A DNA stretch of 64,000 nt from contig JBAZNQ010000001.1 of NCBI GenBank assembly GCA_041649135.1, positions 445,438 through 509,437 on the forward strand, given 5' to 3'. A program made the translations under genes and the position numbers. This document shows, one piece after another, positions 1 through 64,000 of the stretch (position 1 is the stretch's first letter; each line of letters opens with the position of its first letter). The notes under the pieces are model-generated. The model did not search any database, was not told the origin of the DNA, and saw nothing but the letters and a program-made list of their open reading frames with translations. The DNA comes from Patescibacteria group bacterium. GTDB lineage: Bacteria; Patescibacteriota; Kazan-3B-28.

Positions 1-135
1 CAACGTCGAGGCCATCCTGGCCCTTAGCGTCGAAATACCGCTGGCGCCGTTGCCCTTCGTCGATTGTCGAATCCGGAGATTGAGCCGAACTCGTCAATAC
101 CATAAAGAGCAGCCACAAAACTACGAGACCTCTCA
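1..135 (-). CDS. Partial CDS (N-terminal ~45 aa) of a secreted protein; the C-terminus lies beyond the window start
   Basis: Minus-strand ATG at 133-135 with a GAGGAG RBS about 8 nt upstream. The N-terminus MRGLVVLWLLFMVLTSSAQS is signal-peptide-like. Confidence 0.3.
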
Positions 136-200
136 TTGTTAACTCCTCAAAGAGCAGTTTCCTACTCTCTAAGTATAGCCCCGCCTTATTCAAAGAACCA

Positions 201-226
201 AAAACCACCTCATGGTGGCCTATTCG
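201..226 (-). terminator. Intrinsic terminator hairpin (CCACCTCATGGTGG) followed by a T-run on the minus strand, downstream of the 268..621 gene
   Basis: 5-bp GC stem plus TTTTT on the minus strand, seen directly. Confidence 0.45.
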
Positions 227-267
227 TTTGTAATCCCACCGACTAACACAAATAAAAAACCAACCTG

Positions 268-621
268 CTAGCCCTTATCCCACTGATCAGCCCAAAAACC
301 CAATGTCGTGACAACTGAAGCATTCGTACTGGGTTCTAAAACCACTTTTTCTCTACCATACTTGGCAATCAGAGGAGTTATCACTTCGTCAGCCCAGGAT
401 GGAGTTAACACAGCGACCCCTGCGAAATCCAGTTCTATTTTTTCACTTTCAGGCAAGTTCTGTAACAATGACTCAACTACCAGAAACGCCTCCCTGCCAG
501 CCGGCCGAGACGAAAGTGTTGTACCAAATTTGTTCAAAATAATTTTCATCTCTCCCTTAATTAAACCATGTATTCTATCAACACATAAAGACCCCTGTAA
601 ATTTTGACACACCTCGGTCAT
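268..621 (-). CDS. STAS-like DUF4325-type small protein
   Basis: 117-aa ORF with a composition typical of the DUF4325/STAS-like family. Its start codon lies inside a Type-1 repeat (ATGACCGAGGTG = MTEV). Confidence 0.45.
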   Translation of the reverse strand: MTEVCQNLQGSLCVDRIHGLIKGEMKIILNKFGTTLSSRPAGREAFLVVESLLQNLPESEKIELDFAGVAVLTPSWADEVITPLIAKYGREKVVLEPSTNASVVTTLGFWADQWDKG

Positions 622-650
622 TTGACTCGTTTTTATTTAGTCATAGACCA
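595..650. repeat. Type-1 intergenic repeat (core ACCTCGGTCATTTGACTCGTTTTTATTT), truncated copy
   Basis: Near-identical to the copies at 2565-2640, 18670-18750 and 25425-25500. Confidence 0.8.
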
Positions 651-671
651 TTCCGTAACCTTGGCGAAGGA

Positions 672-770
672 TGGCTCCCTCTACTGGATAAGTTTAGAAC
701 TTTGGATTGGGTAAAAGTGAGGAAAGAGTTGGATGAGTTCAATATTACATTATCACCTGCTACACTCTGA
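672..770. repeat. Type-3 repeat: ORF-like fragment (…WLPLLDKFRTLDWVKVRKELDEF…*), homologous to 26098-26215
   Basis: About 75% nucleotide identity with the second copy. Several differences are synonymous in one frame. There is no start codon, so it is a gene-fragment relic. Confidence 0.6.
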
Positions 771-772
771 TT

Positions 773-1207
773 ATGGTAAAAATCGCTCTAATCATCGCAA
801 ACAAGCTCCGTGAAATATGGTGGTTTATAGCACGACCAACAACCCAAGGCGTAAAAGCCATTATTATCAATAATGATAAATTTTTGATGGTTAGGCTCAG
901 TTATTTTCCAAACACATGGACATTCCCTGGAGGCGGTATAAATAAAAATGAGTCCCCTAAAGAGGCTATCGTTAGAGAGTGCGAAGAAGAAACAGGAATA
1001 ACATTGAACAGTCCCAAGCTTATAAAAACCTTTCAATTTACTCACGAATACAAAAAAGATACCGTCTATGTCTTTCAAGCTCGCACACAAACAGATACTT
1101 TAGACCCCAATTCAAAAGAAATTATTGAAGCCAAATGGTTTAATAAAAACCAATTACCAAAGATGGGTAAAATTGCTCAGAATATATTCAAAAGCTCGCT
1201 CCTGTAG
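773..1207 (+). CDS. NUDIX hydrolase
   Basis: Nudix box GGGINKNESPKEAIVRECEEETGI (GX5EX7REUXEEXGU). Confidence 0.8.
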   Translation: MVKIALIIANKLREIWWFIARPTTQGVKAIIINNDKFLMVRLSYFPNTWTFPGGGINKNESPKEAIVRECEEETGITLNSPKLIKTFQFTHEYKKDTVYVFQARTQTDTLDPNSKEIIEAKWFNKNQLPKMGKIAQNIFKSSLL

Positions 1208-1390
1208 CGACTAATTTATTCTTGGCTCAGCAACTGGGTTCAGCATCCCCACCAACGCCAGCCCTCCGAAACTCCAAAGGAGTTGGAGCGAAGGATGGGG
1301 GGAGATAATTAAGGGCTTCTGGACAGGTCTGAACGCATCTCGGTCAATTATAGAACCTTAGGAGAAAAAGAGACAAATTAAAAGGGCGGT
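1205..1390. repeat. Composite intergenic repeat: Type-1 3' portion (TTGGCTCAGCAACTGGGTTCAG) plus a degenerate Type-2 (GGAGATAAT…TAGGAGAAAAAGAGACAAAT)
   Basis: Aligns with 4538-4710 and 18820-18930. Confidence 0.6.
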
Positions 1391-1397
1391 CCTATGT

Positions 1398-2477
1398 TCA
1401 GAACCGCCCTCCAACTGACCCAATTCGGTCGAACTGCTCTTCGGATATCGGACCATCAGGTCCTTCCAGAGGAGCTAGTTGAAATTTATATTGCCAACCC
1501 AACCGCTCCAAGGCTTCGATGGATGAAGCGTCGATCTGTCTACCCACGGTTGCATATTGATGCTGACCACTCATCGCCAATAGAGTTGTTTCAGCTAGAC
1601 AGGCATAAACTCGGCCACCATTCCGAGGCAGCCCAATGTCACTTGAAATGTTCACGCCTTCTCCAGGCAGAACCACTTCTCCGCTAGCTACCACCAGTAC
1701 ATCATCCCTAGACCGTCCAAACACATCAAACGGTCTGGCAATGTCACAAACGATTGCTCCCGATTTCAAATGAGCAATGTCGATAAGTGGTTGGTTGGCA
1801 GAAGTAGCTGTAATCACAATATCAGCACGAGCTACTTCCTCCTCTAGGTTCGTTCCTCGCGTCACTTTAATCTCTTCAGCTAACTGCTGCAGCCGGTTCT
1901 TACTGGAGGAAGAGGATAGTAGCACCATCTCCCCTACCTCGCCAGCTAATGATTTAGCGCAGGCTGAACCGATACTCCCTGTGGCACCTACAATCAGAAC
2001 CCGACTATTGCGCTTAACAATACCACACCGCTGACAGATTAAATCAATCGTCTGTCGTACTGCCACTACTGTATAGCCATTACCAGTAGTGACGGGGATG
2101 GGAGACCATTGACCAATAGTCTCTCCAGCATCTCCGAAGATGCTCGTATATGCCCCCAATCCAAAGACACTACACCCACGAAACGCTGCATCATAAGTAG
2201 CAACAATCACCTTCCAGTACAACGATTCTGGATTTTCAGAGAGTATCATTTTCGTCGTAGCTGGCACAGCGTACAACAAACCAGATACTGCCCTGTCACC
2301 AGAACACACATTCCGCACTTTCCCATACCGCATTGGCGGTATTGGCACCTGACTCATCAGAGTCTCGATTTTTGCAGTAGGCAGACCTAAAAGTTCTGCC
2401 CGTTGCACGATTGGCAACTTCCGCAAATCTTCATAGCGCAGAGGATGCACTATGAACCCGAATTTGGTCGTTCTCAA
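1398..2477 (-). CDS. NAD(P)-binding Rossmann-fold oxidoreductase, putative amino-acid/shikimate-dehydrogenase-like; TTG start
   Basis: GATGSIGS dinucleotide-binding motif in a 359-aa ORF. The family assignment is tentative. Confidence 0.5.
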   Translation of the reverse strand: MRTTKFGFIVHPLRYEDLRKLPIVQRAELLGLPTAKIETLMSQVPIPPMRYGKVRNVCSGDRAVSGLLYAVPATTKMILSENPESLYWKVIVATYDAAFRGCSVFGLGAYTSIFGDAGETIGQWSPIPVTTGNGYTVVAVRQTIDLICQRCGIVKRNSRVLIVGATGSIGSACAKSLAGEVGEMVLLSSSSSKNRLQQLAEEIKVTRGTNLEEEVARADIVITATSANQPLIDIAHLKSGAIVCDIARPFDVFGRSRDDVLVVASGEVVLPGEGVNISSDIGLPRNGGRVYACLAETTLLAMSGQHQYATVGRQIDASSIEALERLGWQYKFQLAPLEGPDGPISEEQFDRIGSVGGRF

Positions 2478-2564
2478 GGTGCACCTCCTTTAGGGTTACT
2501 GGTTTCATTATAGCCACAAAATACCCAGCCGAAGGGTTATCTACAAGAATAGCCCTCAACCGAA

Positions 2565-2640
2565 ATAGGCGCTTTGAGGCACCTCGGTCACTTTACTCGT
2601 TTTTATTTGGCTCAACAGCTCGGTTCGGAATCCACGCTCT
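2565..2640. repeat. Type-1 intergenic repeat (GGCGCTTTGAGGCACCTCGGTCACTTTACTCGTTTTTATTTGGCTCAACAGCTCGGTTCGG)
   Basis: Full-length copy. A TATAAT box and an AGGAGG RBS lie between it and the downstream minus-strand gene start. Confidence 0.8.
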
Positions 2641-2731
2641 GAACATTGATTTAACGTAAGAAGCATGCTAGTGTACTGGTTGTTTCGCGCATTAACAATT
2701 AATCCAAACAAGGAAAAAAGAGGCATCAGAA

Positions 2732-3538
2732 ATGGACTCCCATGATCTTGACGGCCTTATTGACGACTTGGACAGCACCATGAATTCTCTCTTTGCCGAT
2801 TCAAGGAAGAATTGGCGAAGCATCTGGGACAAAATCAGAGAGATTGGTGCTTCGTTCAAGGGAATACGTTATCCCACGCCAGAGGATAGAATTCGCGCGT
2901 GGGATCGATTTCAGTCCCTGGTTGAGCAGATTAAAAACGCTCAAGATGATGACCGGCGACAATGGGAACAAAAATGCCGGACATCTGCTTCCCACAAGGA
3001 CAGGATTCTAGGTTGCATCTACTCGCCCAACGCTCTCAGCGGCGGAATTGCTGATCTCGTCGTCTCCGCCGACAATAACGAGCTGTCAACTGCCTCATCT
3101 GCATTAAAGGGGGGATGGAACTTGCTTAGTTCCTGCAAAGACGAGATGTTAGGACGTGACAAACAGGAGGCCTTCAGGGCCTTGTCCAATGCTCAAGCTC
3201 TACTGAATCAAGCGTGGGACCATTACAGGTCTGCCAAACGATCCGCCCACGAAGCACAGCAACGAGCTTGGGAAGAAAAACAGCGAGCTTGGCAGCAAAG
3301 AGTCCAAGACAACATCGATAAACTCGAAACTCGAATCGACAAGCTAAATGAGATGAAAAACAGAAAAGAATCTCATATTTCACAGCTTCAGAGCGACATC
3401 AGCTGTGGCGGTAGCGACAACTATGTTGAGAGAGTGGAGGGCTGGATTGATGAAGAAGAAGGCCGACTCCAGGATATTAACGAGCAGATCAGCCAAGTCG
3501 AAGGATGGCTCAGCGAAGCACGAGACAAACTTCGATAA
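2732..3538 (+). CDS. Hypothetical coiled-coil protein
   Basis: 268-aa ORF, Q/E/R-rich predicted coiled coil, with a terminator downstream. Confidence 0.5.
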   Translation: MDSHDLDGLIDDLDSTMNSLFADSRKNWRSIWDKIREIGASFKGIRYPTPEDRIRAWDRFQSLVEQIKNAQDDDRRQWEQKCRTSASHKDRILGCIYSPNALSGGIADLVVSADNNELSTASSALKGGWNLLSSCKDEMLGRDKQEAFRALSNAQALLNQAWDHYRSAKRSAHEAQQRAWEEKQRAWQQRVQDNIDKLETRIDKLNEMKNRKESHISQLQSDISCGGSDNYVERVEGWIDEEEGRLQDINEQISQVEGWLSEARDKLR

Positions 3539-3568
3539 TGGTGATGAACCCTTTTTAGATACTAACAG

Positions 3569-3598
3569 CCCCTCGAATCTCGAGGGGCTGCTTTTTAA
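3569..3598 (+). terminator. Intrinsic terminator (AGCCCCTCGA/TCGAGGGGCT stem then GCTTTTT)
   Basis: Perfect 10-bp stem plus T-run, seen directly. Confidence 0.6.
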
Positions 3599-3642
3599 GT
3601 AGAGCTCCCAGGGTCAGGCTTACCCTAATCCAATCCCGCTCC

Positions 3643-4197
3643 TTAGATCTCAACATCTAGTTGACAGGGACACTTGCGTCGAAACATCCAGCGCCTGCCA
3701 CCCTGAAAATGATCACTCGGGAAACCCGGAGTCGCCCATAGTGAATGGCCTTGGTTGCTATGTCCAACACCAAAAATGAATGGAACGAAGCCCAAAATCC
3801 CACGAATCGGCTCCATGGCCACGAAACGCCATACGTTCCTGGATTGATTGTGGCACTGCTTGCACAACTCTGGACCGGCCCAGGCCGGTAGAAGGCCACC
3901 ACCGATATTGCTGATACCGGTAAAAATCTCGGCTAGAGTTGGGGAACGCTTATTCGTCAGTTCCCGGCCGGTAGCTTCCCCTACCTCCACTGTGTTGATT
4001 TCGAAACCCGCCTTGAATGCCGTTTCCGACATGATTTCTTGGGCAAAGGTCTCAACGCAATGACCGTCCCTCTCCAGCATCGCAATGTAGCTCGCTACAT
4101 CGTCGCAGCTCCGAGTCAGCGTCATCCATACTGGACGCTGTAGTAGCCGATAATGTGTTTTTGCAGCCACAGCAATGTGCTGATCTTGATCCATCAA
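3643..4197 (-). CDS. Hypothetical protein
   Basis: 184-aa ORF with no recognisable motif. Confidence 0.4.
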   Translation of the reverse strand: MMDQDQHIAVAAKTHYRLLQRPVWMTLTRSCDDVASYIAMLERDGHCVETFAQEIMSETAFKAGFEINTVEVGEATGRELTNKRSPTLAEIFTGISNIGGGLLPAWAGPELCKQCHNQSRNVWRFVAMEPIRGILGFVPFIFGVGHSNQGHSLWATPGFPSDHFQGGRRWMFRRKCPCQLDVEI

Positions 4198-4351
4198 GTA
4201 TCTCTTATTGGTTCGCCTTATTGTTAAGGCGTTGATGGGTGATTTCCCTGAAGAATTCAGGAGCCATCGACATTTTCAGGGTAGCGCAAAAGCTATCCAT
4301 TGTCAAAAAATTCCCGCTCTGGGGGCTACTTCTTAGTACACCTCAAAAGAG

Positions 4352-4710
4352 ACCCTTCGGACCTCGGTCACTTTACTCGCCTGCCCGCCCGTAGTCCGGC
4401 GGACGAAGGAGAGTTTTTATTTGGCCCCGTTAGCATTCCTTACTGAAAAACGAAGTTCCTTCTGTTATTTCAGTAGCGTCAGCTCCGGGACGCACCTGTC
4501 TGGCTCTTCTGTAATCCAGTAGATGTCGCCAACATGTGGCTCAACAGCTCGGTTCAGATTGCATCCCCAAGGAGATAATTTGGGACTTTTGAAAGGGAGC
4601 TCGGGCAAGTGGGTCAGTTGTAGAACCCATAGGAGAAAATGAGACAAATGAGACAGTGGCAGAGGGGTGTGTTTCACTATAGATTTTAGTTGGATTTTGT
4701 GACGTAATCA
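4352..4710. repeat. Full composite repeat (Type-1 with a 34-bp insertion, a TGGCTCAACAGCTCGGTTCAG block, and Type-2 GGAGATAAT…CCCATAGGAGAAAATGAGACAAATGAGACAGTGGCAGAGGGG…)
   Basis: Best-preserved copy of the family. The overlapping ORF 4465..4677 (MKHTPLPLSHLSHFLL…) is a translation of the repeat. Confidence 0.75.
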
Positions 4711-4726
4711 CCACCGCTTAATAGAG

Positions 4727-5497
4727 CTAATCTAGGGCGCCAATTATTGCCTTGAAATACTTCACCAATACAATCAGACTAATCCCAACCAGAAACAGAA
4801 CAGTTTGGTAAATCGTCATACTCAACGATCTTTCTCTGATAAGGTCTGGCGTCAACTCGGCCAATGCAACGTACAGAAACACGCCGGCGGTAAAAGGTGC
4901 TGCCAACGTCAAAGACACCTTGAATAAAACTGGTAATAACAGTGACACACCCGCTCCAACAAACGACATAAATACCGCGAGTACATTAATCCGATTTGCC
5001 AATAGATTACCAACCCCCGCTCGACGCAAAATGACATAATTCGAAATCTCTTGCGGTATTTGATGGATAACTACTGCAATAGTCGTAGCAATCCCGATTT
5101 GTAAACCAGCCACATAACTACTGGCTATCACCAAACCGTCAACAAAGCTTTGGGTGGAAAAGCCGAACATATTACTAACCGCCGCATGATTACGTCGAGA
5201 CATCCGCACTTTGTACTTCAACTCTCGCCAAGTAATAGTCTGCTCTAGCAAAAACATCAATACGACCCCAGCTACAATGGATACCGTTACAGATGTAGTC
5301 CAGCCATCGTGCACAGCTTTCGGCAATAGATAAATCAGCGCATCTCCAATCAGCGCCCCCGCCGCCAACGCCATAAAACAACCTAAAATTCGATTAAGAT
5401 GCTCCCCCTTCTTTGGAACAACTTTAACAATAAAGTTGGCCAGGATTGCCAACAACCCAGTGCTAACCAGTGCGTAGATATAAACCCAAGAGGCCAT
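4727..5497 (-). CDS. zupT: ZIP-family divalent metal (zinc) transporter
   Basis: Multi-TM protein with an HQIPQEISNYVIL motif, resembling the ZIP signature HNxPEGxA. Confidence 0.7.
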   Translation of the reverse strand: MASWVYIYALVSTGLLAILANFIVKVVPKKGEHLNRILGCFMALAAGALIGDALIYLLPKAVHDGWTTSVTVSIVAGVVLMFLLEQTITWRELKYKVRMSRRNHAAVSNMFGFSTQSFVDGLVIASSYVAGLQIGIATTIAVVIHQIPQEISNYVILRRAGVGNLLANRINVLAVFMSFVGAGVSLLLPVLFKVSLTLAAPFTAGVFLYVALAELTPDLIRERSLSMTIYQTVLFLVGISLIVLVKYFKAIIGALD

Positions 5498-5559
5498 TAC
5501 TTAAAAAGCGTTATACATATTACAACGTTGTCGCTATTAGTATAACCTACTTAAAACCT

Positions 5560-5640
5560 TGGAGACAAATGAGACAGTGGCAGGGCCTACTGTTTTGGGC
5601 TGGATTTTGGAGGAGTTTTGTAGCCTTGTGATGGGATAGG
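5560..5640. repeat. Type-2 repeat copy (GGAGACAAATGAGACAGTGGCAGGG…TTTTGG)
   Basis: Shares the GAGACAAATGAGACAGTGGCAGG core. Confidence 0.7.
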
Positions 5641-5775
5641 TTGGCAAACGGCTTTCATCAAAACGAGTAGTTTTGTAGCCTGTTCCAGGGCATCCTTCTT
5701 ACTGATTTTAACTCCAAACTCCTTCTCGTAGATTCGCTGGAATTCGGATATTTCTTTATCAGTTAATTGCATCAA
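5587..5775 (-). CDS. Small protein (62 aa), paralog of the 29413..29640 product
   Basis: Shared motif EFxRIYxKEFGVKISKKDALEQATKLLVLM versus EFARLYKNAYGIKLTHEQAESKAKALLNLVIAM. Confidence 0.4.
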   Translation of the reverse strand: MMQLTDKEISEFQRIYEKEFGVKISKKDALEQATKLLVLMKAVCQPIPSQGYKTPPKSSPKQ

Positions 5776-6065
5776 AAGAATCCCAAAGTAATACTTTTCT
5801 ATTATACCCCCGCCTCATAGGTGTTGGACTTAGTATACTTTGTGATACTTTATCATACTTTTATATACTTCCAGAGCGACTTTTTTTGACATTTATTATA
5901 TATGTGTTCTAAAATAATAGTAGAAAACCACAATTAGGTAATTAAGGAAACTAACGAGTTTCTTTTGCTGCACGGGAAACCCCGGACAAAAGCAGAAGCC
6001 AGTCAAGGCTGGCCAAAATGCATTGCCGGGTTTTTATACATATTAGTTAATTGAAGGAGGTCAGC

Positions 6066-6605
6066 ATGAAAGTGGTAATCACGTCAGATATAAAAAACGA
6101 AATTAAAATGCTACAAAGAATGGTCCCGTGGCTACAGCGAGGCAATTTAGAAGAAATCAGTCTCAAGCCAAATCATCCAGCCGTTGTTACCCACTTCCCT
6201 CTGAGCGAGGCGGTTAACAGTGAAACCACCGTTGCCAGGTTAGTCAAAAGAGGTCGAAGACTTTTTCTGGTCATTGATAAGTTAGAGATTAATATGGAAC
6301 TGCAGGAGTTCCAGTCCGACTCTCGTGCCAATATTCTAATGAATTACCTGCTTGAGCAGCGACCCGGAGAAATAATCAACATCCTGGAGTTACCCGATTC
6401 AATTCATGAGATTAGCGGACTGAAACTCAGAGACACTTTCCGAAAGATGCACCACTGGAAAGCATTTGAGAAGTACTTCATGCTCAAAAATACCAAACAA
6501 GATTTTGGGATTAGCAATCAGATATTTTTGACTCCACTAGAGACCAACCAGCTCCTCAAAGCATTTAATATCAAATGGCAAGAACCGGAACAAACAAGTA
6601 AATAA
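6066..6605 (+). CDS. Hypothetical protein
   Basis: ATG with a GGAGG RBS 6 nt upstream. It is the first gene of a plus-strand phage-like block. Confidence 0.5.
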   Translation: MKVVITSDIKNEIKMLQRMVPWLQRGNLEEISLKPNHPAVVTHFPLSEAVNSETTVARLVKRGRRLFLVIDKLEINMELQEFQSDSRANILMNYLLEQRPGEIINILELPDSIHEISGLKLRDTFRKMHHWKAFEKYFMLKNTKQDFGISNQIFLTPLETNQLLKAFNIKWQEPEQTSK

Positions 6606-6696
6606 CAGATGAGCGACAACGGAACATTAAAGAACTCCCGCTTGGGAGTTCTTTTTGATTCTACGATTGGGTCAGTTATATTTTTAAAAAGATCTT

Positions 6697-8022
6697 ATGA
6701 AAAAAGATACTTTGGCCGTTTGCTACCTGCCGGTCTCCGAGCTCAAACCGAGCACATATAATCCCCGTCGTTGGAATGAGTCAGCGATTCAACAGCTGAC
6801 CGACAGCGTCCGTAAGTTTGGGATGGTCGATCCCATTCTCGCAAATTCTGCCCCCGGCAGAGAAAACATTATTATAGGGGGTCATTTCCGCTTGAAGGTG
6901 GCCAAAGACCTCGGCATTAAAGAAGTGCCAGTTGTTTTCGTTAATATCCCCGAGATTGAGCGTGAAAAGGAATTAAACCTTCGCCTCAACCACAACCTTG
7001 GCGCTTGGGACTTAGACCTGTTAGCTGAGTTTGATCCCGCCCTCCTACAAGATGTAGGTTTTTCCAGCGAGGAAATGGACGAGATTACTGGTATCGATGA
7101 AAATCCCGAAACCTTTGACCTCCAAAAAGAGTTAGACAAACTGGGCATCACAGACATCGACATCCAGAAAGGTGACCTATGGAAATTAGGTGACCACTAC
7201 CTTGCTTGTGGCGATTCTACAGATGAAGCACATATCACTGGGCTGGTATGTGAAACCGCTCCATCATTCTGTTTGACCGACCCCCCGTACCTGTTGGACT
7301 ATCTCAAAGGCAAGAAAAAACATGGCAAACCAACTGAAGGGTTTGGCTTTAAACGAGATCGTAAATATCTCGAAACTGACAAACTGGACGACGACTTCAC
7401 CGAGAAATGGATGGCAAATATCGCTAAGGTCGCATCACCTAACTTCTCAATTCTCTGTTATGAAAATTGGAAGAACATTCCGATTATTTGGGGTGAGATG
7501 GCAAAGTACTGGAAGATCAAGAACATGATTGTCTGGCACACCCCCAACCGCAATCAAGGGTTCGCCGCGAAGTATAAGTTTTTCAGCAAGCACGATATCG
7601 CCATGGTCGGGCAAAGCGGTGAACCGACTATGAACTTAGAGCCGGAAGATGAGCTGTTGCAAAACGAATACGAAACGGCGTTGTTTGCCATTCAAGGTAA
7701 ACCCCAATGGGAGGGCTACGAGAAAGGTAAGAAGTACCAACCGACTGACTTCATCGAGTTTAATGTGGCCGACGAGAAAAGTTCTGGCCAAGGGATTATC
7801 TTTGGGGTTAAGCCAATCGAAATCTTAATCCCCTACATCAAGGTGCTGACTAAACGTGGAGATTGGGTAATTGAGCCATTCGGCGGTTCGGGCTCAACTT
7901 TGATCGCTTGTGAAAAACTCGGAAGAAAATGCTACATTTCCGAAAAATCTCCTACATACGCTTGTGTGATTCGGAACAGATGGGAAAAGCTGACCGGGCA
8001 GAAGGGAGTGAAAGTACGATGA
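6697..8022 (+). CDS. ParB-like nuclease N-domain fused to a DNA N6-adenine/N4-cytosine methyltransferase
   Basis: ParB-N motifs in the N-terminal half (GGHFRLKVAKDLG). A DPPY motif (LTDPPYL) and FGGSGST in the C-terminal half. Confidence 0.8.
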   Translation: MKKDTLAVCYLPVSELKPSTYNPRRWNESAIQQLTDSVRKFGMVDPILANSAPGRENIIIGGHFRLKVAKDLGIKEVPVVFVNIPEIEREKELNLRLNHNLGAWDLDLLAEFDPALLQDVGFSSEEMDEITGIDENPETFDLQKELDKLGITDIDIQKGDLWKLGDHYLACGDSTDEAHITGLVCETAPSFCLTDPPYLLDYLKGKKKHGKPTEGFGFKRDRKYLETDKLDDDFTEKWMANIAKVASPNFSILCYENWKNIPIIWGEMAKYWKIKNMIVWHTPNRNQGFAAKYKFFSKHDIAMVGQSGEPTMNLEPEDELLQNEYETALFAIQGKPQWEGYEKGKKYQPTDFIEFNVADEKSSGQGIIFGVKPIEILIPYIKVLTKRGDWVIEPFGGSGSTLIACEKLGRKCYISEKSPTYACVIRNRWEKLTGQKGVKVR

Positions 8023-8435
8023 AAACAATGAGCCAAAAAGAAGAAGTGTTGGAAATTCTCCGTCGAACACCCATCGTGGCCACAGCTTGTCAGAAATGTG
8101 GCATCAGTCGCGCGACCCTTTACCGTTGGAAACAAGAAAGTAAAACCTTCGCTCAGCAAGTGGACAAGGCATTAGCTGAGGGCTGCGACTTGATTAACGA
8201 CCTTGCCGAGTCTCAACTTTTGACGGCGATTAAAAATCAGAATCTCACCAGCATCATGTTCTGGCTCCGCAACAGACATTCGTCCTACGCCGAGAAGTTG
8301 CAGGTGATGGCACAAGTAGAACACAAGAATGCTACGTTGACACCAGCCCAACGAGCAATCATCAAAAAAGCATTCACGCTGGCCGGAATCTATAAGAATA
8401 AATTAATTGGAGGTAAAAATGTCGGATCAAAATGA
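8019..8435 (+). CDS. Phage terminase small subunit-like HTH protein
   Basis: ATGA overlap with the upstream gene. HTH (ATACQKCGISRATLYRWKQ). Sits immediately upstream of the large terminase. Confidence 0.55.
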   Translation: MKTMSQKEEVLEILRRTPIVATACQKCGISRATLYRWKQESKTFAQQVDKALAEGCDLINDLAESQLLTAIKNQNLTSIMFWLRNRHSSYAEKLQVMAQVEHKNATLTPAQRAIIKKAFTLAGIYKNKLIGGKNVGSK

Positions 8436-9960
8436 ACTACAAATTTTAATCAGTCAAATCATTAACAACCAAAAACTGCGAACAGAGGCGACGCGTAAAA
8501 ATCATTTTCTATTTTTCCACACGTACTTGGCTGATCACGTCGAATATTCAACGGCTCCCTTTCAGAAAGAAATGTTCGAACTAACCCAAGATGAAAAGTT
8601 AACATTCCTAGTGATTTGCGCTTTTCGAGGTTCGGCAAAGTCAACCTATATGAGTTTGTCATATCCGCTATGGGCGATTATGGGCGACCAGCAACGCAAG
8701 CACATCCTGATTACCAGTAAAACTCAATCGATGGTTAAACGAATCTTCGATAACCTCCGTAAGGAACTCAATGAAAACGCCTTGTTGAAATCCGACATGG
8801 GTCCTTTCCAGAGCGAACGAACCCAATGGGGTGGCGGTACATTGGAGCTAGAGAAATACGGAGCTCGAATTACTGTGGCATCCGTTGACGAGGGCATTCG
8901 AGGAATTCGACACGGAAAACATCGTCCCGACCTGATTATTGCGGACGATGTAGAGGACTTGGGTTCGGTTAGGACTAGGGAGGGTCGAGATAAAACCTAT
9001 GACTGGTTCAATGGCGACCTAATCCCAGCTGGCAGTAGGAACACTCGGATTATCGTCATTGGGAATTTGCTACACGAAGATTCACTCATTATGCGGTTGA
9101 GAGAAGAGATTAAGACCGGTAAGCGAGATGGCTTATTCAGGTTCTACCCTCTATTTGGGACTAACGGTGATTGTTTATGGCCAGGCAAATACCCCGACCA
9201 GACCAATATTGATGCCGAAAGAAAAAAGTTGGGTGATCCAGCCGCTTGGAGCCGAGAATATCTGCTAAAAATCATTTCGGATTCGGAACGAGCGGTTCAT
9301 CCGGGATGGATACATTACTACGACAAACTCCCACCTCATCGCAGCGAAAACCACAAGACAGATTTACGGTACATTGGCATTGCGGTTGACTTAGCCATCT
9401 CCGAAAAAGCATCGGCTGACTATACCGCCATAGTGTGCGGAGCCGTTTATGGTCGTGGTGAAGATATGAAAATCTATATCTTACCCGATGCGATAAACAA
9501 ACGGATTAATTTCCCCACCGTTAAGCACACCGCCACTAAGCTATGTGATGATTTTAAAGATCAAGGCTATGCCATCAAGTTGTGGTTCGACAATACTTCT
9601 TTTCAGGATGCATTCGGTCAGGACTTAGAGCTTATGGGGATTAAGGCCGAAGGATGCCCCACTCAAGGCAGTGACAAACGGACAAGGTTATCGATGACCA
9701 CTCATTTAATTCAGGAGGGCCGAATACTGTTCCCAAAACAGGGAGCCAGACCGCTCATATTACAGTTAATTGGCTTTGGTGTAGAAAAACACGACGACTT
9801 GGCCGACGCTTATACCATCCTGGCGCTGATGGCGATGAAACATAATAAACCCGACACCAACCCAATCTGTGCAAGATGGGACCGAGGTCCCTCTATAAAG
9901 GAAGATTATCTTCGAGGGTCAGGTGGTAGGGGCGGTTACCCATGGCATAGGATACTCTGA
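8419..9960 (+). CDS. Phage terminase large subunit
   Basis: Walker A FRGSAKST, Walker B LIIADDVED, and a C-terminal RNaseH-like nuclease (AVDLAISEK…DYTAIV; HDDLADAY). GGAGG RBS before ATG 8419. Confidence 0.8.
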   Translation: MSDQNELQILISQIINNQKLRTEATRKNHFLFFHTYLADHVEYSTAPFQKEMFELTQDEKLTFLVICAFRGSAKSTYMSLSYPLWAIMGDQQRKHILITSKTQSMVKRIFDNLRKELNENALLKSDMGPFQSERTQWGGGTLELEKYGARITVASVDEGIRGIRHGKHRPDLIIADDVEDLGSVRTREGRDKTYDWFNGDLIPAGSRNTRIIVIGNLLHEDSLIMRLREEIKTGKRDGLFRFYPLFGTNGDCLWPGKYPDQTNIDAERKKLGDPAAWSREYLLKIISDSERAVHPGWIHYYDKLPPHRSENHKTDLRYIGIAVDLAISEKASADYTAIVCGAVYGRGEDMKIYILPDAINKRINFPTVKHTATKLCDDFKDQGYAIKLWFDNTSFQDAFGQDLELMGIKAEGCPTQGSDKRTRLSMTTHLIQEGRILFPKQGARPLILQLIGFGVEKHDDLADAYTILALMAMKHNKPDTNPICARWDRGPSIKEDYLRGSGGRGGYPWHRIL

Positions 9961-9996
9961 TATATTCTATACTGCAGAGGTTTAATAAAACAACGT

Positions 9997-10071
9997 TGGT
10001 GCCCCCGAAAGGATTCGAACCTTTTCCAACTGCGTAGAGGGCAGTTATGCTATCCATTGCACCACGGGGGC
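9997..10071 (-). tRNA. tRNA, probably Arg (anticodon TCT), with an unusual C at position 33
   Basis: Manual fold: acceptor GCCCCCG/CGGGGGC, T-loop GGTTCGAATCC, encoded CCA. The anticodon loop CCTCTAC gives TCT; the isotype is uncertain. Confidence 0.6.
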
Positions 10072-10147
10072 TGGTGCCGAGAGAGAGAGTCGAACCTTCA
10101 ACCTGCTGCATAGGAGGCAGCTGCTCTATCCATTGAGCTATCTCGGC
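10072..10147 (-). tRNA. tRNA-Arg (CCT)
   Basis: Manual fold: acceptor GCCGAGA/TCTCGGC, anticodon stem GCTGC/GCAGC, loop CTCCTAT, encoded CCA. Confidence 0.7.
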
Positions 10148-10162
10148 ATACACAAAAAACAC

Positions 10163-10237
10163 TGGTGCCGAGGGAAGGAATTGAACCTCCTACGCAGAGC
10201 TTTTCAAGCTCTCGCTCTACCAATGAGCTACCTCGGC
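10163..10237 (-). tRNA. tRNA-Phe (GAA)
   Basis: Manual fold: acceptor GCCGAGG/CCTCGGC, anticodon loop TTGAAAA, T-loop TTCAATT, encoded CCA. Confidence 0.75.
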
Positions 10238-10506
10238 ATACAAAAAACACAACCATTCCGTCTCGTCCGAATTCGGACCTGACTTGGTTGTGTTTGCTTA
10301 TTGTCTTCTAAATCGTTTCACTACTCCTATTCTACTCCCCCAAGACTGTTGCACAAGAGACCGGAAAGGATGGATTGGCAACGCCAACCCCGTCCTATGC
10401 TCTTTGCGAACCTAGGGCTATACGTTCGTCTCTGGCCAGCCAGAGACCCCGAGGGCTGTACTACTTTGAATCTACACCGCCGAACTCTGTTAGACAAGGT
10501 ATCAGC

Positions 10507-11991
10507 CTATTTAATGTCAGATAAAAACTGGAAGATCTTAACCATCGCATAAGTGTCTAACTCACAGTATTTGGTTAGGTCTTTAAGAATCTTATCTTTC
10601 TCCTCGGCTCTTTTCCCATCTAAGACAGCTTCCATCCATAACCTTTGGGCGGCTCCACCGGCATGAATATCTAAATCCTTATATGAAAGTTCAGGGATAA
10701 GAACAGGCAATACCTGCTTGATTGAAGCACTCCCAAAGAAGTCCTTGTGAATGTAGGAACCAGTTGAGAAAGGAATCATCAAATCAACAATCCGATCATT
10801 CAGATCTTTATAAAAAGTTTTGAATTCTGGGAGTAGAAGTCCCAAAAACTCATTACAAGTCTTTTCAAAACCCTCAAACCAAACCAAGACCGTACCGCTA
10901 TCACCGATGTGCGACTTGAGCGATTCCGAGATTGGTTGTGCCGGGTTGCTGTTCTCGTGATGCAGATATTCAAAATGCTTTACCTCGCCTCCGGGCTTCT
11001 CGATGACGTGAAGAGAGTATTGAAACGGTAATTGTTTATACGGCCCTAACCCATCAAAGTACGGCACTACACTAGACAGGGTTTCGTAATCGAGGAAATA
11101 CAGGGGGTATTTTAGCTCAGACAAGAACTGCTTGATTTTTGGCTTGTCCACTAATACCTCGTCACACTTGGTTGCCTGAACTTGGCCTTGTTGTTTTACA
11201 CTAAGAGCAAAATCTTCCGGAATGTCTTTTATCTGCTTAATGCCCAATGTTTCAAGTTTGCCAATCTTACTCGCACCAGGAGCACAAAGATCATAAATAC
11301 TATATTCCTCTACCTCGGCAAGGGTCTTGAAGATCCCGAGCCAGTCATTGAAAGCCCCTAGCTTAGTCAAAGAAGGTGAAATATCTGGACACTCTTTAGA
11401 ATTCATCACCGCCAGAGCTTGTTTGATATTCTCTCTGGTAGTCTCCCGTAGTGCTTTGACTTGGTCAGTAACTTCAGTCATCTTGGCCAGATCTTTGGCC
11501 GTAACTTCTCCATTTCTAACATATTCATTGTTTACATGAACAACATAAATCTTGTTCACCTTGTAACCACAGTCTTCTAGCACTACCATCTGAAATGCCA
11601 AATCTGGCTCATGCTCTGGCTTAGCATGAGTGCTGGATTTAATCTCATAAAGATCGAACTCATTGTCCTTAACCCGAACCAACACATCGCAGATACAAGT
11701 AATGTCACCAGCTTCAAAGCGACCCTGCATAATAGTGATCGCCCCAGACTCTATCACTTGTTTCGTCTCGGCAGTTAACCTTGCGTATGCCTTATAGTCT
11801 CCTCGATCATATTCTAGCTTTGTGGCATCAGGGAAAAGCTGTTCGGCATATGTCTCGAACAGGAAACCAGCATCAAAAATCGCCTGTGTGTCTTCATCTA
11901 CAGGGGGTAATTTATCTTTGGCGTGTTTCTTGAGCCAGAGCCAGGCCGGATGGCGGAGAAACAACATATAATCTGACTTTGAGAGTTGCAT
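10507..11991 (-). CDS. DUF2779-like protein: N-terminal PD-(D/E)xK (RecB/Cas4-like) nuclease plus C-terminal RNaseH-like exonuclease domain
   Basis: D…EIK motif (CDVLVRV…DLYEIK) and a C-terminal FLDYETL… region. Confidence 0.55.
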   Translation of the reverse strand: MQLSKSDYMLFLRHPAWLWLKKHAKDKLPPVDEDTQAIFDAGFLFETYAEQLFPDATKLEYDRGDYKAYARLTAETKQVIESGAITIMQGRFEAGDITCICDVLVRVKDNEFDLYEIKSSTHAKPEHEPDLAFQMVVLEDCGYKVNKIYVVHVNNEYVRNGEVTAKDLAKMTEVTDQVKALRETTRENIKQALAVMNSKECPDISPSLTKLGAFNDWLGIFKTLAEVEEYSIYDLCAPGASKIGKLETLGIKQIKDIPEDFALSVKQQGQVQATKCDEVLVDKPKIKQFLSELKYPLYFLDYETLSSVVPYFDGLGPYKQLPFQYSLHVIEKPGGEVKHFEYLHHENSNPAQPISESLKSHIGDSGTVLVWFEGFEKTCNEFLGLLLPEFKTFYKDLNDRIVDLMIPFSTGSYIHKDFFGSASIKQVLPVLIPELSYKDLDIHAGGAAQRLWMEAVLDGKRAEEKDKILKDLTKYCELDTYAMVKIFQFLSDIK

Positions 11992-12085
11992 AAATTTATT
12001 TTGAACTATTTTTTACAATCTCTATCTCCTCTGGGGTAAGGTTATAGAGCCGATAAACCATCTGATTAATTTGATTTTCGTATTC

Positions 12086-14353
12086 TTAATTCAGGTTAAG
12101 AATTTGAAACTCTTTTAGTGAAGGGTTGTAAGAATATTTTACGCCTCTATTAATCTTCCAGCCGTTTGGTCCGTCTTGTACGACAATCCCTCCATCAAAG
12201 CCCTTCTTGCCTTTAAGCCATTTTTGGAGCGCTTCGGCTTTATATCTCGTGTCACCACTTTCTGCAGTTAAACCCGCTTTAGTATCAAAGATACAAACAG
12301 CGGCTTTTGTCTGTACTATCCAGTCAGGATAAAATAGTTTTTCTTTATTTTCGTCTGTGTTGTAGTAAGAAATTGAAAAATATTCGCTCCCAACATCGCC
12401 ATTCTTATACCACCAAATAACATTTTTGGATGATTCGAGAAATTTAATAAACGCCTCCTCATTGATCCGCCCAGAGTATGCTTTTTCTATCCAAAATGGT
12501 TCCATTGCTGATTTCTTGACTGGTAATGACTCATATTGATCAGTAAAAAATAGAGTACCACGAGGGATATCAATATGCTCGATGCGTCGTGCGCGAGAAG
12601 ATCGCCTATTCACTTCTTGCTCCCGAACGGGACGATATGTCGAAAGTGAATCGCCGATAAGTGGTGCAAGTACCCCTGCCGGGCTAACGAGATCATTTAC
12701 GATAATTCGATAGACGTCAGCTCGAGAGATACCAAGCTTATTCATTAACCAAACATTTAAGGCCGTTTTTAGTTTTCCCCATGATCGTTCAGGGGCGAAT
12801 TTTTTGTTTTCGTCAACCTGGTTGGCGATTATCTTAAAACAAAGAAGGTTATAGAGTCGCTCAAGGTCATGCCGTGACATTTCTTGATCATGACTTCCGC
12901 CCTCCGCAAAAAGTTCTTTTGTGAAATTATCATAGTCATCTATTTCTACGCCAACAATTAAACCGTTTGTTACTTTTGGTTTCAGGTTCAATCTCTTAAC
13001 ATCAAATTTTTTATCAGCAACCTGTTTAAAAGTTTCTTGGAATGAGTCTCCCAAGTCGTTGTAGTCAGTGCGAGTCATAAAAATCGACTCTAGTTGAATT
13101 GGCTTTACATTCTTTTTACGATAACTGGCATTCGGTGAAGGACGATTTTCCGTTTTTGATTTTGCATACTCAGCAAGTACTTCGTTTCTCTTATAGTTAG
13201 TATAGAGATAACCCAAATTCAACTCTGGTTTAGGAAAGTGATAACCAAATGGCATACGTAAGATTCGTCCCACGGTTTGAATCGCAAAAGTGGGATTTTT
13301 AATTTCCCTGAACATCACCAGTACACTTGCTCTGGGGCAGTCCCAACCAGTAGCGGCGGCCTGTTTAAAAAGCAGAAATGCTACTGGAGAGTCGCTCTTT
13401 TCTAAATCCTCAAGGTTCTCCTTTTCCCTTGAAAGCCAAACGGCAATCTCATCGTTTTTTAGACCCTTACGCTTCAGATACTCCGAAACTATTGCCTGTT
13501 TCGTTGTCCCACCTGCTTCTTTAGACGCCTGATCATCGTTTGGTAACTGAATAAGAACGAGCGGATTGACCTTTATATCCAGCTCTTTGTATAAAGCAAT
13601 AATCTCTTTGCGCTTATTGTAGGCAAGTTCTAGGAGTAATTCGTCCTGATCGAGATTTTTGATTGTTTGTTGCTCTAAATCCTCTTCGGTTTGAAAAACA
13701 ATCTTTTCCTTAATAAGACCTGCTTCAATAACGTCTAACCTCGGCACATCAACAAACTTATATATCTCTCCTAATTTTGGTTCAAACAATGGTGTAGCTG
13801 AAACTCGAAGAGTAATTTTGGGTTTTACTAAGGCAATTACCTCATCCGCCAAAGCTGATCGAGTCCCCAACTGCTCTTCATCTATAATCAATACAATTTT
13901 TATTCCTGCCTCATGACTTTCGTTAATAAAATTATCAAAAGTGAGTCCAGTTTCATTTTCACGACGCAACTTTCGGCTTGCTTTGTCAGTGGCTTTGATC
14001 TTCTGCCAATTTATGAAAAATACATTATTTCTCTGTAACCTTCCGCGAGATAGGTCATTCAGATCAATCAAATCCAACTCTGAAGCTCCACCGTAATACT
14101 CAAAAAGTTTCTTTTTGCTTTGCTCATACGAATCCTCGCTGAAAGAAAACCAAATAAACGAGACGTCGTTACCCTCAAACCGAGGATCACTAACAATATC
14201 CCGTAAAAACTGTGCGAGCATGATTGTTTTGCCAGAACCAGTTGGTGACTTAAAAACCAATGGAATATTCTGATTTGGATTCTTCCACAACTCAAGAAAG
14301 TCATTCTTGAGATTAGATATCGCAGCTTCCTGAAAAGGTTTTAATACCAACAT
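12086..14353 (-). CDS. res: Type III restriction enzyme Res subunit (SF2 helicase-nuclease)
   Basis: Walker A SPTGSGKT and a DEEQ box. 755 aa, immediately downstream of the mod gene. Confidence 0.8.
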   Translation of the reverse strand: MLVLKPFQEAAISNLKNDFLELWKNPNQNIPLVFKSPTGSGKTIMLAQFLRDIVSDPRFEGNDVSFIWFSFSEDSYEQSKKKLFEYYGGASELDLIDLNDLSRGRLQRNNVFFINWQKIKATDKASRKLRRENETGLTFDNFINESHEAGIKIVLIIDEEQLGTRSALADEVIALVKPKITLRVSATPLFEPKLGEIYKFVDVPRLDVIEAGLIKEKIVFQTEEDLEQQTIKNLDQDELLLELAYNKRKEIIALYKELDIKVNPLVLIQLPNDDQASKEAGGTTKQAIVSEYLKRKGLKNDEIAVWLSREKENLEDLEKSDSPVAFLLFKQAAATGWDCPRASVLVMFREIKNPTFAIQTVGRILRMPFGYHFPKPELNLGYLYTNYKRNEVLAEYAKSKTENRPSPNASYRKKNVKPIQLESIFMTRTDYNDLGDSFQETFKQVADKKFDVKRLNLKPKVTNGLIVGVEIDDYDNFTKELFAEGGSHDQEMSRHDLERLYNLLCFKIIANQVDENKKFAPERSWGKLKTALNVWLMNKLGISRADVYRIIVNDLVSPAGVLAPLIGDSLSTYRPVREQEVNRRSSRARRIEHIDIPRGTLFFTDQYESLPVKKSAMEPFWIEKAYSGRINEEAFIKFLESSKNVIWWYKNGDVGSEYFSISYYNTDENKEKLFYPDWIVQTKAAVCIFDTKAGLTAESGDTRYKAEALQKWLKGKKGFDGGIVVQDGPNGWKINRGVKYSYNPSLKEFQILNLN

Positions 14354-14357
14354 AGAC

Positions 14358-16121
14358 TTATAGACGGTTTAACTCTTTGTATACCTCAAGAATCGGCTCA
14401 GGGATATCCTCGACTCGGATATTTTCCGAAGAATATTCACCTTTATATTCATTTTTACCCCAGCTAAAAATGTATAAAGCAACCGGCATATCTTTCTTCC
14501 CCAAACTTTTGACTAACTCCTCCAGCTTTGATTTATCTTCCTGAAAATAAATTGCAGACATCTGTTCATGTCCTCGAAATATCTGCCACCAATCGTTCCT
14601 CTCGATTTCATTAAGTGTATCTTCTCGCACCGCAATCATCTCTCCGGCTTGATAGGTAATGCGAATTTTTGCCTCATCCGGCACTTTGTGGATTTGTTCA
14701 ATATCCACGAGGTCAGTTTGGTAATACCAGAAGTTGCTCGGAATACCTAATACTTTATCGTCATTTTTATTCTTATATCCATTAATGACAGCATTGATAC
14801 GGGGGTAGCAAACTGATTCGGCAATGCCCCCATTGCCGTCATTATTATTTTCGTTATTAGTACAGAGTATAAATTTACGGTTACCACCATCCGCCTTATT
14901 CATCTCTAAAACAGCATGCCCAGTTGTCCCTGAGCCAGCAAAAAAGTCTAAAATATTTGCGTTTGGACGTGCACCTACAACAGCAAAAATACAGTCATAT
15001 ACAGTATAAAGTGACTTGGGGAAATCAAAATCACAATCTGGGATTATCTCACGCAGAAGCTTTGTTCCATACTCACCTGCATCATATTTCTTATCCGTCC
15101 AAACGGTTTTGTATGTTCCGTAATCTTTTGCAATCATTATCTGGATCATTCCGCCGTGCGATTCCTTAACCTGAAGGATATCTTTTATTCCCTCAACACT
15201 CTGTCTTGCATATCGCCACTTTCGTTCAACGCCCTTTTCGTCAATTGGCCAAACATAAACACTACCATCTTTTTTCTTTTCGTTTGCCGACTTCGGATGA
15301 ACATCGTCAGATACAACATTACCGAAGCCAATAATCTTTCCACTTTTTATGATCAATGGGTAGAAACAATTTCTTGCATCTGTACGCTTAGACTCATTGC
15401 CCCAATTACGCAAATTGGAAATATAGACCTCATCCTTAGCAAGAGAACGATCGCCGATGGTCTTTTTATTCTTCGGAACAACAAAAATTGCATATTCATG
15501 AGTATAGGAAAAGTTAGTGCCTTGGACACCCTTGGGATTATGAATAATGGTTACCGTATGTTGTTCGTGTGTTGGGAACAATTGCTCAATCAGCACTCCC
15601 AAATGTGCCTGCTCATTATCATCAATCGCACAAATCATTACACCATCATCTTTCAATAAATCTTTTGCCAAGCTGAGGCGATGGCGCATAAATGAGAGCC
15701 ACTTACTGTGTCTGTATTCGTCATCCCGATCCACATAATCATTGTTGTATTTCCAGTTTTTTGCGCCTGTGTTATACGGCGGATCAATGTAGATGAGATC
15801 AATATTCTTTTTGTGGGTGTAGTTGAGAACCGACAGTGCGAGATAGTTATCACCCTCAATCATCAAGTTATTCGGATACGCCTCGTCCAAATTAAGGCGG
15901 TTTTTAACAACTTCTTTCAGAACGGGGACTTTGATTTTTGATTGCTCAACAACATCTTCCATCTTGTCTTCAAAAACCAGCCCAAGATTGTTCTTCTTGA
16001 GTTTTTTGATTTGAGCTTGTAAATCCGCCACCTCTTTTTGTAAATCTTTTCCAGACATAATAATCACCCTTAAGCCATTCGACTCTAGCTCTATTATGGC
16101 TTCTTGCGAAGCTTTTTCCAA
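14358..16121 (-). CDS. mod: Type III R-M Mod subunit (N6-adenine DNA methyltransferase)
   Basis: DLIYIDPPYNTG (motif IV) and FFAGSGTTGHA (motif I). Confidence 0.85.
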   Translation of the reverse strand: MEKASQEAIIELESNGLRVIIMSGKDLQKEVADLQAQIKKLKKNNLGLVFEDKMEDVVEQSKIKVPVLKEVVKNRLNLDEAYPNNLMIEGDNYLALSVLNYTHKKNIDLIYIDPPYNTGAKNWKYNNDYVDRDDEYRHSKWLSFMRHRLSLAKDLLKDDGVMICAIDDNEQAHLGVLIEQLFPTHEQHTVTIIHNPKGVQGTNFSYTHEYAIFVVPKNKKTIGDRSLAKDEVYISNLRNWGNESKRTDARNCFYPLIIKSGKIIGFGNVVSDDVHPKSANEKKKDGSVYVWPIDEKGVERKWRYARQSVEGIKDILQVKESHGGMIQIMIAKDYGTYKTVWTDKKYDAGEYGTKLLREIIPDCDFDFPKSLYTVYDCIFAVVGARPNANILDFFAGSGTTGHAVLEMNKADGGNRKFILCTNNENNNDGNGGIAESVCYPRINAVINGYKNKNDDKVLGIPSNFWYYQTDLVDIEQIHKVPDEAKIRITYQAGEMIAVREDTLNEIERNDWWQIFRGHEQMSAIYFQEDKSKLEELVKSLGKKDMPVALYIFSWGKNEYKGEYSSENIRVEDIPEPILEVYKELNRL

Positions 16122-16200
16122 ATCTGATTTTGTCTGGACTTCGCCACCCCTTCGGGCATCCTTGTCCTTGATATAGCCCTATAGACAAATGGAGAAAAAT

Positions 16201-17556
16201 ATGGCGAAAAATGAAGCAATTCTGGGAGCTCCCGAGGGGTCTTCGGAGGCCCTTGAGCAACCACAAGGAGCCAAGTACTGTCTCTATGCCCGGAAGTCCT
16301 CAGAGCAGGATGAACGGCAGGCCCTTTCCATAGATAGCCAAATTAAGGAGATGTTGGCGATGGCCGAAAGGGACGGGATAGAGATCGTGGAGACTATCAA
16401 GGAAAGCCACTCAGCCAAGGACTCAGGCCAAAGACCTGCCTTTACCGAGCTTCTACTGAGAATCCGAGAAGGTGATTTCAATGGCATTCTGACATGGGCT
16501 CCAGACCGATTAAGCCGAAATGCCGGAGACCTCGGCTCCCTTGTCGACCTTATGGACCAAGGGCTTCTGCATGAAATCAGAACTCATGGTCAGATATTCA
16601 GAAACTCCCCTAACGAGAAGTTCCTCTTGATGATTCTCTGTAGCCAAGCCAAATTGGAAAATGACAACAAAGGCGTAAATGTTAAGCGAGGGATGCGAAC
16701 CAAATGTGAAATGGGCTGGCGACCGGGAGTCGCCCCCATAGGATATCTCAACAACTACGCAGATAACACTATTACGGTAGACCCGGAAAGAGCTCCCATC
16801 ATCAAAGAAATATTCAATAAGGTGGCCAAGCAGGGAGATTCAGGGCGCGACATTTTCAACTGGATCAACAATGAGACTTCCTTTATTACTAGAGGGGGCA
16901 AAAAAATGCCCTTGAGCACAATTTTTCTGATTCTCAAAAATAGCTTCTACTACGGAGAGTACACATACGGCGAGGGAACCTACCACGGCAAACATGAGCC
17001 ACTTATCACAAAAGAGCTATTTGATGAGGTGCAAGTCAGAATTTCCAAACCCGCCCATGGCCGTCATGGCGAGAAATGTTTCGCCTTCGCCAGAATGATG
17101 ACCTGTGGCCAATGCGGAGCCGGAATTACTGCCGAAGAAAAATTCAAGCGATTAAAGAATGGCGATATGATACGCCATATTTACTACCACTGTACCGACG
17201 GCAAAAGACTCGGCTGTAAACAACCCTATGTTAGGGAGGCAGATCTCATCGAACAATTTGTAGAAATAGTAGACAAGCTAACCTTAGACAGGATAGGGAT
17301 GAAGGATAGGTTACAAGAAGAAATAGACCGCTACAACAAGTTTACGCAAGGCGTGTTGGGGATGGACCCTTCCACTCAGAAGATGCCTCGAGTAGATCTA
17401 AAAATGTACGCCAAGTACATCCTGCGAGAAGGTCGCAACGAAGAAAAGAGAGAGGTGCTGAGCCACATCCAAAACAAAGTTGTACTGAATCAAGGGAAAC
17501 TAAAACTACAGGATAATAAGCAAGCCAACATGCCGGAAGTAACCCGCGTCAACTAA
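16201..17556 (+). CDS. Large serine recombinase (resolvase/invertase N-domain, recombinase domain, zinc ribbon)
   Basis: YARKSS catalytic serine motif, DRLSRN, and a CGQCG…YYHC zinc ribbon. GGAG RBS before ATG 16201. Paralog of 29847..31451. Confidence 0.85.
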   Translation: MAKNEAILGAPEGSSEALEQPQGAKYCLYARKSSEQDERQALSIDSQIKEMLAMAERDGIEIVETIKESHSAKDSGQRPAFTELLLRIREGDFNGILTWAPDRLSRNAGDLGSLVDLMDQGLLHEIRTHGQIFRNSPNEKFLLMILCSQAKLENDNKGVNVKRGMRTKCEMGWRPGVAPIGYLNNYADNTITVDPERAPIIKEIFNKVAKQGDSGRDIFNWINNETSFITRGGKKMPLSTIFLILKNSFYYGEYTYGEGTYHGKHEPLITKELFDEVQVRISKPAHGRHGEKCFAFARMMTCGQCGAGITAEEKFKRLKNGDMIRHIYYHCTDGKRLGCKQPYVREADLIEQFVEIVDKLTLDRIGMKDRLQEEIDRYNKFTQGVLGMDPSTQKMPRVDLKMYAKYILREGRNEEKREVLSHIQNKVVLNQGKLKLQDNKQANMPEVTRVN

Positions 17557-17777
17557 TTTATTAAGCCCTGGATGCAGGTCGCTCGACCTGCATAATCAGT
17601 TGATTGACCCAAGTTGGGATATGCCCTAAGACAATCTTCGTAACCCTTGGTGGCTCGACCTTCTTTTAGAATAGGATAATCCTCTACGGAGAGCTGATCA
17701 CTACAGCTGACTGATGCCACACCGATAAACACAATAACCAATACGAGAATGATTGTGAAAATTAAAACTTTTTTCAT
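17553..17777 (-). CDS. Small secreted/lipoprotein-like protein
   Basis: Signal peptide MKKVLIFTIILVLVIVFIGVASVSC. Confidence 0.4.
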   Translation of the reverse strand: MKKVLIFTIILVLVIVFIGVASVSCSDQLSVEDYPILKEGRATKGYEDCLRAYPNLGQSTDYAGRATCIQGLIN

Positions 17778-17789
17778 CTTAGTAAACCT

Positions 17790-18386
17790 TTATTTATAGA
17801 GCGAGTAATATTCTTTCCCTGCTTGCCAAAGATATTGATCAATCGTTTTTGGATCATATTGTGTCAGCCCGTAGAATGTTCTGAACTCGTCAATAATCTC
17901 TCGGAACTTGGGATAATCCTTTAAGTCCTGGTTGCTAAACTTAGCAAACTGATCAGTTCGCTTGAAATGGAGCAATAGTTTTTCCACATAGGAATCGTAG
18001 ATTGGATAAATCTTGGGTTGGTGACGACTACAATACTTGGTGGCAAATGAATAAAAACGGCGAGTCTTTCCGCCGTTCATCTTTACCGTAGCAATCTGAT
18101 TAACAATTCCGAGGTCTCCCCGCTTCAGTCCTTCATCTATCCCCAAGCTCTGGATATGCCGAGCCACGGTCAGCGGATCAAGGATGTTCGTGCTGTATAA
18201 AACATTGAGAGAGCACACCTTAATCAGAATGTCGTCTAGATTGTTATTGAGAGGATAGGTTGTTAAAAATAGCTTATTTAAACTACTCTCCTTTAACCCA
18301 TCTTCCTTTTGTGAACCCCACGGTTTGAGATAGCGTTCTACCTCTTGTAGGGTTGGGCGTGGTATCGTTAGTCCTTCTCGGCTCAT
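17790..18386 (-). CDS. Hypothetical protein
   Basis: 198-aa ORF. Confidence 0.45.
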   Translation of the reverse strand: MSREGLTIPRPTLQEVERYLKPWGSQKEDGLKESSLNKLFLTTYPLNNNLDDILIKVCSLNVLYSTNILDPLTVARHIQSLGIDEGLKRGDLGIVNQIATVKMNGGKTRRFYSFATKYCSRHQPKIYPIYDSYVEKLLLHFKRTDQFAKFSNQDLKDYPKFREIIDEFRTFYGLTQYDPKTIDQYLWQAGKEYYSLYK

Positions 18387-18434
18387 GGTTGACCCTCTTT
18401 CCGGTGAGTCGCCCTGGCCTCTAATTGATTAATC

Positions 18435-18590
18435 AAAAGAGGGCAGACCTCACACCTAGTCAACCCATGACTTCTACTCCGAAGAATAGTCATCACGGTA
18501 AGTAGAGCATCTGCCCACCTCTGACCGTGATGACGGAGAAAAAAGTACTACAATTCGGAGTTGTAAATATACGAAAAAGCCATGGGTTGA
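18435..18590. other. Structured inverted-repeat element (GGGCAGACCTCAC…GCAGAGCATCTGCCC; GTCATCACGG…CCGTGATGAC), homologous to 29069-29230
   Basis: Shared blocks AAAAGRGGGCAGACCTCAC, GCAGAGCATCTGCCC and TTGTARATATACRAA. One copy lies near each serine recombinase. Confidence 0.6.
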
Positions 18591-18606
18591 CGCTTCCAGC
18601 ATAGCA

Positions 18607-18640
18607 TAAAAAACACCCCTGCGAAGGGGATGTTTTTTGG
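18607..18640. terminator. Bidirectional intrinsic terminator (AAAAAACACCCCTGCGAAGGGGATGTTTTTT)
   Basis: CCCCT/AGGGG stem flanked by an A-run and a T-run. Confidence 0.6.
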
Positions 18641-18669
18641 GGCTAATCTGGTTTTTGGGCTCCCAGACC

Positions 18670-18930
18670 GAAGTAGGCGCTTTAAGGCACCTCGGTCATT
18701 TGACTCGTTTTTGTTTGGCTCAACAGCTCGGTCTCGGTTGGTTTTCCACGCTAGTCCTCCATAGCGCTATCTATATCAGAAGAGGCTAATGACCTATTTC
18801 TGATGAGATAAAGCGTAGGATGGAAGGAGATAATCTAGAGGTTTTGAAAGGGTGTTTAGGGGGACAGGTTTTGTGTAACACCCATAGGAGAAAATGAGAC
18901 AAATGCGACAGTACTTTGGATGATTTTTAG
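18670..18930. repeat. Composite repeat (full Type-1 plus Type-2)
   Basis: The Type-1 core ends with …TGGCTCAACAGCTCGGT. Type-2 contains GGAGATAAT…CCCATAGGAGAAAATGAGACAAATGCGACAG. Confidence 0.75.
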
Positions 18931-18985
18931 TGTTGAGATCAGAATTTGATTCTTGAATTCTTCCTTTTACGGAATGGGGTAAGAA

Positions 18986-19804
18986 TCATTCTGCAATTAA
19001 TTTTTTAGAAACTGAACTATTCACCTTTTCTACGTACAACCTATCATTCTCTACTCTCAAATCGTTATAGTCCCCAAGATCCTGTCTAAAAGTTTTTTCT
19101 ATTTTATTGCTTTCTAAATCCCAAATAAACAAATAACCGTCGGACCAACGTGCACCAACTGGCGTCCCCCAAAAAGCCATTTTTGTATTATTGCTAAAAA
19201 ATAATACCGGCCAGTAATCTGATCTTCCTCCCATACTTATCAGCTGAACGCTTAAGATCGGCTCAATCGTCATCCCGAGTTCGGCGCTCATTATTGTATT
19301 CCCTTGCCAGCTTCTTTTAAATATCTTATCTCCGGAGATATAAAAATATCCGCTCTCGTCCGGTGCCACGGCTACAATGTTGCCTCCGATATGTATTTCT
19401 TCTATCGTGTTTTCGCCCTCTGATTTTGGCGATCGATGCACAATATAACCGCTTTCCATTGATGAAAAATTCGGATCGCTATATGCAATCAGGGCAAAGT
19501 CCTCTCCGCTATGGATGAGGCGGATATCATTGATTTCGCCTTTCAATTTGTATCGAAAATTTGGCGCATCATTTTTTCTGTCATGAATATTGATGACCGT
19601 AGTTTTCTCTTTGTTCCAAAGCCAAGGAGTATATTGATAGGCACTCAAACTCAATCCGGCACCTGTGTCGTTTGCTACTTCAGTGATATTTGGGAAATAT
19701 AGTTTTTCTGCCACTACAAAGCTGAATACTCCTGCGCCAATAATGACGGAGAAGATAATAATCGCAATTATCTTTAAAGCCTTCTTAGCGATTAAAGTCA
19801 TCAT
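18986..19804 (-). CDS. Membrane-anchored hypothetical protein (N-terminal TM, beta-rich ectodomain)
   Basis: The ORF track starts at a TTG inside the Type-2 repeat. The more likely start is the MMTLIAKK… Met preceded by a TATAAT box. Confidence 0.4.
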   Translation of the reverse strand: MMTLIAKKALKIIAIIIFSVIIGAGVFSFVVAEKLYFPNITEVANDTGAGLSLSAYQYTPWLWNKEKTTVINIHDRKNDAPNFRYKLKGEINDIRLIHSGEDFALIAYSDPNFSSMESGYIVHRSPKSEGENTIEEIHIGGNIVAVAPDESGYFYISGDKIFKRSWQGNTIMSAELGMTIEPILSVQLISMGGRSDYWPVLFFSNNTKMAFWGTPVGARWSDGYLFIWDLESNKIEKTFRQDLGDYNDLRVENDRLYVEKVNSSVSKKLIAE

Positions 19805-19829
19805 CTTGATAATATTATAGATTGTCAGG

Positions 19830-19870
19830 AGAAAATGAGACAAATGCGACGGTGGCAGGGGGGTATCAAA
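19830..19870. repeat. Type-2 repeat copy (CAGGAGAAAATGAGACAAATGCGACGGTGGCAGGGGGG)
   Basis: Fills the 22-bp gap between the ccdA stop and the next gene. Confidence 0.7.
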
Positions 19871-20564
19871 CTAACCACAGCCAAACGCCCAATCCCAACA
19901 TAATCACACCCGCAATCAAGTGCAGGATCCGAATGTTACTATCCTTCCATGCCGCTGTTCGAGTGGCCGTAGAATACCCCCAATAAATTGCTAATAGAAT
20001 AGCCACTAGAGGCAACACAAAAATCAGGTTGTAGTACAAAAGAATCCCCAGAGCAGATAGCCATGAAAACCCCTCACCCAACAATCCTAAGGTAAATAAA
20101 TATGGCCCACCCGTGCATGGAAGCTCGAAGAAGGTCACCAGCACACCAGCCCCAAATGCCGTCCAAGGCATTACTACACCAGACAACAAATCCTTGATTT
20201 TCGGTCGCCATCGTCTGGGGATTTCAGTCACAAACCCCAAACTCCCATACCAAAAATAGTCCTTGATGTTGGCAAGACCAATCAAGACAGCGATAACAGC
20301 AACCAATTTATGTAAGATTGGCGCAACCCCTGTTAAATGGATGGCCCCCAACAAGCCAACTCCGACTAGGTAATAAGCAACAAACAGACCTAATATAAAC
20401 ATCAACCCAGTAAATAGAATTGTCCGTTGTGACTTAATTGATAACAATCCGGTTAGCAAAAGTACCAGCACAGCAATGGCGCACGGATTGATAGAATCAA
20501 CTAAGGCAGCGCCGGTAATCGCCCAAAAAGTTGGTTCAGTTAAAATAGTCGGCGAACAACTCAT
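19866..20564 (-). CDS. ccdA: Cytochrome c-type biogenesis / disulfide electron-transfer protein CcdA (DsbD family)
   Basis: Two conserved Cys motifs in TM segments: INPCAIAVL and FELPCTGGPY. Confidence 0.8.
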   Translation of the reverse strand: MSCSPTILTEPTFWAITGAALVDSINPCAIAVLVLLLTGLLSIKSQRTILFTGLMFILGLFVAYYLVGVGLLGAIHLTGVAPILHKLVAVIAVLIGLANIKDYFWYGSLGFVTEIPRRWRPKIKDLLSGVVMPWTAFGAGVLVTFFELPCTGGPYLFTLGLLGEGFSWLSALGILLYYNLIFVLPLVAILLAIYWGYSTATRTAAWKDSNIRILHLIAGVIMLGLGVWLWLV

Positions 20565-20568
20565 ATTT

Positions 20569-20841
20569 TTATTCTATACGAATCGCTTTACCACGTACCA
20601 TGGCATCAGCCAACTTAGCATAAGCCCGTTGCAATATGCGACCAAAAGTGGCTTGAGATGTCTGCATTTTTTTAGCGGCAAGGGTTTGTTCTAATTTATT
20701 GAGATGGCGCAATCGAAGAGCTTCCCCCTCCTCTCTTTCCAGCACTACTATTTCAAGCTGACGCAAAGGGACACCCGCCGGCTTAAAAAATGTCACCGGC
20801 GGATGAAAATTCACCTTGCGTTGATTTCTTGGTCGAGCCAT
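20569..20841 (-). CDS. DUF134 (UPF0251) sigma-70 region-4-like DNA-binding protein
   Basis: PRNQRKV…FKPAGVP…ALRLRHL…MQTSQATFGRIL signature. Confidence 0.55.
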   Translation of the reverse strand: MARPRNQRKVNFHPPVTFFKPAGVPLRQLEIVVLEREEGEALRLRHLNKLEQTLAAKKMQTSQATFGRILQRAYAKLADAMVRGKAIRIE

Positions 20842-20842
20842 C

Positions 20843-21082
20843 TTAGCAGTTCTCCCCTTTCATCAATGTCTTACACTTTGGGCATGGAATTTCAGTGCAT
20901 ACCACCCCTCTTTGGGTATGAGGAATTTGGTGACCACACTTAGGACAAGTACAAACATTTGAACCAAGCGGTCTTCCGCCAGCCAACCCACGACCCTGAC
21001 CAAGTCCGCCTCGGCCACGGCCCAACCCCTGACCCAAACCTCGACCTGTATTACCTGTTCCGTCTCTTCCTGGCATAATCAC
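20843..21082 (-). CDS. Gly/Arg-rich small protein with a C-terminal CxxC…CxxC zinc ribbon
   Basis: GRGLGQGLGRGRGG repeats. CTCPKCGH…CPKCK. Confidence 0.4.
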   Translation of the reverse strand: MIMPGRDGTGNTGRGLGQGLGRGRGGLGQGRGLAGGRPLGSNVCTCPKCGHQIPHTQRGVVCTEIPCPKCKTLMKGENC

Positions 21083-21189
21083 CTCCAGAAATTAAGTCTA
21101 TAACATTATGAGTATATATTCATAACCAAAACCTGTCAAGCAAAGCTTAACTCACTCGAATCTCTTACCCTAAACTGACTATTGAATAA

Positions 21190-22296
21190 CTACTCCGACC
21201 GAACAAACTTGACCGCCAACAAAGTGGTAATCGGAACAGCCAAAGCGATGCCAATACTCCCCGTCAGAGCTCGCACTACCTCTACGGCAATTACCTCGTT
21301 ATTAATAACTTGACCAAAGGTTAAGAATGGCTCCTGATGAACGGTAAAAAGCAACAACAACGGTAAAGCCGCTCCGGCATAAGCTAAAAACAACGTATTC
21401 ACCATTGAGCCTAAGTGAGAAACCCCAACTCTCATGGCTTGCCAATACAATGCAGTAGCAGACATTTGCGGGTTTGCCTCTTTCAGCCCCACCACCACCG
21501 CCGTTTGAGAAACCACCACATCATCCAACACACCTAAAGCTCCAATCACCATACCAGCTAGTAATAATCCCTTAATATTGATCACTGTGTCAGTCAGCCC
21601 GATCAAGAACATACTTTCTTCGCTATTAAACCCCGTCAACCTAGTCAATTCCGTAAACCATACTGATAACAAGCCAGTAATTAACAAGGTAACTATCACT
21701 GAAGAAATAGCGATAGTCGAGGTGCGCTTAAACCCTTCTGTTAGATAAATTGCCATCACCAAAATCATCAAAGAGCCAACAATGCTCATTGTTAACGGGT
21801 CCCGACCTATTAGTATTTGGGGAAGAATAAATTTTAATATCACTACAAAGGTCAGTGCCAACACCAATAACGCCCTGACCCCCTTCCATCCACCCACCGC
21901 AACTACTATTGCGGCAAAAATAATTGCCAGCCATACCAATGGCGGCGTCCTGACAATGTTGAGAATATAAAAATTATCCGATCCATCAGACGATGGGCTT
22001 GATTGCACCATTACCTTATCGCCCACTTTGTATTCATTAGCCGACATCTCGTCGTATTGGGTGCCGTCATAGACAATCTCTTGCCCTTTCCGTTCACCAG
22101 TCAACACCTCAAGCTTTATTTTCTGTTGGATAGCCGTTGAACCATCCTCGCGAGATGAGATATTTTGTTCAATAATCTCTATCACCTTAGCTGAAAGCAC
22201 CGAACCACTGTTACTTGGTTCAGCAGTTTGGGCAAGGGCTACGCTGGGGCACAAAAATAAGATTGGCAAGATTAGAAACCATTTTTTCATGCCCAT
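21190..22296 (-). CDS. YibE/F-family membrane protein with an N-terminal signal peptide
   Basis: Signal peptide, then a soluble domain, then a polytopic region with a GVLDDVVVSQ motif. Confidence 0.5.
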   Translation of the reverse strand: MGMKKWFLILPILFLCPSVALAQTAEPSNSGSVLSAKVIEIIEQNISSREDGSTAIQQKIKLEVLTGERKGQEIVYDGTQYDEMSANEYKVGDKVMVQSSPSSDGSDNFYILNIVRTPPLVWLAIIFAAIVVAVGGWKGVRALLVLALTFVVILKFILPQILIGRDPLTMSIVGSLMILVMAIYLTEGFKRTSTIAISSVIVTLLITGLLSVWFTELTRLTGFNSEESMFLIGLTDTVINIKGLLLAGMVIGALGVLDDVVVSQTAVVVGLKEANPQMSATALYWQAMRVGVSHLGSMVNTLFLAYAGAALPLLLLFTVHQEPFLTFGQVINNEVIAVEVVRALTGSIGIALAVPITTLLAVKFVRSE

Positions 22297-22469
22297 ATTA
22301 TAACATTCAAAGATTAGCTCGGCATGAGCTAATACACTACCTACATATTGTTTAATCTAACCGATGAAAGAGTGAACCACTTTACGCACCCCTCCTATCT
22401 AACCATCCCTATCGGATAATAAACTGAAAATCTTCAGTCGGAGACAAATCAGACAAGGACGAGACGAAG

Positions 22470-22850
22470 TTACGATCTGTCTGTGGATTTCCCCACACCC
22501 AAAGGTTGTCCGTACCCTACCACTAAATACAGTATCCCCGGAATCAGTACAAGTAACATATTCATACTAAAACTTGCTTCTGTTGCCAGCGCCAACAGAA
22601 GACTAATCACCATCGGGATGATAATGAGATAGCCTCCGATTTTCTCACGCCACCAACCAACGGCCAATCCTATAAACATTATCGGCATCGCTGTCAGCAT
22701 GACATTTTCCCATAACGAATAATCAGGATTGATAAACGGCAACGGATTGCCGTAGCCAAAATAGAACATCAAACCAACCACTAATATCAACAAAGCGACG
22801 ATTCTGGCAAACCATCTCATAACTCCAACTTGTTCTTTTTCCATTCTCAT
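22470..22850 (-). CDS. Hypothetical membrane protein
   Basis: 126 aa with 3-4 TM segments. Confidence 0.4.
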   Translation of the reverse strand: MRMEKEQVGVMRWFARIVALLILVVGLMFYFGYGNPLPFINPDYSLWENVMLTAMPIMFIGLAVGWWREKIGGYLIIIPMVISLLLALATEASFSMNMLLVLIPGILYLVVGYGQPLGVGKSTDRS

Positions 22851-22886
22851 AATGTTCTTACTTTTGGTATAACTTCTTTCAATCGC

Positions 22887-23270
22887 TTAATAACCAATCA
22901 GCAACTTGGGGATATTCAGATTTCCCTCTATATATCCAATCGCTCGCTTCAGTTCTAATTGAGACAAGGCGGTATCCCGATCCATTCTTTCTCCAGCATA
23001 ACCAGTATAATATTTTTTCAAAATCGGCAGGGATCGTTCGTCGCCCAATTGTCCCAAAGCCCAGATCGTCGAATTACGAGACTCATATCCGTTACCCTCA
23101 TCATCCAAATATTGGGTCAAGGCCTCAACACAATCTCCGTCATAATGACCTTGAGCAATCTTGCATTGTTCACCAACACCATAACCAATAAAATTCAAGC
23201 TCAAAAGAAAAACAAAAAGACCCAATGAGATGACGATACCTAAACCATAAAGAATTGTGTGTTTATCCAT
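22887..23270 (-). CDS. Membrane-anchored HEAT-repeat protein
   Basis: N-terminal TM segment. IWALGQLGDERSLPILKK is a HEAT/PBS-lyase-like repeat. Confidence 0.45.
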   Translation of the reverse strand: MDKHTILYGLGIVISLGLFVFLLSLNFIGYGVGEQCKIAQGHYDGDCVEALTQYLDDEGNGYESRNSTIWALGQLGDERSLPILKKYYTGYAGERMDRDTALSQLELKRAIGYIEGNLNIPKLLIGY

Positions 23271-23273
23271 AAT

Positions 23274-23477
23274 CTAAAACCTATAACTAAATATTTCTTC
23301 AATCGACTTTTTAAAAACCCGGGCAATCCTAAAGGCCAATTCCAGAGAGGGAATGTATTTATCTTTTTCCACAGCGATTATCGTTTGCCGAGTTACGCCA
23401 CATTTTTGAGCCAAATCTTCTTGGGTCATGTTATGTTCGGCGCGAGAAACCTTGATTCGATTATTCATCTGCGCCAT
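23274..23477 (-). CDS. XRE-family helix-turn-helix transcriptional regulator
   Basis: [39 protein letters not shown] Cro/CI-type HTH. Confidence 0.75.
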
Positions 23478-23856
23478 ATTTTTTGTCGAAATAATTATAG
23501 GACAAAGAATAAATAGTAATCAGCAACAGCGCAATATAGCAAAAAACCACTCCCATTGATTCAAGGTAAAGGCTGGCGTGCTTTTGGGCAGAAAAAATAA
23601 AGAAGAGCCCAAGACAAGCCATCAGCATAGTCACGACCACATAAGTAACTTGAGAAGCTCTCCCGCTAATTGAAATCACTCTTTCATCCACAACCACTTT
23701 CTTAAACCGCTTCTTGGCCACAAATAGAAACAACATCCCAATTAATATGCCAGCAAAAGCCAGATAAAGATTGCTGGTGATGGTGGCCACAACCACTATT
23801 GTCCCGATTAATAGCCCAATCAACACCCTAATTTTTTGATACTGGTTATAACTCAT
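23461..23856 (-). CDS. Small membrane protein co-transcribed with the XRE regulator
   Basis: 17-nt overlap with the XRE gene. Three TM segments. Confidence 0.45.
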
Positions 23857-23989
23857 ACTCCTTATAATGTAAAGTATATCATACTAATTGTAAAGGGTAC
23901 TTTACACTACGTCAACAATGCCCTTGAGAACACTTGGGGTCGCTTGGCCCTCTTCATAAGCGGGTAAGGAGCACGCTAGTACTAGTTGG

Positions 23990-24060
23990 CTCAGGCAAGT
24001 GGTAAATGAGACGGTGGCAGGGGGGTCTGTTTCACTGTGGATTTTGAGAGGTTTTTGTGG
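23990..24060. repeat. Type-2 repeat copy (GGTAAATGAGACGGTGGCAGGGGGGTCTGTTTCACTGTGGATTTTGAGAGG)
   Basis: Shares its tail (TTTCACTATAGATTTTAG-like) with the 4570-4710 copy. Confidence 0.7.
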
Positions 24061-24109
24061 CGTAATGATTCTCCAACCTTACCGTACCCAATGAGCAGAC
24101 CCGAAGAAC

Positions 24110-24616
24110 TTAATATAGCCAACTGCGATATTTGGGCGTAGCATCTTTCATATCTTCATACAGCCACACCATCCGATCAGCAAACCATAATTTACTGATA
24201 ATAATCATAGCCCCACCAAATATGACTGACCATACCTGAAACATCGCTAGTCCCCAGATAAAGAAGAGCCCGCCGATTCCACCCACGGCGGATAAAATAT
24301 TGGGTAAAGTTTGATGATGTTGGGGTACTGGTATATTTTTACGATTCATCCAAACCCACTCGCCCAGCACTACTTTGGATGCCCAGTTGTTGGTACTTTG
24401 GGGCGCAGTAAAAACCCGTGGATTAAACCAGACCCACAACAGCACTATGACAATTGGAACAAGTGACCACCATCCGAGCCAAATTCTACTCCAAAAGGCC
24501 AGACCTATTAACGGCACCATAGAGAAACGAGAATAAACACTCCAGGGGCTAGAATGGCGTCGACGAGTCGGCTCGTCCATCCTAAAGGCTTTGGCAATAT
24601 TTTGTTCTAAAGTCAT
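24110..24616 (-). CDS. Hypothetical Trp-rich membrane protein
   Basis: 168 aa with multiple TM segments. Confidence 0.45.
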   Translation of the reverse strand: MTLEQNIAKAFRMDEPTRRRHSSPWSVYSRFSMVPLIGLAFWSRIWLGWWSLVPIVIVLLWVWFNPRVFTAPQSTNNWASKVVLGEWVWMNRKNIPVPQHHQTLPNILSAVGGIGGLFFIWGLAMFQVWSVIFGGAMIIISKLWFADRMVWLYEDMKDATPKYRSWLY

Positions 24617-24633
24617 AGCACGAACGAATCAAT

Positions 24634-25404
24634 CTACTCAACTGCAAATAACCCAACGCTATTGAAGTAGTGGATGAGCTTTCCCCCACTAGTAAGGATG
24701 ACTCGAATAGTCGGATAGTTATAGACATCACCAGTTAGACCTTTGGGAAGCTTGTAGCTGGTATCCTGCCAGATCCATTCATGAGCGGCGGCTACATTGA
24801 CCGGGTTCTCTTTGCTCGGCTGGTAGGTGAAGTCGTCCTGGAGCTGAGTGAAATTAGAGACATTTTGAGAGAGGAAGTCCATGGCGATGGTCTCGATTTG
24901 AGATTGGGTTTTGGTAGGAATATACAGAGAACCATAGCTGGCGCATTGGGAGGCATTGAGTCCCACACCTCCCAGTAGGTTCTGGATCTCTTCCGGATAG
25001 CGAACATGGATATCTACTATCTGATTATTACGAGCATCTATCTCGTACTCATAGACCTCGCACTGTTCATTGATGTATTGGGTTTGTTGAAAGACATAGA
25101 CTGGACGTTGCCACTCTGCCGGGGTATCAGTTCGCCATGCTCCATCACCCAGCTGGGTAGCTGTTCCAATAGTGAAGTTAGAGGGATTCTTTTGGGTGGT
25201 GATATATCTGACAGTCGGGTTGGAATCAGCCATGAGATGCATGAAGCGTTGGATGACAAGCTGGATTTGGGCGGTTACCGCAGTAGTCGGCTCTGGCAGT
25301 ACGCTAACATCCCGGGTTGATGACTTCGGACTCTGCCATGCCCAGATACCGATGGCTACAACAAAAACGACGGCTAAGATAGGAATTAGTTCGAGCTTCT
25401 TCAT
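24634..25404 (-). CDS. Hypothetical secreted protein
   Basis: N-terminal signal/anchor MKKLELIPILAVVFVVAIGIWA. Confidence 0.45.
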   Translation of the reverse strand: MKKLELIPILAVVFVVAIGIWAWQSPKSSTRDVSVLPEPTTAVTAQIQLVIQRFMHLMADSNPTVRYITTQKNPSNFTIGTATQLGDGAWRTDTPAEWQRPVYVFQQTQYINEQCEVYEYEIDARNNQIVDIHVRYPEEIQNLLGGVGLNASQCASYGSLYIPTKTQSQIETIAMDFLSQNVSNFTQLQDDFTYQPSKENPVNVAAAHEWIWQDTSYKLPKGLTGDVYNYPTIRVILTSGGKLIHYFNSVGLFAVE

Positions 25405-25424
25405 GGTTCTATTGTATACCTCCT

Positions 25425-25500
25425 AAAGGACGCTTTGAGGCACCTCAGTCATTTGACTCGTTTTTATTTGGCTCCGTTGGCTAGAAGAAGTCAGGACTTG
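25425..25500. repeat. Type-1 repeat, variant tail (…TTTGGCTCCGTTGGCTAGAAGAAGTCAGGACT)
   Basis: Same head as other Type-1 copies. Shares its tail with 26640-26700. Confidence 0.8.
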
Positions 25501-25515
25501 TAACAGTGTTCCATA

Positions 25516-26031
25516 CTAGACAACTAGCTCCCGCGCCCTTTTCAAGAGAGTAGCATCTCTTAATCGGATAAATTTGCCGACATACACATCTGGCTCACTC
25601 TCTTCAACCAATTTGATAGCCTCGTCCAAATCTACCCATATCGGCTTCATCCCCTCGTCTATCTCCTCAGCCTCGTAAGCCGTTTCACCATCACCCTCAG
25701 CAACCTGAGCGAGATAGCAGTAAGATATCTGCAGTTCATCTCGTTCATTTCGATATTCAATAATAATTCCCACTTCACCAGTCACCCGTATTGCATACCC
25801 AATCTCCTCTTTTGCCTCTCTCTGTAAAGCATCAGCTATTTGCTCACCTGCCTCAATCCCGCCACCAGGCAATTTGTAATATCCAGCATTACTAACATGA
25901 AGCAGGGCAATTTGATTTTTATCATTAAAAATCACTGCCCTCGCCGCCCTACGCAACTGATACGGCTTATCAGTTCTCGCTGGCAATCCAGTGCCGACTT
26001 CAGCATCAGATATTTCTAATAGTAATTCCAT
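25516..26031 (-). CDS. NUDIX hydrolase
   Basis: LPGGGIEAGEQIADALQREAKEEIGY Nudix box. Confidence 0.75.
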   Translation of the reverse strand: MELLLEISDAEVGTGLPARTDKPYQLRRAARAVIFNDKNQIALLHVSNAGYYKLPGGGIEAGEQIADALQREAKEEIGYAIRVTGEVGIIIEYRNERDELQISYCYLAQVAEGDGETAYEAEEIDEGMKPIWVDLDEAIKLVEESEPDVYVGKFIRLRDATLLKRARELVV

Positions 26032-26097
26032 GTCTATATCTTATCAGGTTCTAACTCCTATTCGGGGTACAAAAATAACCAGCTCCTATGGCTGGTT

Positions 26098-26215
26098 ATT
26101 CTCTGGCTCCCCCTGCTGGATAAGTTTAGAAAAGTTGACTGGATAAAAGTCAGAAGAGAGTTAGATGATTTTGTATTAAAAAATGTCGGGGTTTCACCGA
26201 CTTCTATCGCCTGAG
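26098..26215. repeat. Type-3 repeat/gene-fragment (…LWLPLLDKFRKVDWIKVRRELDDF…*), homologous to 672-770. Begins with TGGCTCCCCCTGCTGGAT, which resembles the tRNA-Asn 3' end TGGCTCCCGCGGCTGGAT.
   Basis: Direct comparison: 15/18 identity with the tRNA-Asn 3' end at 31410-31427. Confidence 0.5.
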
Positions 26216-26229
26216 CGATAGCCGTTACG

Positions 26230-26586
26230 TCAATTGAATTGCGGTGGGTAGGTCAACTGTCCCAGAAACCGAAATGATTCCCTGTCCAAGCGTTTGTGAA
26301 GACGCTTGAGCTTCTCCTGCTCTTCGCGGATAGTATTATCATACTTCCACTTAGGCGGGGGTTCGGGATACGTGGTCTTCATATAATCCCACTCATAATC
26401 ATCTGGGGCTGTCTGTCTGCGAACACGTAATTCCCCGATGAAAGCTTCCGTGGCAAGAATCTGTTTGTCAATTTCTTCCACAGAGGGCTGGTTGAAGACC
26501 CAATCAACTGCATCGTCAAATTGACGCAGAATCACCTTGGCTTTTAGCCACCGCAATAATTTCAAGTTGAGTATCAAGCTCAACAT
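26230..26586 (-). CDS. Hypothetical protein
   Basis: 118-aa ORF. Confidence 0.4.
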   Translation of the reverse strand: MLSLILNLKLLRWLKAKVILRQFDDAVDWVFNQPSVEEIDKQILATEAFIGELRVRRQTAPDDYEWDYMKTTYPEPPPKWKYDNTIREEQEKLKRLHKRLDRESFRFLGQLTYPPQFN

Positions 26587-26639
26587 AGGTTCATCACCTC
26601 CACTGATGATGATTTATATATATCAAAAAACTCGCTTTC

Positions 26640-26700
26640 AGTCAAGCTTTTCTTGGTTTGGCTCCGTTGGCTAGAAGAAGTCAGGACTATGCCTGCCTAG
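26640..26700. repeat. Type-1 repeat tail fragment (TTTGGCTCCGTTGGCTAGAAGAAGTCAGGACT)
   Basis: Identical tail to 25470-25500. Confidence 0.7.
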
Positions 26701-27217
26701 AAATAAACACGAGTTTCTGAGTTTCCCGATCATAGGTTATATAGACCTTGCCACTATAGCGCCCCTCGCTAGTAAGGTCGTTCAACAAAATTGCCAAAGT
26801 ATCAGCATCAGTGTCTGTTAGACCAGCAGGCATCAGCACATACAACTCCAACCCGCCTTTCGTAAGCGTTAAATCTACCACCTCTTTGGACCTTTTAATC
26901 TTTCGGAGCAGATCCTGTGCTAACTCTTTCCCAAATTCCTGAAAAAATCCTTGAGCCACAAGACCTATTGTTGTAGCCACCGACGTCCATATCCAAAAGC
27001 CTAAGGTCAGCCCACCATCGCCACCCCCCCGCTCTGGCAAAACCTCATAAATAGCCACCCTGTCATCTTCCGCCCCAGCCAACTCTCGTAATGGCGTCGG
27101 GTCCACTTCCCAGCCATTAAACACCACATCGATCCATGCAGTCCCCTCTAGATGGCTGAGCTGCGAACTATCAAATGGCTCATAATGCTCTCTATCCGCT
27201 TCTACAAATTTAGCCAT
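26687..27217 (-). CDS. Hypothetical protein
   Basis: 176-aa ORF. Confidence 0.4.
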   Translation of the reverse strand: MAKFVEADREHYEPFDSSQLSHLEGTAWIDVVFNGWEVDPTPLRELAGAEDDRVAIYEVLPERGGGDGGLTLGFWIWTSVATTIGLVAQGFFQEFGKELAQDLLRKIKRSKEVVDLTLTKGGLELYVLMPAGLTDTDADTLAILLNDLTSEGRYSGKVYITYDRETQKLVFISRQA

Positions 27218-27389
27218 AAAAATTCATTTTTATCCATTATTATAGCTTCCCAAACGAAGGTTTTCCAGATAATACGCCTCCTGCTAGCTATTACTCACAC
27301 TAGCCAAAGTTCTTGACCGAGTATCACATCCACTACATACTGTAAATAGCTCATCTACCATGCGTGGAAAGAGTACTAGACGCCGCCCT

Positions 27390-27893
27390 TTACTGGGCGG
27401 TGTTGGTTTTGCACCACTCTTCACATTCAGCTTCCAGTCTACGCTTGCGGTGGTCATACTCTACGGTATAGGCAGTCAACAATACAAAATACCCCTTATT
27501 TCTAGGTGCCAAAACAACCACATAGCTCCAATCTGAAAGTGCAATGCAAACATGAAGCTTATCCTTACGTTTTACTTCCCAAACCTTCAGACTAGCCGAA
27601 TTTTCAATCATCGGCCTGACCCAACACACTCTCTCGCAACGTCGTAAATCTGGGATCCTTGTTGCCTCCGTCTTGCCTTCTGAAACTAAGTGCCAGAACG
27701 TAATACCCTTTCCATTAAGGGGTGGAGCAAAACGACTAACGACTGGCAGACCCCTAAAAAGAGGCTTACTTGCAACAAAATCCTTGCAGTAATGAGCGTA
27801 AATAGCATCAATGTATTTATCCCAATTACCGCTATGTTCTCCGAGCTCAACAATCGCAGGCAACCAATCAATTGTCGCAACACCATCAGCCAT
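27390..27893 (-). CDS. Hypothetical protein with a possible PD-(D/E)xK nuclease motif
   Basis: IPDLRR…(21 aa)…WEVKRK fits PD…(D/E)xK. The call is weak. Confidence 0.35.
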   Translation of the reverse strand: MADGVATIDWLPAIVELGEHSGNWDKYIDAIYAHYCKDFVASKPLFRGLPVVSRFAPPLNGKGITFWHLVSEGKTEATRIPDLRRCERVCWVRPMIENSASLKVWEVKRKDKLHVCIALSDWSYVVVLAPRNKGYFVLLTAYTVEYDHRKRRLEAECEEWCKTNTAQ

Positions 27894-28584
27894 TTCGTGC
27901 CTCCCACCGCAACAAATTCAGCTTGTCTTCTCGAACCAGAGTGGTGGCCTTCAGACTATAACCAGAACGTTGTTTTATTTTAGCTATGATATCAAGTTTT
28001 GCCTGACTCGCCTGCAAACCACGTGCTGTGTATGATACTGCGCCCAATAAAAAGTCAGCCAATTGAAGAATCTCACTTTCGTGAGAGCGCATATTTTGAA
28101 TCTTTGCTACCACTTTCCTAGAGATATCCCCCAAGCTAGTGGCAAGCACATCATGCAGCTTCTTCACCTTATCCGCACTACGACTATCTTTGATGTCTAA
28201 GTATATGTCGTATTTATTTTCAGGATGCAAAATGACCCATAGCATCTCGTAGTACATTTTGTAATACCAATCGTCATGGGTCTGATTGTGCGCCTCATGA
28301 TTCAACACTCCCTTATCAGGTATCACCAGCGCCCTAAAGTGAAGATCGGAATTGTCGAAAAAATAATTCACCAAATCAAGATAAAAGGCTTCTTTGGCTG
28401 GGGAAACCTTTGACCACTTGATTTCAAAGCTACCACTAAGGCCATGCTCTTTTTTAATTTCCCGAATTCTTTGCGAAATCGGACGAACTTTTTCTATGGG
28501 GCACCATATGGCGCCCAGCGACATAGCCAGTTGTTTGTCATTTTCCAAGTGACAACTTTCGTCACAGTAAACATTAAAATCCAT
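27886..28584 (-). CDS. DUF3800-family protein
   Basis: N-terminal FNVYCDESCH motif typical of DUF3800. Confidence 0.55.
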   Translation of the reverse strand: MDFNVYCDESCHLENDKQLAMSLGAIWCPIEKVRPISQRIREIKKEHGLSGSFEIKWSKVSPAKEAFYLDLVNYFFDNSDLHFRALVIPDKGVLNHEAHNQTHDDWYYKMYYEMLWVILHPENKYDIYLDIKDSRSADKVKKLHDVLATSLGDISRKVVAKIQNMRSHESEILQLADFLLGAVSYTARGLQASQAKLDIIAKIKQRSGYSLKATTLVREDKLNLLRWEARNG

Positions 28585-28680
28585 ACTTCCTCCTGATAGC
28601 TAAAAGTGGGTGAAAACAACACCCTACATCATTTTACACCCAAATTAGGTTGCAAATAGACCATCCCATCTATCTTCTCT

Positions 28681-28860
28681 ATCGTGTCGGAAAACTCTTG
28701 ATTTTCCGACTGCTTCGTGGCGCAGTATAAAAAATCAGCTATCTGCTCGTTCCAAAAAACTCTTTTTTATCGTGTCAGGAAACTCCTTTTGCCGTGTCGG
28801 AAAATTACCCAACATGCCCTCGTTCAGGCAAAAGCGACCTTTTACCGTGTCAATAAATCA
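28681..28860. promoter_or_regulatory. Iteron/operator cluster: four direct repeats of (A/G)(T/C)CGTGTC(G/A)GAAAA. The first is a perfect palindrome, GTCGGAAAA-n7-TTTTCCGAC.
   Basis: Copies at 28681, 28769, 28791 and 28844. Confidence 0.6.
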
Positions 28861-28872
28861 TCGTTTTCTACC

Positions 28873-29043
28873 GCCCACCGTACATATCAACCCAAAAGAC
28901 ATACCCAGCCACAATCACAAAAATCACTAACGTAAAAATTCCAGAGGCCACTTCCCCAGCATACAAATACAGCAACACACCACTAAACAAGAATAGGGCA
29001 ATGGACATAATGAGACACAGAGGATAAATCTTTGGATCCATGT
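28873..29043 (-). CDS. Possible small hydrophobic protein (57 aa), below the ORF-track cutoff
   Basis: Manual translation: MDPKIYPLCLIMSIALFLFSGVLLYLYAGEVASGIFTLVIFVIVAGYVFWVDMYGGR. Confidence 0.25.
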
Positions 29044-29068
29044 TGATTAGGAGATAACTTATATCACA

Positions 29069-29230
29069 AAAGGGCAGACCTCACGCTTGGTCTACCCGAA
29101 ACCTCTTGCCCTGTTAGGAGCTGAGCGTCGCGGACAAGCAGAGCATCTGCCCGTCTCTGCCCACGACACCTCTCTCAATAGAGGCCTAACAGGAATTGTA
29201 GATATACAAATTTTGGTTTCAGGTAGACGC
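29069..29230. other. Second copy of the structured inverted-repeat element (GGGCAGACCTCAC…GCAGAGCATCTGCCC; CTGTTAGG…CCTAACAG)
   Basis: Homologous to 18435-18590. Lies about 600 bp upstream of serine recombinase B. Confidence 0.6.
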
Positions 29231-29412
29231 CCACATTTTACCTTGTGCGGACTTTTTTATCCACATTTTTATTTTCGCCCCATAAGATAAAGATATATTC
29301 CAATCGTTGCTCTGGAAGCTGATTTCGCACTAGACAGCCTGTTGCGAATCGATACAATGAAACTAGTTTCGACAGTTCACTTGTTCATTTAGCAATACAA
29401 CCAGTTCGCGGC

Positions 29413-29640
29413 ATGGTTAGCTGTGTTTTCAAATACATGGTTACTTCAATATCCAGCAAACGAGTCGCGGAGTTCGCACGTCTGTACAAGAACGCTTACG
29501 GCATCAAACTGACGCACGAACAAGCAGAGAGCAAAGCAAAAGCATTGCTCAATCTTGTAATTGCCATGTCCCCCTCCCAACCCAACGGTATATTAGTTAA
29601 CCAAAATCATCGAAATGAAAGACAAGTTAGTCCGTGTTAG
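29413..29640 (+). CDS. Small protein, paralog of the 5587..5775 product
   Basis: Shared EFxRxYxxxxGxKxxxxxAxxxAxxLLxLxxAM motif. Confidence 0.4.
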   Translation: MVSCVFKYMVTSISSKRVAEFARLYKNAYGIKLTHEQAESKAKALLNLVIAMSPSQPNGILVNQNHRNERQVSPC

Positions 29641-29818
29641 TAGTGAGTCCCATAAGCTCCTCAACCTATACGCTGTAGCCCAAGGTGAAAGCCTGAAAAG
29701 CGCCATAGAGCATCTCATCAACTCTGCAATTGAAGCCGACTCAGAGCTTCAGCCACTTTTCATTCAGCTTGCCAACCACTCTGCAACAAAACCAGCAGAA
29801 CCTGCTGGACTTAAATAA
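29615..29818 (+). CDS. Small ribbon-helix-helix-like DNA-binding protein
   Basis: KLVRVSSESHKLLNLYAVAQGESLKSAIEHLI is RHH/Arc-like. Sits immediately upstream of the recombinase. Confidence 0.35.
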   Translation: MKDKLVRVSSESHKLLNLYAVAQGESLKSAIEHLINSAIEADSELQPLFIQLANHSATKPAEPAGLK

Positions 29819-29846
29819 AAACTTCGAGTATTGGTTTGTGTTGACT

Positions 29847-31451
29847 ATGAAATATATTCTCTACGCTAGAAAGTCCTCAGAAAGTGAAGACCGACAAGTA
29901 CTGTCGGTGGATTCGCAAATTCAAGAATTAAAGGCATTAGCCAAACGCAATGGTCAGCAAATAGTAGCTGTCCTTCAGGAATCGATGTCAGCCAAAGACC
30001 CAGAAAAGAGGCCAGTATTTGAAGAAATGGTAGATAGGATCAAGGGCGGAGAAGCTCAAGGTATTATCTGCTGGAAACTCGACCGATTAGCCCGCAATCC
30101 CGTTGATGGTGGAACAATCCAATGGATGCTCCAAAGAGGCGATGTCACGCACATTCAGACAGCTGATAGAAGTTATTACCCCAGCGACAATGTACTTCTG
30201 ATGAGTGTGGAGCTTGGTATGGCAAATCAGTTTATTCGAGACTTAAGTCAAAACACCAAAAGAGGTCTACGCGCAAAGGCAGCTCAAGGACACTATCCTG
30301 GCTATTCAACTATTGGATATATGCACGACCCTCTAGTCCCTAAGGGGAAAAAATATATCATCCCCGACCCAGAACGATTCTCGATTGTCCAACGAATGTT
30401 GCGACTAATAATTGATGGGGAAGCTAACCCACCTCAGGCACTAAAGGTCGCCACAGAAGAATGGGGTCTTAGAAGTAGGCTCGGCAACAAGTTGCCACAA
30501 AGTACTATCTATCGAATCATCAAAGATCCTTTTTACGCAGGATACTATGAATACCCTAAAGCCAGTGGTAATTGGTTTGATGGACTACATGAGGCAATGA
30601 TTACCAGAAGCGAGTACGACACACTCCAAGCAATTATGAAACGACCAAGTAGAACCCGTCCCAAAACCCTAATCTTTGCCTATACTGGCCTAATCTACTG
30701 TGGAGAATGTGGTGGTATGGTCACTGCCGAAATAAAAAGAAAGGTCTTAAAGAATGGGGAAATCAGAATCTACATCTACTATCACTGCACCAAGCGGAAA
30801 AATCCTAACTGCACTCAAAAGTGCATTACCGAAGAGGAGCTAGAATCTCAACTCGTAGCCATTCTTAAGCGAGTAGAACTCCCAGAGGATTTCAGCGAGT
30901 GGGTCATCAAGCAACTAGAGCTCATGAACCGCCAATCTGCCGAAAACCGCCAAGCCATATTGCGCGACCTGCAAGCTAACTACCAAAATTGCACCAAGCG
31001 TATCGACACCCTTATAGACATGCGTACTTCCGAAGCTATAACTTCAGAAGAGTTTGATACCAAGAAAGTTCAGCTACTAGCCGAAAAGGAACGAATCCAC
31101 GAGCTCCTGAATGACAAGGATCGCGATGTTAACCAGACCGTGGTTAGAACCGAGACAATCATAAGATTAGCCGAGCAAGCCACCCTTAAGCTCAAAACTG
31201 GTAGCATTCTCGAGAAGAAGCGTCTAGTATCCCAATTATGTTCGAACCTGACACTGCTAGACAATAAGCTCACCCTAGAAGTAGAAAAACCATTTTCTAT
31301 CGCAGAACGGCTGGCCACAGAAGTGCATGCCATTGCTGAAGGGTTAGAACCGCAAAAAGACCGCTCACAGAGCGACCTTATTGCCGAAAAACTAGTTGAT
31401 TCTGATAACTGGCTCCCGCGGCTGGATTCGAACCAGCGACCCATCGCTTAA
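29847..31451 (+). CDS. Large serine recombinase; the 3' end overlaps tRNA-Asn on the opposite strand
   Basis: YARKSS, DRLARN and a C-x2-C…YYHC zinc ribbon. Start taken at MKYILYARK. Confidence 0.85.
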   Translation: MKYILYARKSSESEDRQVLSVDSQIQELKALAKRNGQQIVAVLQESMSAKDPEKRPVFEEMVDRIKGGEAQGIICWKLDRLARNPVDGGTIQWMLQRGDVTHIQTADRSYYPSDNVLLMSVELGMANQFIRDLSQNTKRGLRAKAAQGHYPGYSTIGYMHDPLVPKGKKYIIPDPERFSIVQRMLRLIIDGEANPPQALKVATEEWGLRSRLGNKLPQSTIYRIIKDPFYAGYYEYPKASGNWFDGLHEAMITRSEYDTLQAIMKRPSRTRPKTLIFAYTGLIYCGECGGMVTAEIKRKVLKNGEIRIYIYYHCTKRKNPNCTQKCITEEELESQLVAILKRVELPEDFSEWVIKQLELMNRQSAENRQAILRDLQANYQNCTKRIDTLIDMRTSEAITSEEFDTKKVQLLAEKERIHELLNDKDRDVNQTVVRTETIIRLAEQATLKLKTGSILEKKRLVSQLCSNLTLLDNKLTLEVEKPFSIAERLATEVHAIAEGLEPQKDRSQSDLIAEKLVDSDNWLPRLDSNQRPIA

Positions 31452-31484
31452 CAGGCGATTGCTCTACCGCTGAGCTACACGGGA
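31410..31484 (-). tRNA. tRNA-Asn (GTT)
   Basis: Manual fold: acceptor UCCCGUG/CGCGGGA, anticodon loop CTGTTAA, T-loop TTCGAAT, encoded CCA. Confidence 0.75.
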
Positions 31485-31503
31485 ATAACAAACTGCCTAC
31501 GGC

Positions 31504-31560
31504 AGTTAATATCCAATTTCCAATATCCAATTCTCAAGTGTCCAATATCCAATGCCCAAT
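31504..31560. repeat. CCAAT heptad tandem array (CCAATNN x ~7)
   Basis: 7-bp periodic. An inverted partner lies at 31941-31966. Confidence 0.7.
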
Positions 31561-31562
31561 AA

Positions 31563-31940
31563 TCAAGAAGCAGAGACTTTAGCTATCATTTTGTTTTTGA
31601 TGGTCGCCAGTATTTTAACTATTTCTTGCCCTTCCGTAAACACCCCATCAAGAGCCAATAAGTCAACCGATTTTCGAACCTTTAGTATTCTCAACCAGTA
31701 CAGTGTCTCCTTAGCCTCTTTTAGAGCAATTGAGAGTTTATGTATAAAGTCTTTGTCCGACTGCGCTTCGCTTGCCTCCATCATATTGGCAGCGATTGAG
31801 GTAGCTGACCGTACCAACTGGCCAACGAGAGGACGAGATCTAAAATCTAGCACTACACCGTCAGTCAGTTGCAAAACTCGGTCAGCCAATGCTTCACAGC
31901 GATCATAAATATCAATTTTGTTTCCAGCTCGTTCCCCCAT
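31563..31940 (-). CDS. Four-helix-bundle protein (23S rRNA intervening-sequence protein family)
   Basis: IANMMEASEAQSDKDFIHKLSIALKEAKETLYWLRI signature. Confidence 0.7.
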   Translation of the reverse strand: MGERAGNKIDIYDRCEALADRVLQLTDGVVLDFRSRPLVGQLVRSATSIAANMMEASEAQSDKDFIHKLSIALKEAKETLYWLRILKVRKSVDLLALDGVFTEGQEIVKILATIKNKMIAKVSAS

Positions 31941-31966
31941 TGAATATTGGAGATTGGATATTAAGT
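31941..31966. repeat. Inverted CCAAT heptad array (ATTGGAGATTGGATATT)
   Basis: Reverse complement of the 31504-31560 array. Confidence 0.65.
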
Positions 31967-31974
31967 CGAAAGAT

Positions 31975-33744
31975 TTATTTTAGGTAATCCTTGAGTTTTT
32001 TAGAATCTTTCGACTTTCTTAGCTTCATCAATGCCTTGGCTTCTATCTGCCGAATACGCTCACGCGTCACCCCGAATTCCTTCCCCACTTCTTCCAAGGT
32101 ATGCGCCCATTCGCCACTTAAACCAAACCGCAGCTTCAGGATTTTTTGCTCTCTGGGCGACAGCAAGTCCAATACTCCACCCACATCTCCCTTCAGCAAC
32201 TCGTAAGCTGAAGCCTCTTCTGGCGTCAGACTATCCTCGTCTTGGATAAAGTCACCAAGCAAAGAATCATCTTCATCGCCCACCGATTTTTCTAAGCTCA
32301 CGGTTTCCTGCGAAATTTTTAATATGTGATTGACCTTCTCCACTTCCAATTCCATTTCATTAGCAATTTCCTCCGGAGTCGGCTCACGACCTAATTCCTG
32401 CACTAGTTGTCGTTGGGTTCTGGCCAGTCTATTCATCGTTTCTACCATATGAACTGGAATGCGAATCGTTCTGGCTTGGTCAGCAATTGCTCTGGTAATT
32501 GCCTGCCGGATCCACCAAGTCGCATATGTAGAAAACTTAAACCCGCGTCGCCAGTCGAATTTCTCCACCGCTTTCATCAGCCCGATGTTGCCCTCTTGGA
32601 TCAAATCCAACAGCGACAATCCTCGGCCAATATATTTCTTTGCGATCGATACCACCAACCGCAAGTTGGCTTCGGCCAGTTGTTTCGAGGCTAACGTATC
32701 GCTCTGCTCCACTCGTTTCGCTAGTGCGACCTCTTCTTCGGCCCGCAATAGTGGCACCTGACCAATTTCTTTCAAATACATCCGTACCGAGTCATCACTA
32801 ATATCATCTTCCAATAAATGCGGATCGATCTTGATTTCCAACTTATTCCGCATTTTCTTTTGCGTTGCCTCGGTTTTCTTGCTCATCTTGTTGTCATCCG
32901 CCAACGCCCAAATCAAATCATCCCGCACATCCACTACCTCAATACCCTCTTCCATTAATAATTGGAAAAGTTGATCAAGCAGTTCTATCTGTTTTTCGAC
33001 ATTTGGAATTACCTTCTCAAGTTCCTGTTGAGTAATAAAACCCTTCGCCTTACCCGCCGATACTAGATCAGCCAACGGACCGGGCAGATTACCAATTCCT
33101 GATTCCTTGCGTTTACGCTTCTTCTTTGCCTTCTCTTCTTCCTCGTCTTCAATCTCAAAAATCTTCAGCTTAGGTTCCTCTGGAATTGGTTCGCCCAACA
33201 ATTCCTCTTCCGCTCCCTTGCGACCACGCTTTGTTGGCTTAGCAACCTTGGCTGGTGCAGAATGCTTGACGTTCTTTTTTACCACCTTTTTGACCGCCAG
33301 AGAACGTTTGACGTTCTTCTTCGGCTTTGCTTTTTTCGCCAGCTTCTTCACCACCTTCTTCTTGGCTTTCATCCCGAGCTTGCCGAGAGACTTCGCCAGT
33401 TTTTTAACTATCTTCTTTTTCACCACCTTCTTCGCCATTTTTTTCTTAACTACCTTCTTGGCCAATCGCTTTTGAATCGCCCGTTTCGGGGCGGTCTTTT
33501 TCACAGCCGGCTTTTTAATCGGTTTCTTCTTGACCACTTTTTTTGCTACTTTTTTACCTACCTTTTTTACAGACTTCTTAGATTTCATCCCGAGCCTGCC
33601 GAGGGACTTTGTCGGCTTTTTCCCGACGGTCGCTCGTTTCCGAACCACCGCCCGTCGCAGACCCTTCGTAGCTTTAGCGGAGTAGGGTTTACCCGTCGCA
33701 CCACGAGTTGCTTTCTTTTTCACAAGCTTTTTTTTGCTCGCCAT
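31975..33744 (-). CDS. rpoD: RNA polymerase sigma-70 factor RpoD with a ~200-aa Lys/Ala-rich histone-H1-like N-terminal extension
   Basis: Region 2-4 motifs ([27 protein letters not shown]; [19 protein letters not shown]). KKVVKKK repeats at the N-terminus. Confidence 0.9.
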
Positions 33745-33780
33745 AGAAAGTCCTTTCTATAGTTATTACTTTGTCATCCT

Positions 33781-33875
33781 GAATACAACGAAGGATCTAG
33801 GTCGCCACAGCAACCGCTATCGCCCCAACGGGGCCCCTTTGGGGCTAGATTCTTCACTCCGTTCAGAATGACAAA
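33781..33875. repeat. MITE-like palindromic element with terminal inverted repeats TTGTCATCCTGAA/TTCAGAATGACAA
   Basis: 12/13 matching inverted ends. Member of the GTCATyC…GAATGAC hairpin family. Confidence 0.6.
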
Positions 33876-35606
33876 CTACAGTTGATTCAATTCCTTCAAA
33901 AGTTCCGCTACTCTCACTTGATCGTTCTTGGCTTCTGCTTCAGCGATCGCCGCCGCCAATTCATTTCTCTTAACAGTCGCGGACCGGTTCAGCAATAGAT
34001 CTAAATAAAACTTCAGTTCTTTTCCCAAATCCTCTACTGGGACACCCACGTACCCTTGTTCCAAAACCAACATCAATTCCGAAACAGCAGTTTTAGTCGG
34101 TTCAGGTAGTTGTTTCAAAAAATCTTCAGCTCGGAAGGTAGCGTCAGCAGTATACCAAGCGCGTAAACTATCGTAAATGGTATTTGCCAGTCCGGAAGCC
34201 CATTTTATTCTCTTCCCTGCCGTCAGTAGTTCCGACAACAGGCTAGCGTCCAACATCGGTAGCATCACCACCCGTTCTTCCAGCCAAGTCGGGGACATCT
34301 CCTCGGTTGATTCGCCTGCCGGTTTCACAAACTTGCGATTTGGCTTTAACGATTTCTTCAGAGCATCATATAGCACCGCCGGTTCCACATCTACCGTTCG
34401 CGCCAACCGCTTAATATAGTGGTCACGTTCCACGGGATCGTTCACTTTTGTGATCACCGCCAGCAACTCTCGGGTTAGTTGTTTTTTATCTTCTAATTTC
34501 GTTACATCATACTTCCTAGCCGCCACATCAAAATAGAAGTCCATTACCGGCACAGCCGCATCGACCGCCTTTTCCCAGTTCTCCGGATTTTCCTTGATCA
34601 TCGAATCGGGATCTTTATGATTCCCCAGCAACACCACTTTCACCGTCATATCAAAATTATTGGCCAACTCGAGCGCCCTCCGCGTTGCCTCCCCACCCGC
34701 CGCATCCGCATCTAACGACAATATGATCTCCTTGCCATAACGATTTAACATTTGTAGTTGCTGTTCCGTTAGCGCCGTTCCCGAAATTCCTACCACATTT
34801 TTTACCCCTGCTTGATAGGAGCTAATCGTATCCATCTGCCCTTCCACCATCACTACTCGTCCTTCTTGCTGAATGGTTTGCTTGGCCAAATGTAGCCCAT
34901 ATAGCATTTCGCTCTTATGGAACAATGGCGTCTCTGGTGAATTCAAATATTTCGGAATTCCATTCGGATCCAATACCCGACCAGTAAATGCCACCACTCT
35001 ACCAAGACTGTCCCACAACGGGAACATCACCCGTCCCACAAATTTGTCGTATAAAAAGTTACCCTTACGCACTCCCAAGCCAGCTTTTTCAATATCCGCC
35101 TCTTTTGCTCCCTTTCGGATCAAAAACTCCGCCAACGCCCTCCCCGACTTTGGCGCAAATCCAATCCGAAATCCAGCCAGAGTTGCCGGTAGCATCCCCC
35201 GACCTACCATATATTCCTTTGCCGCTCTCCCCTCATCAGTTTCCAACAAAACTTTTTCATAAAACCTTGCCGCCGTTTCGTTGATATTCATCAAAGTCTT
35301 ACGAGTATCGATCCCCGACTGCGGCACTTTGGAAAGCTGGATTCCCGTCTGTTCCGCCAACATCGACAAAGCTTCCGAAAAGCCCATCCCTTCTTTTTCC
35401 ATCACAAACTTAAATACGTCCCCACCCCGTCCACAGCCGAAACAGTGCCAAATCTGTTTGTCAGGGCTAACCATAAACGACGGAGACTTTTCCATGTGGA
35501 ACGGGCACAGCCCTTTGTAATTGGTACCAGCTTTTTTGAGCGGCAAATACCGGCCGATGAAATCGACCAAATCGATCTTGCCTTTAATTTCTTCTAAATC
35601 AGTCAT
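33876..35606 (-). CDS. dnaG: DNA primase DnaG
   Basis: Zinc finger CPFHMEKSPSFMV…HCFGCGRGGD, plus a TOPRIM domain. Confidence 0.9.
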   Translation of the reverse strand: MTDLEEIKGKIDLVDFIGRYLPLKKAGTNYKGLCPFHMEKSPSFMVSPDKQIWHCFGCGRGGDVFKFVMEKEGMGFSEALSMLAEQTGIQLSKVPQSGIDTRKTLMNINETAARFYEKVLLETDEGRAAKEYMVGRGMLPATLAGFRIGFAPKSGRALAEFLIRKGAKEADIEKAGLGVRKGNFLYDKFVGRVMFPLWDSLGRVVAFTGRVLDPNGIPKYLNSPETPLFHKSEMLYGLHLAKQTIQQEGRVVMVEGQMDTISSYQAGVKNVVGISGTALTEQQLQMLNRYGKEIILSLDADAAGGEATRRALELANNFDMTVKVVLLGNHKDPDSMIKENPENWEKAVDAAVPVMDFYFDVAARKYDVTKLEDKKQLTRELLAVITKVNDPVERDHYIKRLARTVDVEPAVLYDALKKSLKPNRKFVKPAGESTEEMSPTWLEERVVMLPMLDASLLSELLTAGKRIKWASGLANTIYDSLRAWYTADATFRAEDFLKQLPEPTKTAVSELMLVLEQGYVGVPVEDLGKELKFYLDLLLNRSATVKRNELAAAIAEAEAKNDQVRVAELLKELNQL

Positions 35607-35804
35607 ATCCTTGCTCCAAATTCTAATTTCGAATCTCTAAATTCTAAACAAATCCCAAACTCTAACTTCCTAAACTGTTTCTCATGCGTCATCCCCGAAC
35701 CGACAACGATAGCACGTCGATATCGGGGATCCAGACAAAAACAGAAACATTTTTATTTTTAAGGTCTAGATCCCCGCCTTCGCGGGAATGACAACCAAGG
35801 AGGA

Positions 35805-35935
35805 CTCTACTCTCTACTCTCTACTCTCTACTCTCTACTCTCTACTCTCTACTCTCTACTCTCTACTCTCTACTCTCTACTCTCTACTCTCTACTCTCTA
35901 CTCTCTACTCTCTACTCTCTACTCTCTACTCTCTA
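35805..35935. repeat. Perfect heptanucleotide microsatellite (CTCTACT) x ~18
   Basis: Seen directly. The ORF-track entry 35788..36003 is a translation of it. Confidence 0.95.
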
Positions 35936-36515
35936 GCGTACCCACTGCCTCCACTATCTCCCCCCAGTTGTCAGCCCGAAGCACCGATGCCGGCAGCCGA
36001 TGATAGCCATTCCAAGGTTTGTTCATAACTATCAATCTTACTCCATGTTTCATCAAAGACTCCACATGCCGAGTATCGTCGTCTATCAGCACCTCACACC
36101 CTAGCCGTTCACATACCTCCCCCTTAGTCAAAGTTGGACTCCCATCTTTGGAGTAGCTATTAGTAAATTCAACCATCTTGAATGAATTGGGGAAGTTTCT
36201 GCCCAACCAATCATAAGTAATTTTCTGCACCACATTCTGTCTGCCAGTTACCACGTATAACTCGTGATCTTTTATCAACTCCTCAATTCCTTCTTGCGCA
36301 CCTGCTACCACCGGTAAATTTTGATAACTCTCTGTCTCAAAGAATCTATGGATATCATCAATCGCTTCCTCTAATGTATTCCCCAGAAATATTGGCCAAT
36401 GAGAATCCATCGCATCGTCAAAAGTCCACTCCGTACCATACTGCAGGTTATACCACTTCAAAAATTCCCGAATCTCCTCCGCCAGCACTTCATCTAAATC
36501 AACCGCAATTTTCAT
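35919..36515 (-). CDS. HAD-superfamily 5'(3')-deoxyribonucleotidase (NT5C-like)
   Basis: HAD motif I MKIAVDLDEVL at the preferred N-terminus. The longer ORF 35919..36587 probably over-extends. Confidence 0.55.
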   Translation of the reverse strand: MKIAVDLDEVLAEEIREFLKWYNLQYGTEWTFDDAMDSHWPIFLGNTLEEAIDDIHRFFETESYQNLPVVAGAQEGIEELIKDHELYVVTGRQNVVQKITYDWLGRNFPNSFKMVEFTNSYSKDGSPTLTKGEVCERLGCEVLIDDDTRHVESLMKHGVRLIVMNKPWNGYHRLPASVLRADNWGEIVEAVGTLESRE

Positions 36516-36526
36516 GCTGCAGTCTT

Positions 36527-37024
36527 TTAAACTCTCGCAAACAAAATCATATAATTGTTGCCAAACTTCTGGGCGCACTTCGGACAATAGGCGTAGTGAA
36601 TATAATATTCCTTTGCCTTTTTATTCTGGCCAGCCAAATACTGGTTCATCTGCCCAATGAATTTTGGGATAGAGTTATACCCGCCATCAAACACCTTAGC
36701 CACAAACGTCCCAGACAATGTTACATTTTTAGCATCGGGCACCACCCCAGTGGTTGAAATATGAATGTCGGACCGAAACGCCGTTGGATCCGAAAACAGC
36801 ACCAAAACACTTCCCTTGTCCTCCGCCACCATTTTGGCATCCTCCACCATTTTCCACATCTTGGTAATTTTGCTACCGATCATTGAAGGAAGTGGCATAT
36901 GAAAAAACGTCGGGATACTTTCCTTGATAAACGGCTTATTCTCCCAATTAAATTCTTTCCCGTCCCACCGAGCCACATCGAACTGCGGGCAACACACCTG
37001 ATCGTTCTGAAGTTGGTTATTCAT
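36527..37024 (-). CDS. Hypothetical protein
   Basis: 165-aa ORF. Confidence 0.4.
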   Translation of the reverse strand: MNNQLQNDQVCCPQFDVARWDGKEFNWENKPFIKESIPTFFHMPLPSMIGSKITKMWKMVEDAKMVAEDKGSVLVLFSDPTAFRSDIHISTTGVVPDAKNVTLSGTFVAKVFDGGYNSIPKFIGQMNQYLAGQNKKAKEYYIHYAYCPKCAQKFGNNYMILFARV

Positions 37025-37041
37025 CTCTTTTCTATTAGTTA

Positions 37042-37470
37042 CTATATTTTTATCTTATTACCCAAAAATGCCTCAAACGCCGGTAATAAATTTGGTATCA
37101 GGTTGTAATTTTGGAACTCCTTGGGATCAATCCACTCAAACGCATCGTGATCCTCACTTAGCACCACTCGGTCCGAGTTAGTTTCACATTCAAAGAACGT
37201 TCCGACGATCTGCCATTGCTCACCTCTAACTACTGGTCGCCATTCATTCACAAAAAACGGCTTTCCGATTTTCACAGTCAACCCTGTCTCTTCCATAATT
37301 TCCCGCAACAAACTTTCATCAAACCTCTGCCCCGGCTTTAACCTTCCCCCCGGTACATCAAACCTCGCCACATTCGACCCATCTTCATATTTGGTCGACT
37401 CGCGCAAAATCAAAACCTTCCCGTTGAAAACAATAAATGCTTTTGTTGCCACAAAAATTTTCGGTTCCAT
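37042..37470 (-). CDS. NUDIX hydrolase
   Basis: GGRLKPGQRFDESLLREIMEETGL Nudix box. Start moved to MEPKIF (GGAG RBS) because the longer ORF runs into the tRNA-Ser. Confidence 0.75.
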   Translation of the reverse strand: MEPKIFVATKAFIVFNGKVLILRESTKYEDGSNVARFDVPGGRLKPGQRFDESLLREIMEETGLTVKIGKPFFVNEWRPVVRGEQWQIVGTFFECETNSDRVVLSEDHDAFEWIDPKEFQNYNLIPNLLPAFEAFLGNKIKI

Positions 37471-37491
37471 AATTTCTCCTGGCGGAGGGTG

Positions 37492-37581
37492 AGGGATTCG
37501 AACCCTCGAGGGGCTTGCGCCCCAAACCGCTTTCCAAGCGATCGCCATAGACCGCTAGGCGAACCCTCCAATTAAACGCTC
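37492..37581 (-). tRNA. tRNA-Ser (GGA), long variable arm
   Basis: Manual fold: acceptor GGAGGGU/ACCCUCC, anticodon loop TTGGAAA, variable arm GGGGCGCAAGCCCC, encoded CCA. Confidence 0.75.
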
Positions 37582-37597
37582 CACGTTAATATTCAAT

Positions 37598-37660
37598 ATC
37601 CAATCTCCAATTTTTCAACCATCATAGCCCCATTGGACATTGGGCATTGGACATTAGCCC
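37598..37660. repeat. Inverted pair of CCAAT heptad arrays (TTAATATTCAATATCCAATCTCCAAT … ATTGGACATTGGGCATTGGACATT) with a ~20-bp spacer
   Basis: Matches the arrays flanking the four-helix-bundle gene. Confidence 0.7.
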
Positions 37661-37723
37661 GTAGGACTCTCCCTACTCCCAACTGCCCATATTATACCTG
37701 TCCCATTCATTGGCCGACAGCAA

Positions 37724-37750
37724 TAAAAAAAGGCGGGCTGTTGCCCGCCT
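37724..37750 (-). terminator. Intrinsic terminator (GGCGGGC-TGTT-GCCCGCC plus a T-run on the minus strand)
   Basis: Perfect 7-bp GC stem, seen directly. Confidence 0.7.
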
Positions 37751-37766
37751 CATCTAAGATACGCTA

Positions 37767-38240
37767 TTAACTCTGCGTGGAAGCTTCTTTGACCTGCCGT
37801 TGGACCCCAGCTATAGCTTGCTGCGTCTCCGCCACCTGCTGATTCGTTTTCTGTAGGAGCTTACTTGCTCCCTCTAGACCTGACCCCAGTATCATTAGCA
37901 GATAATGAAAATCTGTCCCGGTCGGGTCCTTCGCCGCACCCGCAATGTGCAAGTGGCAGAAAGCTGCACCAAGCTTCTTGTACAAATGGTCTAATAGGAC
38001 GCCCCCACAGCACTCCAGTACAATTTCCCTGCCAAGCAGCTCAAGCACGTGATATTGCTCGTCTTCCTCATCCCTGTTATCGACGTCCTCGTCCTCCAAC
38101 AGCGAAGGAAGCTCTGTGCCGCAGAACCCACATGTGCAGGCCCCCAAGACGACACCGAATGGAATGGACTTATGGGTCCAATCGTGCGTTTCACTATCAC
38201 CCAACGGTTTCGACACTATGGGTTGTTTGGGTTTGGACAT
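37767..38240 (-). CDS. Cys-rich hypothetical protein in a GC-rich (~58%) patch
   Basis: Start MSKPKQP with a GGAGGTG RBS. The plus-strand overlapping ORFs look non-proteinaceous. Confidence 0.35.
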   Translation of the reverse strand: MSKPKQPIVSKPLGDSETHDWTHKSIPFGVVLGACTCGFCGTELPSLLEDEDVDNRDEEDEQYHVLELLGREIVLECCGGVLLDHLYKKLGAAFCHLHIAGAAKDPTGTDFHYLLMILGSGLEGASKLLQKTNQQVAETQQAIAGVQRQVKEASTQS

Positions 38241-38693
38241 AGCCACCTCCAAGTTCTCAAAGGGGACACCAGCCCCCTCTGGTTTTGATGACTCCACTCT
38301 ACACCTCCCCAACCCCATTGAGCAAATAGCGTCCGCCAATAGCAAAATTGACCGCTTAGCCCAGCATGTTTGAGGAGCAAAGCGACGAGTTTGCGATTAA
38401 GGCAAGAAAGGTCAATTTTGCTCTATTGGCTAGCTATTTGTGATTGGGCGTCCTTTCGGTGCTACCGCTTTGGACGAGCAAAGCGGTAGCGAAAAAGAAA
38501 ATGGATTCCCGCCTTCGCGGGAATGACGACGGGGGTATGGGGGTTGACCCCCAGAATAAAACAACCTATACTGCCCTCATATAAAACCTAACCTTCTACT
38601 CCCCGAGACAACCTCGGGGCAAAGCCCCCTCACAGAGGCTCACCCATAGACAAGGCTGACTTCAGATAGGTAAAAGTTGCCAAAGGCAACCCC

Positions 38694-38763
38694 CATCACT
38701 GTTCACTATTAACTATTCACTCTTCACCCCTCACTATTAATTATTAACCATTAACTAACCCCT
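38694..38763 (+). promoter_or_regulatory. Heptad-periodic leader (TTCACTA/TTAACTA x ~9) directly abutting the rpsF start codon, with no Shine-Dalgarno
   Basis: 7-bp periodicity, seen directly. Confidence 0.7.
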
Positions 38764-39312
38764 ATGGCTACACAGGAAGAAATCACCTTCGGTAACTACG
38801 AAGTTACCCTGCTCATCTCCCCCGAGACACAGGAGATGGATATTCAAAAGCTTGTCACCAAGCTCCAGAACCAAATCGCCCAAAAGGGCGGCCGGATTCT
38901 ATTCACTAATCTCTGGGGCAAACAGCGCCTAGCCTATCCAATTGGCAAGTTCGAGTTTGGCCACTACGCCAATCTCGTTTTTAGCTATCCCTCGGCTCAA
39001 CTAAGTGATTTCAGTCACGACATCAAACTAATGCCGGAAATCGTCCGTCACCTTATCATTTCTCTCGATAAAGAGGGTGTGAAACCAGAAACAATGAGAC
39101 AGTTTGATCCGTTCAAGGAACAGGCCATGTCTTCTCGTACAACTACTGAAGGACGTTCGATATCCCCAGTCGCTCCAATTCGAGCTCGGAAAACTTCTAC
39201 TATCGGACGTCCGACATCCCCTGTTGAAAAACCAAAAGCATCCGACAAGGATGAGGCCACTCGTCTGAAAGAGCTGGAAGAAAAACTCGGCAAACTACTC
39301 GAAGAAGAATAA
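38764..39312 (+). CDS. rpsF: 30S ribosomal protein S6 with a C-terminal extension
   Basis: N-terminal S6 fold signature (YEVTLLISPE…). Operon with ssb and rpsR. Confidence 0.85.
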   Translation: MATQEEITFGNYEVTLLISPETQEMDIQKLVTKLQNQIAQKGGRILFTNLWGKQRLAYPIGKFEFGHYANLVFSYPSAQLSDFSHDIKLMPEIVRHLIISLDKEGVKPETMRQFDPFKEQAMSSRTTTEGRSISPVAPIRARKTSTIGRPTSPVEKPKASDKDEATRLKELEEKLGKLLEEE

Positions 39313-39321
39313 TAAAAGCAC

Positions 39322-39376
39322 CACAGGCGCTACCACAACTTTTCACTTACCACTTATAACTTTTAACTATCCAACC
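39322..39376 (+). promoter_or_regulatory. Heptad-periodic (CTTNNNA) leader abutting the ssb start codon
   Basis: Seen directly. Confidence 0.6.
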
Positions 39377-39859
39377 ATGCGCGATCTAAACAAAGTCATG
39401 CTCATCGGAAATCTTACTCGCGACCCAGAACTCCGCACAACGAACAGCGGACAAACAGTCGCTTCATTTGCCGTCGCCACCAACCGGTCTTGGAATGATG
39501 CTCAAGGCGTTCGCCAAGATGCCGTCGAATATATCGACATTGTGGCGTGGGGCAAGTTGGCTGAAATCGTTGGTCAAATCTACCGCAAAGGCCGTCGGAC
39601 TTACGTCGAAGGTCGTTTGCAAACCCGCAACTGGGAAGCACAAGACGGGACCAAACGCTACAAGACCGAAGTGGTCGCTTCCGACTTAATCTTGCTCGAC
39701 AAAGCCCCAGCCGGCGAAGTTGCGCCTCTGCAAAACAATGCGGGCAACACTGAAGGACATCCGACATCCCAAACTGCCGAACAGCCAGTCGCCGCAGCTA
39801 CCACCGATCCCCTCGCTACCGCCGCTGATGAAATCAACATCGAAGATATCCCCTTCTAG
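39377..39859 (+). CDS. ssb: Single-stranded DNA-binding protein
   Basis: OB-fold motifs and an acidic C-terminal tail ending DIPF. Confidence 0.9.
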   Translation: MRDLNKVMLIGNLTRDPELRTTNSGQTVASFAVATNRSWNDAQGVRQDAVEYIDIVAWGKLAEIVGQIYRKGRRTYVEGRLQTRNWEAQDGTKRYKTEVVASDLILLDKAPAGEVAPLQNNAGNTEGHPTSQTAEQPVAAATTDPLATAADEINIEDIPF

Positions 39860-39954
39860 AAAACTACTTGTCCCGTTAGAAATTTAGAAAACGGGCAAAC
39901 ACATTAAACAATCTTAATACATTCAATTCATACAAGCATAAATTTCTAATCGGG

Positions 39955-40215
39955 ATGGCATTCTCAAAAAAAACATCTCCCAGCATTAGCCGTCGTCGTC
40001 CGAGCACTCTGACCCCTCGCAATTTCAGTCTCTCTAGCGACGAGTTGAACTACATCGATTACAAAAATATCCGAATGATCCGCCGGTATATGACTCGGTA
40101 TATGAAAATCGAACCCCGCCGCCGTTCTGGCCTCACCGCCAAGCAACAGCGCGATATGGCCACCGCCATCAAGCGCGCTCGCTATATGGCTCTGGTCCCT
40201 TACACCCTCCATTAA
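39955..40215 (+). CDS. rpsR: 30S ribosomal protein S18
   Basis: YIDYKNIRMIRRYMTRYMKIEPRRRSGLTAKQQR signature. Confidence 0.9.
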   Translation: MAFSKKTSPSISRRRPSTLTPRNFSLSSDELNYIDYKNIRMIRRYMTRYMKIEPRRRSGLTAKQQRDMATAIKRARYMALVPYTLH

Positions 40216-40740
40216 ATGACCACCCAACTCCAGCAATATCGCGACTCCGCACTAACTACTGATGGTAGCGTCATCGGATTCTATGAGCGAGAGTTCTATG
40301 TTTTTTCCAACTTCTCCAGTTTTCAAGTGGAGTGGCACGGTCGCCTCTGGCCCACTTCGGAACACGCCTATCAAGCCGCTCACTTTTTTGACACCGCGCC
40401 AGAACTAGTTGAGCAAATCTTTCATGCCAAGTCAGCCCACGAAGCATTCAAAATTGCCAAAACTAACGCCGACAAAGCTCCTGCCAATTGGGAAGACATC
40501 AAAGTTGGCATCATGGAAGATATCTGCAAGCACAAGCTTCTCCAACACCGATACATCCAAAGAAAACTCTTACAAACTGGCGATCTGCCGCTAGTTGAAG
40601 ACTCCCCCGCAGATCCATGCTGGGGTTGGGGCAAAGACCGTCAAGGTCGCAATGAACTCGGCAAAGTCTGGATGAGACTCCGTGATTGGTTTATCGCCAA
40701 CACCGACTCCACCACCCAACAAAACCTATTAAAAGACTAA
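40216..40740 (+). CDS. NADAR/YbiA-family (DUF1768) N-glycosidase
   Basis: FYEREFYVFSNFSSFQVEWHGRLWPTSEHAYQAAHF signature. Confidence 0.7.
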   Translation: MTTQLQQYRDSALTTDGSVIGFYEREFYVFSNFSSFQVEWHGRLWPTSEHAYQAAHFFDTAPELVEQIFHAKSAHEAFKIAKTNADKAPANWEDIKVGIMEDICKHKLLQHRYIQRKLLQTGDLPLVEDSPADPCWGWGKDRQGRNELGKVWMRLRDWFIANTDSTTQQNLLKD

Positions 40741-40747
40741 CACCACC

Positions 40748-40785
40748 CTCTAGTGGCTAGTGGCTAATCCCTAAACTCTAACTTT
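40748..40785 (+). promoter_or_regulatory. Heptad-periodic leader (CTAGTGG CTAGTGG CTAATCC CTAAACT CTAACTT) abutting the efp start codon
   Basis: A 25-mer is identical to 62762-62787. Confidence 0.65.
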
Positions 40786-41346
40786 ATGCTTTCCCTCAAC
40801 GACATCAAAACCGGAGTGAACATCGAGCTCGAAGGCGCTCCCTATGAAGTGGTTAAATACCAACACTCCAAAATGGGACGCGGTGGAGCTGTCTTGCGCA
40901 CCACTCTCAAAAACCTGCTGACCGGCAACAACATTGAACGGACCTTCCATGGCGAAGAAAAATTCAATCCGGTCAATCTCGAACGTCGCAAAACTCAATT
41001 TCTCTACCGCCAAGGGAATGATTTTATGTTTATGGATAGTACCACCTTCGACCAATTTACTATCAATGGTTCTGTGATTGGCTTTGCTAATAACTTCCTC
41101 AAAGACGGTCAGGAAGTTGATCTGATTTTCTACAATGGCCAGCCAATCAATATTACTCTGCCAGCCAAAATGCCTTTCAAAGTTATTGAGTCGGAACCAG
41201 CTATCAAGGGCGATACTGCTACTAACCCGCAAAAAAACATTACCATTGAAACTGGTATGATTCTGCGAGCTCCCATGTTCATCAATACCGGCGATACGAT
41301 ACTGGTAGACACTCGCGACGGTTCATATATCGAGCGAGCCAAATAA
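40786..41346 (+). CDS. efp: Elongation factor P
   Basis: KOW/OB domains and a conserved loop SKMGRGGAVLRT. Confidence 0.9.
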   Translation: MLSLNDIKTGVNIELEGAPYEVVKYQHSKMGRGGAVLRTTLKNLLTGNNIERTFHGEEKFNPVNLERRKTQFLYRQGNDFMFMDSTTFDQFTINGSVIGFANNFLKDGQEVDLIFYNGQPINITLPAKMPFKVIESEPAIKGDTATNPQKNITIETGMILRAPMFINTGDTILVDTRDGSYIERAK

Positions 41347-41371
41347 CACACCAGCATCATCCCCAATACAC

Positions 41372-41535
41372 CCCGTCATTCCGGCCTCCACCTGCCCGCC
41401 TTTGGAGGGAGCCGGAATCCAGACAACAACAGAAACATTTTTTATTTTCTTTGCTGGATTCTCCGGTTCCATCCTTCGTTCGCCATGGCGAACTACGGAG
41501 GACTAACGCAAGCCGGAGAATGACAAAATTAAATA
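41372..41535. repeat. MITE-like hairpin element (CCGTCATTCCGGC…GCCGGAATCCAGACAACAACAGAAACATTTTTTATTTT … GCCGGAGAATGACAAAA)
   Basis: Shares the block CCAGACAAnAACAGAAACATTTTTATTTT with 35735-35765. Confidence 0.55.
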
Positions 41536-41539
41536 TCGC

Positions 41540-42037
41540 ATGATGAAAGAATTATTTGCTACCACCAAGAACGGACATTCTATCTGGTTTGATTCCCAGA
41601 CCTCTCACGCCGCCACCCATTTTGACGAGAATCCCGAGCTTCCACGACACATCAAAGATATTCTTTCAGACCTGTCGCCTACTGACGATGGTATTTATGA
41701 GGAAATTAAATTTGACCATCCGATCGGGATGACCGACTTGGTTACCACCGATAACACTGATGACATCGTCTACGCTAGACGAGCTGGACGAGAGGTCTAC
41801 ACTCGTTTTACTAAAAGTCGTCAGCCAGTATCTACCGATACTATTACTATCTGGCTCGTACGCCTACCCAGCGGAGATTATGACCTCGCCAGCGCTTGGT
41901 TTGGCACCAAGGTCCCGTCCTTCCCCGGCGACGAATGGGAAGTCCCTGAAAGCAAAGAATTTTGGAAAACCCACGCCCTAGTCTGGGGCAGACAAGCTAC
42001 AATTAAAGAAACAGAAACTACTGACTGTCCGTGGTAA
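41540..42037 (+). CDS. Hypothetical protein
   Basis: 165-aa ORF. Confidence 0.4.
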   Translation: MMKELFATTKNGHSIWFDSQTSHAATHFDENPELPRHIKDILSDLSPTDDGIYEEIKFDHPIGMTDLVTTDNTDDIVYARRAGREVYTRFTKSRQPVSTDTITIWLVRLPSGDYDLASAWFGTKVPSFPGDEWEVPESKEFWKTHALVWGRQATIKETETTDCPW

Positions 42038-42073
42038 AAACCCCAGCACATTTTGATTATTGGTTATTGGTAA
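42038..42073 (+). promoter_or_regulatory. Heptad-periodic (ATTGGNN) leader abutting the ychF start codon
   Basis: TTATTGG TTATTGG TAATTGA TTATTAA. Confidence 0.6.
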
Positions 42074-43183
42074 TTGATTATTAACTCTATGAGTTTAAAA
42101 ATTGGTATCGTTGGCCTCCCCAACGTCGGGAAATCTACTTTATTTAATGCTCTACTTGGTGCCAACCAAGCAACGGCTTCCAATTTCCCGTTCTGTACTA
42201 TCGAACCGAACACCGGCATCGTTCCCGTTCCCGATGCTCGTCTGGCCAAACTCTCCGAGCTGGAACATTCAGCTCAAATCGTCCCTGCTACCGTTGAGTT
42301 TGTGGATATTGCCGGTCTTGTGCGCGGCGCCTCCCAAGGTGAAGGATTAGGCAACAAATTCCTTTCTCATGTTCGCGAAGTGGACGCCATCCTTGAAGTC
42401 GTTCGTTTGTTTTCCGATTCCAATGTCACCCATGTTAGCGGCGATATTTCGCCCAAAGACGATATTGAGATCATCAATACCGAGCTTATTCTTGCCGACC
42501 TACAAAGTATGGAGGGACGCTTAGTCAAAGAAGAAAAGGCTGCCCGCGGCGATGCCAAACTTCAGCCCAAAGTAGATTTCTTTCTAAGAGTCCAAGAACA
42601 TTTAGGTAACGGTCTACCCGCTCGCTCAATGAACTTGTCTGACACAGAGCTCCTGTGGTTAAAAGAACTTCAGCTCATTTCCGCCAAACCCATTCTTTAC
42701 ATCGCTAATATCGACGGTACCCAAATCAAAGATGCCGTTACCCTTCTCAACCCAGTTCACGAACTTGTTACCAAAGACAACGCCGAGATTATCGCCATTG
42801 ACGCCAAGACTGAAGCCGAAGTCGTAGAACTTACGCCAGAAGAACGCATCGATTATCTTCGCGAAGCTGGTATTACCGAGTCAGGCTTGGACAAGGTTAT
42901 CCGTGCCGGCTACAAGTTACTCGGTCTCATCACCTATTTCACCGCCGGCGAAAAAGAAACCCGCGGTTGGACTATTCACAATGGCGATACCGCTCCCATT
43001 GCCGCCGGTGCCATTCATACCGATTTCACCAAAGGCTTCATCCGTGCTGAAACCGTTGGCTTTAATGATTTCATCAACAACGGCGGTTGGATCGGTGCCA
43101 AAACTGCTGGAAAGGTCCGAAGTGAAGGCAAAGACTACGTCGTTAAAGACGGCGATGTCATGCTCTTCCGCTTCAACGTGTAA
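42074..43183 (+). CDS. ychF: Ribosome-binding ATPase YchF (Obg-family GTPase)
   Basis: G1 motif GIVGLPNVGKSTLFNAL and a TGS C-domain. Confidence 0.9.
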   Translation: MIINSMSLKIGIVGLPNVGKSTLFNALLGANQATASNFPFCTIEPNTGIVPVPDARLAKLSELEHSAQIVPATVEFVDIAGLVRGASQGEGLGNKFLSHVREVDAILEVVRLFSDSNVTHVSGDISPKDDIEIINTELILADLQSMEGRLVKEEKAARGDAKLQPKVDFFLRVQEHLGNGLPARSMNLSDTELLWLKELQLISAKPILYIANIDGTQIKDAVTLLNPVHELVTKDNAEIIAIDAKTEAEVVELTPEERIDYLREAGITESGLDKVIRAGYKLLGLITYFTAGEKETRGWTIHNGDTAPIAAGAIHTDFTKGFIRAETVGFNDFINNGGWIGAKTAGKVRSEGKDYVVKDGDVMLFRFNV

Positions 43184-43251
43184 ACTTAATTCCCATCCCT
43201 CCCGCCATTGGAGGAGGAATGTATTGCCTGCCCGCGGACGGGAAAGATCCT

Positions 43252-44559
43252 CTAAAACCCACTCACCAGCCAACTGAAGAAATTCGAAACTCCTCTCAAC
43301 CACCCTTCGATACAGTCGTAGAATTCAGTTGTCGTAGTAGTAGTTCCTGGCAAACTCGGCGTCGGCGACACAGTACTTGGTGTCGTCGGTTGTTTCACAA
43401 CCGGTGCTTGGGCTCTTGGTACTACCGTAATCTTCCAAGTTACTTGCGCCCCCATCCATTGCTTCCATTCCACTACTGCTCCATAGGTTTCAGTATACAG
43501 TCCCGCTTTAGTCGGTGCTTTGATCGTAAACGTAAATCGACCAGTTTCACCCGGCACTACTACTCGGCGATTGCTTACCGAAGTATCGGCATTAGTTACC
43601 ACTACTGGGCGGTTAAACTTAATCCAGTTCCAATATCTAAATGGTGTAGTCCGATCTTTTGAAGTTCCTAACCGCACCGGATTTCTGCCATAGTTGTACC
43701 AAGGTATAGTACCTGTATTTTTCATCTCCACCCACACCTTGGCTGTTTGACCAGCCGTTAATGTCATCTCAACTGGCGATTGGCCAACCAATGCGTCAGC
43801 ATAATACGCCCCTCGTACCGTCACCAGATTCCCCCAACTGCTGAACCTTCCATTGCTGTTATAGGCAGTCAAAGAATATTGGCCAGCCTTAAATCCAACT
43901 GGCACTATCAGACTGACCCGACCATTACCCGACCACACCATCCGTAGTTGAGTCTCCCCTAATTTAAAGATCGTATTATATTCAAAATTCGCACCGATTA
44001 CTGTCAACGTCGTTTCGCTAGTATTATCAAACACGCTAGGGGTTACATCGTTAATTAACGGATAGACATTTTTCATCGAGTCACCCGAACCCCCACCACC
44101 TCCGGGAGTTGGAGTGGCTGGTGTAGTAATACTGAACACCGCATCGCTTATATCGTTGATCGATGCGTCACCGACCTTGCTAACTCTGATCGTCGCAACT
44201 GTAGTAGCCGCGCTCGTTACCACCCAAGGATATGTCCCATCGTTGGTAGTAGAGGCCACAATCGTCTCCCAACTGCCACCCACCGACCGCTGAAGTTCAA
44301 TTTTTACATCAGTAATCGTCGCCGTAGCAGTCCAAGTGATGTTTTGACTAGTATCAATCTCCCAACTCTCACCACCATTAGGTGCCACTACGGTAATAGT
44401 TTCCCCAGCCGGCAAAACCGTCACATTAAAGGTAGCTGTCCCACTAGTACCAGCTAGCGTCCACACACTTCCCAACCCTACAATTCCAACTGCCAAAACG
44501 GCCACCAGCTCACGCTCTAGCCATTGTAATATCTTATGAATTTTAAAGCTGATTTGCAT
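43252..44559 (-). CDS. Cell-surface/secreted protein with T/S/V-rich beta-sandwich repeats
   Basis: N-terminal signal anchor. Low-complexity T/V-rich Ig-like segments. Confidence 0.45.
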   Translation of the reverse strand: MQISFKIHKILQWLERELVAVLAVGIVGLGSVWTLAGTSGTATFNVTVLPAGETITVVAPNGGESWEIDTSQNITWTATATITDVKIELQRSVGGSWETIVASTTNDGTYPWVVTSAATTVATIRVSKVGDASINDISDAVFSITTPATPTPGGGGGSGDSMKNVYPLINDVTPSVFDNTSETTLTVIGANFEYNTIFKLGETQLRMVWSGNGRVSLIVPVGFKAGQYSLTAYNSNGRFSSWGNLVTVRGAYYADALVGQSPVEMTLTAGQTAKVWVEMKNTGTIPWYNYGRNPVRLGTSKDRTTPFRYWNWIKFNRPVVVTNADTSVSNRRVVVPGETGRFTFTIKAPTKAGLYTETYGAVVEWKQWMGAQVTWKITVVPRAQAPVVKQPTTPSTVSPTPSLPGTTTTTTEFYDCIEGWLRGVSNFFSWLVSGF

Positions 44560-44668
44560 CCAGCCGATTTTATTTTAGTTTTATTTTTAATTATAACACA
44601 AAACCTAACTTTAGTCAAGCTAGTTTAGTTCTGCTACAATATAACCATCTTGTACCCGAGGTGATGTT

Positions 44669-44920
44669 ATGACGAGTGGCAAGCATGTGGCCGATGATAG
44701 TCTCGCCAAGCAAATTGAAGTGCTGAACTCGGTCTTCATCCCCCATGAAGGACCGATAAGTATTCTCGTGCTTTGCGGCTCAACGGACGAGGCCGCTCTT
44801 GTCGCAGTCCAAGAAAGAATCCAGCACGCAGTTCAACCACTCCTGGATTTGCATCGCCAACTTAGCGACGAAGCAGCCATCGGTTTGGCCGATCCACACC
44901 TCATTCGTTCAGCGCCCTAG
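44669..44920 (+). CDS. Hypothetical small protein
   Basis: TACAAT -10 box and a GAGGTG RBS upstream. Confidence 0.3.
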   Translation: MTSGKHVADDSLAKQIEVLNSVFIPHEGPISILVLCGSTDEAALVAVQERIQHAVQPLLDLHRQLSDEAAIGLADPHLIRSAP

Positions 44921-45267
44921 CCCGGCACCCGCCGGGTTTTTCTTTGCCTAGTTCCCCTCTCCGCCATTGGAGCTTGAGCGTCCTGAATCAACCAAATCCC
45001 GAAAATAGAGCGTGCCCATGTTTGAGGAGCTGGCAAGCTCCGAGTTCGCCGAGAGCGAAGAAAGCTAATTTTATTAGGCGAACAATTACAACGACCCCAA
45101 AGGGGAGCCTTAGGCTCTGGCGGGCGACTTTGGTTACTTTTGACAAGCCAAAAGTATCGCTGGATCAAACGCCAGCTAGCGTTTGGCTTCCGCCGATGGC
45201 AATCGGCATATAAAAATAGATTCCAGCCTGCGCTGGAATGACAAAAAATAAGGAAGTATAGGAGGGA

Positions 45268-46236
45268 CTAGATTACTTTCCGTCTCTCTTGATATTTATC
45301 CTTCGGCATCGTAAAAATCATTTTCCCAGCTACTGTCTGAAAAACTCGCGTTACCACCGCATCAACTTCATGACCAATGTGTTTGTCTCCACCCTCAACC
45401 ACAACCATCGTGCCATCCTCCAAATATCCAACTCCCTGTCCAGCGTCTTTGCCCGCTTGGATCACTCGCAATTTCATCGCCTCCCCCGGCAACACCACCG
45501 GTCTTAACGCGTTATTCAATTCATTAATATTCAAAACCACCACATTCTGGATCCGAGCCACCCGATTCAGATTGTAATCTACCGTCATCAGCCGAGCCCG
45601 TAGTTTTTTGGACAATCGAATAATCTTGGAGTCAACATCTGGTTCATTAATAAAATCATCCTCCACCACTTCCAATTTAATTCCCCTCTCCCGCCTTAAT
45701 TCATCCAGCGTTTCCAAACCCCGCCGACCTTTGCCACGCCGCAAAGCTTCCTCTGAATCCGCCACCACCTGCAACTCTTCCAATACAAATCGCGGCACAA
45801 TCAGCCGACCAGACAAAAACCCAGTCCGCACCAACTCACCAATCCGCCCGTCAATAATTACACTCGTATCCAGTACAATTCCACTCTCGTTGCTTGCCTG
45901 ACCATCCCGCTTCAACTTTCTGGTTTCTTGCACTAGTGTCTGAATCAAACTAAACAGCTGATTTAACGAGCCAGCAATCTTCTCCCGCTGGTTATAAAAG
46001 AAAGTAGTGATTAACGCCACCGAAAAAACATTGATCAACAACGGCAGCCACACTCCCCATGGCGCCGATAATTTACCAAACGGTAACGACAGTAGTGTTC
46101 CCGCCGACAGTCCCACGATCACCCCCAACAGAGTCATAAAAAACACCGATGATGGTACCATCGTTATCTTCTTTGCCACAATGATATACACCACGGCAAA
46201 CAAAACCAAAATCCCAATCGCGAATTGCCAGATCAT
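45268..46236 (-). CDS. PIN/TRAM-domain membrane protein (YacL-like)
   Basis: N-terminal TM segments, a PIN domain (IVLDTSVIIDGRI), and a C-terminal TRAM domain. Confidence 0.75.
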   Translation of the reverse strand: MIWQFAIGILVLFAVVYIIVAKKITMVPSSVFFMTLLGVIVGLSAGTLLSLPFGKLSAPWGVWLPLLINVFSVALITTFFYNQREKIAGSLNQLFSLIQTLVQETRKLKRDGQASNESGIVLDTSVIIDGRIGELVRTGFLSGRLIVPRFVLEELQVVADSEEALRRGKGRRGLETLDELRRERGIKLEVVEDDFINEPDVDSKIIRLSKKLRARLMTVDYNLNRVARIQNVVVLNINELNNALRPVVLPGEAMKLRVIQAGKDAGQGVGYLEDGTMVVVEGGDKHIGHEVDAVVTRVFQTVAGKMIFTMPKDKYQERRKVI

Positions 46237-46285
46237 AATCGAATTTTAGATAAATCCCTATGAATAAAGCCAACCACCAAACAAG

Positions 46286-48772
46286 CTAACCACTAGATGC
46301 CACCGTTGCCTTTGCCCGCACCCGTGGCCGAACTGGCGTCAACGCCAGTTTATCACCAGCCTGCCCCACTCTAACTGTCGAACCTTTGGAGAACTCCTTG
46401 TTCAGGATACCCTCCGCCAGCGGGTCTTCGATCATACTTTGGATTAACCGTCTTACCGGTCTAGCTCCCAGCTCCGGCTCAAATCCGTGTTCAGCCAACC
46501 ACTGTTGAGCCTCTGTGGCAACATTCAGTTTAATTTTTTGTCTCTCCAATCGAACACTCAAATCGTGTAACTGTAATTGAACGATTTGCGCAATTTCTTT
46601 GGCTCCCAATGGATGGAAAACCACCGTTTTATCAAACCGGTTCAATAATTCCGGCCGGAATTTTTTCTTCACTTCATCCAACACCTGCTCTTTCACCTTT
46701 TCATAATCCTGCCCCACCACTGCGCTCTGGTTAAAGCCCAATACTGCTTGTCGGTTCAATGCTTCCGTCCCAACATTAGAAGTCAAAATTACAATTGTGT
46801 TGCGAAAAGATACCTTTCGTCCCTTGGCGTCAGTCAGAGAGCCGTCCTCCAACATCTGCAACAAAATGTTCATTACCTCCGGATGAGCCTTTTCAATTTC
46901 GTCCATCAACACCACCGCATACGGTTTGCGTCGAACCGCCTCAGTCAGTTTACCGGCCTCATCATATCCAACATATCCCGGTGGCGCCCCAATCAATCTC
47001 GACACCGCATGCCGTTCCATAAATTCGCTCATATCGATCTTTATCAGCGCATCACGGTCTTTGAAAACTTCCTCTGCCAGCACTTTAGCCAATTCCGTCT
47101 TGCCCACCCCAGTCGGCCCCAAAAATAAGAATGAGCCCATTGGCCGATCTGGATTACCGATATCAACTCGCGACCGCTTAATCGCTGACGCGACTACCGC
47201 GACTGCTTCATCCTGACCAATAATTCTCGTCTTCAATACTTTATCCAAATCGTGCAGCCGCTCCATCTCATCAGCCGCCAAATTGCCCACCGGAATATTA
47301 GTCCACTGGGAGACCACTTTGGCGATATCTTTTTCTTCCACTTTTGGCCAGCCGGTTTTCTTAGTTTTGTTGCGCTGTTTCAAGACTCCCTCAATTTTCT
47401 TCTTCAGTCGCATTTCTTGTGCCCGCAGTTTTGCCGCTTCTTCAAAATCCTGACGGTCAATCGCCTCTTCCTTCAAACCAACCACCTTTTCCAATTCTTC
47501 TTTTTCTACTTGAGCTACTTCCGGCTCGCTAATCCCTGCCGCGATCCGGACCGCTGAAGCCGCCTCGTCAATTAAGTCAATCGCCTTGTCTGGTAGGAAT
47601 CGATCGTTAATGTAGCGCACCGACAAATTCACCGATGCCTCAATCGCTTTATCACTAATCGTTACCTTGTGATACTGCTCATAATTCTGCCGCACACCTT
47701 TCATAATTTTGATCGTGTCCTCTGGCGTTGGTTCACTAACCATGACCGACTGGAAGCGTCGCTCCAATGCCGCATCTTTTTCGATATGCTTGCGATACTC
47801 ATCTAGTGTCGTTGCCCCGATCATCTGTAAAGCGCCACGGGATAGTGCCGGCTTCAATATATTAGCCGCATCCAAACTCCCTTCTGCACTACCCGCTCCC
47901 ACCAACGTATGTAATTCATCAACAAACAAGATGACATCTTTCGCCTTTGTCACCTCATCAATCATTTGGTTAATTCTATCTTCAAATTCACCCCGATACT
48001 TGGTCCCCGCTACCATCGCTGACGGGTTGATCGCCATAATCCGCTTACCCTTGATATTCTCCGGCACCTTACCATCTTTTACCAGCAAAGCTAGTCCTTC
48101 TGCGATTGCTGTCTTACCGATTCCCGGCTCGCCCAACAAGACTGGATTATTCTTGGTTCGACGATTCAAAATTTGAATAACCCGAGCGATTTCATTGTCC
48201 CGCCCGATGACGGGATCGATCTTCCCTTCCCGCGCCATTTGAGTAATATCAACACTAAATTGATCCAAGATCGGCGTAGTGGTCTTACCCTCTTTCCCAT
48301 CTGTCGCTCCTACTCTTACCCGCGGCTCACGATCCCGATTAGCTTCCATTAGCGCCGCTACCTGTGCCGCCGCTACTCCGGGGTCAATCCCCAATTCCAG
48401 CAACATGGCATAGGCCAAACTACTGCGATTTTGAACCATCGCAAATAACAAGTGTTCGGTTCCGATATAAAAACTACCATACTGGGCGGCTACCAATACC
48501 GCTCCCTCAATTAATCGCTTTGCATGTTCCGTCAGCCCAGCTCGTTGGCCAGCCGATTTTTGGACAAAACCCAAAACCATTTCTACCCGTTCGGCACTCA
48601 CCCCTAGGCTACTCAATATTTCATAAGCCGAGCCACTCTTCACATTTAACATCGCCATCAGCACATGCTCACTTCCCAAATGAAAATCTCCCAAATCCCG
48701 TGCCAACTTTTGAGCGTTCGTTAACACCTTCTTGGCGTTGGTCGTGAATTTGTCCAAAAAGTAATTTTCCAT
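46286..48772 (-). CDS. clpC: ATP-dependent Clp protease ATP-binding subunit ClpC
   Basis: Two Clp-N repeats, AAA+ D1 ([15 protein letters not shown]), a short UVR-like linker and D2 ([15 protein letters not shown]). Length 828 aa. Confidence 0.9.
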
Positions 48773-48793
48773 TTTTATCTCCCCCTTGGTTAA

Positions 48794-50008
48794 TTAAGCT
48801 TCTTCGTCACCTGCCGGTGTCTCCGGTTCTTCCGGTTTTTCTGATTCCGAAGGTTCTACCACCATTTCAGTCGGTGTTTCAGCTGATGTTTCTTCAGTTA
48901 CTTCAGCCGGCGCCATCTCAACTTCTTCTGCTACTTCACTTTCCGCTTCGGTTGCTTCATTTCTGTTCAAACCAACATGCGTACCTTTTTCTACTTCAAT
49001 CTGCCAAGCGGCCAATTTGCTAGCCAACCGGACATTCTGCCCCGCTTTACCAATCGCCAAACTTAATTGATCATCTTCTACCTTAATTAAAGCTGAATGG
49101 CTAGCTTCATCTAACACCACTTCTTTAATTTTAGCTGGCGACAATGCGTTGATGATGTACTGCTTCGCATTCTCATCCCACAGTACGATGTCGATTTTTT
49201 CCTCACCAATTTCTGCCATCACCGCTTGTACTCGCACTCCTCGCCGACCAACCAATGAACCAACTGGGTCGACTGCTTCTTGGGTGGAATGTACCGCTAC
49301 TTTTGATCTGACCCCAGCCTCCCGCGCTACACCCTTAATTTCCACCGTACCGGCAGCAATTTCTGGCACTTCCATTTCGAAGAGTCTGGCGATCATCTGC
49401 GGATGCGACCGCGACAATAGTACCTGCGGTTCACGTCCGGAATCATCCACTTTCACAATATAGAATTTCATCCGCTGACCAGAGTAGTACCGATCTACCC
49501 GTGATTGTTCGGATGGGAACAAAATACCGGTCGATTTACCGATATCAACCATCACCACATTTCCTTCCACTCGCTGAATCGTTCCATTAATCAGCTGCCC
49601 TTCCTTTTCTTTATATTCTTGGAAAATCATATTCCGCTCTGCCTCTCGCAACCGCTGTAAAATTACTTGCTTGGCAGTCTGCGCGGCTACCCGACCATAT
49701 TCAGCCGGTGGGAAAACTTCTTCCCGAATTTCACCGCCCACTTCGGCATCTTTATCAACTTTTTTGGCATCTTTTAAAGTGATCTCTTTCATTGGATCTT
49801 CAACTTCTTCCACGATTTTGTGTACAACAAACAACCGCGTCTTTTCCGACTTCGGATCGATCTGGGCAACTACTAGCTGCTCTTTCTGACCAAAATCCTT
49901 CCGATATGCTGCCGCCAGAGCCGCTTCCACCGTCTCTAAAACCGCTTCCCGACTAATCCCTTTTTCTTCGGCAATCTGTAAGATCGCTGCCATAAATTCT
50001 GATGCCAT
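48794..50008 (-). CDS. nusA: Transcription termination/antitermination factor NusA with an acidic C-terminal tail
   Basis: S1 and KH domain motifs. Confidence 0.9.
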   Translation of the reverse strand: MASEFMAAILQIAEEKGISREAVLETVEAALAAAYRKDFGQKEQLVVAQIDPKSEKTRLFVVHKIVEEVEDPMKEITLKDAKKVDKDAEVGGEIREEVFPPAEYGRVAAQTAKQVILQRLREAERNMIFQEYKEKEGQLINGTIQRVEGNVVMVDIGKSTGILFPSEQSRVDRYYSGQRMKFYIVKVDDSGREPQVLLSRSHPQMIARLFEMEVPEIAAGTVEIKGVAREAGVRSKVAVHSTQEAVDPVGSLVGRRGVRVQAVMAEIGEEKIDIVLWDENAKQYIINALSPAKIKEVVLDEASHSALIKVEDDQLSLAIGKAGQNVRLASKLAAWQIEVEKGTHVGLNRNEATEAESEVAEEVEMAPAEVTEETSAETPTEMVVEPSESEKPEEPETPAGDEEA

Positions 50009-50175
50009 AAAATTTGCTTAATTTATTTACCGGATGAGGTCTATTGCCATGTGTCTTATCTGACCACTAGTCGTTATTCCTCAATCCCTATCCTTATATA
50101 TTCATCATAAACCAGCAGGCTTGAGTATCAAACCTGCTATCCATGAGCACTCGGAGTATATCTTACATACCCACC

Positions 50176-50535
50176 TTAGTCAACGGTCTCAATCTCGCTA
50201 ATCAACTCTGGCTCCCCTTCACCCAAAATTGTTACCACTCCCAGCCCGACCGGCCAGCTCACCTCGCGCTCCTTTATCCATGTTAACGCCACCCGTTCCA
50301 TCCGTTTCAGTTTCATTCTCCCAATCGCTTCCGCCGGCAATCCAAATCTCTGACTGCTACGCGCCTTTACCTCTACCATCATGACTTGTTTCCCGTTAAA
50401 GGCGACCAAATCAACCTCACCCCATCGACAGCGATAGTTTCGTTCCACTATCTTCCAACCCCGCTTTTCCAAAAACTCCCCCGCCCTGTCCTCACCTCGT
50501 TGTCCCGTAGTTTGATTTTTCATCCCCACCAACAC
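50176..50535 (-). CDS. yraN: YraN-family (UPF0102) endonuclease
   Basis: GEDRAGEFLEKRGWKIVERNYRCRWGEVDLVA signature. Confidence 0.8.
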   Translation of the reverse strand: MLVGMKNQTTGQRGEDRAGEFLEKRGWKIVERNYRCRWGEVDLVAFNGKQVMMVEVKARSSQRFGLPAEAIGRMKLKRMERVALTWIKEREVSWPVGLGVVTILGEGEPELISEIETVD

Positions 50536-50595
50536 TATACCCCAATCTTCACAGACCCTTCGGAGTTCTGCTGGGAAGCGAACGTAATCTGCTGT

Positions 50596-50640
50596 TCCCT
50601 AATCTCTGACCCCTAGTCCCTAATCCCTATAGACTCCCCT
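50596..50640. repeat. Heptad-periodic (CCCTAAT/CCCTAGT) tandem array
   Basis: Seen directly, between the rnhB stop and the yraN start. Confidence 0.55.
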
Positions 50641-51316
50641 GTGTCAACTTATGGTGCATCATCATTTTCACTGGCGCAAAGCTTTTCCGATGCGCTGGAC
50701 AAACCCCGTGCTTAGCAATCCGTTCCTGATGTAGTTGCGTCCCATAGCCTTTATGGATCGCAAAACCAAATCGCGGATACTTATTATGTAGTTCCACCAT
50801 CAGCCGGTCCCGCACTACCTTCGCCACGATCGAACCAGCCGCAATTGACATTGATTTAGCATCGCCATCAATGATCCCACTACTCGGCGCCTGCTCAAAA
50901 TTAACTTTAAACCCATCCACCAAAATAAACTCCGGCTTAATTTTCAAAGCGTCAATGGCTTGCGCCATTGCTACATAGGTCGCTTGGGCAACTCCCAATT
51001 TATCAACCTCCTCCACTTCCACTATTCCCACCCCGGTCGCAACTGCCAATTCCTGGATCTTCGAAAACAACCCGTCACGTTGAGCCGGTGTTAGCTGTTT
51101 TGAATCATTAATCCCAAGTTTGTCCGGCAAGTCTTCCGGCAAAATCACCGCCGCGGCTACCACCGGTCCAGCCCACGCCCCCCGACCTGCTTCGTCGACT
51201 CCGGCGATCAATTTAATTCCCGTCGCTTTAAGCGTTGTCTCCAGTTCCAGCGTCGGGTTCAGCCACTGACTCGTCTTCCCCCTCGGTTTCGTGTAGTTGT
51301 TGTTCTGACTCATCAT
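50627..51316 (-). CDS. rnhB: Ribonuclease HII; the start is uncertain and the longer ORF overlaps the rplS tail
   Basis: LIAGVDEAGRGAWAGPVV catalytic motif. The upstream in-frame basic stretch may not be translated. Confidence 0.75.
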   Translation of the reverse strand: MMSQNNNYTKPRGKTSQWLNPTLELETTLKATGIKLIAGVDEAGRGAWAGPVVAAAVILPEDLPDKLGINDSKQLTPAQRDGLFSKIQELAVATGVGIVEVEEVDKLGVAQATYVAMAQAIDALKIKPEFILVDGFKVNFEQAPSSGIIDGDAKSMSIAAGSIVAKVVRDRLMVELHNKYPRFGFAIHKGYGTQLHQERIAKHGVCPAHRKSFAPVKMMMHHKLTQGSL

Positions 51317-51830
51317 TATTCGTCGAGGGTTGATTATCCTCTGTCTCGTTTGTTTCAGTTGATTGAGCTTCAGCCGCCTTACGTTTTTCTTCAGCCTGAA
51401 CTGCTTCTGCAATATCTTCTTCCGTAGCTTCAATCTTAGCTTCTGTATCCTGACCCAAAACTTCCGCCCAAGCTTCCTTCTGGCTCGTCTTATCCTTCAT
51501 CTTCAATGCTTTGCCAGTCAACGCCCGCAAATAGTACAACTTGGCTCGCTTTATATTTGAACCCCGCTTAAATTCTACTTTCGTAATGTTTGGCGAGTGA
51601 AGCAAGAAGACTTTTTCAACTCCGATGCCAGAGGAAATCTTGCGAACAGTAAAACTGGCATTCACACCTTTGCCATGGTTAGTCGCAATGACAATCCCTT
51701 CGAACACCTGAATTCTCTCTTTATTACCTTCCCGAATCTTTTGGTGAACTCGAACTACATCGCCCACTTCGATATCAGGGACGCTGGTCTTCTGGGATAG
51801 TTTCAAAATTGATTCTGCTTTTGAGGTCAT
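51228..51830 (-). CDS. rplS: 50S ribosomal protein L19 with a ~85-aa acidic C-terminal extension
   Basis: L19 core (VGDVVRVHQKIREGNKERIQVFEGIVIA) followed by an E/D-rich tail. Confidence 0.85.
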   Translation of the reverse strand: MTSKAESILKLSQKTSVPDIEVGDVVRVHQKIREGNKERIQVFEGIVIATNHGKGVNASFTVRKISSGIGVEKVFLLHSPNITKVEFKRGSNIKRAKLYYLRALTGKALKMKDKTSQKEAWAEVLGQDTEAKIEATEEDIAEAVQAEEKRKAAEAQSTETNETEDNQPSTNNDESEQQLHETEGEDESVAEPDAGTGDNA

Positions 51831-51926
51831 AACTTGGACATCCTACCAAAAGCTCGTCTCCAGCGCAAGCTTTTTACATCAAGAAAGCCCTGCTCCCCAA
51901 GAGGGGCAGGGCTTCATTAGATAGGT

Positions 51927-53954
51927 TCACTTTACGTCCAGCTGGATGCCGGGGGCAACTGGCGGAGCCAGAGTCTCCCAAGTCACTTTCACTAATTGAG
52001 ACTGTGACTGTGCCACTAAGTCCATCTTCAGCCTTCGGATTTGATCTCCGCTGACAAGATAAACATTAAAGTCCGCCCAGCTCTGTCCGAGCCCTCGACT
52101 ATCAATGTCCATCGCACTAATGCTTGGGATTGTTGATTGGTCAAAAACCTCCAAAACTGAATTGAGCTTCTGATTGAACAGACCCAGCCCAAACACCGAC
52201 ACCACCACTAGCTGGGTTTTATCCCCGACTGGTTTCAGCGCTAACAGACCAGTCCCGATTTTCATCGGCTGGCTGACCCCAACCGCCACCGACTTCGTTG
52301 CCTCTAGGGGCACCTCCTTATCCGCTACATTCACAGAATATAGCGAATATCCGCTCCCTTGCTTAATCGCGAAATAAACTTGCTCACCAATTAATACTGG
52401 CGGGCTATCCAACTCCATCGGCCCCGTTACCAGTATTTTGGCCATCCCTGCTTTATCGCGTAGCATCAAGTTGCCATCAGACACGAACGCGATCCATTTC
52501 CCATCATCACTCACACCGGCCAGACTGCTCTTACCGTCAATCGTCAGTTGAACAACTCGCCCATCATCCGACTGCACCGCAATAATATCTGACCGACCAG
52601 TCTGTGCTCGAGTTAAGATCAAATCATTGTTCAGCCACTGTGGCCAACTAAACTGGCCCGAGCCCAAACGCAGTTGAGTTAACGACTCTTGGCTATCCGA
52701 CCGAACCCATATCTCGCCTTGCTGATTGGCAAACACCAGTCTGGCGTCAGCCAATGTCGTACCGCTGGAATAAGACGGCAACTTAATATCGTCCGGCAGT
52801 TCTGGTAACCACAAGTCAAAGTTGTCCACTTTGCTCTGTGGCGGCAAAATTCGCGGAATCAGAATATCCATTACCGTCATCCACAATTCAGTCCCGCCAT
52901 TGTCTTGTAACATCTCGGAATGGTTGTGCATTGGAATAACGATAGTGTTCGCATCTTCAGCATAGCCACGAAAATGCTTCGAATCTCGTGACAGTGCCGA
53001 ATCCAGCGATACAATCCCGTCACTCGGTCCGGCTCCTAGTCTGTCTAGTGCTAAACCGGTAGCCCGATAATAGGCCGCATCCTGAACAGCACCAGCGTTG
53101 GTCGCTCGCGTAAACAATTGATCGCCCGCCAACAGCAAATCCAGATTTCTCTGAATTGAACCTTCATCAGACACATCAATCGTCCCACCCAAAAGATACC
53201 AATCGCTGGTCAGCGAATATTCCTTATAAGATTCCATCGCCGGAGGATAATCTACCCGTAACCACTTCACTCCCTCGGCGTTGAAATCGATCCCCAAATA
53301 ACCTGCCATCCAGCTAACTAACGACGCCAATATTTTACCGGTGTATGGGAATGCCTTCCCAATGCCCTGTTCAGCTGTTGCTTTATCAGCCAGCTCACAT
53401 CCCATGTGGGGCGTCGCCAATGTTAATACCGCATCGGTCTTTCGCCCCCCAGTCTCTCCCCAGTATCGGCGCAAAACCTTGCCGCCTTTACTGTGCCCGA
53501 CGAATTCGGACTTGGTTTTCCCAGAAGTTAAGTCTGGGTCACTTTCCAACTTATCCTCCAACCAACCAGCGATTTGAAGATCGGAAAACTTGGAGTTATA
53601 CCAATAGCCGTACCATTTGCTATCGCTATATAACTCTCTACCAGTCCGATCCCGATAAACGCCCTGACATGTCATCAGCGGCAACGCCATAGTAGTTTTT
53701 AGAGCCTCTTCAGTCGGACCATCCACATCAGTCGAACCGTTCAACCCTAGTACCACCACAACTGGTTTCCGACCATTCAACGGCTGATTATCGCTAAGTT
53801 CCACCCACCGACCCTTCGCACTCCATGCCTTCAGCCCATCGACCAGACTGTTTTGAACCATACTGTCTGGCACGCTCGCCCAGACAGCGGTCACGGCGGC
53901 GACAGCCACCAGACCCGTCTTCCACGACAAAAGCTTGGGTAGCATGATCGCCAC
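51927..53954 (-). CDS. Secreted alpha/beta-hydrolase (lipase-like GHSKGG) fused to a TolB-like beta-propeller
   Basis: Signal peptide, GxSxG motif (VGHSKGG), and a repeat-rich C-terminal half. Confidence 0.5.
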   Translation of the reverse strand: MAIMLPKLLSWKTGLVAVAAVTAVWASVPDSMVQNSLVDGLKAWSAKGRWVELSDNQPLNGRKPVVVVLGLNGSTDVDGPTEEALKTTMALPLMTCQGVYRDRTGRELYSDSKWYGYWYNSKFSDLQIAGWLEDKLESDPDLTSGKTKSEFVGHSKGGKVLRRYWGETGGRKTDAVLTLATPHMGCELADKATAEQGIGKAFPYTGKILASLVSWMAGYLGIDFNAEGVKWLRVDYPPAMESYKEYSLTSDWYLLGGTIDVSDEGSIQRNLDLLLAGDQLFTRATNAGAVQDAAYYRATGLALDRLGAGPSDGIVSLDSALSRDSKHFRGYAEDANTIVIPMHNHSEMLQDNGGTELWMTVMDILIPRILPPQSKVDNFDLWLPELPDDIKLPSYSSGTTLADARLVFANQQGEIWVRSDSQESLTQLRLGSGQFSWPQWLNNDLILTRAQTGRSDIIAVQSDDGRVVQLTIDGKSSLAGVSDDGKWIAFVSDGNLMLRDKAGMAKILVTGPMELDSPPVLIGEQVYFAIKQGSGYSLYSVNVADKEVPLEATKSVAVGVSQPMKIGTGLLALKPVGDKTQLVVVSVFGLGLFNQKLNSVLEVFDQSTIPSISAMDIDSRGLGQSWADFNVYLVSGDQIRRLKMDLVAQSQSQLVKVTWETLAPPVAPGIQLDVK

Positions 53955-53988
53955 CTCCTAATTGGTAATGTGCTACATCCTTTATTGT

Positions 53989-56900
53989 CTACTTTAACAG
54001 CGTCGTCAACTCACGTTCTAACGCATCGGAACGGACTGCTTTCGTATTTGTTTTAACTTTCTGCCACCGACCATTGCTAAAGATCTCCAGCATGACCGTT
54101 AAATCCCCCTGATATTTTTCCAGCGTCTGTTTTAGGTTAGTCAACTTACCATTCGTAAAAGTTCGTGGGATCTTGATCAGCATCCCGCTGCTGGTATATT
54201 CGAATCGCTGGATAATTGGTTTCACGAAACTCGGCCTGTCCTCTGCCCTTCTGGTGATCATGGCCGCTTCTTCTAGTTGCTTCAAATAGGCGTCATTAAT
54301 TTCATACGCTTCGCTTGCCAAGATTTTTGGCTCTGCCACTACCACAATATTTTCTCCCTGATTTTCCGCTCGCTCTTTGACATTGACTCTCCCCGCTACC
54401 AAAACAATTTTGTCGCGTTCCCATAATTTCCTAGTCGCATCCAAAACCCTTGGAAATACAATTGCCTCGATCGTTCCTCCTAAGTCCTCCAAAGTTACAA
54501 ATAACATTGCGTCACCGTTTTTGGTAAATACCTTCTGCACCCGATTTATCACTCCTGCCACCTTCACAGTCTTGTTGTCATCCGCCCCAGCCAAAGAGGT
54601 CACCTGTCGCACGATCCCTACCAATCGCGGCATGATTTCTTTCAATGGATGGCGTGACACAAATGTTCCTAAATATTCCTTTTCCCATGCTAATCTCTCT
54701 TGATCGGTGGCCGATTCTCCCGGCATCAACTTGATATTCTGTTGGGTCGCCGTCTCCTGCTCACCAAACATTCCCAGTTGATTCGAATTCATATGTCGCT
54801 GATACTCCAACGAGAAATTCAAGATCGCTTCAATATTCTCGTAGAGCGTCTTGCGCTCACCAAAATCATCCAACACTCCGGTCAAGATCAGACTTTCCAT
54901 CGTTTTGCGGTTAATCACTTCCCGCCCCGCTCGTTTCACAAAATCAACCAAATCCTTATATACCCCGTTCTTTTGCCGCTCCTCCACCATCATGTCAGAA
55001 ACCTTCCGACCAACATTTTTGATCGCATTCAATCCAAAAACGATCGCTCCGGTATCCTTGACGACCGCAAAGTCAGTAAAGCTTTTATTGATCGACGGTG
55101 GCAAAACTTCTATCTTCATGTGCTCGCATTCAGTAATGTTCTTGGCAATTTTGTCTAAGTCCTGCTGTTCAGAAGTCATCAAGGCCGCCATAAACGCGCT
55201 CGGGAAATGAGCCTTCAAATATGCCGTCCAGTAGGCGATTACCGCATAACTCACCGAGTGAGCTCGGTTAAACCCATACAAAGCAAATGGTTCTACAAAA
55301 TGAAATAGCTGTTCAGCAATATCCGATCGGACTCCGTGAGATATCCCGCCAGCAATAAATTTTTCTTTCTGTTCGTTTAAGAGCTTGACGTTCTTTTTCC
55401 CGATCGCCTTTCGCAACACATCCGCCTCACCCAACGTAAATCCGCACAGATCGCGAGCGATCTGCAACACCTGCTCTTGATAAACCGCGATCCCGTAAGT
55501 GTCTTTTAAAATTGGTTCCAATTTTGGATGGATATATTCAATCTTTTTTTGACCCCGCTTTCTGGCAATAAAATCCGGCAAGAATTGGATAGGCCCTGGT
55601 CGATACAATGCCACCATAGCCGCAATATCTCCAAACACAGTCGGCCTAAGCTCCTTAAGATTTTTGCGCATCCCCTCGCCTTCCAGCTGGAACACTCCGG
55701 TAGTATTTGCCGCCGCCAGCAATTCAAAAGTTTTTTTGTCATCAAAGGGTAGCTTGGTAACATCAACCTCTACCCCATCAACTTTTCGAATAATTCTTAG
55801 AGCATTTTTAATAATGGTCAGGTTTTTCAACCCCAAGAAGTCCATCTTCAATAGCCCCAAAGATTCCAGCGGGTACATCGAATATTGGCTCACCAAAACT
55901 TTGTCATCCGACGGTGAATATTGAAGCGGCATATAATTGGTCAAATCCATATCACCAATTACAACTCCGGCCGCATGAACCGACGCATGTCGAATCGTGC
56001 CCTCTAATTTCATCGACAAATCCAATACTCGCCTTACCGAGTCGCTGCCGGTATACATCTCTTTTAGCTCCGCCACTTCTTCAATATGTTTTGACAGCGG
56101 GGTAAATTTCCCTTGTTGCGGTGGCGGGATCAATTTGGCGATCCGGTCCACTTCTCCATACGGCATCCCCAGCACCCGACCAACATCCCGCACCGCCGCT
56201 CTGGATGCCATCGTCCCAAAAGTAATGATCTGGGCAACTTTGTCCGCCCCATATTTCTGACGAACATATTCGATCACTTCACCCCGCCGGTCATCCGCAA
56301 AATCCATATCGATATCCGGCATTGATACCCGTTCTGGGTTTAAGAATCGTTCAAACAGTAACCCATGTTCCATTGGATTAACCTCGGTAATTCGTAAAAC
56401 ATACGACACCATACTCCCAGCCGCGCTTCCCCGCCCAGGCCCCACCACGATCCCTTGGTTCTTTGCCCAATTCACAAAATCTGCCACGGTCAGCATATAA
56501 CCCTTGTATCCCATCTGGGCGATCACTGAAACTTCATAATCTACCCGCTCCTGAATTTCCGAAGTCATCCCGTCTTCAAATCTAAATTTAAGACCAACTT
56601 CAACCTGCTCCCCAAAGTACTGGTCAATCGTCTTTCCATCCGGCGGCACAAATGCCGGAAAAATAAACTTGCCCATCGGGATCTCCAAATTGCATTTCTC
56701 GGCGATCTTCACCGTATTCTCGATCGCCTCCGGCACATGTTGAAACGCCTCAATGATCTCCTCTGGATCTTTTACATGAAAATGCTCACTCATCATCGAC
56801 ATCCGATTGGTATCCGCCACCCGCGCTCCCGTTTGTACACACAAAAGTACATCCTGCGCTTCAGCATCTTCCAGACATAAATAATGCGCGTCAGCCGATG

Positions 56901-57525
56901 CCACCAGTGGAATATTCAGTTCCTGACTCATCCCGATCAGCGCATCATTCACCAAACCCTGCTCCGGAATGTTGGGGTGCGACTGCAATTCCAAATAATA
57001 GTCATCTCCAAAAACTTGCTTATGCCACAATATCAATTCCTTCGCCTTCCCCAAATTGCCTACCCGAATTGCCCGCGGCACTTCTCCGCTCAAACATCCC
57101 GACAAACACACCAACCCTTGGGAATATTTCTTCAGCGTTTCATGATCTACCCTCGGTTTATAATAAAACCCCCGCAAGTGCGCTTCGGTAGTCAGCTTCA
57201 TCAAATTCCGATAGCCAGTTAAATCCTTAGCCAACAAGGTTAAATGAAAATAATCCCGCTCACCCACCCGAGCTTCTCGGTCCGACATCTTGCCGGCTGT
57301 GATATAAATTTCGTTACCAATAATCGGCTTTATCCCCGCCGCCTTGCATTCTTTATAGAACTCGATCGCCCCATACATGACACCGTGGTCGGTCAGTCCA
57401 ACCGCCTCACCGCCTTGCTCAACTATCCGCTTCACCAAAGCAGGGATTTTAGTCAGCCCATCCAGCAGACTGTAATGGCTGTGCAGATGTAAGTGCACAA
57501 ACTTCACGTTAACCCCACCTCCCAA
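53989..57525 (-). CDS. dnaE: DNA polymerase III alpha subunit
   Basis: PHP domain HLHLHSHYSLLDG. 1178 aa. Confidence 0.95.
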   Translation of the reverse strand: MGGGVNVKFVHLHLHSHYSLLDGLTKIPALVKRIVEQGGEAVGLTDHGVMYGAIEFYKECKAAGIKPIIGNEIYITAGKMSDREARVGERDYFHLTLLAKDLTGYRNLMKLTTEAHLRGFYYKPRVDHETLKKYSQGLVCLSGCLSGEVPRAIRVGNLGKAKELILWHKQVFGDDYYLELQSHPNIPEQGLVNDALIGMSQELNIPLVASADAHYLCLEDAEAQDVLLCVQTGARVADTNRMSMMSEHFHVKDPEEIIEAFQHVPEAIENTVKIAEKCNLEIPMGKFIFPAFVPPDGKTIDQYFGEQVEVGLKFRFEDGMTSEIQERVDYEVSVIAQMGYKGYMLTVADFVNWAKNQGIVVGPGRGSAAGSMVSYVLRITEVNPMEHGLLFERFLNPERVSMPDIDMDFADDRRGEVIEYVRQKYGADKVAQIITFGTMASRAAVRDVGRVLGMPYGEVDRIAKLIPPPQQGKFTPLSKHIEEVAELKEMYTGSDSVRRVLDLSMKLEGTIRHASVHAAGVVIGDMDLTNYMPLQYSPSDDKVLVSQYSMYPLESLGLLKMDFLGLKNLTIIKNALRIIRKVDGVEVDVTKLPFDDKKTFELLAAANTTGVFQLEGEGMRKNLKELRPTVFGDIAAMVALYRPGPIQFLPDFIARKRGQKKIEYIHPKLEPILKDTYGIAVYQEQVLQIARDLCGFTLGEADVLRKAIGKKNVKLLNEQKEKFIAGGISHGVRSDIAEQLFHFVEPFALYGFNRAHSVSYAVIAYWTAYLKAHFPSAFMAALMTSEQQDLDKIAKNITECEHMKIEVLPPSINKSFTDFAVVKDTGAIVFGLNAIKNVGRKVSDMMVEERQKNGVYKDLVDFVKRAGREVINRKTMESLILTGVLDDFGERKTLYENIEAILNFSLEYQRHMNSNQLGMFGEQETATQQNIKLMPGESATDQERLAWEKEYLGTFVSRHPLKEIMPRLVGIVRQVTSLAGADDNKTVKVAGVINRVQKVFTKNGDAMLFVTLEDLGGTIEAIVFPRVLDATRKLWERDKIVLVAGRVNVKERAENQGENIVVVAEPKILASEAYEINDAYLKQLEEAAMITRRAEDRPSFVKPIIQRFEYTSSGMLIKIPRTFTNGKLTNLKQTLEKYQGDLTVMLEIFSNGRWQKVKTNTKAVRSDALERELTTLLK

Positions 57526-57644
57526 AGGTTAGAAGCTAGTATAAAACGTACTCCTAATTCTAACACTTTTACCCCGCCCAATAGGTATTTTATCCCGAGG
57601 AACCGAGGGGAACCCGCAAGATGAGATCCCGAGGAACCGAGGGA

Positions 57645-58259
57645 CTACCTTCTCCGCCGCCGGTCTGCGAATGTCAGACTCAACAGGAGCGAAATCACGA
57701 TTATCGCTCCCAGAGCCACTACTAGAACTACCGAGCTCATCACAAAATGAGTAAACCCGACCAATACCCCAGTCAGCCATTTGCCTATCTCCGTGTCTGC
57801 CAAAAACCACACCAACGCGATTAGCCCACCCAGACCGATCATCATGCCTGCCAGCAATTTAGGATGGGTTTCCCAAAAATAATTCAAACCCGAGAGCCAC
57901 CGGTCAAACCAACCCCGCTCCTGCCAATCCCGTCCGATCATATCTAAAATCCCCTGTAACAATGATGCCGTAGCCTTGTTGGCATCGCTTTTTGTTACTC
58001 GGTGACCAACATCTTCCAAAATATGACGACAGACTTTTTCCGCCGCTAACACTCCCCGAATGTCTTTAAATAGTTCCTCCGCATTGTGGATCTTGTCTTC
58101 CGTGGTTTCCCCAAAACTCACCTCACTTAAAACTTGATGAAAAATTTTAAACGCTTCCAGCACCGCCATCGCCCATGATGCATCTTCTTTGCTGACTAAC
58201 AATTTGTCCACCCGCTTCCATTCGGTCTCAACCGAAATCGTATTTCTAGTTTCCTCCAT
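57645..58259 (-). CDS. Hypothetical membrane protein
   Basis: C-terminal TM segments and an RRRRR tail. Confidence 0.45.
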   Translation of the reverse strand: MEETRNTISVETEWKRVDKLLVSKEDASWAMAVLEAFKIFHQVLSEVSFGETTEDKIHNAEELFKDIRGVLAAEKVCRHILEDVGHRVTKSDANKATASLLQGILDMIGRDWQERGWFDRWLSGLNYFWETHPKLLAGMMIGLGGLIALVWFLADTEIGKWLTGVLVGFTHFVMSSVVLVVALGAIIVISLLLSLTFADRRRRR

Positions 58260-58277
58260 ATCCCCATTCCCCTTCTT

Positions 58278-58380
58278 GTGTCATTCTGGTCGCTTCTGCC
58301 GTACGGCAGAAGCGACCAGAATCTTATAATAATAACCCCATCTGTCATCCCGCCATACACTAGTGATGGCGGGATCCAAA
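58278..58380. repeat. Two hairpin-family elements. The first is a perfect 40-bp palindrome (ATTCTGGTCGCTTCTGCCGTACGGCAGAAGCGACCAGAAT); the second is GTCATCCCGCCA…TGGCGGGAT.
   Basis: Seen directly. Upstream of leuS. Confidence 0.7.
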
Positions 58381-60795
58381 TTAAACAAAATTAATAACTC
58401 TGTCCCTCACAAAAATATGTTTGCTGGCACCCTCCGCCACTTTCTTTAGTTTCTCGTTTTGGTTCACCGCCGTCAGAACTTCCGCTTCACTCGCCCCTGC
58501 CGACATTTCAATTGTTCCTCGTAGTTTCCCCTTTTCCTGCACCGCGATCACTACAACTTTCGCCCGCGCTTTTTCGGGATCAAATTTTGGCCAATCAGCA
58601 TCCGTTACACTACCTTGCTGTTGTAACACCACTTGCCATAGCTCCTCCGCCAAATGCGGAGCGAAAGGGTTCAGTAACTTCGCAAAATCTACCAGCCAGT
58701 TGGTACTATCATCCTTGCTCACCTCGTTCACAAATTCCATCATACTGCTAATCGCCGTATTGAATTTTAATTCGGTAATATCTTCAGTTACTTTCTGAAC
58801 CAAACCATGGATGGCATCATTGTCGCCTCCCTTTTCCCCGACCCGCTCACCAATAATTCGATACACCCGTTCCAAGAATTTCCGTACTCCCGAGATACCA
58901 TTCGTATCCCAAGCGATCGCTTGATCAAACGGCCCCATAAACATTTCATACATCCGTACGGCATCAGCTCCATACTGGTCAATTAGTTCATCAGGATTAA
59001 TCACATTCCCCCGACTCTTACTCATCTTTTCCCCATCTGACGCCAAAATTAACCCTTGATGCCGAAGCTTCAAAAACGGCTCATCAAAATCTAAATAACC
59101 TAGTTTGTGCAAAGCCTTGGTAATAAATCTGGCATATAACAAATGTCCGTTGGTATGCTCTGCCCCACCAATATATAAATCTACCGGCATCCAGTATTTC
59201 AAAGACTCTTTACTAGCAAATTTCGTCTCGTTTTTCGGATCGCAATACCGTAAGTAATACCATGACGAACAAACAAAGGTATCCATCGTATCCAGCTCTC
59301 GATGCGCCCCCTTGCCATACTTTTCTTCTACCCCAGCCTGAAAAGTTTTTGAGTAAGCAAGAGGCGATTCACCATGTGGCTTAAAATCAACATCACTCGG
59401 CAACATCACCGGCAAATCCCTTTCATCCACCGCCACCACCTCCCACTCCTCCCCGCCTTTAATTGGTGAGATTGGTGTAGATTGGCGAGATTGTTTAGAT
59501 TCCCCCGCTGGTCGATAGACCACGGGTATTGGTGCTCCCCAATACCGCTGACGCGATATCAGCCAATCGTGTAATTTGTACTGCACCGTCACCTTCCCGC
59601 CAAATTTCTTGGCAATTTTTGCTGCCGCCCCTTTGGAGTCTTGCCCATCAAATTCACCCGAATTCATCAGCTCGCCATGTCCGGCATAAAATTTTTCATC
59701 CGATCCAATAACTTGAACCACCGGCAGATCAAATTTCTTAGCGAATTCAAAATCCCGCTCATCATGCGCTGGCACTGCCATGATCGCTCCCGTGCCGTAA
59801 TCCATCAGCACATAATCCGCAACCCAAATTGGGATCTCTTTTTTCGTAGCTGGATTAATCGCCATCACCCCCTTCAGACAAACCCCACTTTTCTCTTTTT
59901 GTGTCTGACGAGTTAGTGTGTTCTTCCGTCTTGCTTGCTCAATGTAATTTTGTACTTCCTCAAGATTCTGGATGCTAGATGCCAACTGCTGGATCAACTC
60001 ATGTTCAGGAGCTAGCACTAAATAAGTCGCCCCGAACAGTGTATCTGCCCTCGTCGTAAACACCTTGACTCGCGACTCGTTACTCGCGACTCGAAACTCT
60101 ATTTCTGCTCCTTCCGACTTCCCGATCCAATTTCGTTGCCCCGTCTTGGTCGACTCCGGCCAATCTAATTTATCCAACCCCACCAACAGTTCTTCTGCAA
60201 AATCCGTGATCTTGAAAAACCATTGCTTCAGTTTTTTCTGTTCGACTTGGCTGCCGCATCTCTCACAACAACCATTCACCACCTGCTCGTTAGCTAACAC
60301 AGTTTGATCCTTCGGACACCAGTTGGCATAAGCTTCCTTTTGATAAGCCAGTCCGTTGTCATATAAAACTTTGAACACCCACTGTGTCCATTTGTAATAA
60401 CTTGGATCAGCCGTATTCACTTCTCTACTCCAATCGTAGGCAAACCCAAACGATTTCATCTGCTGCGTAAATCGGGCAATATTCTTTTTGGTCGTTTCTG
60501 CCGGTGGTTGTCCGATTTTAATCGCATAGTTCTCCGCCGGCAAACCAAAAGCGTCCCAACCAATTGGGTGTAATACATTGTAGCCCTTCATTCGATAGTA
60601 CCGCGTAAAAATATCTGTCGCCGTAATCCCCCGCGGATGTCCAGTATGTAACCCATCTCCCGATGGATAAGTGAACATATCCAACGCATAAAACTTATGC
60701 GCCTTGTCGCCATCTACTGCCTTAAAAGTCTGGCGCTCTTCCCAATACTTCTGCCACTTCGGCTCAATCTGTTTGTGATCGTATTTGTCTACCAC
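58381..60795 (-). CDS. leuS: Leucyl-tRNA synthetase
   Basis: HIGH-class motif (HTGHPRG) and KMSKS. 804 aa. Confidence 0.95.
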   Translation of the reverse strand: MVDKYDHKQIEPKWQKYWEERQTFKAVDGDKAHKFYALDMFTYPSGDGLHTGHPRGITATDIFTRYYRMKGYNVLHPIGWDAFGLPAENYAIKIGQPPAETTKKNIARFTQQMKSFGFAYDWSREVNTADPSYYKWTQWVFKVLYDNGLAYQKEAYANWCPKDQTVLANEQVVNGCCERCGSQVEQKKLKQWFFKITDFAEELLVGLDKLDWPESTKTGQRNWIGKSEGAEIEFRVASNESRVKVFTTRADTLFGATYLVLAPEHELIQQLASSIQNLEEVQNYIEQARRKNTLTRQTQKEKSGVCLKGVMAINPATKKEIPIWVADYVLMDYGTGAIMAVPAHDERDFEFAKKFDLPVVQVIGSDEKFYAGHGELMNSGEFDGQDSKGAAAKIAKKFGGKVTVQYKLHDWLISRQRYWGAPIPVVYRPAGESKQSRQSTPISPIKGGEEWEVVAVDERDLPVMLPSDVDFKPHGESPLAYSKTFQAGVEEKYGKGAHRELDTMDTFVCSSWYYLRYCDPKNETKFASKESLKYWMPVDLYIGGAEHTNGHLLYARFITKALHKLGYLDFDEPFLKLRHQGLILASDGEKMSKSRGNVINPDELIDQYGADAVRMYEMFMGPFDQAIAWDTNGISGVRKFLERVYRIIGERVGEKGGDNDAIHGLVQKVTEDITELKFNTAISSMMEFVNEVSKDDSTNWLVDFAKLLNPFAPHLAEELWQVVLQQQGSVTDADWPKFDPEKARAKVVVIAVQEKGKLRGTIEMSAGASEAEVLTAVNQNEKLKKVAEGASKHIFVRDRVINFV

Positions 60796-60861
60796 CCCTG
60801 TAGTGTACCAAAAGATAAGCCCTCCCGCCTTTTCAGACAGAATAGCCTAGTGTGTCCTACC

Positions 60862-61191
60862 CTAGTCTTTCTTCCCGCCCTTCCCGAATCCTTCGATCAA
60901 AAACATCACACCAACCAATAACGGTACACCTCCAATAACCAGACCGCCCCACCATTGTTCCTTAACAATCATCACCAAATAGAATCCTCCCAAAAGAACA
61001 AAAATCCAACCGCCAAATTTGGGCCACCTCCACGCCACGATCGTTACCGCCAACACCACTATGGCAATTAGCGCATGTGATAAAGAATCCTGCCAACCAA
61101 AATCAGGGCCCAATCCTTCCAAGATAAACGCGGACAGAAAAACAACCACTAAAATCGCCAATCCCCGAGGGAACCAATATAGAAATTTTTT
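60862..61191 (-). CDS. Small membrane protein (MKKFLYWF…)
   Basis: The C-terminal third of the longer ORF is hydrophobic with TM segments. The N-terminal part of that ORF looks like an out-of-frame GC-rich translation. Confidence 0.4.
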   Translation of the reverse strand, partial: KKFLYWFPRGLAILVVVFLSAFILEGLGPDFGWQDSLSHALIAIVVLAVTIVAWRWPKFGGWIFVLLGGFYLVMIVKEQWWGGLVIGGVPLLVGVMFLIEGFGKGGKKD

Positions 61192-61230
61192 CATATTTCT
61201 ATTATACCCCGCCCCACTGATGGCAAATAA

Positions 61231-61261
61231 AAAAACCGCCTTGGCTTGATAGCCTAGGCGG
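61231..61261 (-). terminator. Intrinsic terminator (CCGCCTAGGCT-ATCA-AGCCAAGGCGG plus TTTTTTT on the minus strand)
   Basis: 11-bp stem with one mismatch, plus a T-run. Confidence 0.6.
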
Positions 61262-61285
61262 AAGCAGTAGGTCTGCTTAGTCCTG

Positions 61286-61576
61286 TTAGTTTCCGTTCCC
61301 GAAGGAACCGAGCTCGATCCAGCCGGTGCGATGCTGGGTGTTGAAGTAGCCGTGGCAGTCTTCACGGGTTTGGTCAGCGGGACCAGCCATTCCTTTGAAT
61401 AGCCAGTTGTTGCCGCTACCGTCCTCTTTGGCCATTCCCAGGATCTCGACGATGAAATGCTGTCCATCATCACCGTAGAAGTTGACGGGACGGGCGTATT
61501 GCCCACAAGGGGCAAAGAGGGCGAGCATCATATCGCCAACTGAGGGACCGCGCTTGAGCTGAGTACGAGCTGCCAT
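61286..61576 (-). CDS. Hypothetical protein encoded in a GC-rich (~58%) island
   Basis: AGGAGGT RBS 5 nt before the ATG, with a terminator downstream. Composition is atypical for the locus. Confidence 0.45.
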   Translation of the reverse strand: MAARTQLKRGPSVGDMMLALFAPCGQYARPVNFYGDDGQHFIVEILGMAKEDGSGNNWLFKGMAGPADQTREDCHGYFNTQHRTGWIELGSFGNGN

Positions 61577-61835
61577 GTGGCACCTCCTGGTAAAGTACAC
61601 CCGAGAGCAGAGTCGGGATCACTCTCTTATTCCTTGCGGAACGTCCCCTATATAGGTTGGCTTAAGGATACCCCGTCCATAGGCTTTTGTCAAGCAAAAA
61701 TCCGCTCCCACAAAGGAGATTTTCTATAGCCGCAGTACTATTCGCTGCCGCTCAAGTACACGGCACTCACCACTTTTTATACTTTTAATATCGTTCATGG
61801 CGGCGCCATGAACCCGAACGAATGTGAGTGGTTCG

Positions 61836-61913
61836 TGGTGGACCGGATGGGATTCGAACCCACGACCTCCTCGATGCCATCGAGGCGCTCTAACCAGCTG
61901 AGCTACCGGCCCC
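61836..61913 (-). tRNA. tRNA-Ala (GGC) with a G3:U70 identity pair
   Basis: Manual fold: acceptor GGGCCGG/CCGGUCC, anticodon loop ATGGCAT, T-loop TTCGAAT, encoded CCA. Confidence 0.8.
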
Positions 61914-62599
61914 TAACCAACTAATTCTGGAAGAACTTTTGAGGCTTGAATTATATCGTTAAATATCTGGGCAGAAAAGTAGGCAATTCTACAAACGCCC
62001 TTGTAATCTGCTTTGAGAGTAGGTTTGCCAACAGTCCTAGGATCAATTAGTGCCTTATAGAAAAGTTCTCTCTTAATCCCAGTGATCTTGCTCCAAAAAG
62101 CTTCCAAAGTTGGCACATCGCTATCAGCACGGCATTGTAAAGTCACACGGAACTTACTTTCGTCTATGTCATAACATTGTCTAAGAACACTTAGAAACGT
62201 CTGAATCATCAAGGGATCGGAGTTGGAAAACATCAGATCTGCTCTCCCTTTACCCCCTTCCGCCCAGTAAAGACAAACCAAAAGAAGCTTCCGAGCCGCT
62301 AAATTGGTAAACAATGGTGAAAACAACTCTCTATTGCCGATTTGTAGTTCTTCAGCCTGAATTAATCTCTTTTTTCTTTTGGCTTCAGCACCAATAATTC
62401 TTGCCTTGGCTAAGTTTTCCCTAGACAACATTCTCACCCTGCAATGATACTCTTCATTCATTCTGATATCGGCAAGCCAATAGCTCAAAGTACCTTTGGG
62501 AACTTTGTGCTTAAGTCGTTCAGATATCTCGGTGTATGTCAGCCCCCGACCTCTTAGCTCGATTGCAGCTACTCGAAAATCTCGATACTTGTTTGCCAC
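61913..62599 (-). CDS. HTH-containing protein, possibly a LAGLIDADG-like homing endonuclease, abutting tRNA-Ala
   Basis: N-terminal HTH (LTYTEISERL) and a single LYWAEGGKG motif loosely resembling LAGLIDADG. Speculative. Confidence 0.35.
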   Translation of the reverse strand: MANKYRDFRVAAIELRGRGLTYTEISERLKHKVPKGTLSYWLADIRMNEEYHCRVRMLSRENLAKARIIGAEAKRKKRLIQAEELQIGNRELFSPLFTNLAARKLLLVCLYWAEGGKGRADLMFSNSDPLMIQTFLSVLRQCYDIDESKFRVTLQCRADSDVPTLEAFWSKITGIKRELFYKALIDPRTVGKPTLKADYKGVCRIAYFSAQIFNDIIQASKVLPELVG

Positions 62600-62744
62600 A
62601 CCTAAATTGTACTACAGAGATAGTACATGTGAAGTTTGGATTCCGCTTCTAACAATAATCCGACTTACAATCGACGTATCTCGCTACTCGCCCTCGCCAA
62701 CAGCCATCGCTCGTCCGAATATAACAATTCCCGCCCCTAGATGC

Positions 62745-62800
62745 TAGATGCTATATCACTCCCCCTAGTGGCTAGTGGCTAATCCCTAGTGGCTAAATTA
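62745..62800. repeat. Heptad-periodic array (TAGATGC x2 … TAGTGGC x3)
   Basis: Shares a 25-mer with the efp leader. Confidence 0.6.
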
Positions 62801-63199
62801 GACTTCTATCTTCTTGGCAATCTTGCCCAAAATCGGCATTTCCCACCGCTTCCCGCGGAATATTGAATAAACGCCGAACAAGCTCAATGCCACAAACAAT
62901 ACCCAAGCGACTGCTCCCAACATTGCCGTAACCCCCAAATTCATACTTGGGAACAGCGCCACAAAAAACGACTCCAGCATAAACAGCAAAAACCACGCTA
63001 TTACTTCAGCCCCGAACAATACTAATCCTTGCTTGGCATGAAAGTAAACTTCATCCTGATCATGTCTTAAAATCAACGGCACAATAAACAAAATCGACAT
63101 ATACGACAACGCCGCAAACACCTTATCCTCCCCACCCAAACCACGGTGGCGAGATTCATGTTGGTCAGACACAGGTTGGTTATTTTCTTCCATAATCAC
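62798..63199 (-). CDS. DUF4870-family small membrane protein
   Basis: KVFAALSYMSILFIVPLI…FHAKQGLVLF signature. Confidence 0.55.
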   Translation of the reverse strand: MIMEENNQPVSDQHESRHRGLGGEDKVFAALSYMSILFIVPLILRHDQDEVYFHAKQGLVLFGAEVIAWFLLFMLESFFVALFPSMNLGVTAMLGAVAWVLFVALSLFGVYSIFRGKRWEMPILGKIAKKIEV

Positions 63200-63206
63200 A
63201 AACTTA

Positions 63207-64000
63207 TTACTTTTGTCTCTCTAAATATACTCTTGCCTCCAAAATAATCAATGCCAGAGCTAGAAAGAACAATAACCGTCCCTGTTGGAACGACACCGAC
63301 CAATGGTCCAGCATTCCCGCCACCAAAATCACCACCAGCGGCGCTCCCACCCATAGGTTCTTCCAGTCCTGCCGCACCAATTTGAACCACAGCCACAACA
63401 CCACTCCCACTAGCCAGAGCCACAGCGTAATCCCAATGGCTCCATTTTCTGCGGTAATCAATAAGTAAATGTTGTGTATCGGCTTGTATGTCCAAACCAG
63501 CTGTTCCGGATTTAGCGCTATCATCGCTACGGTGTAGTTGCCAGTCCCCAGCCCCGCTAAGTCATGACCCGTCACCGCCTGCCCCCATGTCTGCAGTCCA
63601 ACAATCCGTTCGGTCACTGATTTTGTTTCTAGTGCTGAATCCAACTCAAACCTGCCCGCCACATTCGGCCACTGCCACCATAACCCCATGCTCACTACCA
63701 CTAACATAACGCCGATTACCCAACCGCCCGATCGCCAACTTTTTTGTGTCAGCACCAAAACCACCGCCACTAATAAACTTATCATTGCCAACCCCCACGC
63801 CATCCGCGAAAATGCCAAGACCAACCCCAGCCCGATGACTGTCGCCAACCCCAACACCACCACCCGATATTTTTTGCCAACTTTAACAAATAATTTTATT
63901 AGCGGGAACACACTTACCACCAACAATCCCGCCAACATATTCGGATGTGGTAGCAGTCCATAAGCCCGAATCTGCCGATGCGTCTCATCACCCACCACCA
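63207..64000 (-). CDS. O-antigen ligase/polymerase-like (Wzy_C) membrane protein, partial (the N-terminus lies beyond the window end)
   Basis: Polytopic, with a PIHNIYLLITAENGAIG motif resembling the Wzy_C HN…E.G signature. Confidence 0.5.
   Translation of the reverse strand, partial: VVGDETHRQIRAYGLLPHPNMLAGLLVVSVFPLIKLFVKVGKKYRVVVLGLATVIGLGLVLAFSRMAWGLAMISLLVAVVLVLTQKSWRSGGWVIGVMLVVVSMGLWWQWPNVAGRFELDSALETKSVTERIVGLQTWGQAVTGHDLAGLGTGNYTVAMIALNPEQLVWTYKPIHNIYLLITAENGAIGITLWLWLVGVVLWLWFKLVRQDWKNLWVGAPLVVILVAGMLDHWSVSFQQGRLLFFLALALIILEARVYLERQK

Follow-up and report, generated by a model that had tools for sequence, protein, structure and literature searches.

Phage satellites of the PICI and SaPI type are integrated islands of about 10-17 kb which have an integrase and their own TerS, lack virion and lysis genes, and often carry defence cargo. 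In the SatelliteFinder scheme the PICI core consists of an integrase, a regulator (AlpA, Stl or MerR), a primase-replicase, a capsid-morphogenesis gene and terS, and satellites have been reported nearly exclusively from Proteobacteria and Firmicutes. Among the satellite families described so far, only the cfPICIs count terL as well as terS among their core genes, and they also have genes for capsid, portal, protease and head-tail connector/adaptor. SCC-type cassettes are chromosomal islands whose cargo is mobilised by large serine recombinases (LSRs), and they lack terminase genes. According to PMC6002521, the PLEs of Vibrio cholerae are LSR-integrated satellites with anti-phage cargo and no structural genes. 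PLEs have their own replication initiator but no TerS/TerL pair, although a TerS homologue is present in some of them, and they are limited to Vibrio. The VEIMEs and PICMI-type elements are very small integrative elements, some of them with serine recombinases, TerS homologues and R-M or Abi cargo; VEIMEs are packaged as concatemers without capsid remodelling, their encapsidation having been shown from virus particles (PMC9618062). For CPR bacteria (Patescibacteria), descriptions of phages are very few (a single one according to PMC12366544), no satellites have been reported in the literature, and gene exchange among the tiny genomes is an open question.

Here we report the analysis of a terminase block which forms the core of a compact, roughly 11-14 kb island in the genome of an ultra-small bacterium (Patescibacteria); the window referred to below is the whole stretch of 64,000 nt. 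The recurrence of this island in hundreds of CPR genomes, together with defence and metal-resistance genes, makes it look like an undescribed satellite-like vehicle and not a dead prophage. The first-pass annotation had likened it to PICIs, and the analogy holds in part. As in PICIs, an integrase stands at one end of a chromosomal island, a terS is present, and there are no tail, holin, portal or connector genes. Unlike PICIs, the island has TerL and a ParB-methylase, an LSR replaces the usual tyrosine integrase, and the host phylum is Patescibacteria. Moreover, no regulator of the AlpA/Stl/MerR type is recognised in the window, where two ORFs of 62 and 179 aa are without annotation, no primase or replicase domain is found in the window island genes by Pfam, PHROG and PADLOC, the primase-replicase of PICIs being absent from the minimal relatives too, and neither cpm/ppi nor other genes for capsid redirection or capsid size are recognised. 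With cfPICIs the island shares the terL beside terS, whereas their head genes are present neither in the window nor in any island locus. It resembles PLEs in having an LSR, no structural genes and defence cargo, and SCC-type cassettes in its LSR-borne cargo. The concatemers of VEIMEs give a possible model for islands of 5.5-17 kb in capsids of 30-50 kb, although TerL plus ParB-methylase is not reported in VEIMEs. Judged by analogy with these systems, spread by hijacking of helper capsids would be the best-fitting model for the islands.

The overlapping operon of ParB_N-N6/N4 methylase, TerS-like HTH protein and TerL occupies positions 6697-9960 of the window, and Pfam and PHROG confirm the ParB-methyltransferase, TerS and TerL block of the first-pass annotation. 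The block is real, while the span given to it (5587-10237) covers only part of the conserved unit, which runs on through 10507-17556. The first gene (6697..8022, plus strand) encodes a fusion of ParB_N and N6_N4_Mtase, an orphan methylase of the packaging operon, with matches to PF02195 (ParB_N, 3.3e-10), PF01555 (N6_N4_Mtase, 1.1e-19), phrog_498 (1.2e-74) and the MTase_II and orphan MTase models of PADLOC; its relatives in the PDB are ParB/Spo0J N-terminal domains and CcrM/RsrI-type methylases. The methylase stop and the start of the next gene share ATGA at 8019-8022. This second gene (8019..8435, plus strand) encodes a small terminase-like HTH protein of 138 aa and lies directly 5' of TerL, as characterises a TerS; the protein matches PF13022 (4.6e-07, above the Pfam cut-off) and five PHROG TerS families, among them phrog_4044 (2.5e-09) and also phrog_309 and phrog_4102 ('terminase small subunit'), and is matched by an HMM made from the TerS of related phages (2.7e-07). 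The large terminase gene (8419..9960, plus strand) starts at an ATG at 8419 with a GGAGG Shine-Dalgarno, overlaps the TerS gene by 17 nt, and encodes 513 aa with intact ATPase and nuclease domains (phrog_38, 5.2e-77), and a Patescibacteria MAG protein at NCBI matches the product with 100% identity. The PDB TerL 8dgc aligns to residues 68-224, and the C-terminal Terminase_6C match at residues 325-470 is weak and below the Pfam cut-off. The Walker A motif FRGSAKST (K78) and the Walker B motif DLIIADDVED (D180, D181, E183) show no variation across 128 island and 19 phage TerLs, and the GNLLH motif and the nuclease residues D328, D464 and D467 are invariant in all 128 island-type TerLs. From these motifs, the window TerL is predicted to combine an N-terminal ASCE ATPase with a C-terminal RNase H-like nuclease. 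The dN/dS is 0.035-0.046 for the methylase, 0.065-0.09 for TerS and 0.036-0.05 for TerL, values in a range of 0.03-0.09 that was computed at dS >= 1.3, and the sequence comparison shows that the backbone is intact, conserved and subject to strong purifying selection.

On the left side, the candidate island limit is a conserved non-coding block of about 125 nt found by alignments (4533..4662, plus strand), which is 95% identical to positions 3705-3834 of the relative L001, flanks the island with its copies in L010 too, and has no Rfam match and no conserved fold. An imperfect copy in the same register, 14,255 nt apart (18716..18912, plus strand; repeat families D2, D7 and D18), is the candidate right limit. 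Inside the left limit there is a small conserved ORF of 62 aa from the ORF list (5587..5775, minus strand), without Pfam or PADLOC match; at the nucleotide level, the block at 5562-5772 shares 88% identity with L001 3813-4023 and is kept 5' of the terminase modules in L005 and L010. Directly 5' of the methylase, a further ORF (6066..6605, plus strand), followed by a hairpin and a T-run, encodes a 179-aa protein with no match in Pfam, PHROG or PADLOC and with only 7 homologues among 5.8 billion proteins, which are encoded immediately 5' of the ParB-methylase where their context is known; its AF2 model has a pLDDT of 69 and no fold match. Beyond the terminase block, three cargo genes are found on the minus strand. 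The first (10507..11991) encodes a DUF2779 protein (PF11074, 3e-36) whose N-terminal part is a Cas4-like PD-(D/E)xK nuclease (Cas_Cas4 in Pfam, 3.1e-04, with matches to the Cas4 models of PADLOC), showing 92-94% aa identity to its relatives in L088 and L001 and a dN/dS of 0.024-0.033. The other two are adjacent and co-oriented as in Type III R-M systems, namely the Res subunit (12086..14353; PF04851 ResIII and Helicase_C, PADLOC REase_III 7.6e-16), of low GC (0.39), and the Mod subunit (14358..16121; PF01555 1.9e-25, PADLOC MTase_III 6.3e-68). The unit ends with an LSR of integrase type (16189..17556, plus strand) having Resolvase, Recombinase and Zn_ribbon_recom domains and matching phrog_95 'integrase' (5.2e-66), with 90-92% aa identity to the truncated LSRs at the edges of L001 and L088. 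No tRNA adjoins the LSR in the window, and neither a tRNA-derived repeat nor clean att repeats were found there, the flanking repeats being only the imperfect ones of about 125 nt.

The first pass had also stated that capsid, portal and tail genes are missing from the window, and this is borne out: none is found in about 60 window ORFs by Pfam and PHROG scans, and HMMs of related-phage proteins (portal, protease, capsid and minor head) have no match when the whole window is translated in six frames. Just outside the block, structural genes were likewise not found, neither in the rest of the 64 kb nor in the adjoining 10 kb on the left side, which hold housekeeping genes (FtsH, TilS, RluA-like, DivIC, Dus). 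The same holds for the relatives, with no head genes in any island locus and no structural genes within 10 kb on either side of more than 120 island loci. By comparison, uncultivated tailed phages with TerLs of 34-43% identity to the island TerLs (IMG/VR contigs L130-L167, e.g. L149, L153 and L160) continue into late genes, without an LSR after TerL: directly after TerL come their genes for portal (PF04860 and Mu F), protease and a capsid of HK97 or SU10 type. The ParB-methylase is directly 5' in 10 of 24 of these phages, with the order of the triad the same as in the window and with identities to the window proteins of 34-43% for the methylase, 27% for TerS (L149) and 37-43% for TerL. The coupling of a ParB-domain methylase to the terminase is an unstudied part of a packaging operon common to real phages. 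In an NJ tree the island TerLs form a clade separate from the phage TerLs, and this tree of sequences shows them as the sister group of the TerLs from real phages of the ParB-MTase-TerS-TerL-portal-capsid type. These phages are likely ancestors and/or helpers of the islands, and islands and candidate helpers have been recovered from the same samples, for instance 3300029288 (L006 and L149) and 3300025323 (L002, L120 and L160).

Overall, TerL relatives are encoded by at least 492 species-representative genomes, and 385 clusters at 50% identity match with E<=1e-30. The order ParB-MTase, (MTase2), TerS, TerL, [cargo], LSR is found at more than 120 loci in many CPR lineages and classes, with the ParB-methylase beside TerL in 82 of 88 and then in 147 of 168 TerL loci. 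An LSR of the window's cluster lies downstream of TerL at 81 island loci, at a distance of 200 bp or less in 37 of them, and LSR fragments are found at the locus edge in 14 further loci. The minimal relatives have four genes only (ParB-MTase, TerS, TerL and LSR), with no replication module recognisable. The cargo varies in position, either between TerL and the recombinase or 5' of the methylase, and in content, including Type I, II and III R-M, MmeI/SNF2-PLD, Shedu SduA, DruA, NurA/HerA-like, ThsB-TIR, AbiV, DGR and a copper-resistance cluster. Regulator-like genes of the relatives are LexA/S24-like, XRE or HTH_17; among them, a gene with LexA_DNA_bind and Peptidase_S24 is divergent from the operon at 25 loci. 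The packaging operon I of SaPIs is controlled by LexA, a parallel to the LexA/S24-like repressor that about 25 CPR islands have beside them. About 50 of 80 'viral' contigs recovered from IMG/VR with this TerL are islands, not viruses, so that the counts of CPR viruses and the virus-host links are inflated. Several of the island-carrying MAGs bear non-CPR taxon labels.

Mobility is indicated by the surroundings of the islands. Many of them adjoin a tRNA gene, by its 3' end, on the side that carries the recombinase; at 17 of 47 loci a tRNA on the minus strand follows the LSR within 3 kb, and at none does a plus-strand tRNA do so. In L012, L046 and L069, islands of 14.1, 16.6 and 15.8 kb lie between direct repeats of tRNA 3' ends that measure 20, 17 and 15 nt, respectively. 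The flanks differ between island relatives, two islands are found on one contig in L121/L123 and in L146, and the genes are mosaic, the aa identity between the window and L001 being 94% for the methylase, 85% for TerS, 58% for TerL and 94% for the DUF2779 protein. Excised, circular or concatemeric forms were not seen, with terminal repeats in none of the retrieved loci. The neighbourhood ZIP ... tRNA-Asn-rpoD-dnaG is common to the window and L010, and the island of L171 is near rpoD-dnaG; this sharing points to a long vertical residence, at least in this lineage.

Of the two origins considered in the first pass, a satellite-like element is favoured by these data, while a decayed prophage is rejected. 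Such a prophage would have had its structural genes deleted, with the rest being neutral leftovers or kept for the methylase only, in line with the triad opening the late operon of related phages and with many island loci being listed as viral contigs in IMG/VR. However, the same reduced architecture with the LSR at the operon end is repeated at more than 120 loci across many CPR classes, all ORFs are intact, the catalytic residues are kept in 128 of 128 TerLs at a dN/dS of 0.03-0.09, and the island TerLs make up a clade of their own instead of being scattered among phage TerLs. Independent decay would not produce such a pattern, random decay is rejected, and we give a prophage origin of this kind hardly any chance. 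A split, GTA-like or dispersed system, with capsid, portal and tail genes elsewhere in the small genome, appears very unlikely to us. Dispersed GTA loci are known in Alphaproteobacteria, and our inspection covered the 64 kb of the window and 10 kb beside it, on a contig that is at least 521 kb long; on the other hand, the lack of a structural gene within 10 kb on either side of the >120 island loci, the tiny size of CPR genomes with prophages reported as rare in them, and the association of an integrase with tRNA att sites, which is unexpected for a domesticated GTA, all argue against it.

It is also conceivable, though unlikely, that the module is domesticated, with the terminase and methylase acting inside the cell and the LSR only mobilising or rearranging the neighbouring defence cargo. 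For instance, invading concatemers could be cut or packaged wrongly, or phage procapsids titrated, so that phages are hindered, or the methylase could serve self-protection. The nearly constant embedding among defence genes, the strong selection over very long times, the same locus in the window, L010 and L171, and the missing replication module are consistent with this, as are the tandem duplications of TerL and its fusion to an extra nuclease-like domain seen in the family, a pattern shown by arms-race genes too. Nevertheless, no PADLOC model matches TerS or TerL, and we know of no precedent for a full TerS and TerL pair as an immunity system. Furthermore, co-transcription of the LSR, integration on the tRNA side and tRNA-derived flanking repeats are hallmarks of mobile elements, and the retention of a complete motor (Walker A/B, coupling motif and nuclease) fits packaging better than interference.

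We consider that there is about an even chance that the element is a helper-dependent, satellite-like integrative island which packages itself with its own terminase. The island would reside in the chromosome integrated by its serine recombinase, and the operon would be expressed upon induction, for which the divergent LexA/CI-like S24 repressor in about 25 relatives suggests SOS control. The methylase may modify the island DNA, and TerS would recognise a putative pac site of the island; the island TerL would then cut the DNA and pump it into procapsids of a co-infecting or co-resident CPR phage with a dockable portal. The packaging into helper capsids is what we infer here. The island would leave as a transducing particle, perhaps taking neighbouring DNA along through in-situ headful packaging, and be re-integrated by the recombinase after transfer. 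Several observations count against this reading: no helper phage is identified for this genome, excised forms were not seen, genes for capsid-size redirection are missing, as is a recognisable replication module, which known satellites normally carry, the neighbourhood shared with L010 and L171 points to vertical residence, and the LSR of the window has no tRNA beside it and no clean att repeats. More tentatively, and with somewhat less than even confidence, we propose for the whole phylum of Patescibacteria a class of satellites without capsid or replication module, but with their own TerS and TerL, a ParB-fused methylase and an LSR that integrates beside tRNAs, serving these ultra-small episymbiotic bacteria as a main vehicle of defence and metal-resistance genes. 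If true, no satellites would have been proposed for CPR bacteria before these, and no earlier type would combine a whole packaging motor with the lack of a shell; the range of known hijacking strategies would grow by a satellite that supplies TerL without a capsid. An island with motor and recombinase but no virion genes also offers a testable route for the transfer of defence and copper-resistance genes in the phylum.

The three tRNAs which follow the terminase block, tRNA-Arg(TCT) at 9997-10071, tRNA-Arg(CCT) at 10072-10147 and tRNA-Phe(GAA) at 10163-10237, are confirmed by ARAGORN and Rfam, with the identities given in the first pass; they are on the minus strand, however, convergent with TerL and not co-oriented with it. 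The idea that they are phage-derived codon supplements, aiding the decoding of AGA/AGG and Phe codons for the element, is not supported, and we regard it as quite unlikely. In its favour, tRNA-Arg(TCT) and tRNA-Phe(GAA) are at the matching position in L001 and L088, the pair accompanies the island in three relatives with TerLs of 58-85% identity, and the share of AGA and AGG in Arg codons is somewhat higher in the island (29-34%) than in housekeeping genes (21%). Yet this excess is small, and since housekeeping genes use AGA/AGG and Phe codons heavily, the host cell requires these tRNAs in any case. They lie antisense to the module, and tRNAs inside the island are limited to one sublineage (the window, L001-3 and L088): among 81 scored loci running from ParB-methylase through TerL to serine recombinase, the window is the only one with internal tRNAs (0 of 80 others). 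Phage-type contigs have at most one unrelated tRNA, and in the rest of the island family tRNAs lie outside the island and serve as targets of integration. Most likely, the three tRNAs are functional cellular genes embedded in this island sublineage, and excision would be costly if the tRNA-Phe and tRNA-Arg genes were the only copies in the genome. In addition, alignments show that the 5' flank of tRNA-Phe (10238..10370, minus strand) is highly conserved, being about 92-95% identical among the window, L001 and L088 compared with 77-84% for coding DNA there, and its nested hairpin with a T-run (palindrome I21) appears terminator-like, lying downstream of the DUF2779 gene.

The packaging genes lie in a tight operon on the plus strand, which opens with a fusion of ParB_N and an N6/N4 DNA methyltransferase (6697-8022), followed on the same strand by a 138-aa HTH protein matching several small-terminase families (TerS, 8019-8435) and by a large terminase of 513 aa (TerL, 8419-9960). 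An ATGA is common to the methylase stop and the start of the TerS-like gene, while the TerL gene has a GGAGG Shine-Dalgarno and overlaps TerS by 17 nt. Just 5' of the methylase, a 179-aa ORF (6066-6605) and a 62-aa ORF on the minus strand (5587-5775) have no annotation, and both are kept in relatives. The window belongs to the chromosome of a Patescibacteria (CPR) MAG. Its TerL matches, at 100% identity, a protein that NCBI assigns to a 'Patescibacteria group bacterium' with a 521-kb contig, and the remainder of the window codes for RpoD, DnaG, S6, EF-P, NusA, Clp ATPase, DnaE, LeuRS and RNase HII. Among the approximately 60 window ORFs scanned with Pfam and PHROG, no capsid, portal, tail or lysis gene is detected, and HMMs of the nearest phages' portal, protease, capsid and minor-head proteins find no match when all 64 kb are translated in six frames. 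The adjoining 10 kb on the left side consist of housekeeping genes. The scans, the HMMs and these 10 kb thus confirm the observation in the first-pass annotation of a packaging module without structural genes, and virion genes just beyond the block, which would speak against a satellite, are not found in the 64 kb or in the 10 kb to the left. The structural HMMs also have no match in the island loci of relatives, nor do these loci have a portal- or capsid-sized ORF cluster in common.

On the other side of TerL, the minus strand carries a DUF2779 protein with a Cas4-like nuclease part (10507-11991) and the Res (12086-14353) and Mod (14358-16121) subunits of a Type III system, and a large serine recombinase (LSR, 16189-17556) follows on the plus strand. 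The conserved backbone spans about 5.56 kb to 17.56 kb. G+C content is 0.39-0.42 in the restriction-modification (R-M) cargo, below 0.455 in the packaging genes and 0.477 in housekeeping genes. The ends of the island may be marked by an imperfect direct repeat of about 125-200 nt (4533-4662 and 18716-18912, 14.26 kb apart), which has a 95% identical counterpart in the Kazan genome, is also present on the island flanks in the relative locus L010, and in another, L012, lies just inside the left tRNA-derived repeat. Three identities considered for this repeat, namely att site, RNA and the template or variable repeat of a DGR, were not kept. It shows no Rfam match and no conserved fold, and its mismatches are not adenine-specific by inspection. 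The two copies belong to a conserved non-coding block with the core GAGACAAATGAGACAGT, which occurs four times in the window (4533-4662, 5562-5621, 18716-18912 and 19837-19853) against 0.01 expected by chance, and a tiny ORF, MRQMRQWQ..., begins in each copy. Two genes, one for a ZIP transporter (4727-5497) and one of 285 aa (18986-19843), are each enclosed by a pair of copies, with spacings of 921 and 941 nt, and the Kazan relative has a single copy at the place of copy-ZIP-copy, which looks like a cassette insertion.

A decayed prophage, which the first-pass annotation had offered as one of two explanations for such a module, is rejected by the state of the genes. None of the 128 island TerLs, and none of the phage TerLs, departs from the Walker A residue K78, the Walker B residues D180/D181/E183, the coupling motif GNLLH or the nuclease residues D328/D464/D467. 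Between the window and the relatives L088, L001 or L005, dN/dS is 0.035-0.046 for the methylase, 0.065-0.09 for TerS and 0.036-0.05 for TerL, and 0.024-0.033 for DUF2779 between the window and relatives, in each case with synonymous sites near saturation. As far as sequence can tell, the packaging module is functional and not decaying. Compared with the Kazan MAG locus L001, amino acid identity is 94% for the methylase, 85% for TerS, 58% for TerL and 94% for DUF2779, a mosaic of modules that is typical of recombining mobile elements. Within the TerL gene (window 8419-9960, L001 10001-11623), the 5' two thirds retain 77% DNA identity and the part for the nuclease domain is too divergent for blastn to pick up, while the surrounding methylase, DUF2779 and recombinase show 90-94% protein identity between window and Kazan; this points to a recombinational swap within TerL.

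The island proves to be one member of a large family. L001 has the order 179-aa ORF, methylase, TerS, TerL, tRNA-Arg(TCT), tRNA-Phe, DUF2779, PIF1 helicase, Res, 204-aa ORF, Mod and LSR, and L088 has the same; L005 and L006 have methylase, TerS, TerL, PIF1 helicase, PD-(D/E)xK nuclease, Res, Mod and LSR, with no tRNAs. On the whole, a degenerate-pattern scan of one genome per species finds a TerL relative in at least 492 genomes, and an HMMER search of 1.84 billion representatives yields 385 clusters at E<=1e-30. Among the best 80 of these genomes nearly all are CPR by label (Paceibacteria, Saccharibacteria, Woese-, Roizman-, Dojka-, Berkel-, Peri-, Doudna- and Komeilibacteria, Kazan and WWE3), with some MAGs labelled otherwise; either the latter labels are unreliable or the family reaches beyond CPR. 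Many island MAGs from one co-assembly project (L009, L013, L014, L027, L030, L033, L036, L038 and others) are labelled Gammaproteobacteria or Bdellovibrionales, and this set includes the 1.61-Mb chromosome OZ246394.1. Calling and clustering ORFs in 168 loci, we identify the ParB-methylase in 147, a TerS-like 144-aa cluster in at least 101 (an undercount, overlapping ORFs being dropped) and the LSR in 90, with cut-off LSR fragments at the locus edge in 14 more. The LSR lies 3' of TerL on the same strand in 81 loci; 37 of these have it within 200 bp, 20 at 200-1500 bp and 24 farther away with intervening cargo. A second methylase often separates the ParB-methylase from TerS. Of the 80 IMG/VR 'viral' contigs with a TerL relative, about 50 (L088-L129, L132, L134, L135, L137, L138 and L145-L147) are islands without any virion gene, and have probably been misclassified as viruses. 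Some islands have two tandem TerL paralogues, falling in two separate subclades, and some TerL homologues reach about 700 aa, with a C-terminal extension resembling by eye a second nuclease domain (loci L051, L097, L100, L101, L104 and L106; proteins P0128, P0057, P0130 and P0131). We found no description of this element in the open-access papers and bioRxiv preprints searched in full text, an absence that is not proof.

The TerLs that are 34-43% identical to that of the window, all on IMG/VR contigs, sit in ordinary late operons, where TerS-TerL is followed either by a portal (Phage_portal plus Mu F), a protease and an HK97 capsid, or by an SPP1-type portal, a minor head protein, a scaffold and an SU10 capsid. 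The ParB-methylase is directly 5' in 10 of 24 such phage-type contigs, and in one of them, L149, the whole triad is homologous to that of the window (methylase 34%, TerS 27%, TerL 37% identity). In a neighbour-joining tree of 152 TerLs the 128 island-type ones stand apart from the phage-type ones. Judged from these late operons, the shared triad and the TerL tree, the island core is taken to descend from the packaging module of an uncultivated phage group. Phage-type relatives and islands occur in the same samples. The closest TerLs of cultured phages, those of Helicobacter and Pelagibacter phages, reach 27% identity, so that no cultured helper or ancestor is known.

As to integration, 47 loci extend at least 3 kb past the LSR. 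Within that distance, the tRNA nearest to the LSR is a minus-strand gene, with its 3' end toward the LSR, in 17 of them and a plus-strand gene in none; it is mostly tRNA-Ser or tRNA-Gln. Copies of the tRNA 3' end are found on the far side of the island in L012 (20 nt, 14.1 kb; LSR intact), L046 (17 nt, 16.6 kb) and L069 (15 nt, 15.8 kb); the window has no tRNA-derived att repeat of 13 nt or longer. The flanks beyond the backbone vary among relatives, and in L169 the island starts directly after the rpoA-rplQ-rplM-rpsI-secE-nusG-rpmG block. In the window, L010 and L171 it is a few kb from rpoD-dnaG, and the window and L010 also agree in having ZIP to its left and tRNA-Asn to its right. This shared neighbourhood speaks against easy mobility: in this lineage the island has long stayed in one place. 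No terminal direct repeats, as for circular or excised forms, are present in any fetched contig, and a search for an empty site by exact flanking proteins gave only other assemblies of the same arrangement. In these three genomes the island region is found just 5' of rpoD-dnaG (window 29730-33744, L010 20701-21457, L171 18583-21506), separated from it by tRNA-Asn in the window and L010, which suggests a long-lived integration hot spot. The window also encodes another large serine recombinase (29730-31451), which has 37% identity to the first and shares 42 nt with the 3' end of the minus-strand tRNA-Asn gene (31410-31484). Nearby are genes for a DUF3800 protein (27886-28584) and a 'replication protein' of phrog_16230 (27390-27893). 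The stretch 27390-31484 probably represents a small element of its own that has inserted into tRNA-Asn and stands in tandem with the terminase island.

Across the family, a LexA_DNA_bind plus Peptidase_S24 gene is divergent from the operon in 25 loci, and 3' of TerL there is a 73-aa XRE gene (17 loci) or an HTH_17 gene, which suggests a repressor switch, possibly SOS-responsive; no LexA/S24, XRE or HTH_17 regulator gene is recognisable in the window. The cargo includes Type I, II and III R-M, MmeI-like with SNF2/PLD, Shedu SduA, DruA with NurA/HerA-like genes, ThsB-TIR, AbiV, DGRs (RT plus bAvd) and a copper-resistance cluster. The last (CsoR-like repressor, cupredoxin, DUF305, CopA P-type ATPase, multicopper oxidase and DsbA-like protein) recurs beside the recombinase in at least nine loci (L016, L030, L033, L040, L043, L068, L072, L073 and L086); conjugative (T4SS) cargo had been considered for relatives, and the cluster proved to be this one. 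DGR genes (RVT_1 reverse transcriptase plus bAvd) are repeatedly found at the left side of islands, as in L001 (434-1838), L005 (586-846) and L173 (814-2268 and 20811-21458).

The best-supported reading is that of a satellite-like integrative island, which brings its own terminase holoenzyme and methylase while a phage supplies capsids and tails; we infer that the island is packaged, depends on a helper and is transferred. The satellite-like element proposed in the first-pass annotation is favoured, but the island falls outside the PICI and cfPICI definitions, differing in replication module, in capsid genes and, as far as its genes are recognised, in regulator type. In lifestyle it is like PICIs, PLEs and VEIMEs, whereas the combination of TerS, TerL, ParB-methylase and LSR sets it apart from these and from cfPICIs. 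Two points weigh most against a satellite, namely that no replicon is present and that one lineage has passed the island on vertically for long, and it is possible that the module has a role other than transfer, in defence or interference, or that it belongs to a dispersed GTA-like system.

The three tRNAs reported after TerL, tRNA-Arg(TCT), Arg(CCT) and Phe(GAA), are all genuine; they do not continue the operon, however, being on the minus strand and convergent with TerL, an orientation that mimics the att-side tRNA elsewhere in the family. Arg(TCT) and Phe(GAA) lie between TerL and cargo only in the window, L001-3 and L088, and among the 81 loci scored from ParB-methylase through TerL to recombinase only the window has an internal tRNA. 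Their suggested role as codon supplements is not borne out: AGA and AGG account for 21% of the Arg codons of ten housekeeping genes, against 29% for the packaging genes and 34% for the cargo, a difference too small for support, and Phe codons are abundant in all gene sets compared. The cell needs these tRNAs anyway, because housekeeping genes use AGA/AGG and Phe codons too. As for relatives with the tRNAs and no terminase, one metagenome scan with the conserved tRNA-Phe flank matched only the Kazan genome. The tRNA-Phe with about 130 nt of its 5' flank is 92-95% identical in three genomes (window, L001 and L088), and the flank is more conserved between genomes than the adjoining coding DNA. 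With its nested hairpin (ACACAACCA...GTCCGAATTCGGAC...TGGTTGTGT) and the T-run behind it, this flank (10238-10370) could be the terminator of the DUF2779 gene, or something more.

Follow-up and report, generated by a model that had tools for sequence, protein, structure and literature searches.

A tightly folded RNA of about 160 nt in the mobile elements of Patescibacteria

Mobile elements of CPR bacteria carry an undescribed, tightly folded RNA of about 160 nt, which is present twice in the 64,000-nt stretch of DNA from a Patescibacteria group bacterium analysed here (the window). The RNA is encoded on the minus strand of the window, folds into a three-way junction, forms a long-range pairing between an apical loop and its own 3' tail, and recurs next to large serine recombinase genes and tRNA ends. 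As a family it is real and has not been described before; its general kind is known (a mobile-element leader or a small RNA), but its design is unusual. Judged from its neighbourhoods, it probably belongs to the conserved backbone of those CPR prophages and integrative islands that have a large serine recombinase gene and are located behind tRNA genes. From the conserved promoter, the structured domain, the terminator-like helix and the variable gene at a fixed short distance, we infer that it acts as a cis-acting leader or attenuator of a variable cargo operon, with a probability of roughly 0.5. CPR/Patescibacteria make up a large part of bacterial diversity and, to our knowledge, almost nothing is known about gene regulation in these bacteria or their phages. 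The RNA marks the cargo slot of CPR serine-integrase prophages and islands, and could serve as a handle for finding them and their defence cargo in metagenomes, as an example on which an unusual design of terminator or pseudoknot can be tested, and as a candidate regulator of prophage-borne anti-phage genes.

The two copies, their fold and their relatives

Copy A (18433-18593, 161 nt) and copy B (29064-29230, 167 nt) both lie on the minus strand, score 159.6 and 122.5 bits with the family covariance model, and are 74% identical on alignment, with long identical blocks. The first-pass annotation, made from the sequence alone, had described a homologous pair of inverted-repeat elements at 18435-18590 and 29069-29230, each beside a serine recombinase. 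The pair is confirmed with the extents given above, and both neighbouring open reading frames encode large serine recombinases, 0.88 kb from copy A and 0.50 kb from copy B. The core blocks GGGCAGATGCTCT (13 nt) and GTGAGGTCTGCCCT (14 nt) occur exactly twice each in the 64 kb, all on the minus strand (shuffled sequence gives, with up to two mismatches allowed, means of 1.25 and 0.31 matches, respectively), and the 64-kb window holds no third copy of the element. The inverted repeats named in the annotation are likewise present, GGGCAGA/TCTGCCC in both copies, GTCATCACGG/CCGTGATGAC in A and CTGTTAGG/CCTAACAG in B; its quoted consensus strings have minor errors, in that copy B reads AAAAGGGCAGACCTCAC (one G less than the pattern) and copy A reads GTAGAGCATCTGCCC, not GCAGAGC. 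The longest inverted repeat had been overlooked: it is the outer stem, GTCAACCCATG/CATGGGTTGAC in A and GTCTACC.GAAACC/GGTTTC.GGTAGAC in B, which differs in sequence between the copies while its pairing is kept.

Folding both copies and looking for covariation, as the annotation had suggested, gave folds far more stable than those of dinucleotide shuffles and helices that covary. The minus-strand folds reach -67.1 kcal/mol in A (z = -5.7) and -73.7 kcal/mol in B (z = -5.0), the plus-strand folds -55.8 kcal/mol (z = -5.3) and -61.6 kcal/mol (z = -4.3). Folding and covariation together give a three-way junction of the helices P1, P2 and P3 (Table 1). Across 21 distinct sequences, 92% of the cells of P1 (16 pairs), P2 (8) and P3 (10) are paired, compared with 35-51% when partners are slid by 1-3 columns, and 28 of the 34 pairs show compensatory, both-sided change; the alignment was fitted to the structure model and pairing is thereby inflated, but the variety of pair types within single columns and the result of sliding the partners argue for a real signal. 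G·U pairs number 50 in the family alignment and A·C pairs, which would be G·U on the opposite strand, 14, so that the functional strand is the minus strand of the window and the molecule is RNA. Members are 150-175 nt long with a P1 of 14-19 bp, and the accessory hairpins P1a and P2a are found in some lineages and absent from others. Conserved unpaired nucleotides are few, and the junction sequences and accessory hairpins are variable, which argues against a small-molecule pocket in the junction.

Table 1. Positions in the window of the two RNA copies and of the features around them
Feature	Positions	Strand	Basis and remarks
Large serine recombinase A	16189-17556	+	Pfam Resolvase, Recombinase, Zn_ribbon_recom; convergent with copy A and its cargo
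Cargo behind copy A	17553-18386	-	198-aa ORF 17790-18386; 74-aa ORF 17553-17777
Copy A, 3' tail and U tract	18458-18433	-	fold, covariation
Copy A, P1	18591-18575 / 18475-18459	-	fold, covariation
Copy A, small hairpin	18572-18563	-	fold
Copy A, P2	18561-18554 / 18483-18476	-	fold, covariation
Copy A, P3	18534-18525 / 18498-18489	-	fold, covariation
Copy A, apical loop L3	18524-18499	-	fold, covariation; contains GGGCAGAUGCUC
Promoter-like motif of copy A	TTCGCA 18625-18620, 16 nt, TGC-TATGCT 18606-18598	-	family motif; overlaps the hairpin
Hairpin CCCCTTCGCAGGGG and T run upstream of copy A	18629-18606	-	terminator scan (both strands)
Second GAGCCA (TGGCTC on +)	18716-18721	-	far end of island B; followed by AACAAAAACGAG...
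Cargo behind copy B	27390-29041	-	doubtful 57-aa ORF 28868-29041; DUF3800/PDC-M04A 27886-28584; PDC-M04B 27390-27893
Copy B, tail and U tract	29089-29064	-	fold
Copy B, terminator-like site	29097-29072	-	terminator scan; with TTTTGTGATA
Copy B, P1	29228-29215 / 29103-29090	-	fold
Copy B, extra hairpins	29209-29195, 29183-29172	-	fold
Copy B, P2	29194-29185 / 29118-29109	-	fold
Copy B, P3	29170-29160 / 29134-29124	-	fold
Copy B, L3	29159-29135	-	fold
Promoter-like site of copy B	29235-29263	-	TGGATA, 17 nt, TAAAAT; 9/12 consensus matches
Large serine recombinase B	29730-31451	+	Resolvase, Recombinase, Zn_ribbon_recom; divergent from copy B, 500 nt apart
tRNA-Asn, integration target	31410-31484	-	3' end ...GGGAGCCA, the junction of island B

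These properties bear on the possibility that the element is a DNA site, either an attP, attL or attR used by the recombinase next to it or a site of some other type, for instance an origin. Its closeness to the recombinase genes and its wealth of inverted repeats had led the first-pass annotation to propose att sites, and both are real. The att site of a large serine recombinase, however, is an imperfect dyad of about 40-50 bp around a central dinucleotide, whereas the element has three nested helices and a long-range helix within 150-175 nt, and its compensatory changes preserve pairing and not sequence, with the excess of G·U over A·C expected of selection on RNA. Together with the position of the copies relative to the element-host junctions (described below), this makes a DNA site barely credible, and an inverted-repeat-rich element beside a serine integrase need not be an att site.

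About 25 copies were collected, all of them in Patescibacteria/CPR genomes, metagenome contigs or IMG/VR viral contigs, a confinement that describes the copies found rather than a proven absence elsewhere, because the search pattern demanded two invariant blocks with 20-21 exact bases of loop and tail. Most members were retrieved by this pattern, which gave one contig in IMG/VR, 8 true homologues among 71 matches in genomes (Patescibacteria-group, Saccharibacteria and candidate division Kazan, the remaining matches being due to chance) and 14 loci among 40 matches in metagenomes, two of which duplicate genome loci. Run over 53 IMG/VR loci that had been fetched via the recombinase protein, the covariance model added L114, the divergent L143 and L152/L155 and re-found the L001 copy in L115 (the same contig), and most of these 53 loci, with their related recombinases, have no detectable copy of the RNA. 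A hand-written descriptor (a hairpin, enclosed by an outer stem, whose loop is the complement of sequence further downstream that leads into a T run) added L122, L126 and L159, which have different loop and tail sequences; it matched once in 30 shuffled loci, and several of its low-scoring matches in real sequence look spurious. A search of IMG/VR for relatives of recombinase B gave one locus, with no strong RNA candidate by the descriptor. With Rfam 15 at the gathering threshold only tRNAs are found in the window, and scans of copy A, copy B and the L046 copy at permissive E-values return unrelated sub-threshold noise only. GenBank phages contain no DNA similar to the element and match the recombinase at less than 30% identity only, and the RNA is not described in the literature searched.

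The loop-tail helix

Over 19-24 nt there is complementarity between the apical loop of P3 (23-26 nt, including the invariant GGGCAGAUGCUC) and the 3' tail (including the invariant GAGGUCUGCCC) together with the conserved U tract. In copy A, loop and tail are complementary over 24 pairs, with the A/G-rich 5' part of the loop pairing with the U tract. Across the family, on the same model-fitted alignment, 94% of the cells of these 24 pairs are paired, compared with 39-53% when slid. Covariation is seen in six pairs, three of which lie in the distal part and one or more at the U-tract end (A-U/G-C); the search pattern had fixed none of the six. A structure-blind MAFFT alignment that includes the distant variants leaves the helix in register, with 91% paired against about 40% when slid, and the mean duplex energy is -23.3 kcal/mol for loops and tails of the same lineage and -13.5 kcal/mol across lineages. 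On sequence comparison, the clearest evidence for the pairing is provided by the distant variants L122, L126, L143, L152 and L159, whose loop and tail sequences differ while complementarity and a following T run are kept. Loop and tail are GGGCAGAU and GUCUGCCC in the main lineage, GGGGCAGU and GCUGUCCC in L143, UGGGCAGC and GCUGUCCA in L152, GUGGCAGC and GCUGUCAC in L159, and AACGGACAUUCCGACC and GGUCGGGUGUCCGUU in L122/L126, with U4-7 after the tail in each. The only two loop and tail changes of L114, U to C and G to A, fall at a predicted U·G pair, and a C·A pair is isosteric with U·G.

With its A/G-rich 5' flank, G+C-rich stem and U tract, the helix is built like an intrinsic terminator, except for the apical loop, which in intrinsic terminators is short (3-8 nt); here the arms lie about 55 nt apart, separated by the 3' strands of P3, P2 and P1. 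A terminator stem with a structured 'loop' of 55 nt is an unusual design, and termination at it is a prediction. On geometric grounds the full loop-tail helix should be incompatible with a loop closed by P3, and either a shorter pseudoknot would coexist with the junction or two folds would alternate. Constrained folding gives, for copies A and B, respectively, -50.3 and -54.6 kcal/mol for the junction with loop and tail unpaired and -52.9 and -55.0 kcal/mol for the unknotted terminator fold. The unconstrained minimum at -65.8 and -72.6 kcal/mol, which is the junction with small intra-loop pairs, is far more stable than the unknotted terminator fold. Junction and terminator helix may simply coexist as a pseudoknot that does not switch. 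Leaders with expression platforms typically show alternative pairings; here, competition of the terminator helix with the junction would be steric and not via shared bases. The tail also has alternative partners in the P1 3' strand and in downstream segments near the start codon, all weaker than the loop. A short hairpin of the P1 3' strand with the tail was considered as the terminator itself; it has 9 bp in copy B and is found in most lineages, but RNAs of the L015 and L122 types lack it and it is less stable than the helix of loop and tail, and it was retained as an alternative pairing only. Masking of the Shine-Dalgarno (SD) sequence by the tail is seen in copy A (CCCUCUUU / AAAGAGGG) and not in L027, and was not generalised.

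Upstream signals, cargo and proposed function

The strong bidirectional terminator reported next to copy A in the first-pass annotation was detected on both strands by the terminator scan (18616-18629). A short G+C hairpin with a T run directly upstream of the RNA is common to the family (19 of 22 members by regular expression, 21 of 22 by eye), and 19 of the 22 have a TGnTAnnnT -10 box that ends 6-7 nt before P1, with TTCSCA located in the hairpin loop at -35 distance, 16 nt away. The promoter scan returned nothing for copy A at its threshold (8/12 with TGn extension); for copy B both the promoter and the terminator-like site were flagged by the scans. The RNA is placed between this promoter-like motif and a gene on the same strand, which is the position of a leader. 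The start of a same-strand ORF lies 41-61 nt past the U tract in 12 of 26 loci, a count that masks more cases, as the ORF-picking rule mis-called several further loci with the same protein family. Behind copy A, the 198-aa ORF starts after 46 nt and has the SD sequence AAGAGGG; neither of the two A-cargo ORFs has an assigned function. The most common first cargo gene encodes the PADLOC candidate PDC-S11, a NucS/Cas4-like nuclease, and others encode the further PADLOC candidates PDC-S55 (DUF2939) and, behind copy B, DUF3800/PDC-M04A followed by PDC-M04B, or else an N6_N4 methylase in L143, a DUF4352 protein in L152, an EEP-like protein in L159, and unknowns. The cargo is variable and consists for the most part of candidate anti-phage or defence genes. 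An ORF of 11 codons within copy A, without SD sequence or conservation, was discarded as a leader peptide.

Transcription start, termination at the U tract, read-through and any regulation are parts of a model of the RNA as a cis-acting leader. The hairpin and T run upstream would stop read-through from the tRNA gene, and the promoter embedded in this hairpin (TTCSCA, 16 nt, TGnTAnnnT) would start transcription at the foot of P1. The 5' arm of the terminator would be held in the apical loop of the junction; part of the transcripts would end at the U tract as a 160-nt RNA, and the remainder would extend past it and, after 41-61 nt, cover the first cargo gene. Action on the cargo (moron or defence) genes would thus be in cis, with the junction fold, or a binder of the invariant loop and tail, setting how often the terminator helix closes. 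The alternative in the first-pass annotation, a 'cis-encoded sRNA', was right as to a structured RNA; lying on the minus strand, opposite to both recombinase genes, and reading into cargo, the RNA would be a leader rather than an antisense transcript.

Whether such a leader would be a true switch, in which closure of the terminator helix, and with it the expression of anti-phage and lysogenic-conversion genes, is set by a ligand, a protein or a phage-derived signal bound to the invariant loop and tail, is rather doubtful. A riboswitch usually controls one functional class, and the genes found behind the RNA (PDC-S11, PDC-S55, DUF3800/PDC-M04, N6_N4 methylase, DUF4352, EEP-like and unknown proteins) are no coherent set; this mixture and the small number of conserved unpaired bases argue against regulation by a small ligand. 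If the switch were true, its topology would be new among attenuators, and no regulatory RNA would have been described before it for CPR mobile elements. Attenuating leaders and riboswitches such as ZTP/pfl and the ON switches of the pbuE type have an aptamer that may include a long-range pseudoknot to a terminator-adjacent 3' tail and share with the present RNA a promoter-proximal position on the strand of the downstream gene, a covarying multi-helix domain, a 3' tail with (here predicted) mutually exclusive partners and then a U tract, and variable sequence beyond it. The present RNA differs from them in being so far without ligand, in its few conserved unpaired bases, its P1 of 14-19 bp, its lack of an Rfam match, its changing mobile-element cargo in place of one pathway, and in using the apical loop of the junction as the 5' arm of the terminator. 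The processive-antitermination RNAs of phages, HK022 putL/putR and EAR, are likewise phage-borne, lie just past a promoter that heads a long co-directional gene set, and sometimes occur twice per genome. There is no similarity to them in sequence or structure, the put RNAs being two simple stem-loops, and the RNA described here ends in a U tract.

A stand-alone small RNA acting in trans is an unlikely but serious alternative. It would have its own promoter, end at the terminator helix and, with nearly all bases paired, be very stable; its partner would be a protein or a transcript, of host, prophage or infecting-phage origin, and the cargo would be expressed only through incidental read-through. 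This reading agrees with the promoter-like motif and the conserved U tract, with the accompaniment of a recombinase in three gene orders, and with a loop and tail that stayed invariant while the stems diverged, as expected for a sequence-specific partner. The invariant bases nevertheless pair with one another and leave little conserved single strand for targets, and the distance to the same-strand ORF hardly varies (41-61 nt) and leaves no space for a second promoter. It is quite improbable that the element is only a passive cassette head, a promoter with a stable 5' structure that insulates the cargo from tRNA read-through and protects the 5' end of the mRNA with no sensing or regulation. Such a role would be served by a P1 of 14-19 bp beginning at the predicted start, by the conserved hairpin and T run directly upstream, and by interchangeable cargo, but a stabiliser needs neither a 20-nt invariant loop-tail pair nor a conserved U tract nor a covarying helix of 19-24 bp. 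The leader reading also has to be set beside type III toxin-antitoxin systems (ToxIN), in which an RNA gene, a leaky terminator and a protein gene follow one another and which resemble the present arrangement in promoter, structured RNA, terminator-like signal and a defence-type gene a few tens of bases further on. Unlike in ToxIN, tandem repeats are absent in and near both copies, the downstream protein is not of one family, and no ToxN-, AbiEii- or CptN-like match was found.

Recombinases, tRNA junctions and islands

The link to recombinases holds well beyond the window. An orthologue of recombinase A (recA-type), 60-98% identical, is present in 10 of the 11 evaluable loci found by the RNA pattern alone (those with at least 2.4 kb available downstream), where it lies 0.5-2.2 kb downstream of the RNA in convergent orientation. 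In copy B, L143, L122 and L126 the recombinase is divergent and 0.14-0.87 kb away, the copy B locus and L143 having the order tRNA, recombinase, RNA, cargo, and in L152, L155 and L159 it shares the strand of the RNA and lies downstream of it. Two recombinase-RNA pairs are present in the window, and two in one IMG/VR contig. An intact tRNA gene (Asn, Gln or Trp) precedes the RNA on the same strand by about 90-150 nt in 15 loci, and in four, including copy A, there is only a tRNA-3'-like end ...GCCA upstream. Estimated for 17 loci, with two estimates mis-placed, the tRNA junction is 94-184 nt upstream of the element.

The two copies of the window are located differently with respect to their junctions. 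The 3' end of the recombinase B gene overlaps tRNA-Asn on the opposite strand. In the relatives L068 and L027 the tRNA-Asn end is directly followed by AA(C/T)AAAAACGAG..., and in the window the same sequence follows the second GAGCCA; from this displacement, about 12.7 kb comprising recombinase B, RNA B and its cargo have been inserted there. A further tRNA-3'-like fragment is found at 26103-26121. Copy B is thus internal to its island, with the tRNA junction 2.2 kb away on one side and a tRNA-like fragment about 3 kb away as the next one, and copy A is separated by about 120 nt from the junction at 18716. Like the element in the other loci, with its 94-184 nt, neither copy is therefore at the element-host junction, where an att site would lie in the integrated state. 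In L104, an RNA that shows no difference from copy A over 183 nt, and is accompanied by a recombinase with 98% identity to recombinase A, nevertheless lies behind tRNA-Trp with a different post-tRNA hairpin and junction, a further point against the att-site proposal.

The frequent company of recombinases would also suit an RNA cofactor of the large serine recombinase, acting either as a guide in choosing sites or as a factor for directionality or regulation, as would the persistence of the association through three arrangements and the presence of two recombinase-RNA pairs both in the window and in one IMG/VR contig. This is nonetheless highly improbable. Near-identical A-type RNAs stand behind tRNA-Asn, tRNA-Gln and tRNA-Trp and with four of five junction classes (sorted by eye), RNA types reassort against junction classes, and most of the 53 viral loci with related recombinases lack a detectable RNA. 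Duplexes of the RNA with its own junction are no more stable than those with foreign junctions (-41.6 versus -41.8 kcal/mol; these energies, computed on whole sequences, are coarse, and for L054 and L073 the junction was mis-placed). The stronger argument against a guide RNA comes from the identical RNA located at another target. The IS110 bridge RNA and the IS1111 seekRNA are similar in being structured non-coding RNAs (150-180 nt) whose genes adjoin that of a recombinase close to one end of a mobile element. Here, by contrast, the partner is a large serine recombinase (Resolvase, Recombinase and Zn_ribbon_recom) and not DEDD/Tnp IS110, the loops are invariant while the targets differ, the RNA shows no complementarity to its own junction, and it reads into cargo.

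The recA-type elements look like prophages, as suggested by a terminase-like ORF and by the many copies on IMG/VR contigs; the terminase-like ORF of the window (8407-9960) has a 52% identical homologue in L046, likewise placed relative to the recombinase. The RNA and its cargo, flanked by the integrase and the junction on the tRNA side, look like they occupy the usual 'moron' position. Prophage moron cassettes are also autonomous promoter-gene units between attachment junction and integrase with variable superinfection-exclusion or defence-type genes, but a conserved structured leader of 160 nt common to such cassettes is not known. The recA-type loci cease to be homologous at CTGGACTT, which precedes the start of the recombinase gene by about 90 nt, with a methylase module next in most of them, and this break may be a mosaic boundary rather than the attR of the recA-type element.

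Junctions of recombinase A relatives

In a comparison of 4499-4826 of the homologous locus L104 with window 18433-18720, the RNA is 100% identical and the recombinase 98% identical, while the tRNA (Trp in L104) and the hairpin that follows it differ. The homology between the two ends in the terminator hairpin that immediately precedes the RNA promoter, at a point within the hairpin loop, and this hairpin might be the crossover site itself. These near-identical serine integrases sit at very different junctions. Directly after the ...GCCA of the tRNA lies a hairpin-forming sequence of 30-60 nt, for which five classes were sorted by eye; class 1 closes with another tRNA-like 3' end, a degenerate one (GGTCTGGGAGCCA). 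The classes follow neither tRNA identity nor RNA type nor recombinase similarity.

Feature positions in the window
Feature	Position	Remark
ParB-methylase fusion, terminase-like ORF, three tRNA genes (Arg, Arg, Phe)	6697-9960 and 9997-10237	
DUF2779/Cas4-like ORF, ResIII helicase, N6_N4 methylase	10507-16121	divergent from recombinase A
Conserved stretch of ~90 nt	16100-16188	upstream of recombinase A
Sub-threshold abiF RNA motif match	18315-18352 (-)	
Post-tRNA hairpin-forming sequence	e.g. 18640-18715	from each tRNA 3' end to the hairpin upstream of the RNA
Insert of ~12.7 kb	18716-31409	
tRNA-3'-like fragments within the insert	26103-26121 and 25522-25535	CTGGCTCCCCCTGCTGGAT and AACTAGCTCCCGCG
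Overlap of recombinase B ORF with tRNA-Asn	31410-31451	~40 nt, opposite strand
AATATCC repeat	31508-31567	~7.6 copies
23S rRNA intervening-sequence protein gene	31563-31940	

Sequences and genes around recombinase A

Upstream of recA-type recombinase genes (those of the recombinase A relatives), a stretch with the form CTGGACTT...TTCGGGCATCCTT...GATATAGCCCTATAGACAAATGGAGG is conserved in the window and at the same position in L015, L046, L104, L106, L109, L113, L114 and L115. Inter-locus homology upstream of these genes breaks off at CTGGACTT, and the stretch is a candidate promoter/operator or att arm. The DUF2779/Cas4-like, ResIII and N6_N4 methylase genes form a restriction- or defence-like block, with a methylase gene found at the matching position in L015, L046, L114 and L115. 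The prophage-like region holding the ParB-methylase fusion probably belongs to the recombinase-A element; a homologue of its terminase-like ORF is present in L046. The abiF RNA motif match falls within the 198-aa cargo ORF behind copy A; at 20.6 bits (E = 0.35), where the gathering score is 37, it is probably due to chance.

The insert behind tRNA-Asn

The insert lies between tRNA-Asn, which ends in ...GGGAGCCA, and a second GAGCCA, beyond which follows sequence that adjoins tRNA-Asn directly in the relatives L068 and L027. The tRNA-Asn end and the second GAGCCA probably delimit one or more recombinase-B islands. Because tRNA-3'-like fragments occur inside the insert, tandem or decayed islands are suggested; a hairpin terminator adjoins the fragment at 26103-26121. 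A 5.3-kb island B1 would comprise recombinase B, RNA copy B and PDC-M04A/B, and NUDIX, DUF6653, DUF2178, YibE/F and SfLAP genes would make up a second block after it. The recombinase B ORF overlaps tRNA-Asn, and the order tRNA, recombinase, RNA recurs in L143, there at tRNA-Glu. The short AT-rich tandem repeat is placed between tRNA-Asn and the 23S rRNA intervening-sequence protein gene.

A second genome with paired units

One IMG/VR contig carries a distant RNA variant at L122 3794-3949 and L126 5697-5853, its two recombinase genes each having their own divergent copy, and is a second genome, beside that of the window, with two recombinase-RNA pairs. In both loci the loop word CGGACAU is repeated downstream, and its complement, AUGUCCG, overlaps the start codon of a small membrane-protein gene.

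Follow-up and report, generated by a model that had tools for sequence, protein, structure and literature searches.

The repeat array lies in a mobile element integrated at tRNA-Asn

We analyzed a 64-kb stretch of DNA (the window) on a 521-kb contig of a Patescibacteria MAG. It contains an element of ∼5 kb integrated at tRNA-Asn by a large serine recombinase. The 3' end of the recombinase gene overlaps the element-supplied 3' part of tRNA-Asn, and a degenerate copy of the tRNA 3' end is found at ∼26105, so the extent of 26.1 to 31.5 kb that an earlier note on this DNA had given for the element is plausible. The following features of the element are used throughout:

27390..27893, minus strand: 167-aa partner gene (PDC-M04B), overlapping the DUF3800 stop
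27886..28584, minus strand: DUF3800 gene (PADLOC PDC-M04A), with a strong AGGAGG ribosome-binding site
28868..29041, minus strand: putative 57-aa hydrophobic ORF with no ribosome-binding site, separating the array from the structured RNA
29060..29232, minus strand: structured RNA candidate, copy B, with a terminator-like 3' hairpin, transcribed towards the array
29263-29235, minus strand: promoter-like site from the promoter scan, upstream of the structured RNA candidate
29331-29358 (feature 29331..29375), plus strand: candidate rightward promoter TAGACA-16-TACAAT from the promoter scan
29413..29640, plus strand: p75, a small conserved gene that belongs to the core of the element family (homologues in 67 of 81 loci)
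29615..29818, plus strand: 67-aa RHH-like orphan ORF, overlapping the end of p75, with a sub-threshold match to Pfam Omega_Repress
29850..31451, plus strand: large serine recombinase with Resolvase, Recombinase, and Zn_ribbon_recom domains
31410..31484, minus strand: tRNA-Asn(GTT), the integration target (attR side)

On the minus strand, the promoter-like site is followed by the structured RNA, the 57-aa ORF, the repeat array, DUF3800, the 167-aa gene, and two uncharacterized genes of 176 and 118 aa. On the plus strand, a promoter-like site precedes p75 (whose true start is probably the ATG at 29437), the 67-aa RHH-like ORF, and the recombinase. The array had been placed between the DUF3800 gene and the recombinase module, and this location holds, but the 57-aa ORF and the structured RNA candidate that also lie there had been overlooked. 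The 57-aa ORF had no match in the four HMM libraries scanned.

Read along the minus strand, the array is followed first by the DUF3800 gene. This gene and the adjacent, overlapping 167-aa gene match the PADLOC models PDC-M04A (E = 9.5e-95) and PDC-M04B (E = 3.8e-55), and on these matches the two form a candidate defense pair. In the literature, DUF3800 is described as having an RNase-H-like fold and is linked to mobile elements and defense loci. The AlphaFold2 model of PDC-M04B (pLDDT 84) had no match below E = 0.1 when compared with the PDB by Foldseek; its best matches were weak and led to RelE/HigB/colicin-D-like RNases. A PDB sequence search with PDC-M04B found nothing.

With three tRNA-3'-end-like pseudo-att sequences and one 32-nt perfect direct repeat, the island bears marks of repeated accretion and decay. 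In SRR8542065, Logan contigs break at 31449/31478 (30-nt overlap), just after the tRNA-Asn anticodon, and also at the 32-nt perfect direct repeat. These breaks suggest population heterogeneity at the integration site but are compatible with shared k-mers as well.

Four units with an invariant core form a non-random cluster

The array occupies a gap of 283 bp (28585-28867) that extends from the DUF3800 start codon to the stop codon of the 57-aa ORF on the minus strand, and it covers positions 99 to 273 bp upstream of the DUF3800 ATG. Here the word CGTGTC is found on the plus strand at 28683, 28771, 28793, and 28846, i.e., four copies within 170 bp, each inside a longer unit:

28673..28697, plus strand: repeat unit 1 (TCTTCTCTATCGTGTCGGAAAACTC), with the exact core 12-mer CGTGTCGGAAAA at 28683-28694
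28686..28710, no strand assigned: perfect palindrome, GTCGGAAAA (28686-28694)-CTCTTGA-TTTTCCGAC (28702-28710)
28761..28785, plus strand: repeat unit 2 (TCTTTTTTATCGTGTCAGGAAACTC), core CGTGTCAGGAAA at 28771-28782, 10/12
28785..28805, plus strand: repeat unit 3 (CCTTTTGCCGTGTCGGAAAAT), with the exact core CGTGTCGGAAAA at 28793-28804
28838..28858, plus strand: repeat unit 4 (CCTTTTACCGTGTCAATAAAT), core CGTGTCAATAAA at 28846-28857, 9/12

The four direct repeats described in the earlier note are thus present as four copies with an invariant CGTGTC, but two of them carry the exact CGTGTCGGAAAA and the other two are degenerate (10/12 and 9/12). That the first copy forms the palindrome GTCGGAAAA-n7-TTTTCCGAC was correct, and the sequence is perfect in both arms. 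The irregular spacing also proved right, with 88, 22, and 53 bp from start to start; unit 3 lies 22 bp after unit 2, unit 4 lies 53 bp after unit 3, and unit 1 is out of helical phase with unit 2 (88 bp). Unit 1 is nearest to the operon, 99 to 126 bp before the ATG, and the 57-aa ORF has its stop codon 10 nt from unit 4. No tandem array was reported by TRF in the repeat region. Two extra degenerate units at ∼28747 and ∼28819, which would make a tandem array of 22 to 27 bp, were considered and dropped, as they reached only rank 10 with a position weight matrix and were missed by a profile built from the four units.

The similarity of the units extends beyond the core. Units 1 and 2 are 84% identical across 25 nt, and units 3 and 4 are 81% identical across 21 nt. 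In all four, a T-tract precedes the invariant core and an A-tract follows it, and the units have an internal dyad symmetry of the form TTTTnCCG-TGT-CGGAAAA. The best internal dyad is that of unit 3, which reads TTTTGCCG-TGT-CGGAAAA, and each unit is therefore itself a quasi-palindrome. The right arm of the perfect palindrome (28702-28710) is an inverted half-copy of the array repeat.

We then compared the array with chance. In the 64-kb window, CGTGTC has 7 copies on the plus strand and 2 on the minus strand. The exact 12-mer CGTGTCGGAAAA does not occur in the 64 kb outside the array gap, which suggests a local function rather than a regulon. In a rare-word test, we counted clusters of at least 4 same-strand copies within 170 bp of any hexamer with at most 10 copies in the window, with dinucleotide-preserving shuffles as the control. 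No such cluster appeared in 200 shuffles, and the array was the sole one in the real window. The earlier note's observation of a repeat cluster was thereby upheld. Without the rarity filter, ∼1 hexamer cluster is expected per shuffle; the significance therefore lies in the rare word, its extension to 12 to 25 nt, and the inverted copy. Perfect inverted repeats of 9+9 nt occurred ∼2 times per shuffle, and the window holds 25 overlapping matches of this kind. The 9+9 inverted repeat is not rare by itself, and what matters is its coincidence with the repeat word. Together, these results confirm that the array is a real, non-random cluster. With its core, patterned flanks, and inverted half-site, it can reasonably be described as an iteron-like or operator-like set of binding sites.

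Promoter signals around the array and a candidate binding protein

A consensus scan of 28585-28870 found no sigma-70-type promoter on either strand, Patescibacteria promoters being poorly known. This counts against regulation by the neighboring RHH protein as it had been proposed, since no recognizable sigma-70 promoter overlaps the array. Upstream of DUF3800, TAAAAT at 28636-28631 is the best -10-like box, and the -35-like TTGCAA is only 13 bp away from it. We also considered whether the units themselves could serve as -35 boxes. Unit 4 does give TTGACA when read on the minus strand, yet no unit has a -10 box at a distance of 16 to 18 bp. Nor is the palindrome an intrinsic terminator, because neither strand has a T-run after it, and it was absent from the terminator scan.

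The candidate rightward promoter is directly followed by a different palindrome, GAAACTAGTTTC (29359-29370). On its two sides lie TTTCGCAC (29323) and TTTCGACAG (29367), both with a loose likeness to the repeat as it reads on the minus strand, TTTCCGACAC. A relaxed pattern that fits TTTCGCAC and TTTCGACAG places 4 of its 8 window sites in 28684-29375, but this pattern was designed after the sites had been seen, so the likeness at the rightward promoter is only a lead. In a fuzzy search with the 12-mer, the rightward-promoter site was among 26 chance-level matches.

The 67-aa RHH-like ORF is the only candidate DNA-binding protein encoded in the element. Its translation has a plausible strand-helix-GxS-helix pattern. 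It scored 17.9 bits against Pfam Omega_Repress, for a cut-off of 33.3, and matched a ParD entry of the PDB at E = 1.2. No homologue was found in 5.8 billion clustered proteins or by an exhaustive HMMER search of 1.84 billion representatives. The single-sequence AlphaFold2 model of the monomer was all-helical with no strand (pLDDT 72) and uninformative. The gene lies 760 to 930 bp from the array, in the divergent p75-RHH-recombinase operon, whose candidate promoter is the one that carries the palindrome GAAACTAGTTTC. Thus, of the adjacent RHH protein suggested as the binder, a small RHH-like ORF is indeed present, but its matches are sub-threshold, it is an orphan, and it is encoded 760 to 930 bp away. 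The broader suggestion of an iteron-like or operator-like cluster of binding sites fares better, with the dyad, the invariant core, and the inverted half-site in its favor; the two specific readings, the RHH protein and the replication origin, are weaker.

Related elements carry repeat arrays of their own

An exact-sequence look-up located the identical DUF3800 protein on four contigs of other assemblies. Across 28501-29900 (1,400 bp), the 3 contigs that we compared, from three samples, were 100% or 99.93% identical to the window; the sole difference was one single-nucleotide polymorphism outside the array, and the array was unchanged. This identity reflects recent common ancestry and is weak evidence.

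The next relatives are far more distant. The nearest DUF3800 homologues show up to 65% protein identity and are spread over many phyla, and the nearest relatives of the recombinase show up to 51% protein identity and come mostly from Patescibacteria MAGs. The motif cluster was found in none of 160 loci (80 recombinase-relative and 80 DUF3800-relative loci). Lack of conservation in related elements had been named in the earlier note as an outcome that would refute its reading; the repeats are formally absent there, but because the nearest relatives are at most 51% (recombinase) or 65% (DUF3800) identical, their absence is uninformative on conservation. An exact-pattern scan of viral contigs gave one chance match, inside a coding region, and blastn against phages and plasmids gave nothing.

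To describe the element family, we clustered all ORFs of the 80 recombinase-relative loci. Homologues of p75 lie upstream of the recombinase, nearly all on the same strand, and share a motif of ∼45 residues; the p75 family had no match in Pfam or in phage and plasmid records. In the relatives, the slot between p75 and the recombinase is usually filled by replication-type genes: an HTH_36/DnaD_N-like family in 8 loci, a weak Phage_CRI/Rep_trans-like family in 8 loci, and also other wHTH-like ORFs, SpoVG, and DUF5659. In the element of the window, the same slot holds only the 67-aa RHH-like ORF. The search for a Rep-like gene in relatives that the earlier note had proposed was thus successful, the usual location being between p75 and the recombinase. 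These comparisons outline a family of tRNA-integrating Patescibacteria elements with p75, usually a Rep-like gene, and a serine recombinase.

Many relatives have arrays of their own, in which a 9- to 13-bp word occurs in several direct copies and one inverted copy, the sequences being unrelated to one another. Some of these arrays lie inside the HTH_36/DnaD-like gene. In L023 and L056, the repeated word is AACAGTATCAAAA, with copies in L023 that start at 5418, 5456, 5479, and 5502, the end copies being palindromic. In L011, L046, and L008, it is A(T/A)AAACTTCA. The HTH_36/DnaD-like genes of these five loci contain 2 to 4 direct repeats each, and most of the five also have an inverted copy. Where the spacing was measured (L023 and L011), it was 22 to 23 bp, with 22 bp in L011. 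Inside a gene, a spacing that is no multiple of three suggests that the repeats function at the DNA level. Initiator genes of phages and plasmids classically contain iterons arranged in this way.

In other loci, arrays lie just upstream of p75, for example in L044, where GGGTAAAA is present four times. The window itself contains a p75 paralogue (5771..5590) with four copies of AAAGTAT at a 10-bp period and a palindrome around TATAAT. By a crude count, 28 of 60 loci have repeat clusters in the p75-recombinase module, and their density in the module relative to the flanks (0.28 versus 0.19 per kb, 1.4-fold, P = 0.05) is marginally elevated.

The replication-origin reading lacks its main supports

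The arrays inside initiator genes of relatives bear on the earlier suggestion that the array is a replication origin. In that case it would be an iteron-type origin whose initiator gene has been lost or whose Rep protein is supplied in trans by a helper element. It would then be an orphan, either a relic or part of a satellite, and the excised circle would replicate only with a cognate initiator elsewhere in the cell. We consider this doubtful, though it ranks second among the readings.

In the family as a whole, a Rep-like gene is the rule in the slot between p75 and the recombinase, and the geometry matches, with 22 bp between units 2 and 3 and an inverted copy at unit 1, as in several HTH_36/DnaD-like genes of relatives. 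The motifs of the window and of the relatives can even be written in a common loose form, GTnTC...AAAA. Iteron origins of theta plasmids and the replisome-organizer genes of phages (lambda O/ori) likewise have ∼22-bp direct repeats and an inverted copy. They differ from the array in that the repeats lie inside or after the rep gene, whereas here they are upstream of cargo with no initiator within 64 kb. Iterons would consist of at least 3 direct repeats of ∼17 to 22 bp with a spacing of ∼22 bp, and the array has four units of 21 to 25 nt at 88, 22, and 53 bp, an irregular spacing with only four units, two of them degenerate. A cognate Rep gene and an unwinding element or DnaA boxes, which would also be expected of an iteron origin, were not found at the array.

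For the Rep gene, tblastn and HMM searches of the six-frame translation of the element detected no Rep-like gene or pseudogene, and HMMs built from the relatives' Rep-like genes detected none in the six-frame translation of the 64-kb window. Pfam and NCBIfam scans found no replication family among the ORFs of the element, and the PHROGs scan gave only the label of PHROG 16230, 'replication protein', on the 167-aa PDC-M04B. This label was not supported, as the predicted fold of PDC-M04B has no initiator-like domain, and we rejected PDC-M04B as a replication initiator. Moreover, the array lies outside the canonical slot, which here holds the RHH-like ORF only.

With regard to unwinding, no AT-rich element lies beside the array, where the GC content is 0.38 to 0.52, for a window mean of ∼0.45. 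The only DnaA-box-like 9-mer, TTATCCACA, is at 29257-29265, 400 bp away, and ∼0.5 such matches are expected by chance. With no Rep gene and an ordinary GC content, the replication-origin reading is therefore without its two main supports, and what remains for it is the habit of the family and the geometry. The earlier note's suggestion is thus sustained by relatives with Rep-like genes and phased repeats, but not by a Rep gene or an unwinding region at this locus, and there is little sign of a working replication origin.

A more daring version would make the array a working origin without an initiator, belonging either to a helper-dependent satellite or to an RNA-primed module of DUF3800 and the structured RNA. 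We regard this as very improbable. If it were true, an RNA-primed DUF3800 module would explain why structured RNAs are frequent beside DUF3800 genes on mobile elements.

RNA-level, by-product, and recombination-site readings

The repeats could instead act as RNA. The region would then be transcribed from the promoter-like site at 29263-29235, through the structured RNA, as part of a long 5' leader or an intercistronic segment of the DUF3800 operon, and hairpins formed by the palindrome and the units would influence read-through, processing, or stability. The genes to the left all lie on the minus strand, as do the promoter-like site, the structured RNA, and the terminator-like hairpin upstream. 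On the minus strand, the fold of a 271-nt region is better than that of shuffles (z = -2.8), and the hairpin GGUAAAAG/CUUUUGCC contains a G-U pair there, at which the plus strand would have a mismatch of C and A. However, the plus strand folds equally well (z = -3.2), as DNA-level dyads lead one to expect. The hairpins of the units would be weak (A-U pairs and 3 G-C pairs around a 3-nt loop), the array region has no Rfam match, and all available copies of the array are identical, which leaves no covariation to read.

Diverse structured RNAs are known to accompany DUF3800 genes (PMC5737381), which speaks for a role as RNA, and the DUF3800-I to -XI motifs (Weinberg et al. 2017, PMC5737381) are, like the array, noncoding features beside a DUF3800 gene. 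Unlike them, the array is a DNA-type repeat and not a conserved fold. As a further point against the RNA reading, a repeat cluster (at least 3 copies within 500 bp upstream) was found in only 8 of the 64 DUF3800-homologue loci with enough upstream sequence, and an array as a general trait of DUF3800 cassettes was discarded on the same count. We therefore judge an RNA-level role unlikely.

Alternatively, the repeats might be a nonfunctional by-product, such as remnants of local duplication or an older regulatory or origin region carried along with the cargo. The absence of the motif from 160 of 160 related loci, the degeneracy of two of the four copies, and the fact that neither a promoter nor a partner protein can be demonstrated would fit this explanation, as would an island littered with three pseudo-att sequences and a 32-nt perfect direct repeat. 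It does not fit well with the uneven distribution of mismatches, the six-base core being invariant in four units and the flanks variable, or with a perfect 9-bp inverted copy, which is unlikely to persist without selection. The unchanged array in three other contigs also argues against it, weakly given their recent common ancestry. A by-product of this kind appears improbable to us.

The proximity of the recombinase gene raised a last candidate, which we rejected. Like the res or crossover sites of serine recombinases, the array has inverted repeats with a serine recombinase gene nearby. The enzyme differs from that of res systems, being a large serine integrase that has no resolvase-type C-terminal HTH. 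The odd 7-bp spacer of the palindrome is a misfit with a central 2-bp crossover, and there is no similarity to the junctions at 31410-31451 or 26105-26125. The half-site word TGTCGGAAAA superficially recalls resolvase half-sites of the TGTCYNNTA type, which is a lead only.

A multi-site operator is the tentatively preferred reading

Judged from sequence, the array is most likely, in kind, a protein-binding repeat array of a mobile element. We tentatively favor, at somewhat less than even odds, a multi-site operator for the DUF3800/PDC-M04 cargo operon that would be bound by a regulator encoded in the element. That a protein binds, which protein this is, and what regulation results are all inferences on our part. 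Other roles, e.g., a centromere-like site or a platform for a host factor, make up the remainder.

Several observations argue for the operator. Conservation is concentrated in the core, unlike the even spread of decaying duplications. The array immediately precedes a well-defined operon whose ribosome-binding site is strong, and neither the element nor the window has a Rep gene. In relatives and at the p75 paralogue, the promoters are likewise accompanied by several direct copies and one inverted copy of an element-specific word. The weak points are that no promoter was found, that the binder is uncertain, and that the RHH gene is ∼0.8 kb away.

RHH proteins (Arc/MetJ/CopG/omega family) typically bind tandem or inverted repeats cooperatively. 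Their operators, such as those of omega of pSM19035, CopG of pMV158, ParG/ParR, Arc, and MetJ, contain direct and inverted copies of a word within 100 to 200 bp, and so does the array. The likeness extends to its intergenic location in a mobile element that encodes a small RHH-like protein and to the symmetry of the sites, which suggests dimers. The units of known RHH operators are contiguous or regularly spaced and overlap a defined promoter. Unlike these, the array has a spacing of 88, 22, and 53 bp, no recognizable promoter, and an orphan putative RHH protein.

In the mechanism that we propose, each unit would be a quasi-palindromic site of 20 to 25 bp with a CGTGTC core and, in the best copies, a CCG-TGT-CGG dyad. 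The binder would be a sequence-specific and probably dimeric protein encoded by the mobile element, for which the 67-aa RHH-like ORF is the sole candidate. With units 2, 3, and 4 apart by about 2 and 5 helical turns, several dimers could bind cooperatively and cover ∼180 bp. The bound array would block transcription coming from the upstream leftward promoter and structured RNA or, alternatively, would control a local noncanonical promoter. The genes controlled would be DUF3800, PDC-M04B, and the next two genes, and expression of the cargo might thereby be coupled to the state of the element.

There is nothing unusual in kind about a repeat cluster by itself. Should the array prove to be an operator, it would rank among the first candidate cis-regulatory sites for a Patescibacteria mobile element and a candidate defense operon, in a group of bacteria whose gene regulation is almost unstudied. 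It also provides a defined fragment together with a specific candidate protein. The context of the element family, with p75, usually a Rep-like gene, and element-specific arrays, is of more use than the array.

A structured RNA candidate is present in two copies

The structured RNA candidate upstream of the array has a paralogous copy elsewhere in the window, detected as a self-BLAST match:

18430-18595, minus strand: structured RNA candidate, copy A

A cmscan of 28400-29700 against Rfam (E ≤ 10) returned only spurious matches. At the gathering score, none of the Rfam DUF3800 motifs was found in the whole window or in 17 loci of the closest DUF3800 homologues. A covariance model detected no further copy of the RNA in 0.93 Mb of related loci or in viral contigs. 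We rejected base pairing between the structured RNA and the repeats, as the match is only 6 nt in copy B and absent in copy A. The RNA at 29060-29232 could be an unlisted analogue of the DUF3800 motifs, with the difference that copy A is not beside a DUF3800 gene.

This two-copy RNA, absent from Rfam, is more novel than the repeat array. It is ∼170 nt long, and both copies share one architecture, with z scores of -4.6 and -5.8. The core GGGCAGATGCTCT is conserved in both, and each ends 3' in a terminator-like hairpin and a T-run. The long closing helix keeps pairing through several double changes, with 7 compensatory pairs in an automatic alignment of the two copies.

Direct repeats in related elements and the p75 gene family

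In related Patescibacteria elements (loci L023, L056, L011, L046, and L008), the HTH_36/DnaD_N-like genes have internal direct repeats. The repeat word is AACAGTATCAAAA or A(T/A)AAACTTCA, an inverted copy is also present in most loci, and the spacing, measured in L023 and L011, is 22 to 23 bp. These repeats are probably origins of the iteron type that lie within the initiator gene.

A conserved small gene, p75, belongs to the core of the element family and has a paralogue in the window:
29413-29640, + strand: p75, with homologues in loci L005-L084
5771..5590, - strand: p75 paralogue

The p75 proteins share a core motif of ∼45 aa, LPKEAIEEFKKLYKERFGVELSDEEA..RANNLVNLY.AVY. In 67 of the 81 loci, the gene is located upstream of that for the serine recombinase, and in one case (L037) it is fused to an XRE-type HTH protein. 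Comparisons with Pfam, phages, and plasmids gave no match for p75, which could belong to a replication module or serve as a recombination directionality factor. In L002, a near-identical contig from another assembly, the ATG annotated as the start of p75 (29413) is abolished by a single nucleotide polymorphism; the actual start is therefore probably the ATG at 29437.

Ahead of the p75 paralogue (region 5590-5880, - strand), AAAGTAT occurs four times with a 10-bp period and is followed by a TATAAT box and the palindrome AAAGTATTACTTT. This region shares its design with the array of CGTGTC-core repeats upstream of the DUF3800 gene, namely, several direct copies plus a single palindrome. Next to the paralogue are a tRNA cluster (10 kb) and, at 6.7 to 10 kb, phage-like genes, namely, a ParB-methylase and terminase-like genes of the small and large types.

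A two-copy structured RNA candidate and a possible divergent promoter region

The window contains a structured RNA candidate of ∼170 nt in two paralogous copies:
29060-29232, - strand: copy B
18430-18595, - strand: copy A

Both copies adopt a common multihelix architecture (folding z = -4.6 and -5.8) with the conserved core GGGCAGATGCTCT, and compensatory changes between them preserve stem pairing. In each copy the final element is a terminator-like hairpin. Its 5' half and the closing helix overlap, which gives the candidate a riboswitch- or attenuator-like alternative pairing. It had no match in Rfam, and searches of viral contigs and of 80 related loci yielded no third copy. Downstream of copy B lie a 57-aa ORF, the array, and DUF3800; a 198-aa ORF starts 44 nt downstream of copy A, in the following region:
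14358..16121, - strand: type III-like DNA methyltransferase, adjoining the recombinase
16189..17556, + strand: second large serine recombinase
17790..18386, - strand: 198-aa ORF with weak similarity to DUF6308

This region (14358-18386), which carries copy A, is a further mobile or defense-type region besides the tRNA-Asn element.

Close to copy B lies a candidate promoter:
29323-29375, + strand: candidate rightward promoter TAGACA-16-TACAAT, with the perfect palindrome GAAACTAGTTTC after it

It stands back to back with a leftward promoter-like site (29263-29235), whose -35 is overlapped by a perfect DnaA-box-like TTATCCACA at 29257-29265. Together, the two sites have the appearance of a divergent switch region within the element.

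Possible integration history at tRNA-Asn

The window contains the following repeat pair:
25467-25498 and 26657-26688: perfect 32-nt direct repeat TTTGGCTCCGTTGGCTAGAAGAAGTCAGGACT

The pair flanks NUDIX and 118-aa genes. Both this repeat and the sequence at 26105-26125 resemble the 3' end of tRNA-Asn, which suggests successive integrations (tandem accretion) at one tRNA and makes the left end of the element ambiguous, at either 26105 or 26689.

In SRR8542065 (loci L003, L167, and L169), the host-side contig stops at 31449 and the element contig at 31478, in the anticodon loop of tRNA-Asn. The break falls directly 3' of the anticodon (31450-31452), the 30-nt overlap of the two contigs equals k-1, and 25469-26686 forms a separate contig with ends set by the 32-nt repeat. 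These breaks are compatible with heterogeneity in the presence of the element or with k-mers common to other genomes.

Beyond tRNA-Asn lies another gene bordered by repeats:
31563..31940, - strand: 23S-rRNA-IVP-family gene
within 31506-31566 and 31939-31964: 26-nt inverted repeats on either side of it

The inverted repeats are 92% complementary and are built from AATATCCAA-type words, which also occur in tandem at 31508-31566. The arrangement resembles that of a small cassette, placed between tRNA-Asn and the sigma-70 gene.

The DUF3800 partner protein

27390-27893, - strand: PDC-M04B, partner of DUF3800 in a candidate defense pair

The AlphaFold2 model of PDC-M04B is confident (pLDDT 84) and had no significant neighbor in the PDB, where its weak top matches were RNase toxins of the RelE/HigB/colicin-D type. 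Among the positions that do not vary in 14 homologues are W67, H68, the stretch P81-C86, and R88.
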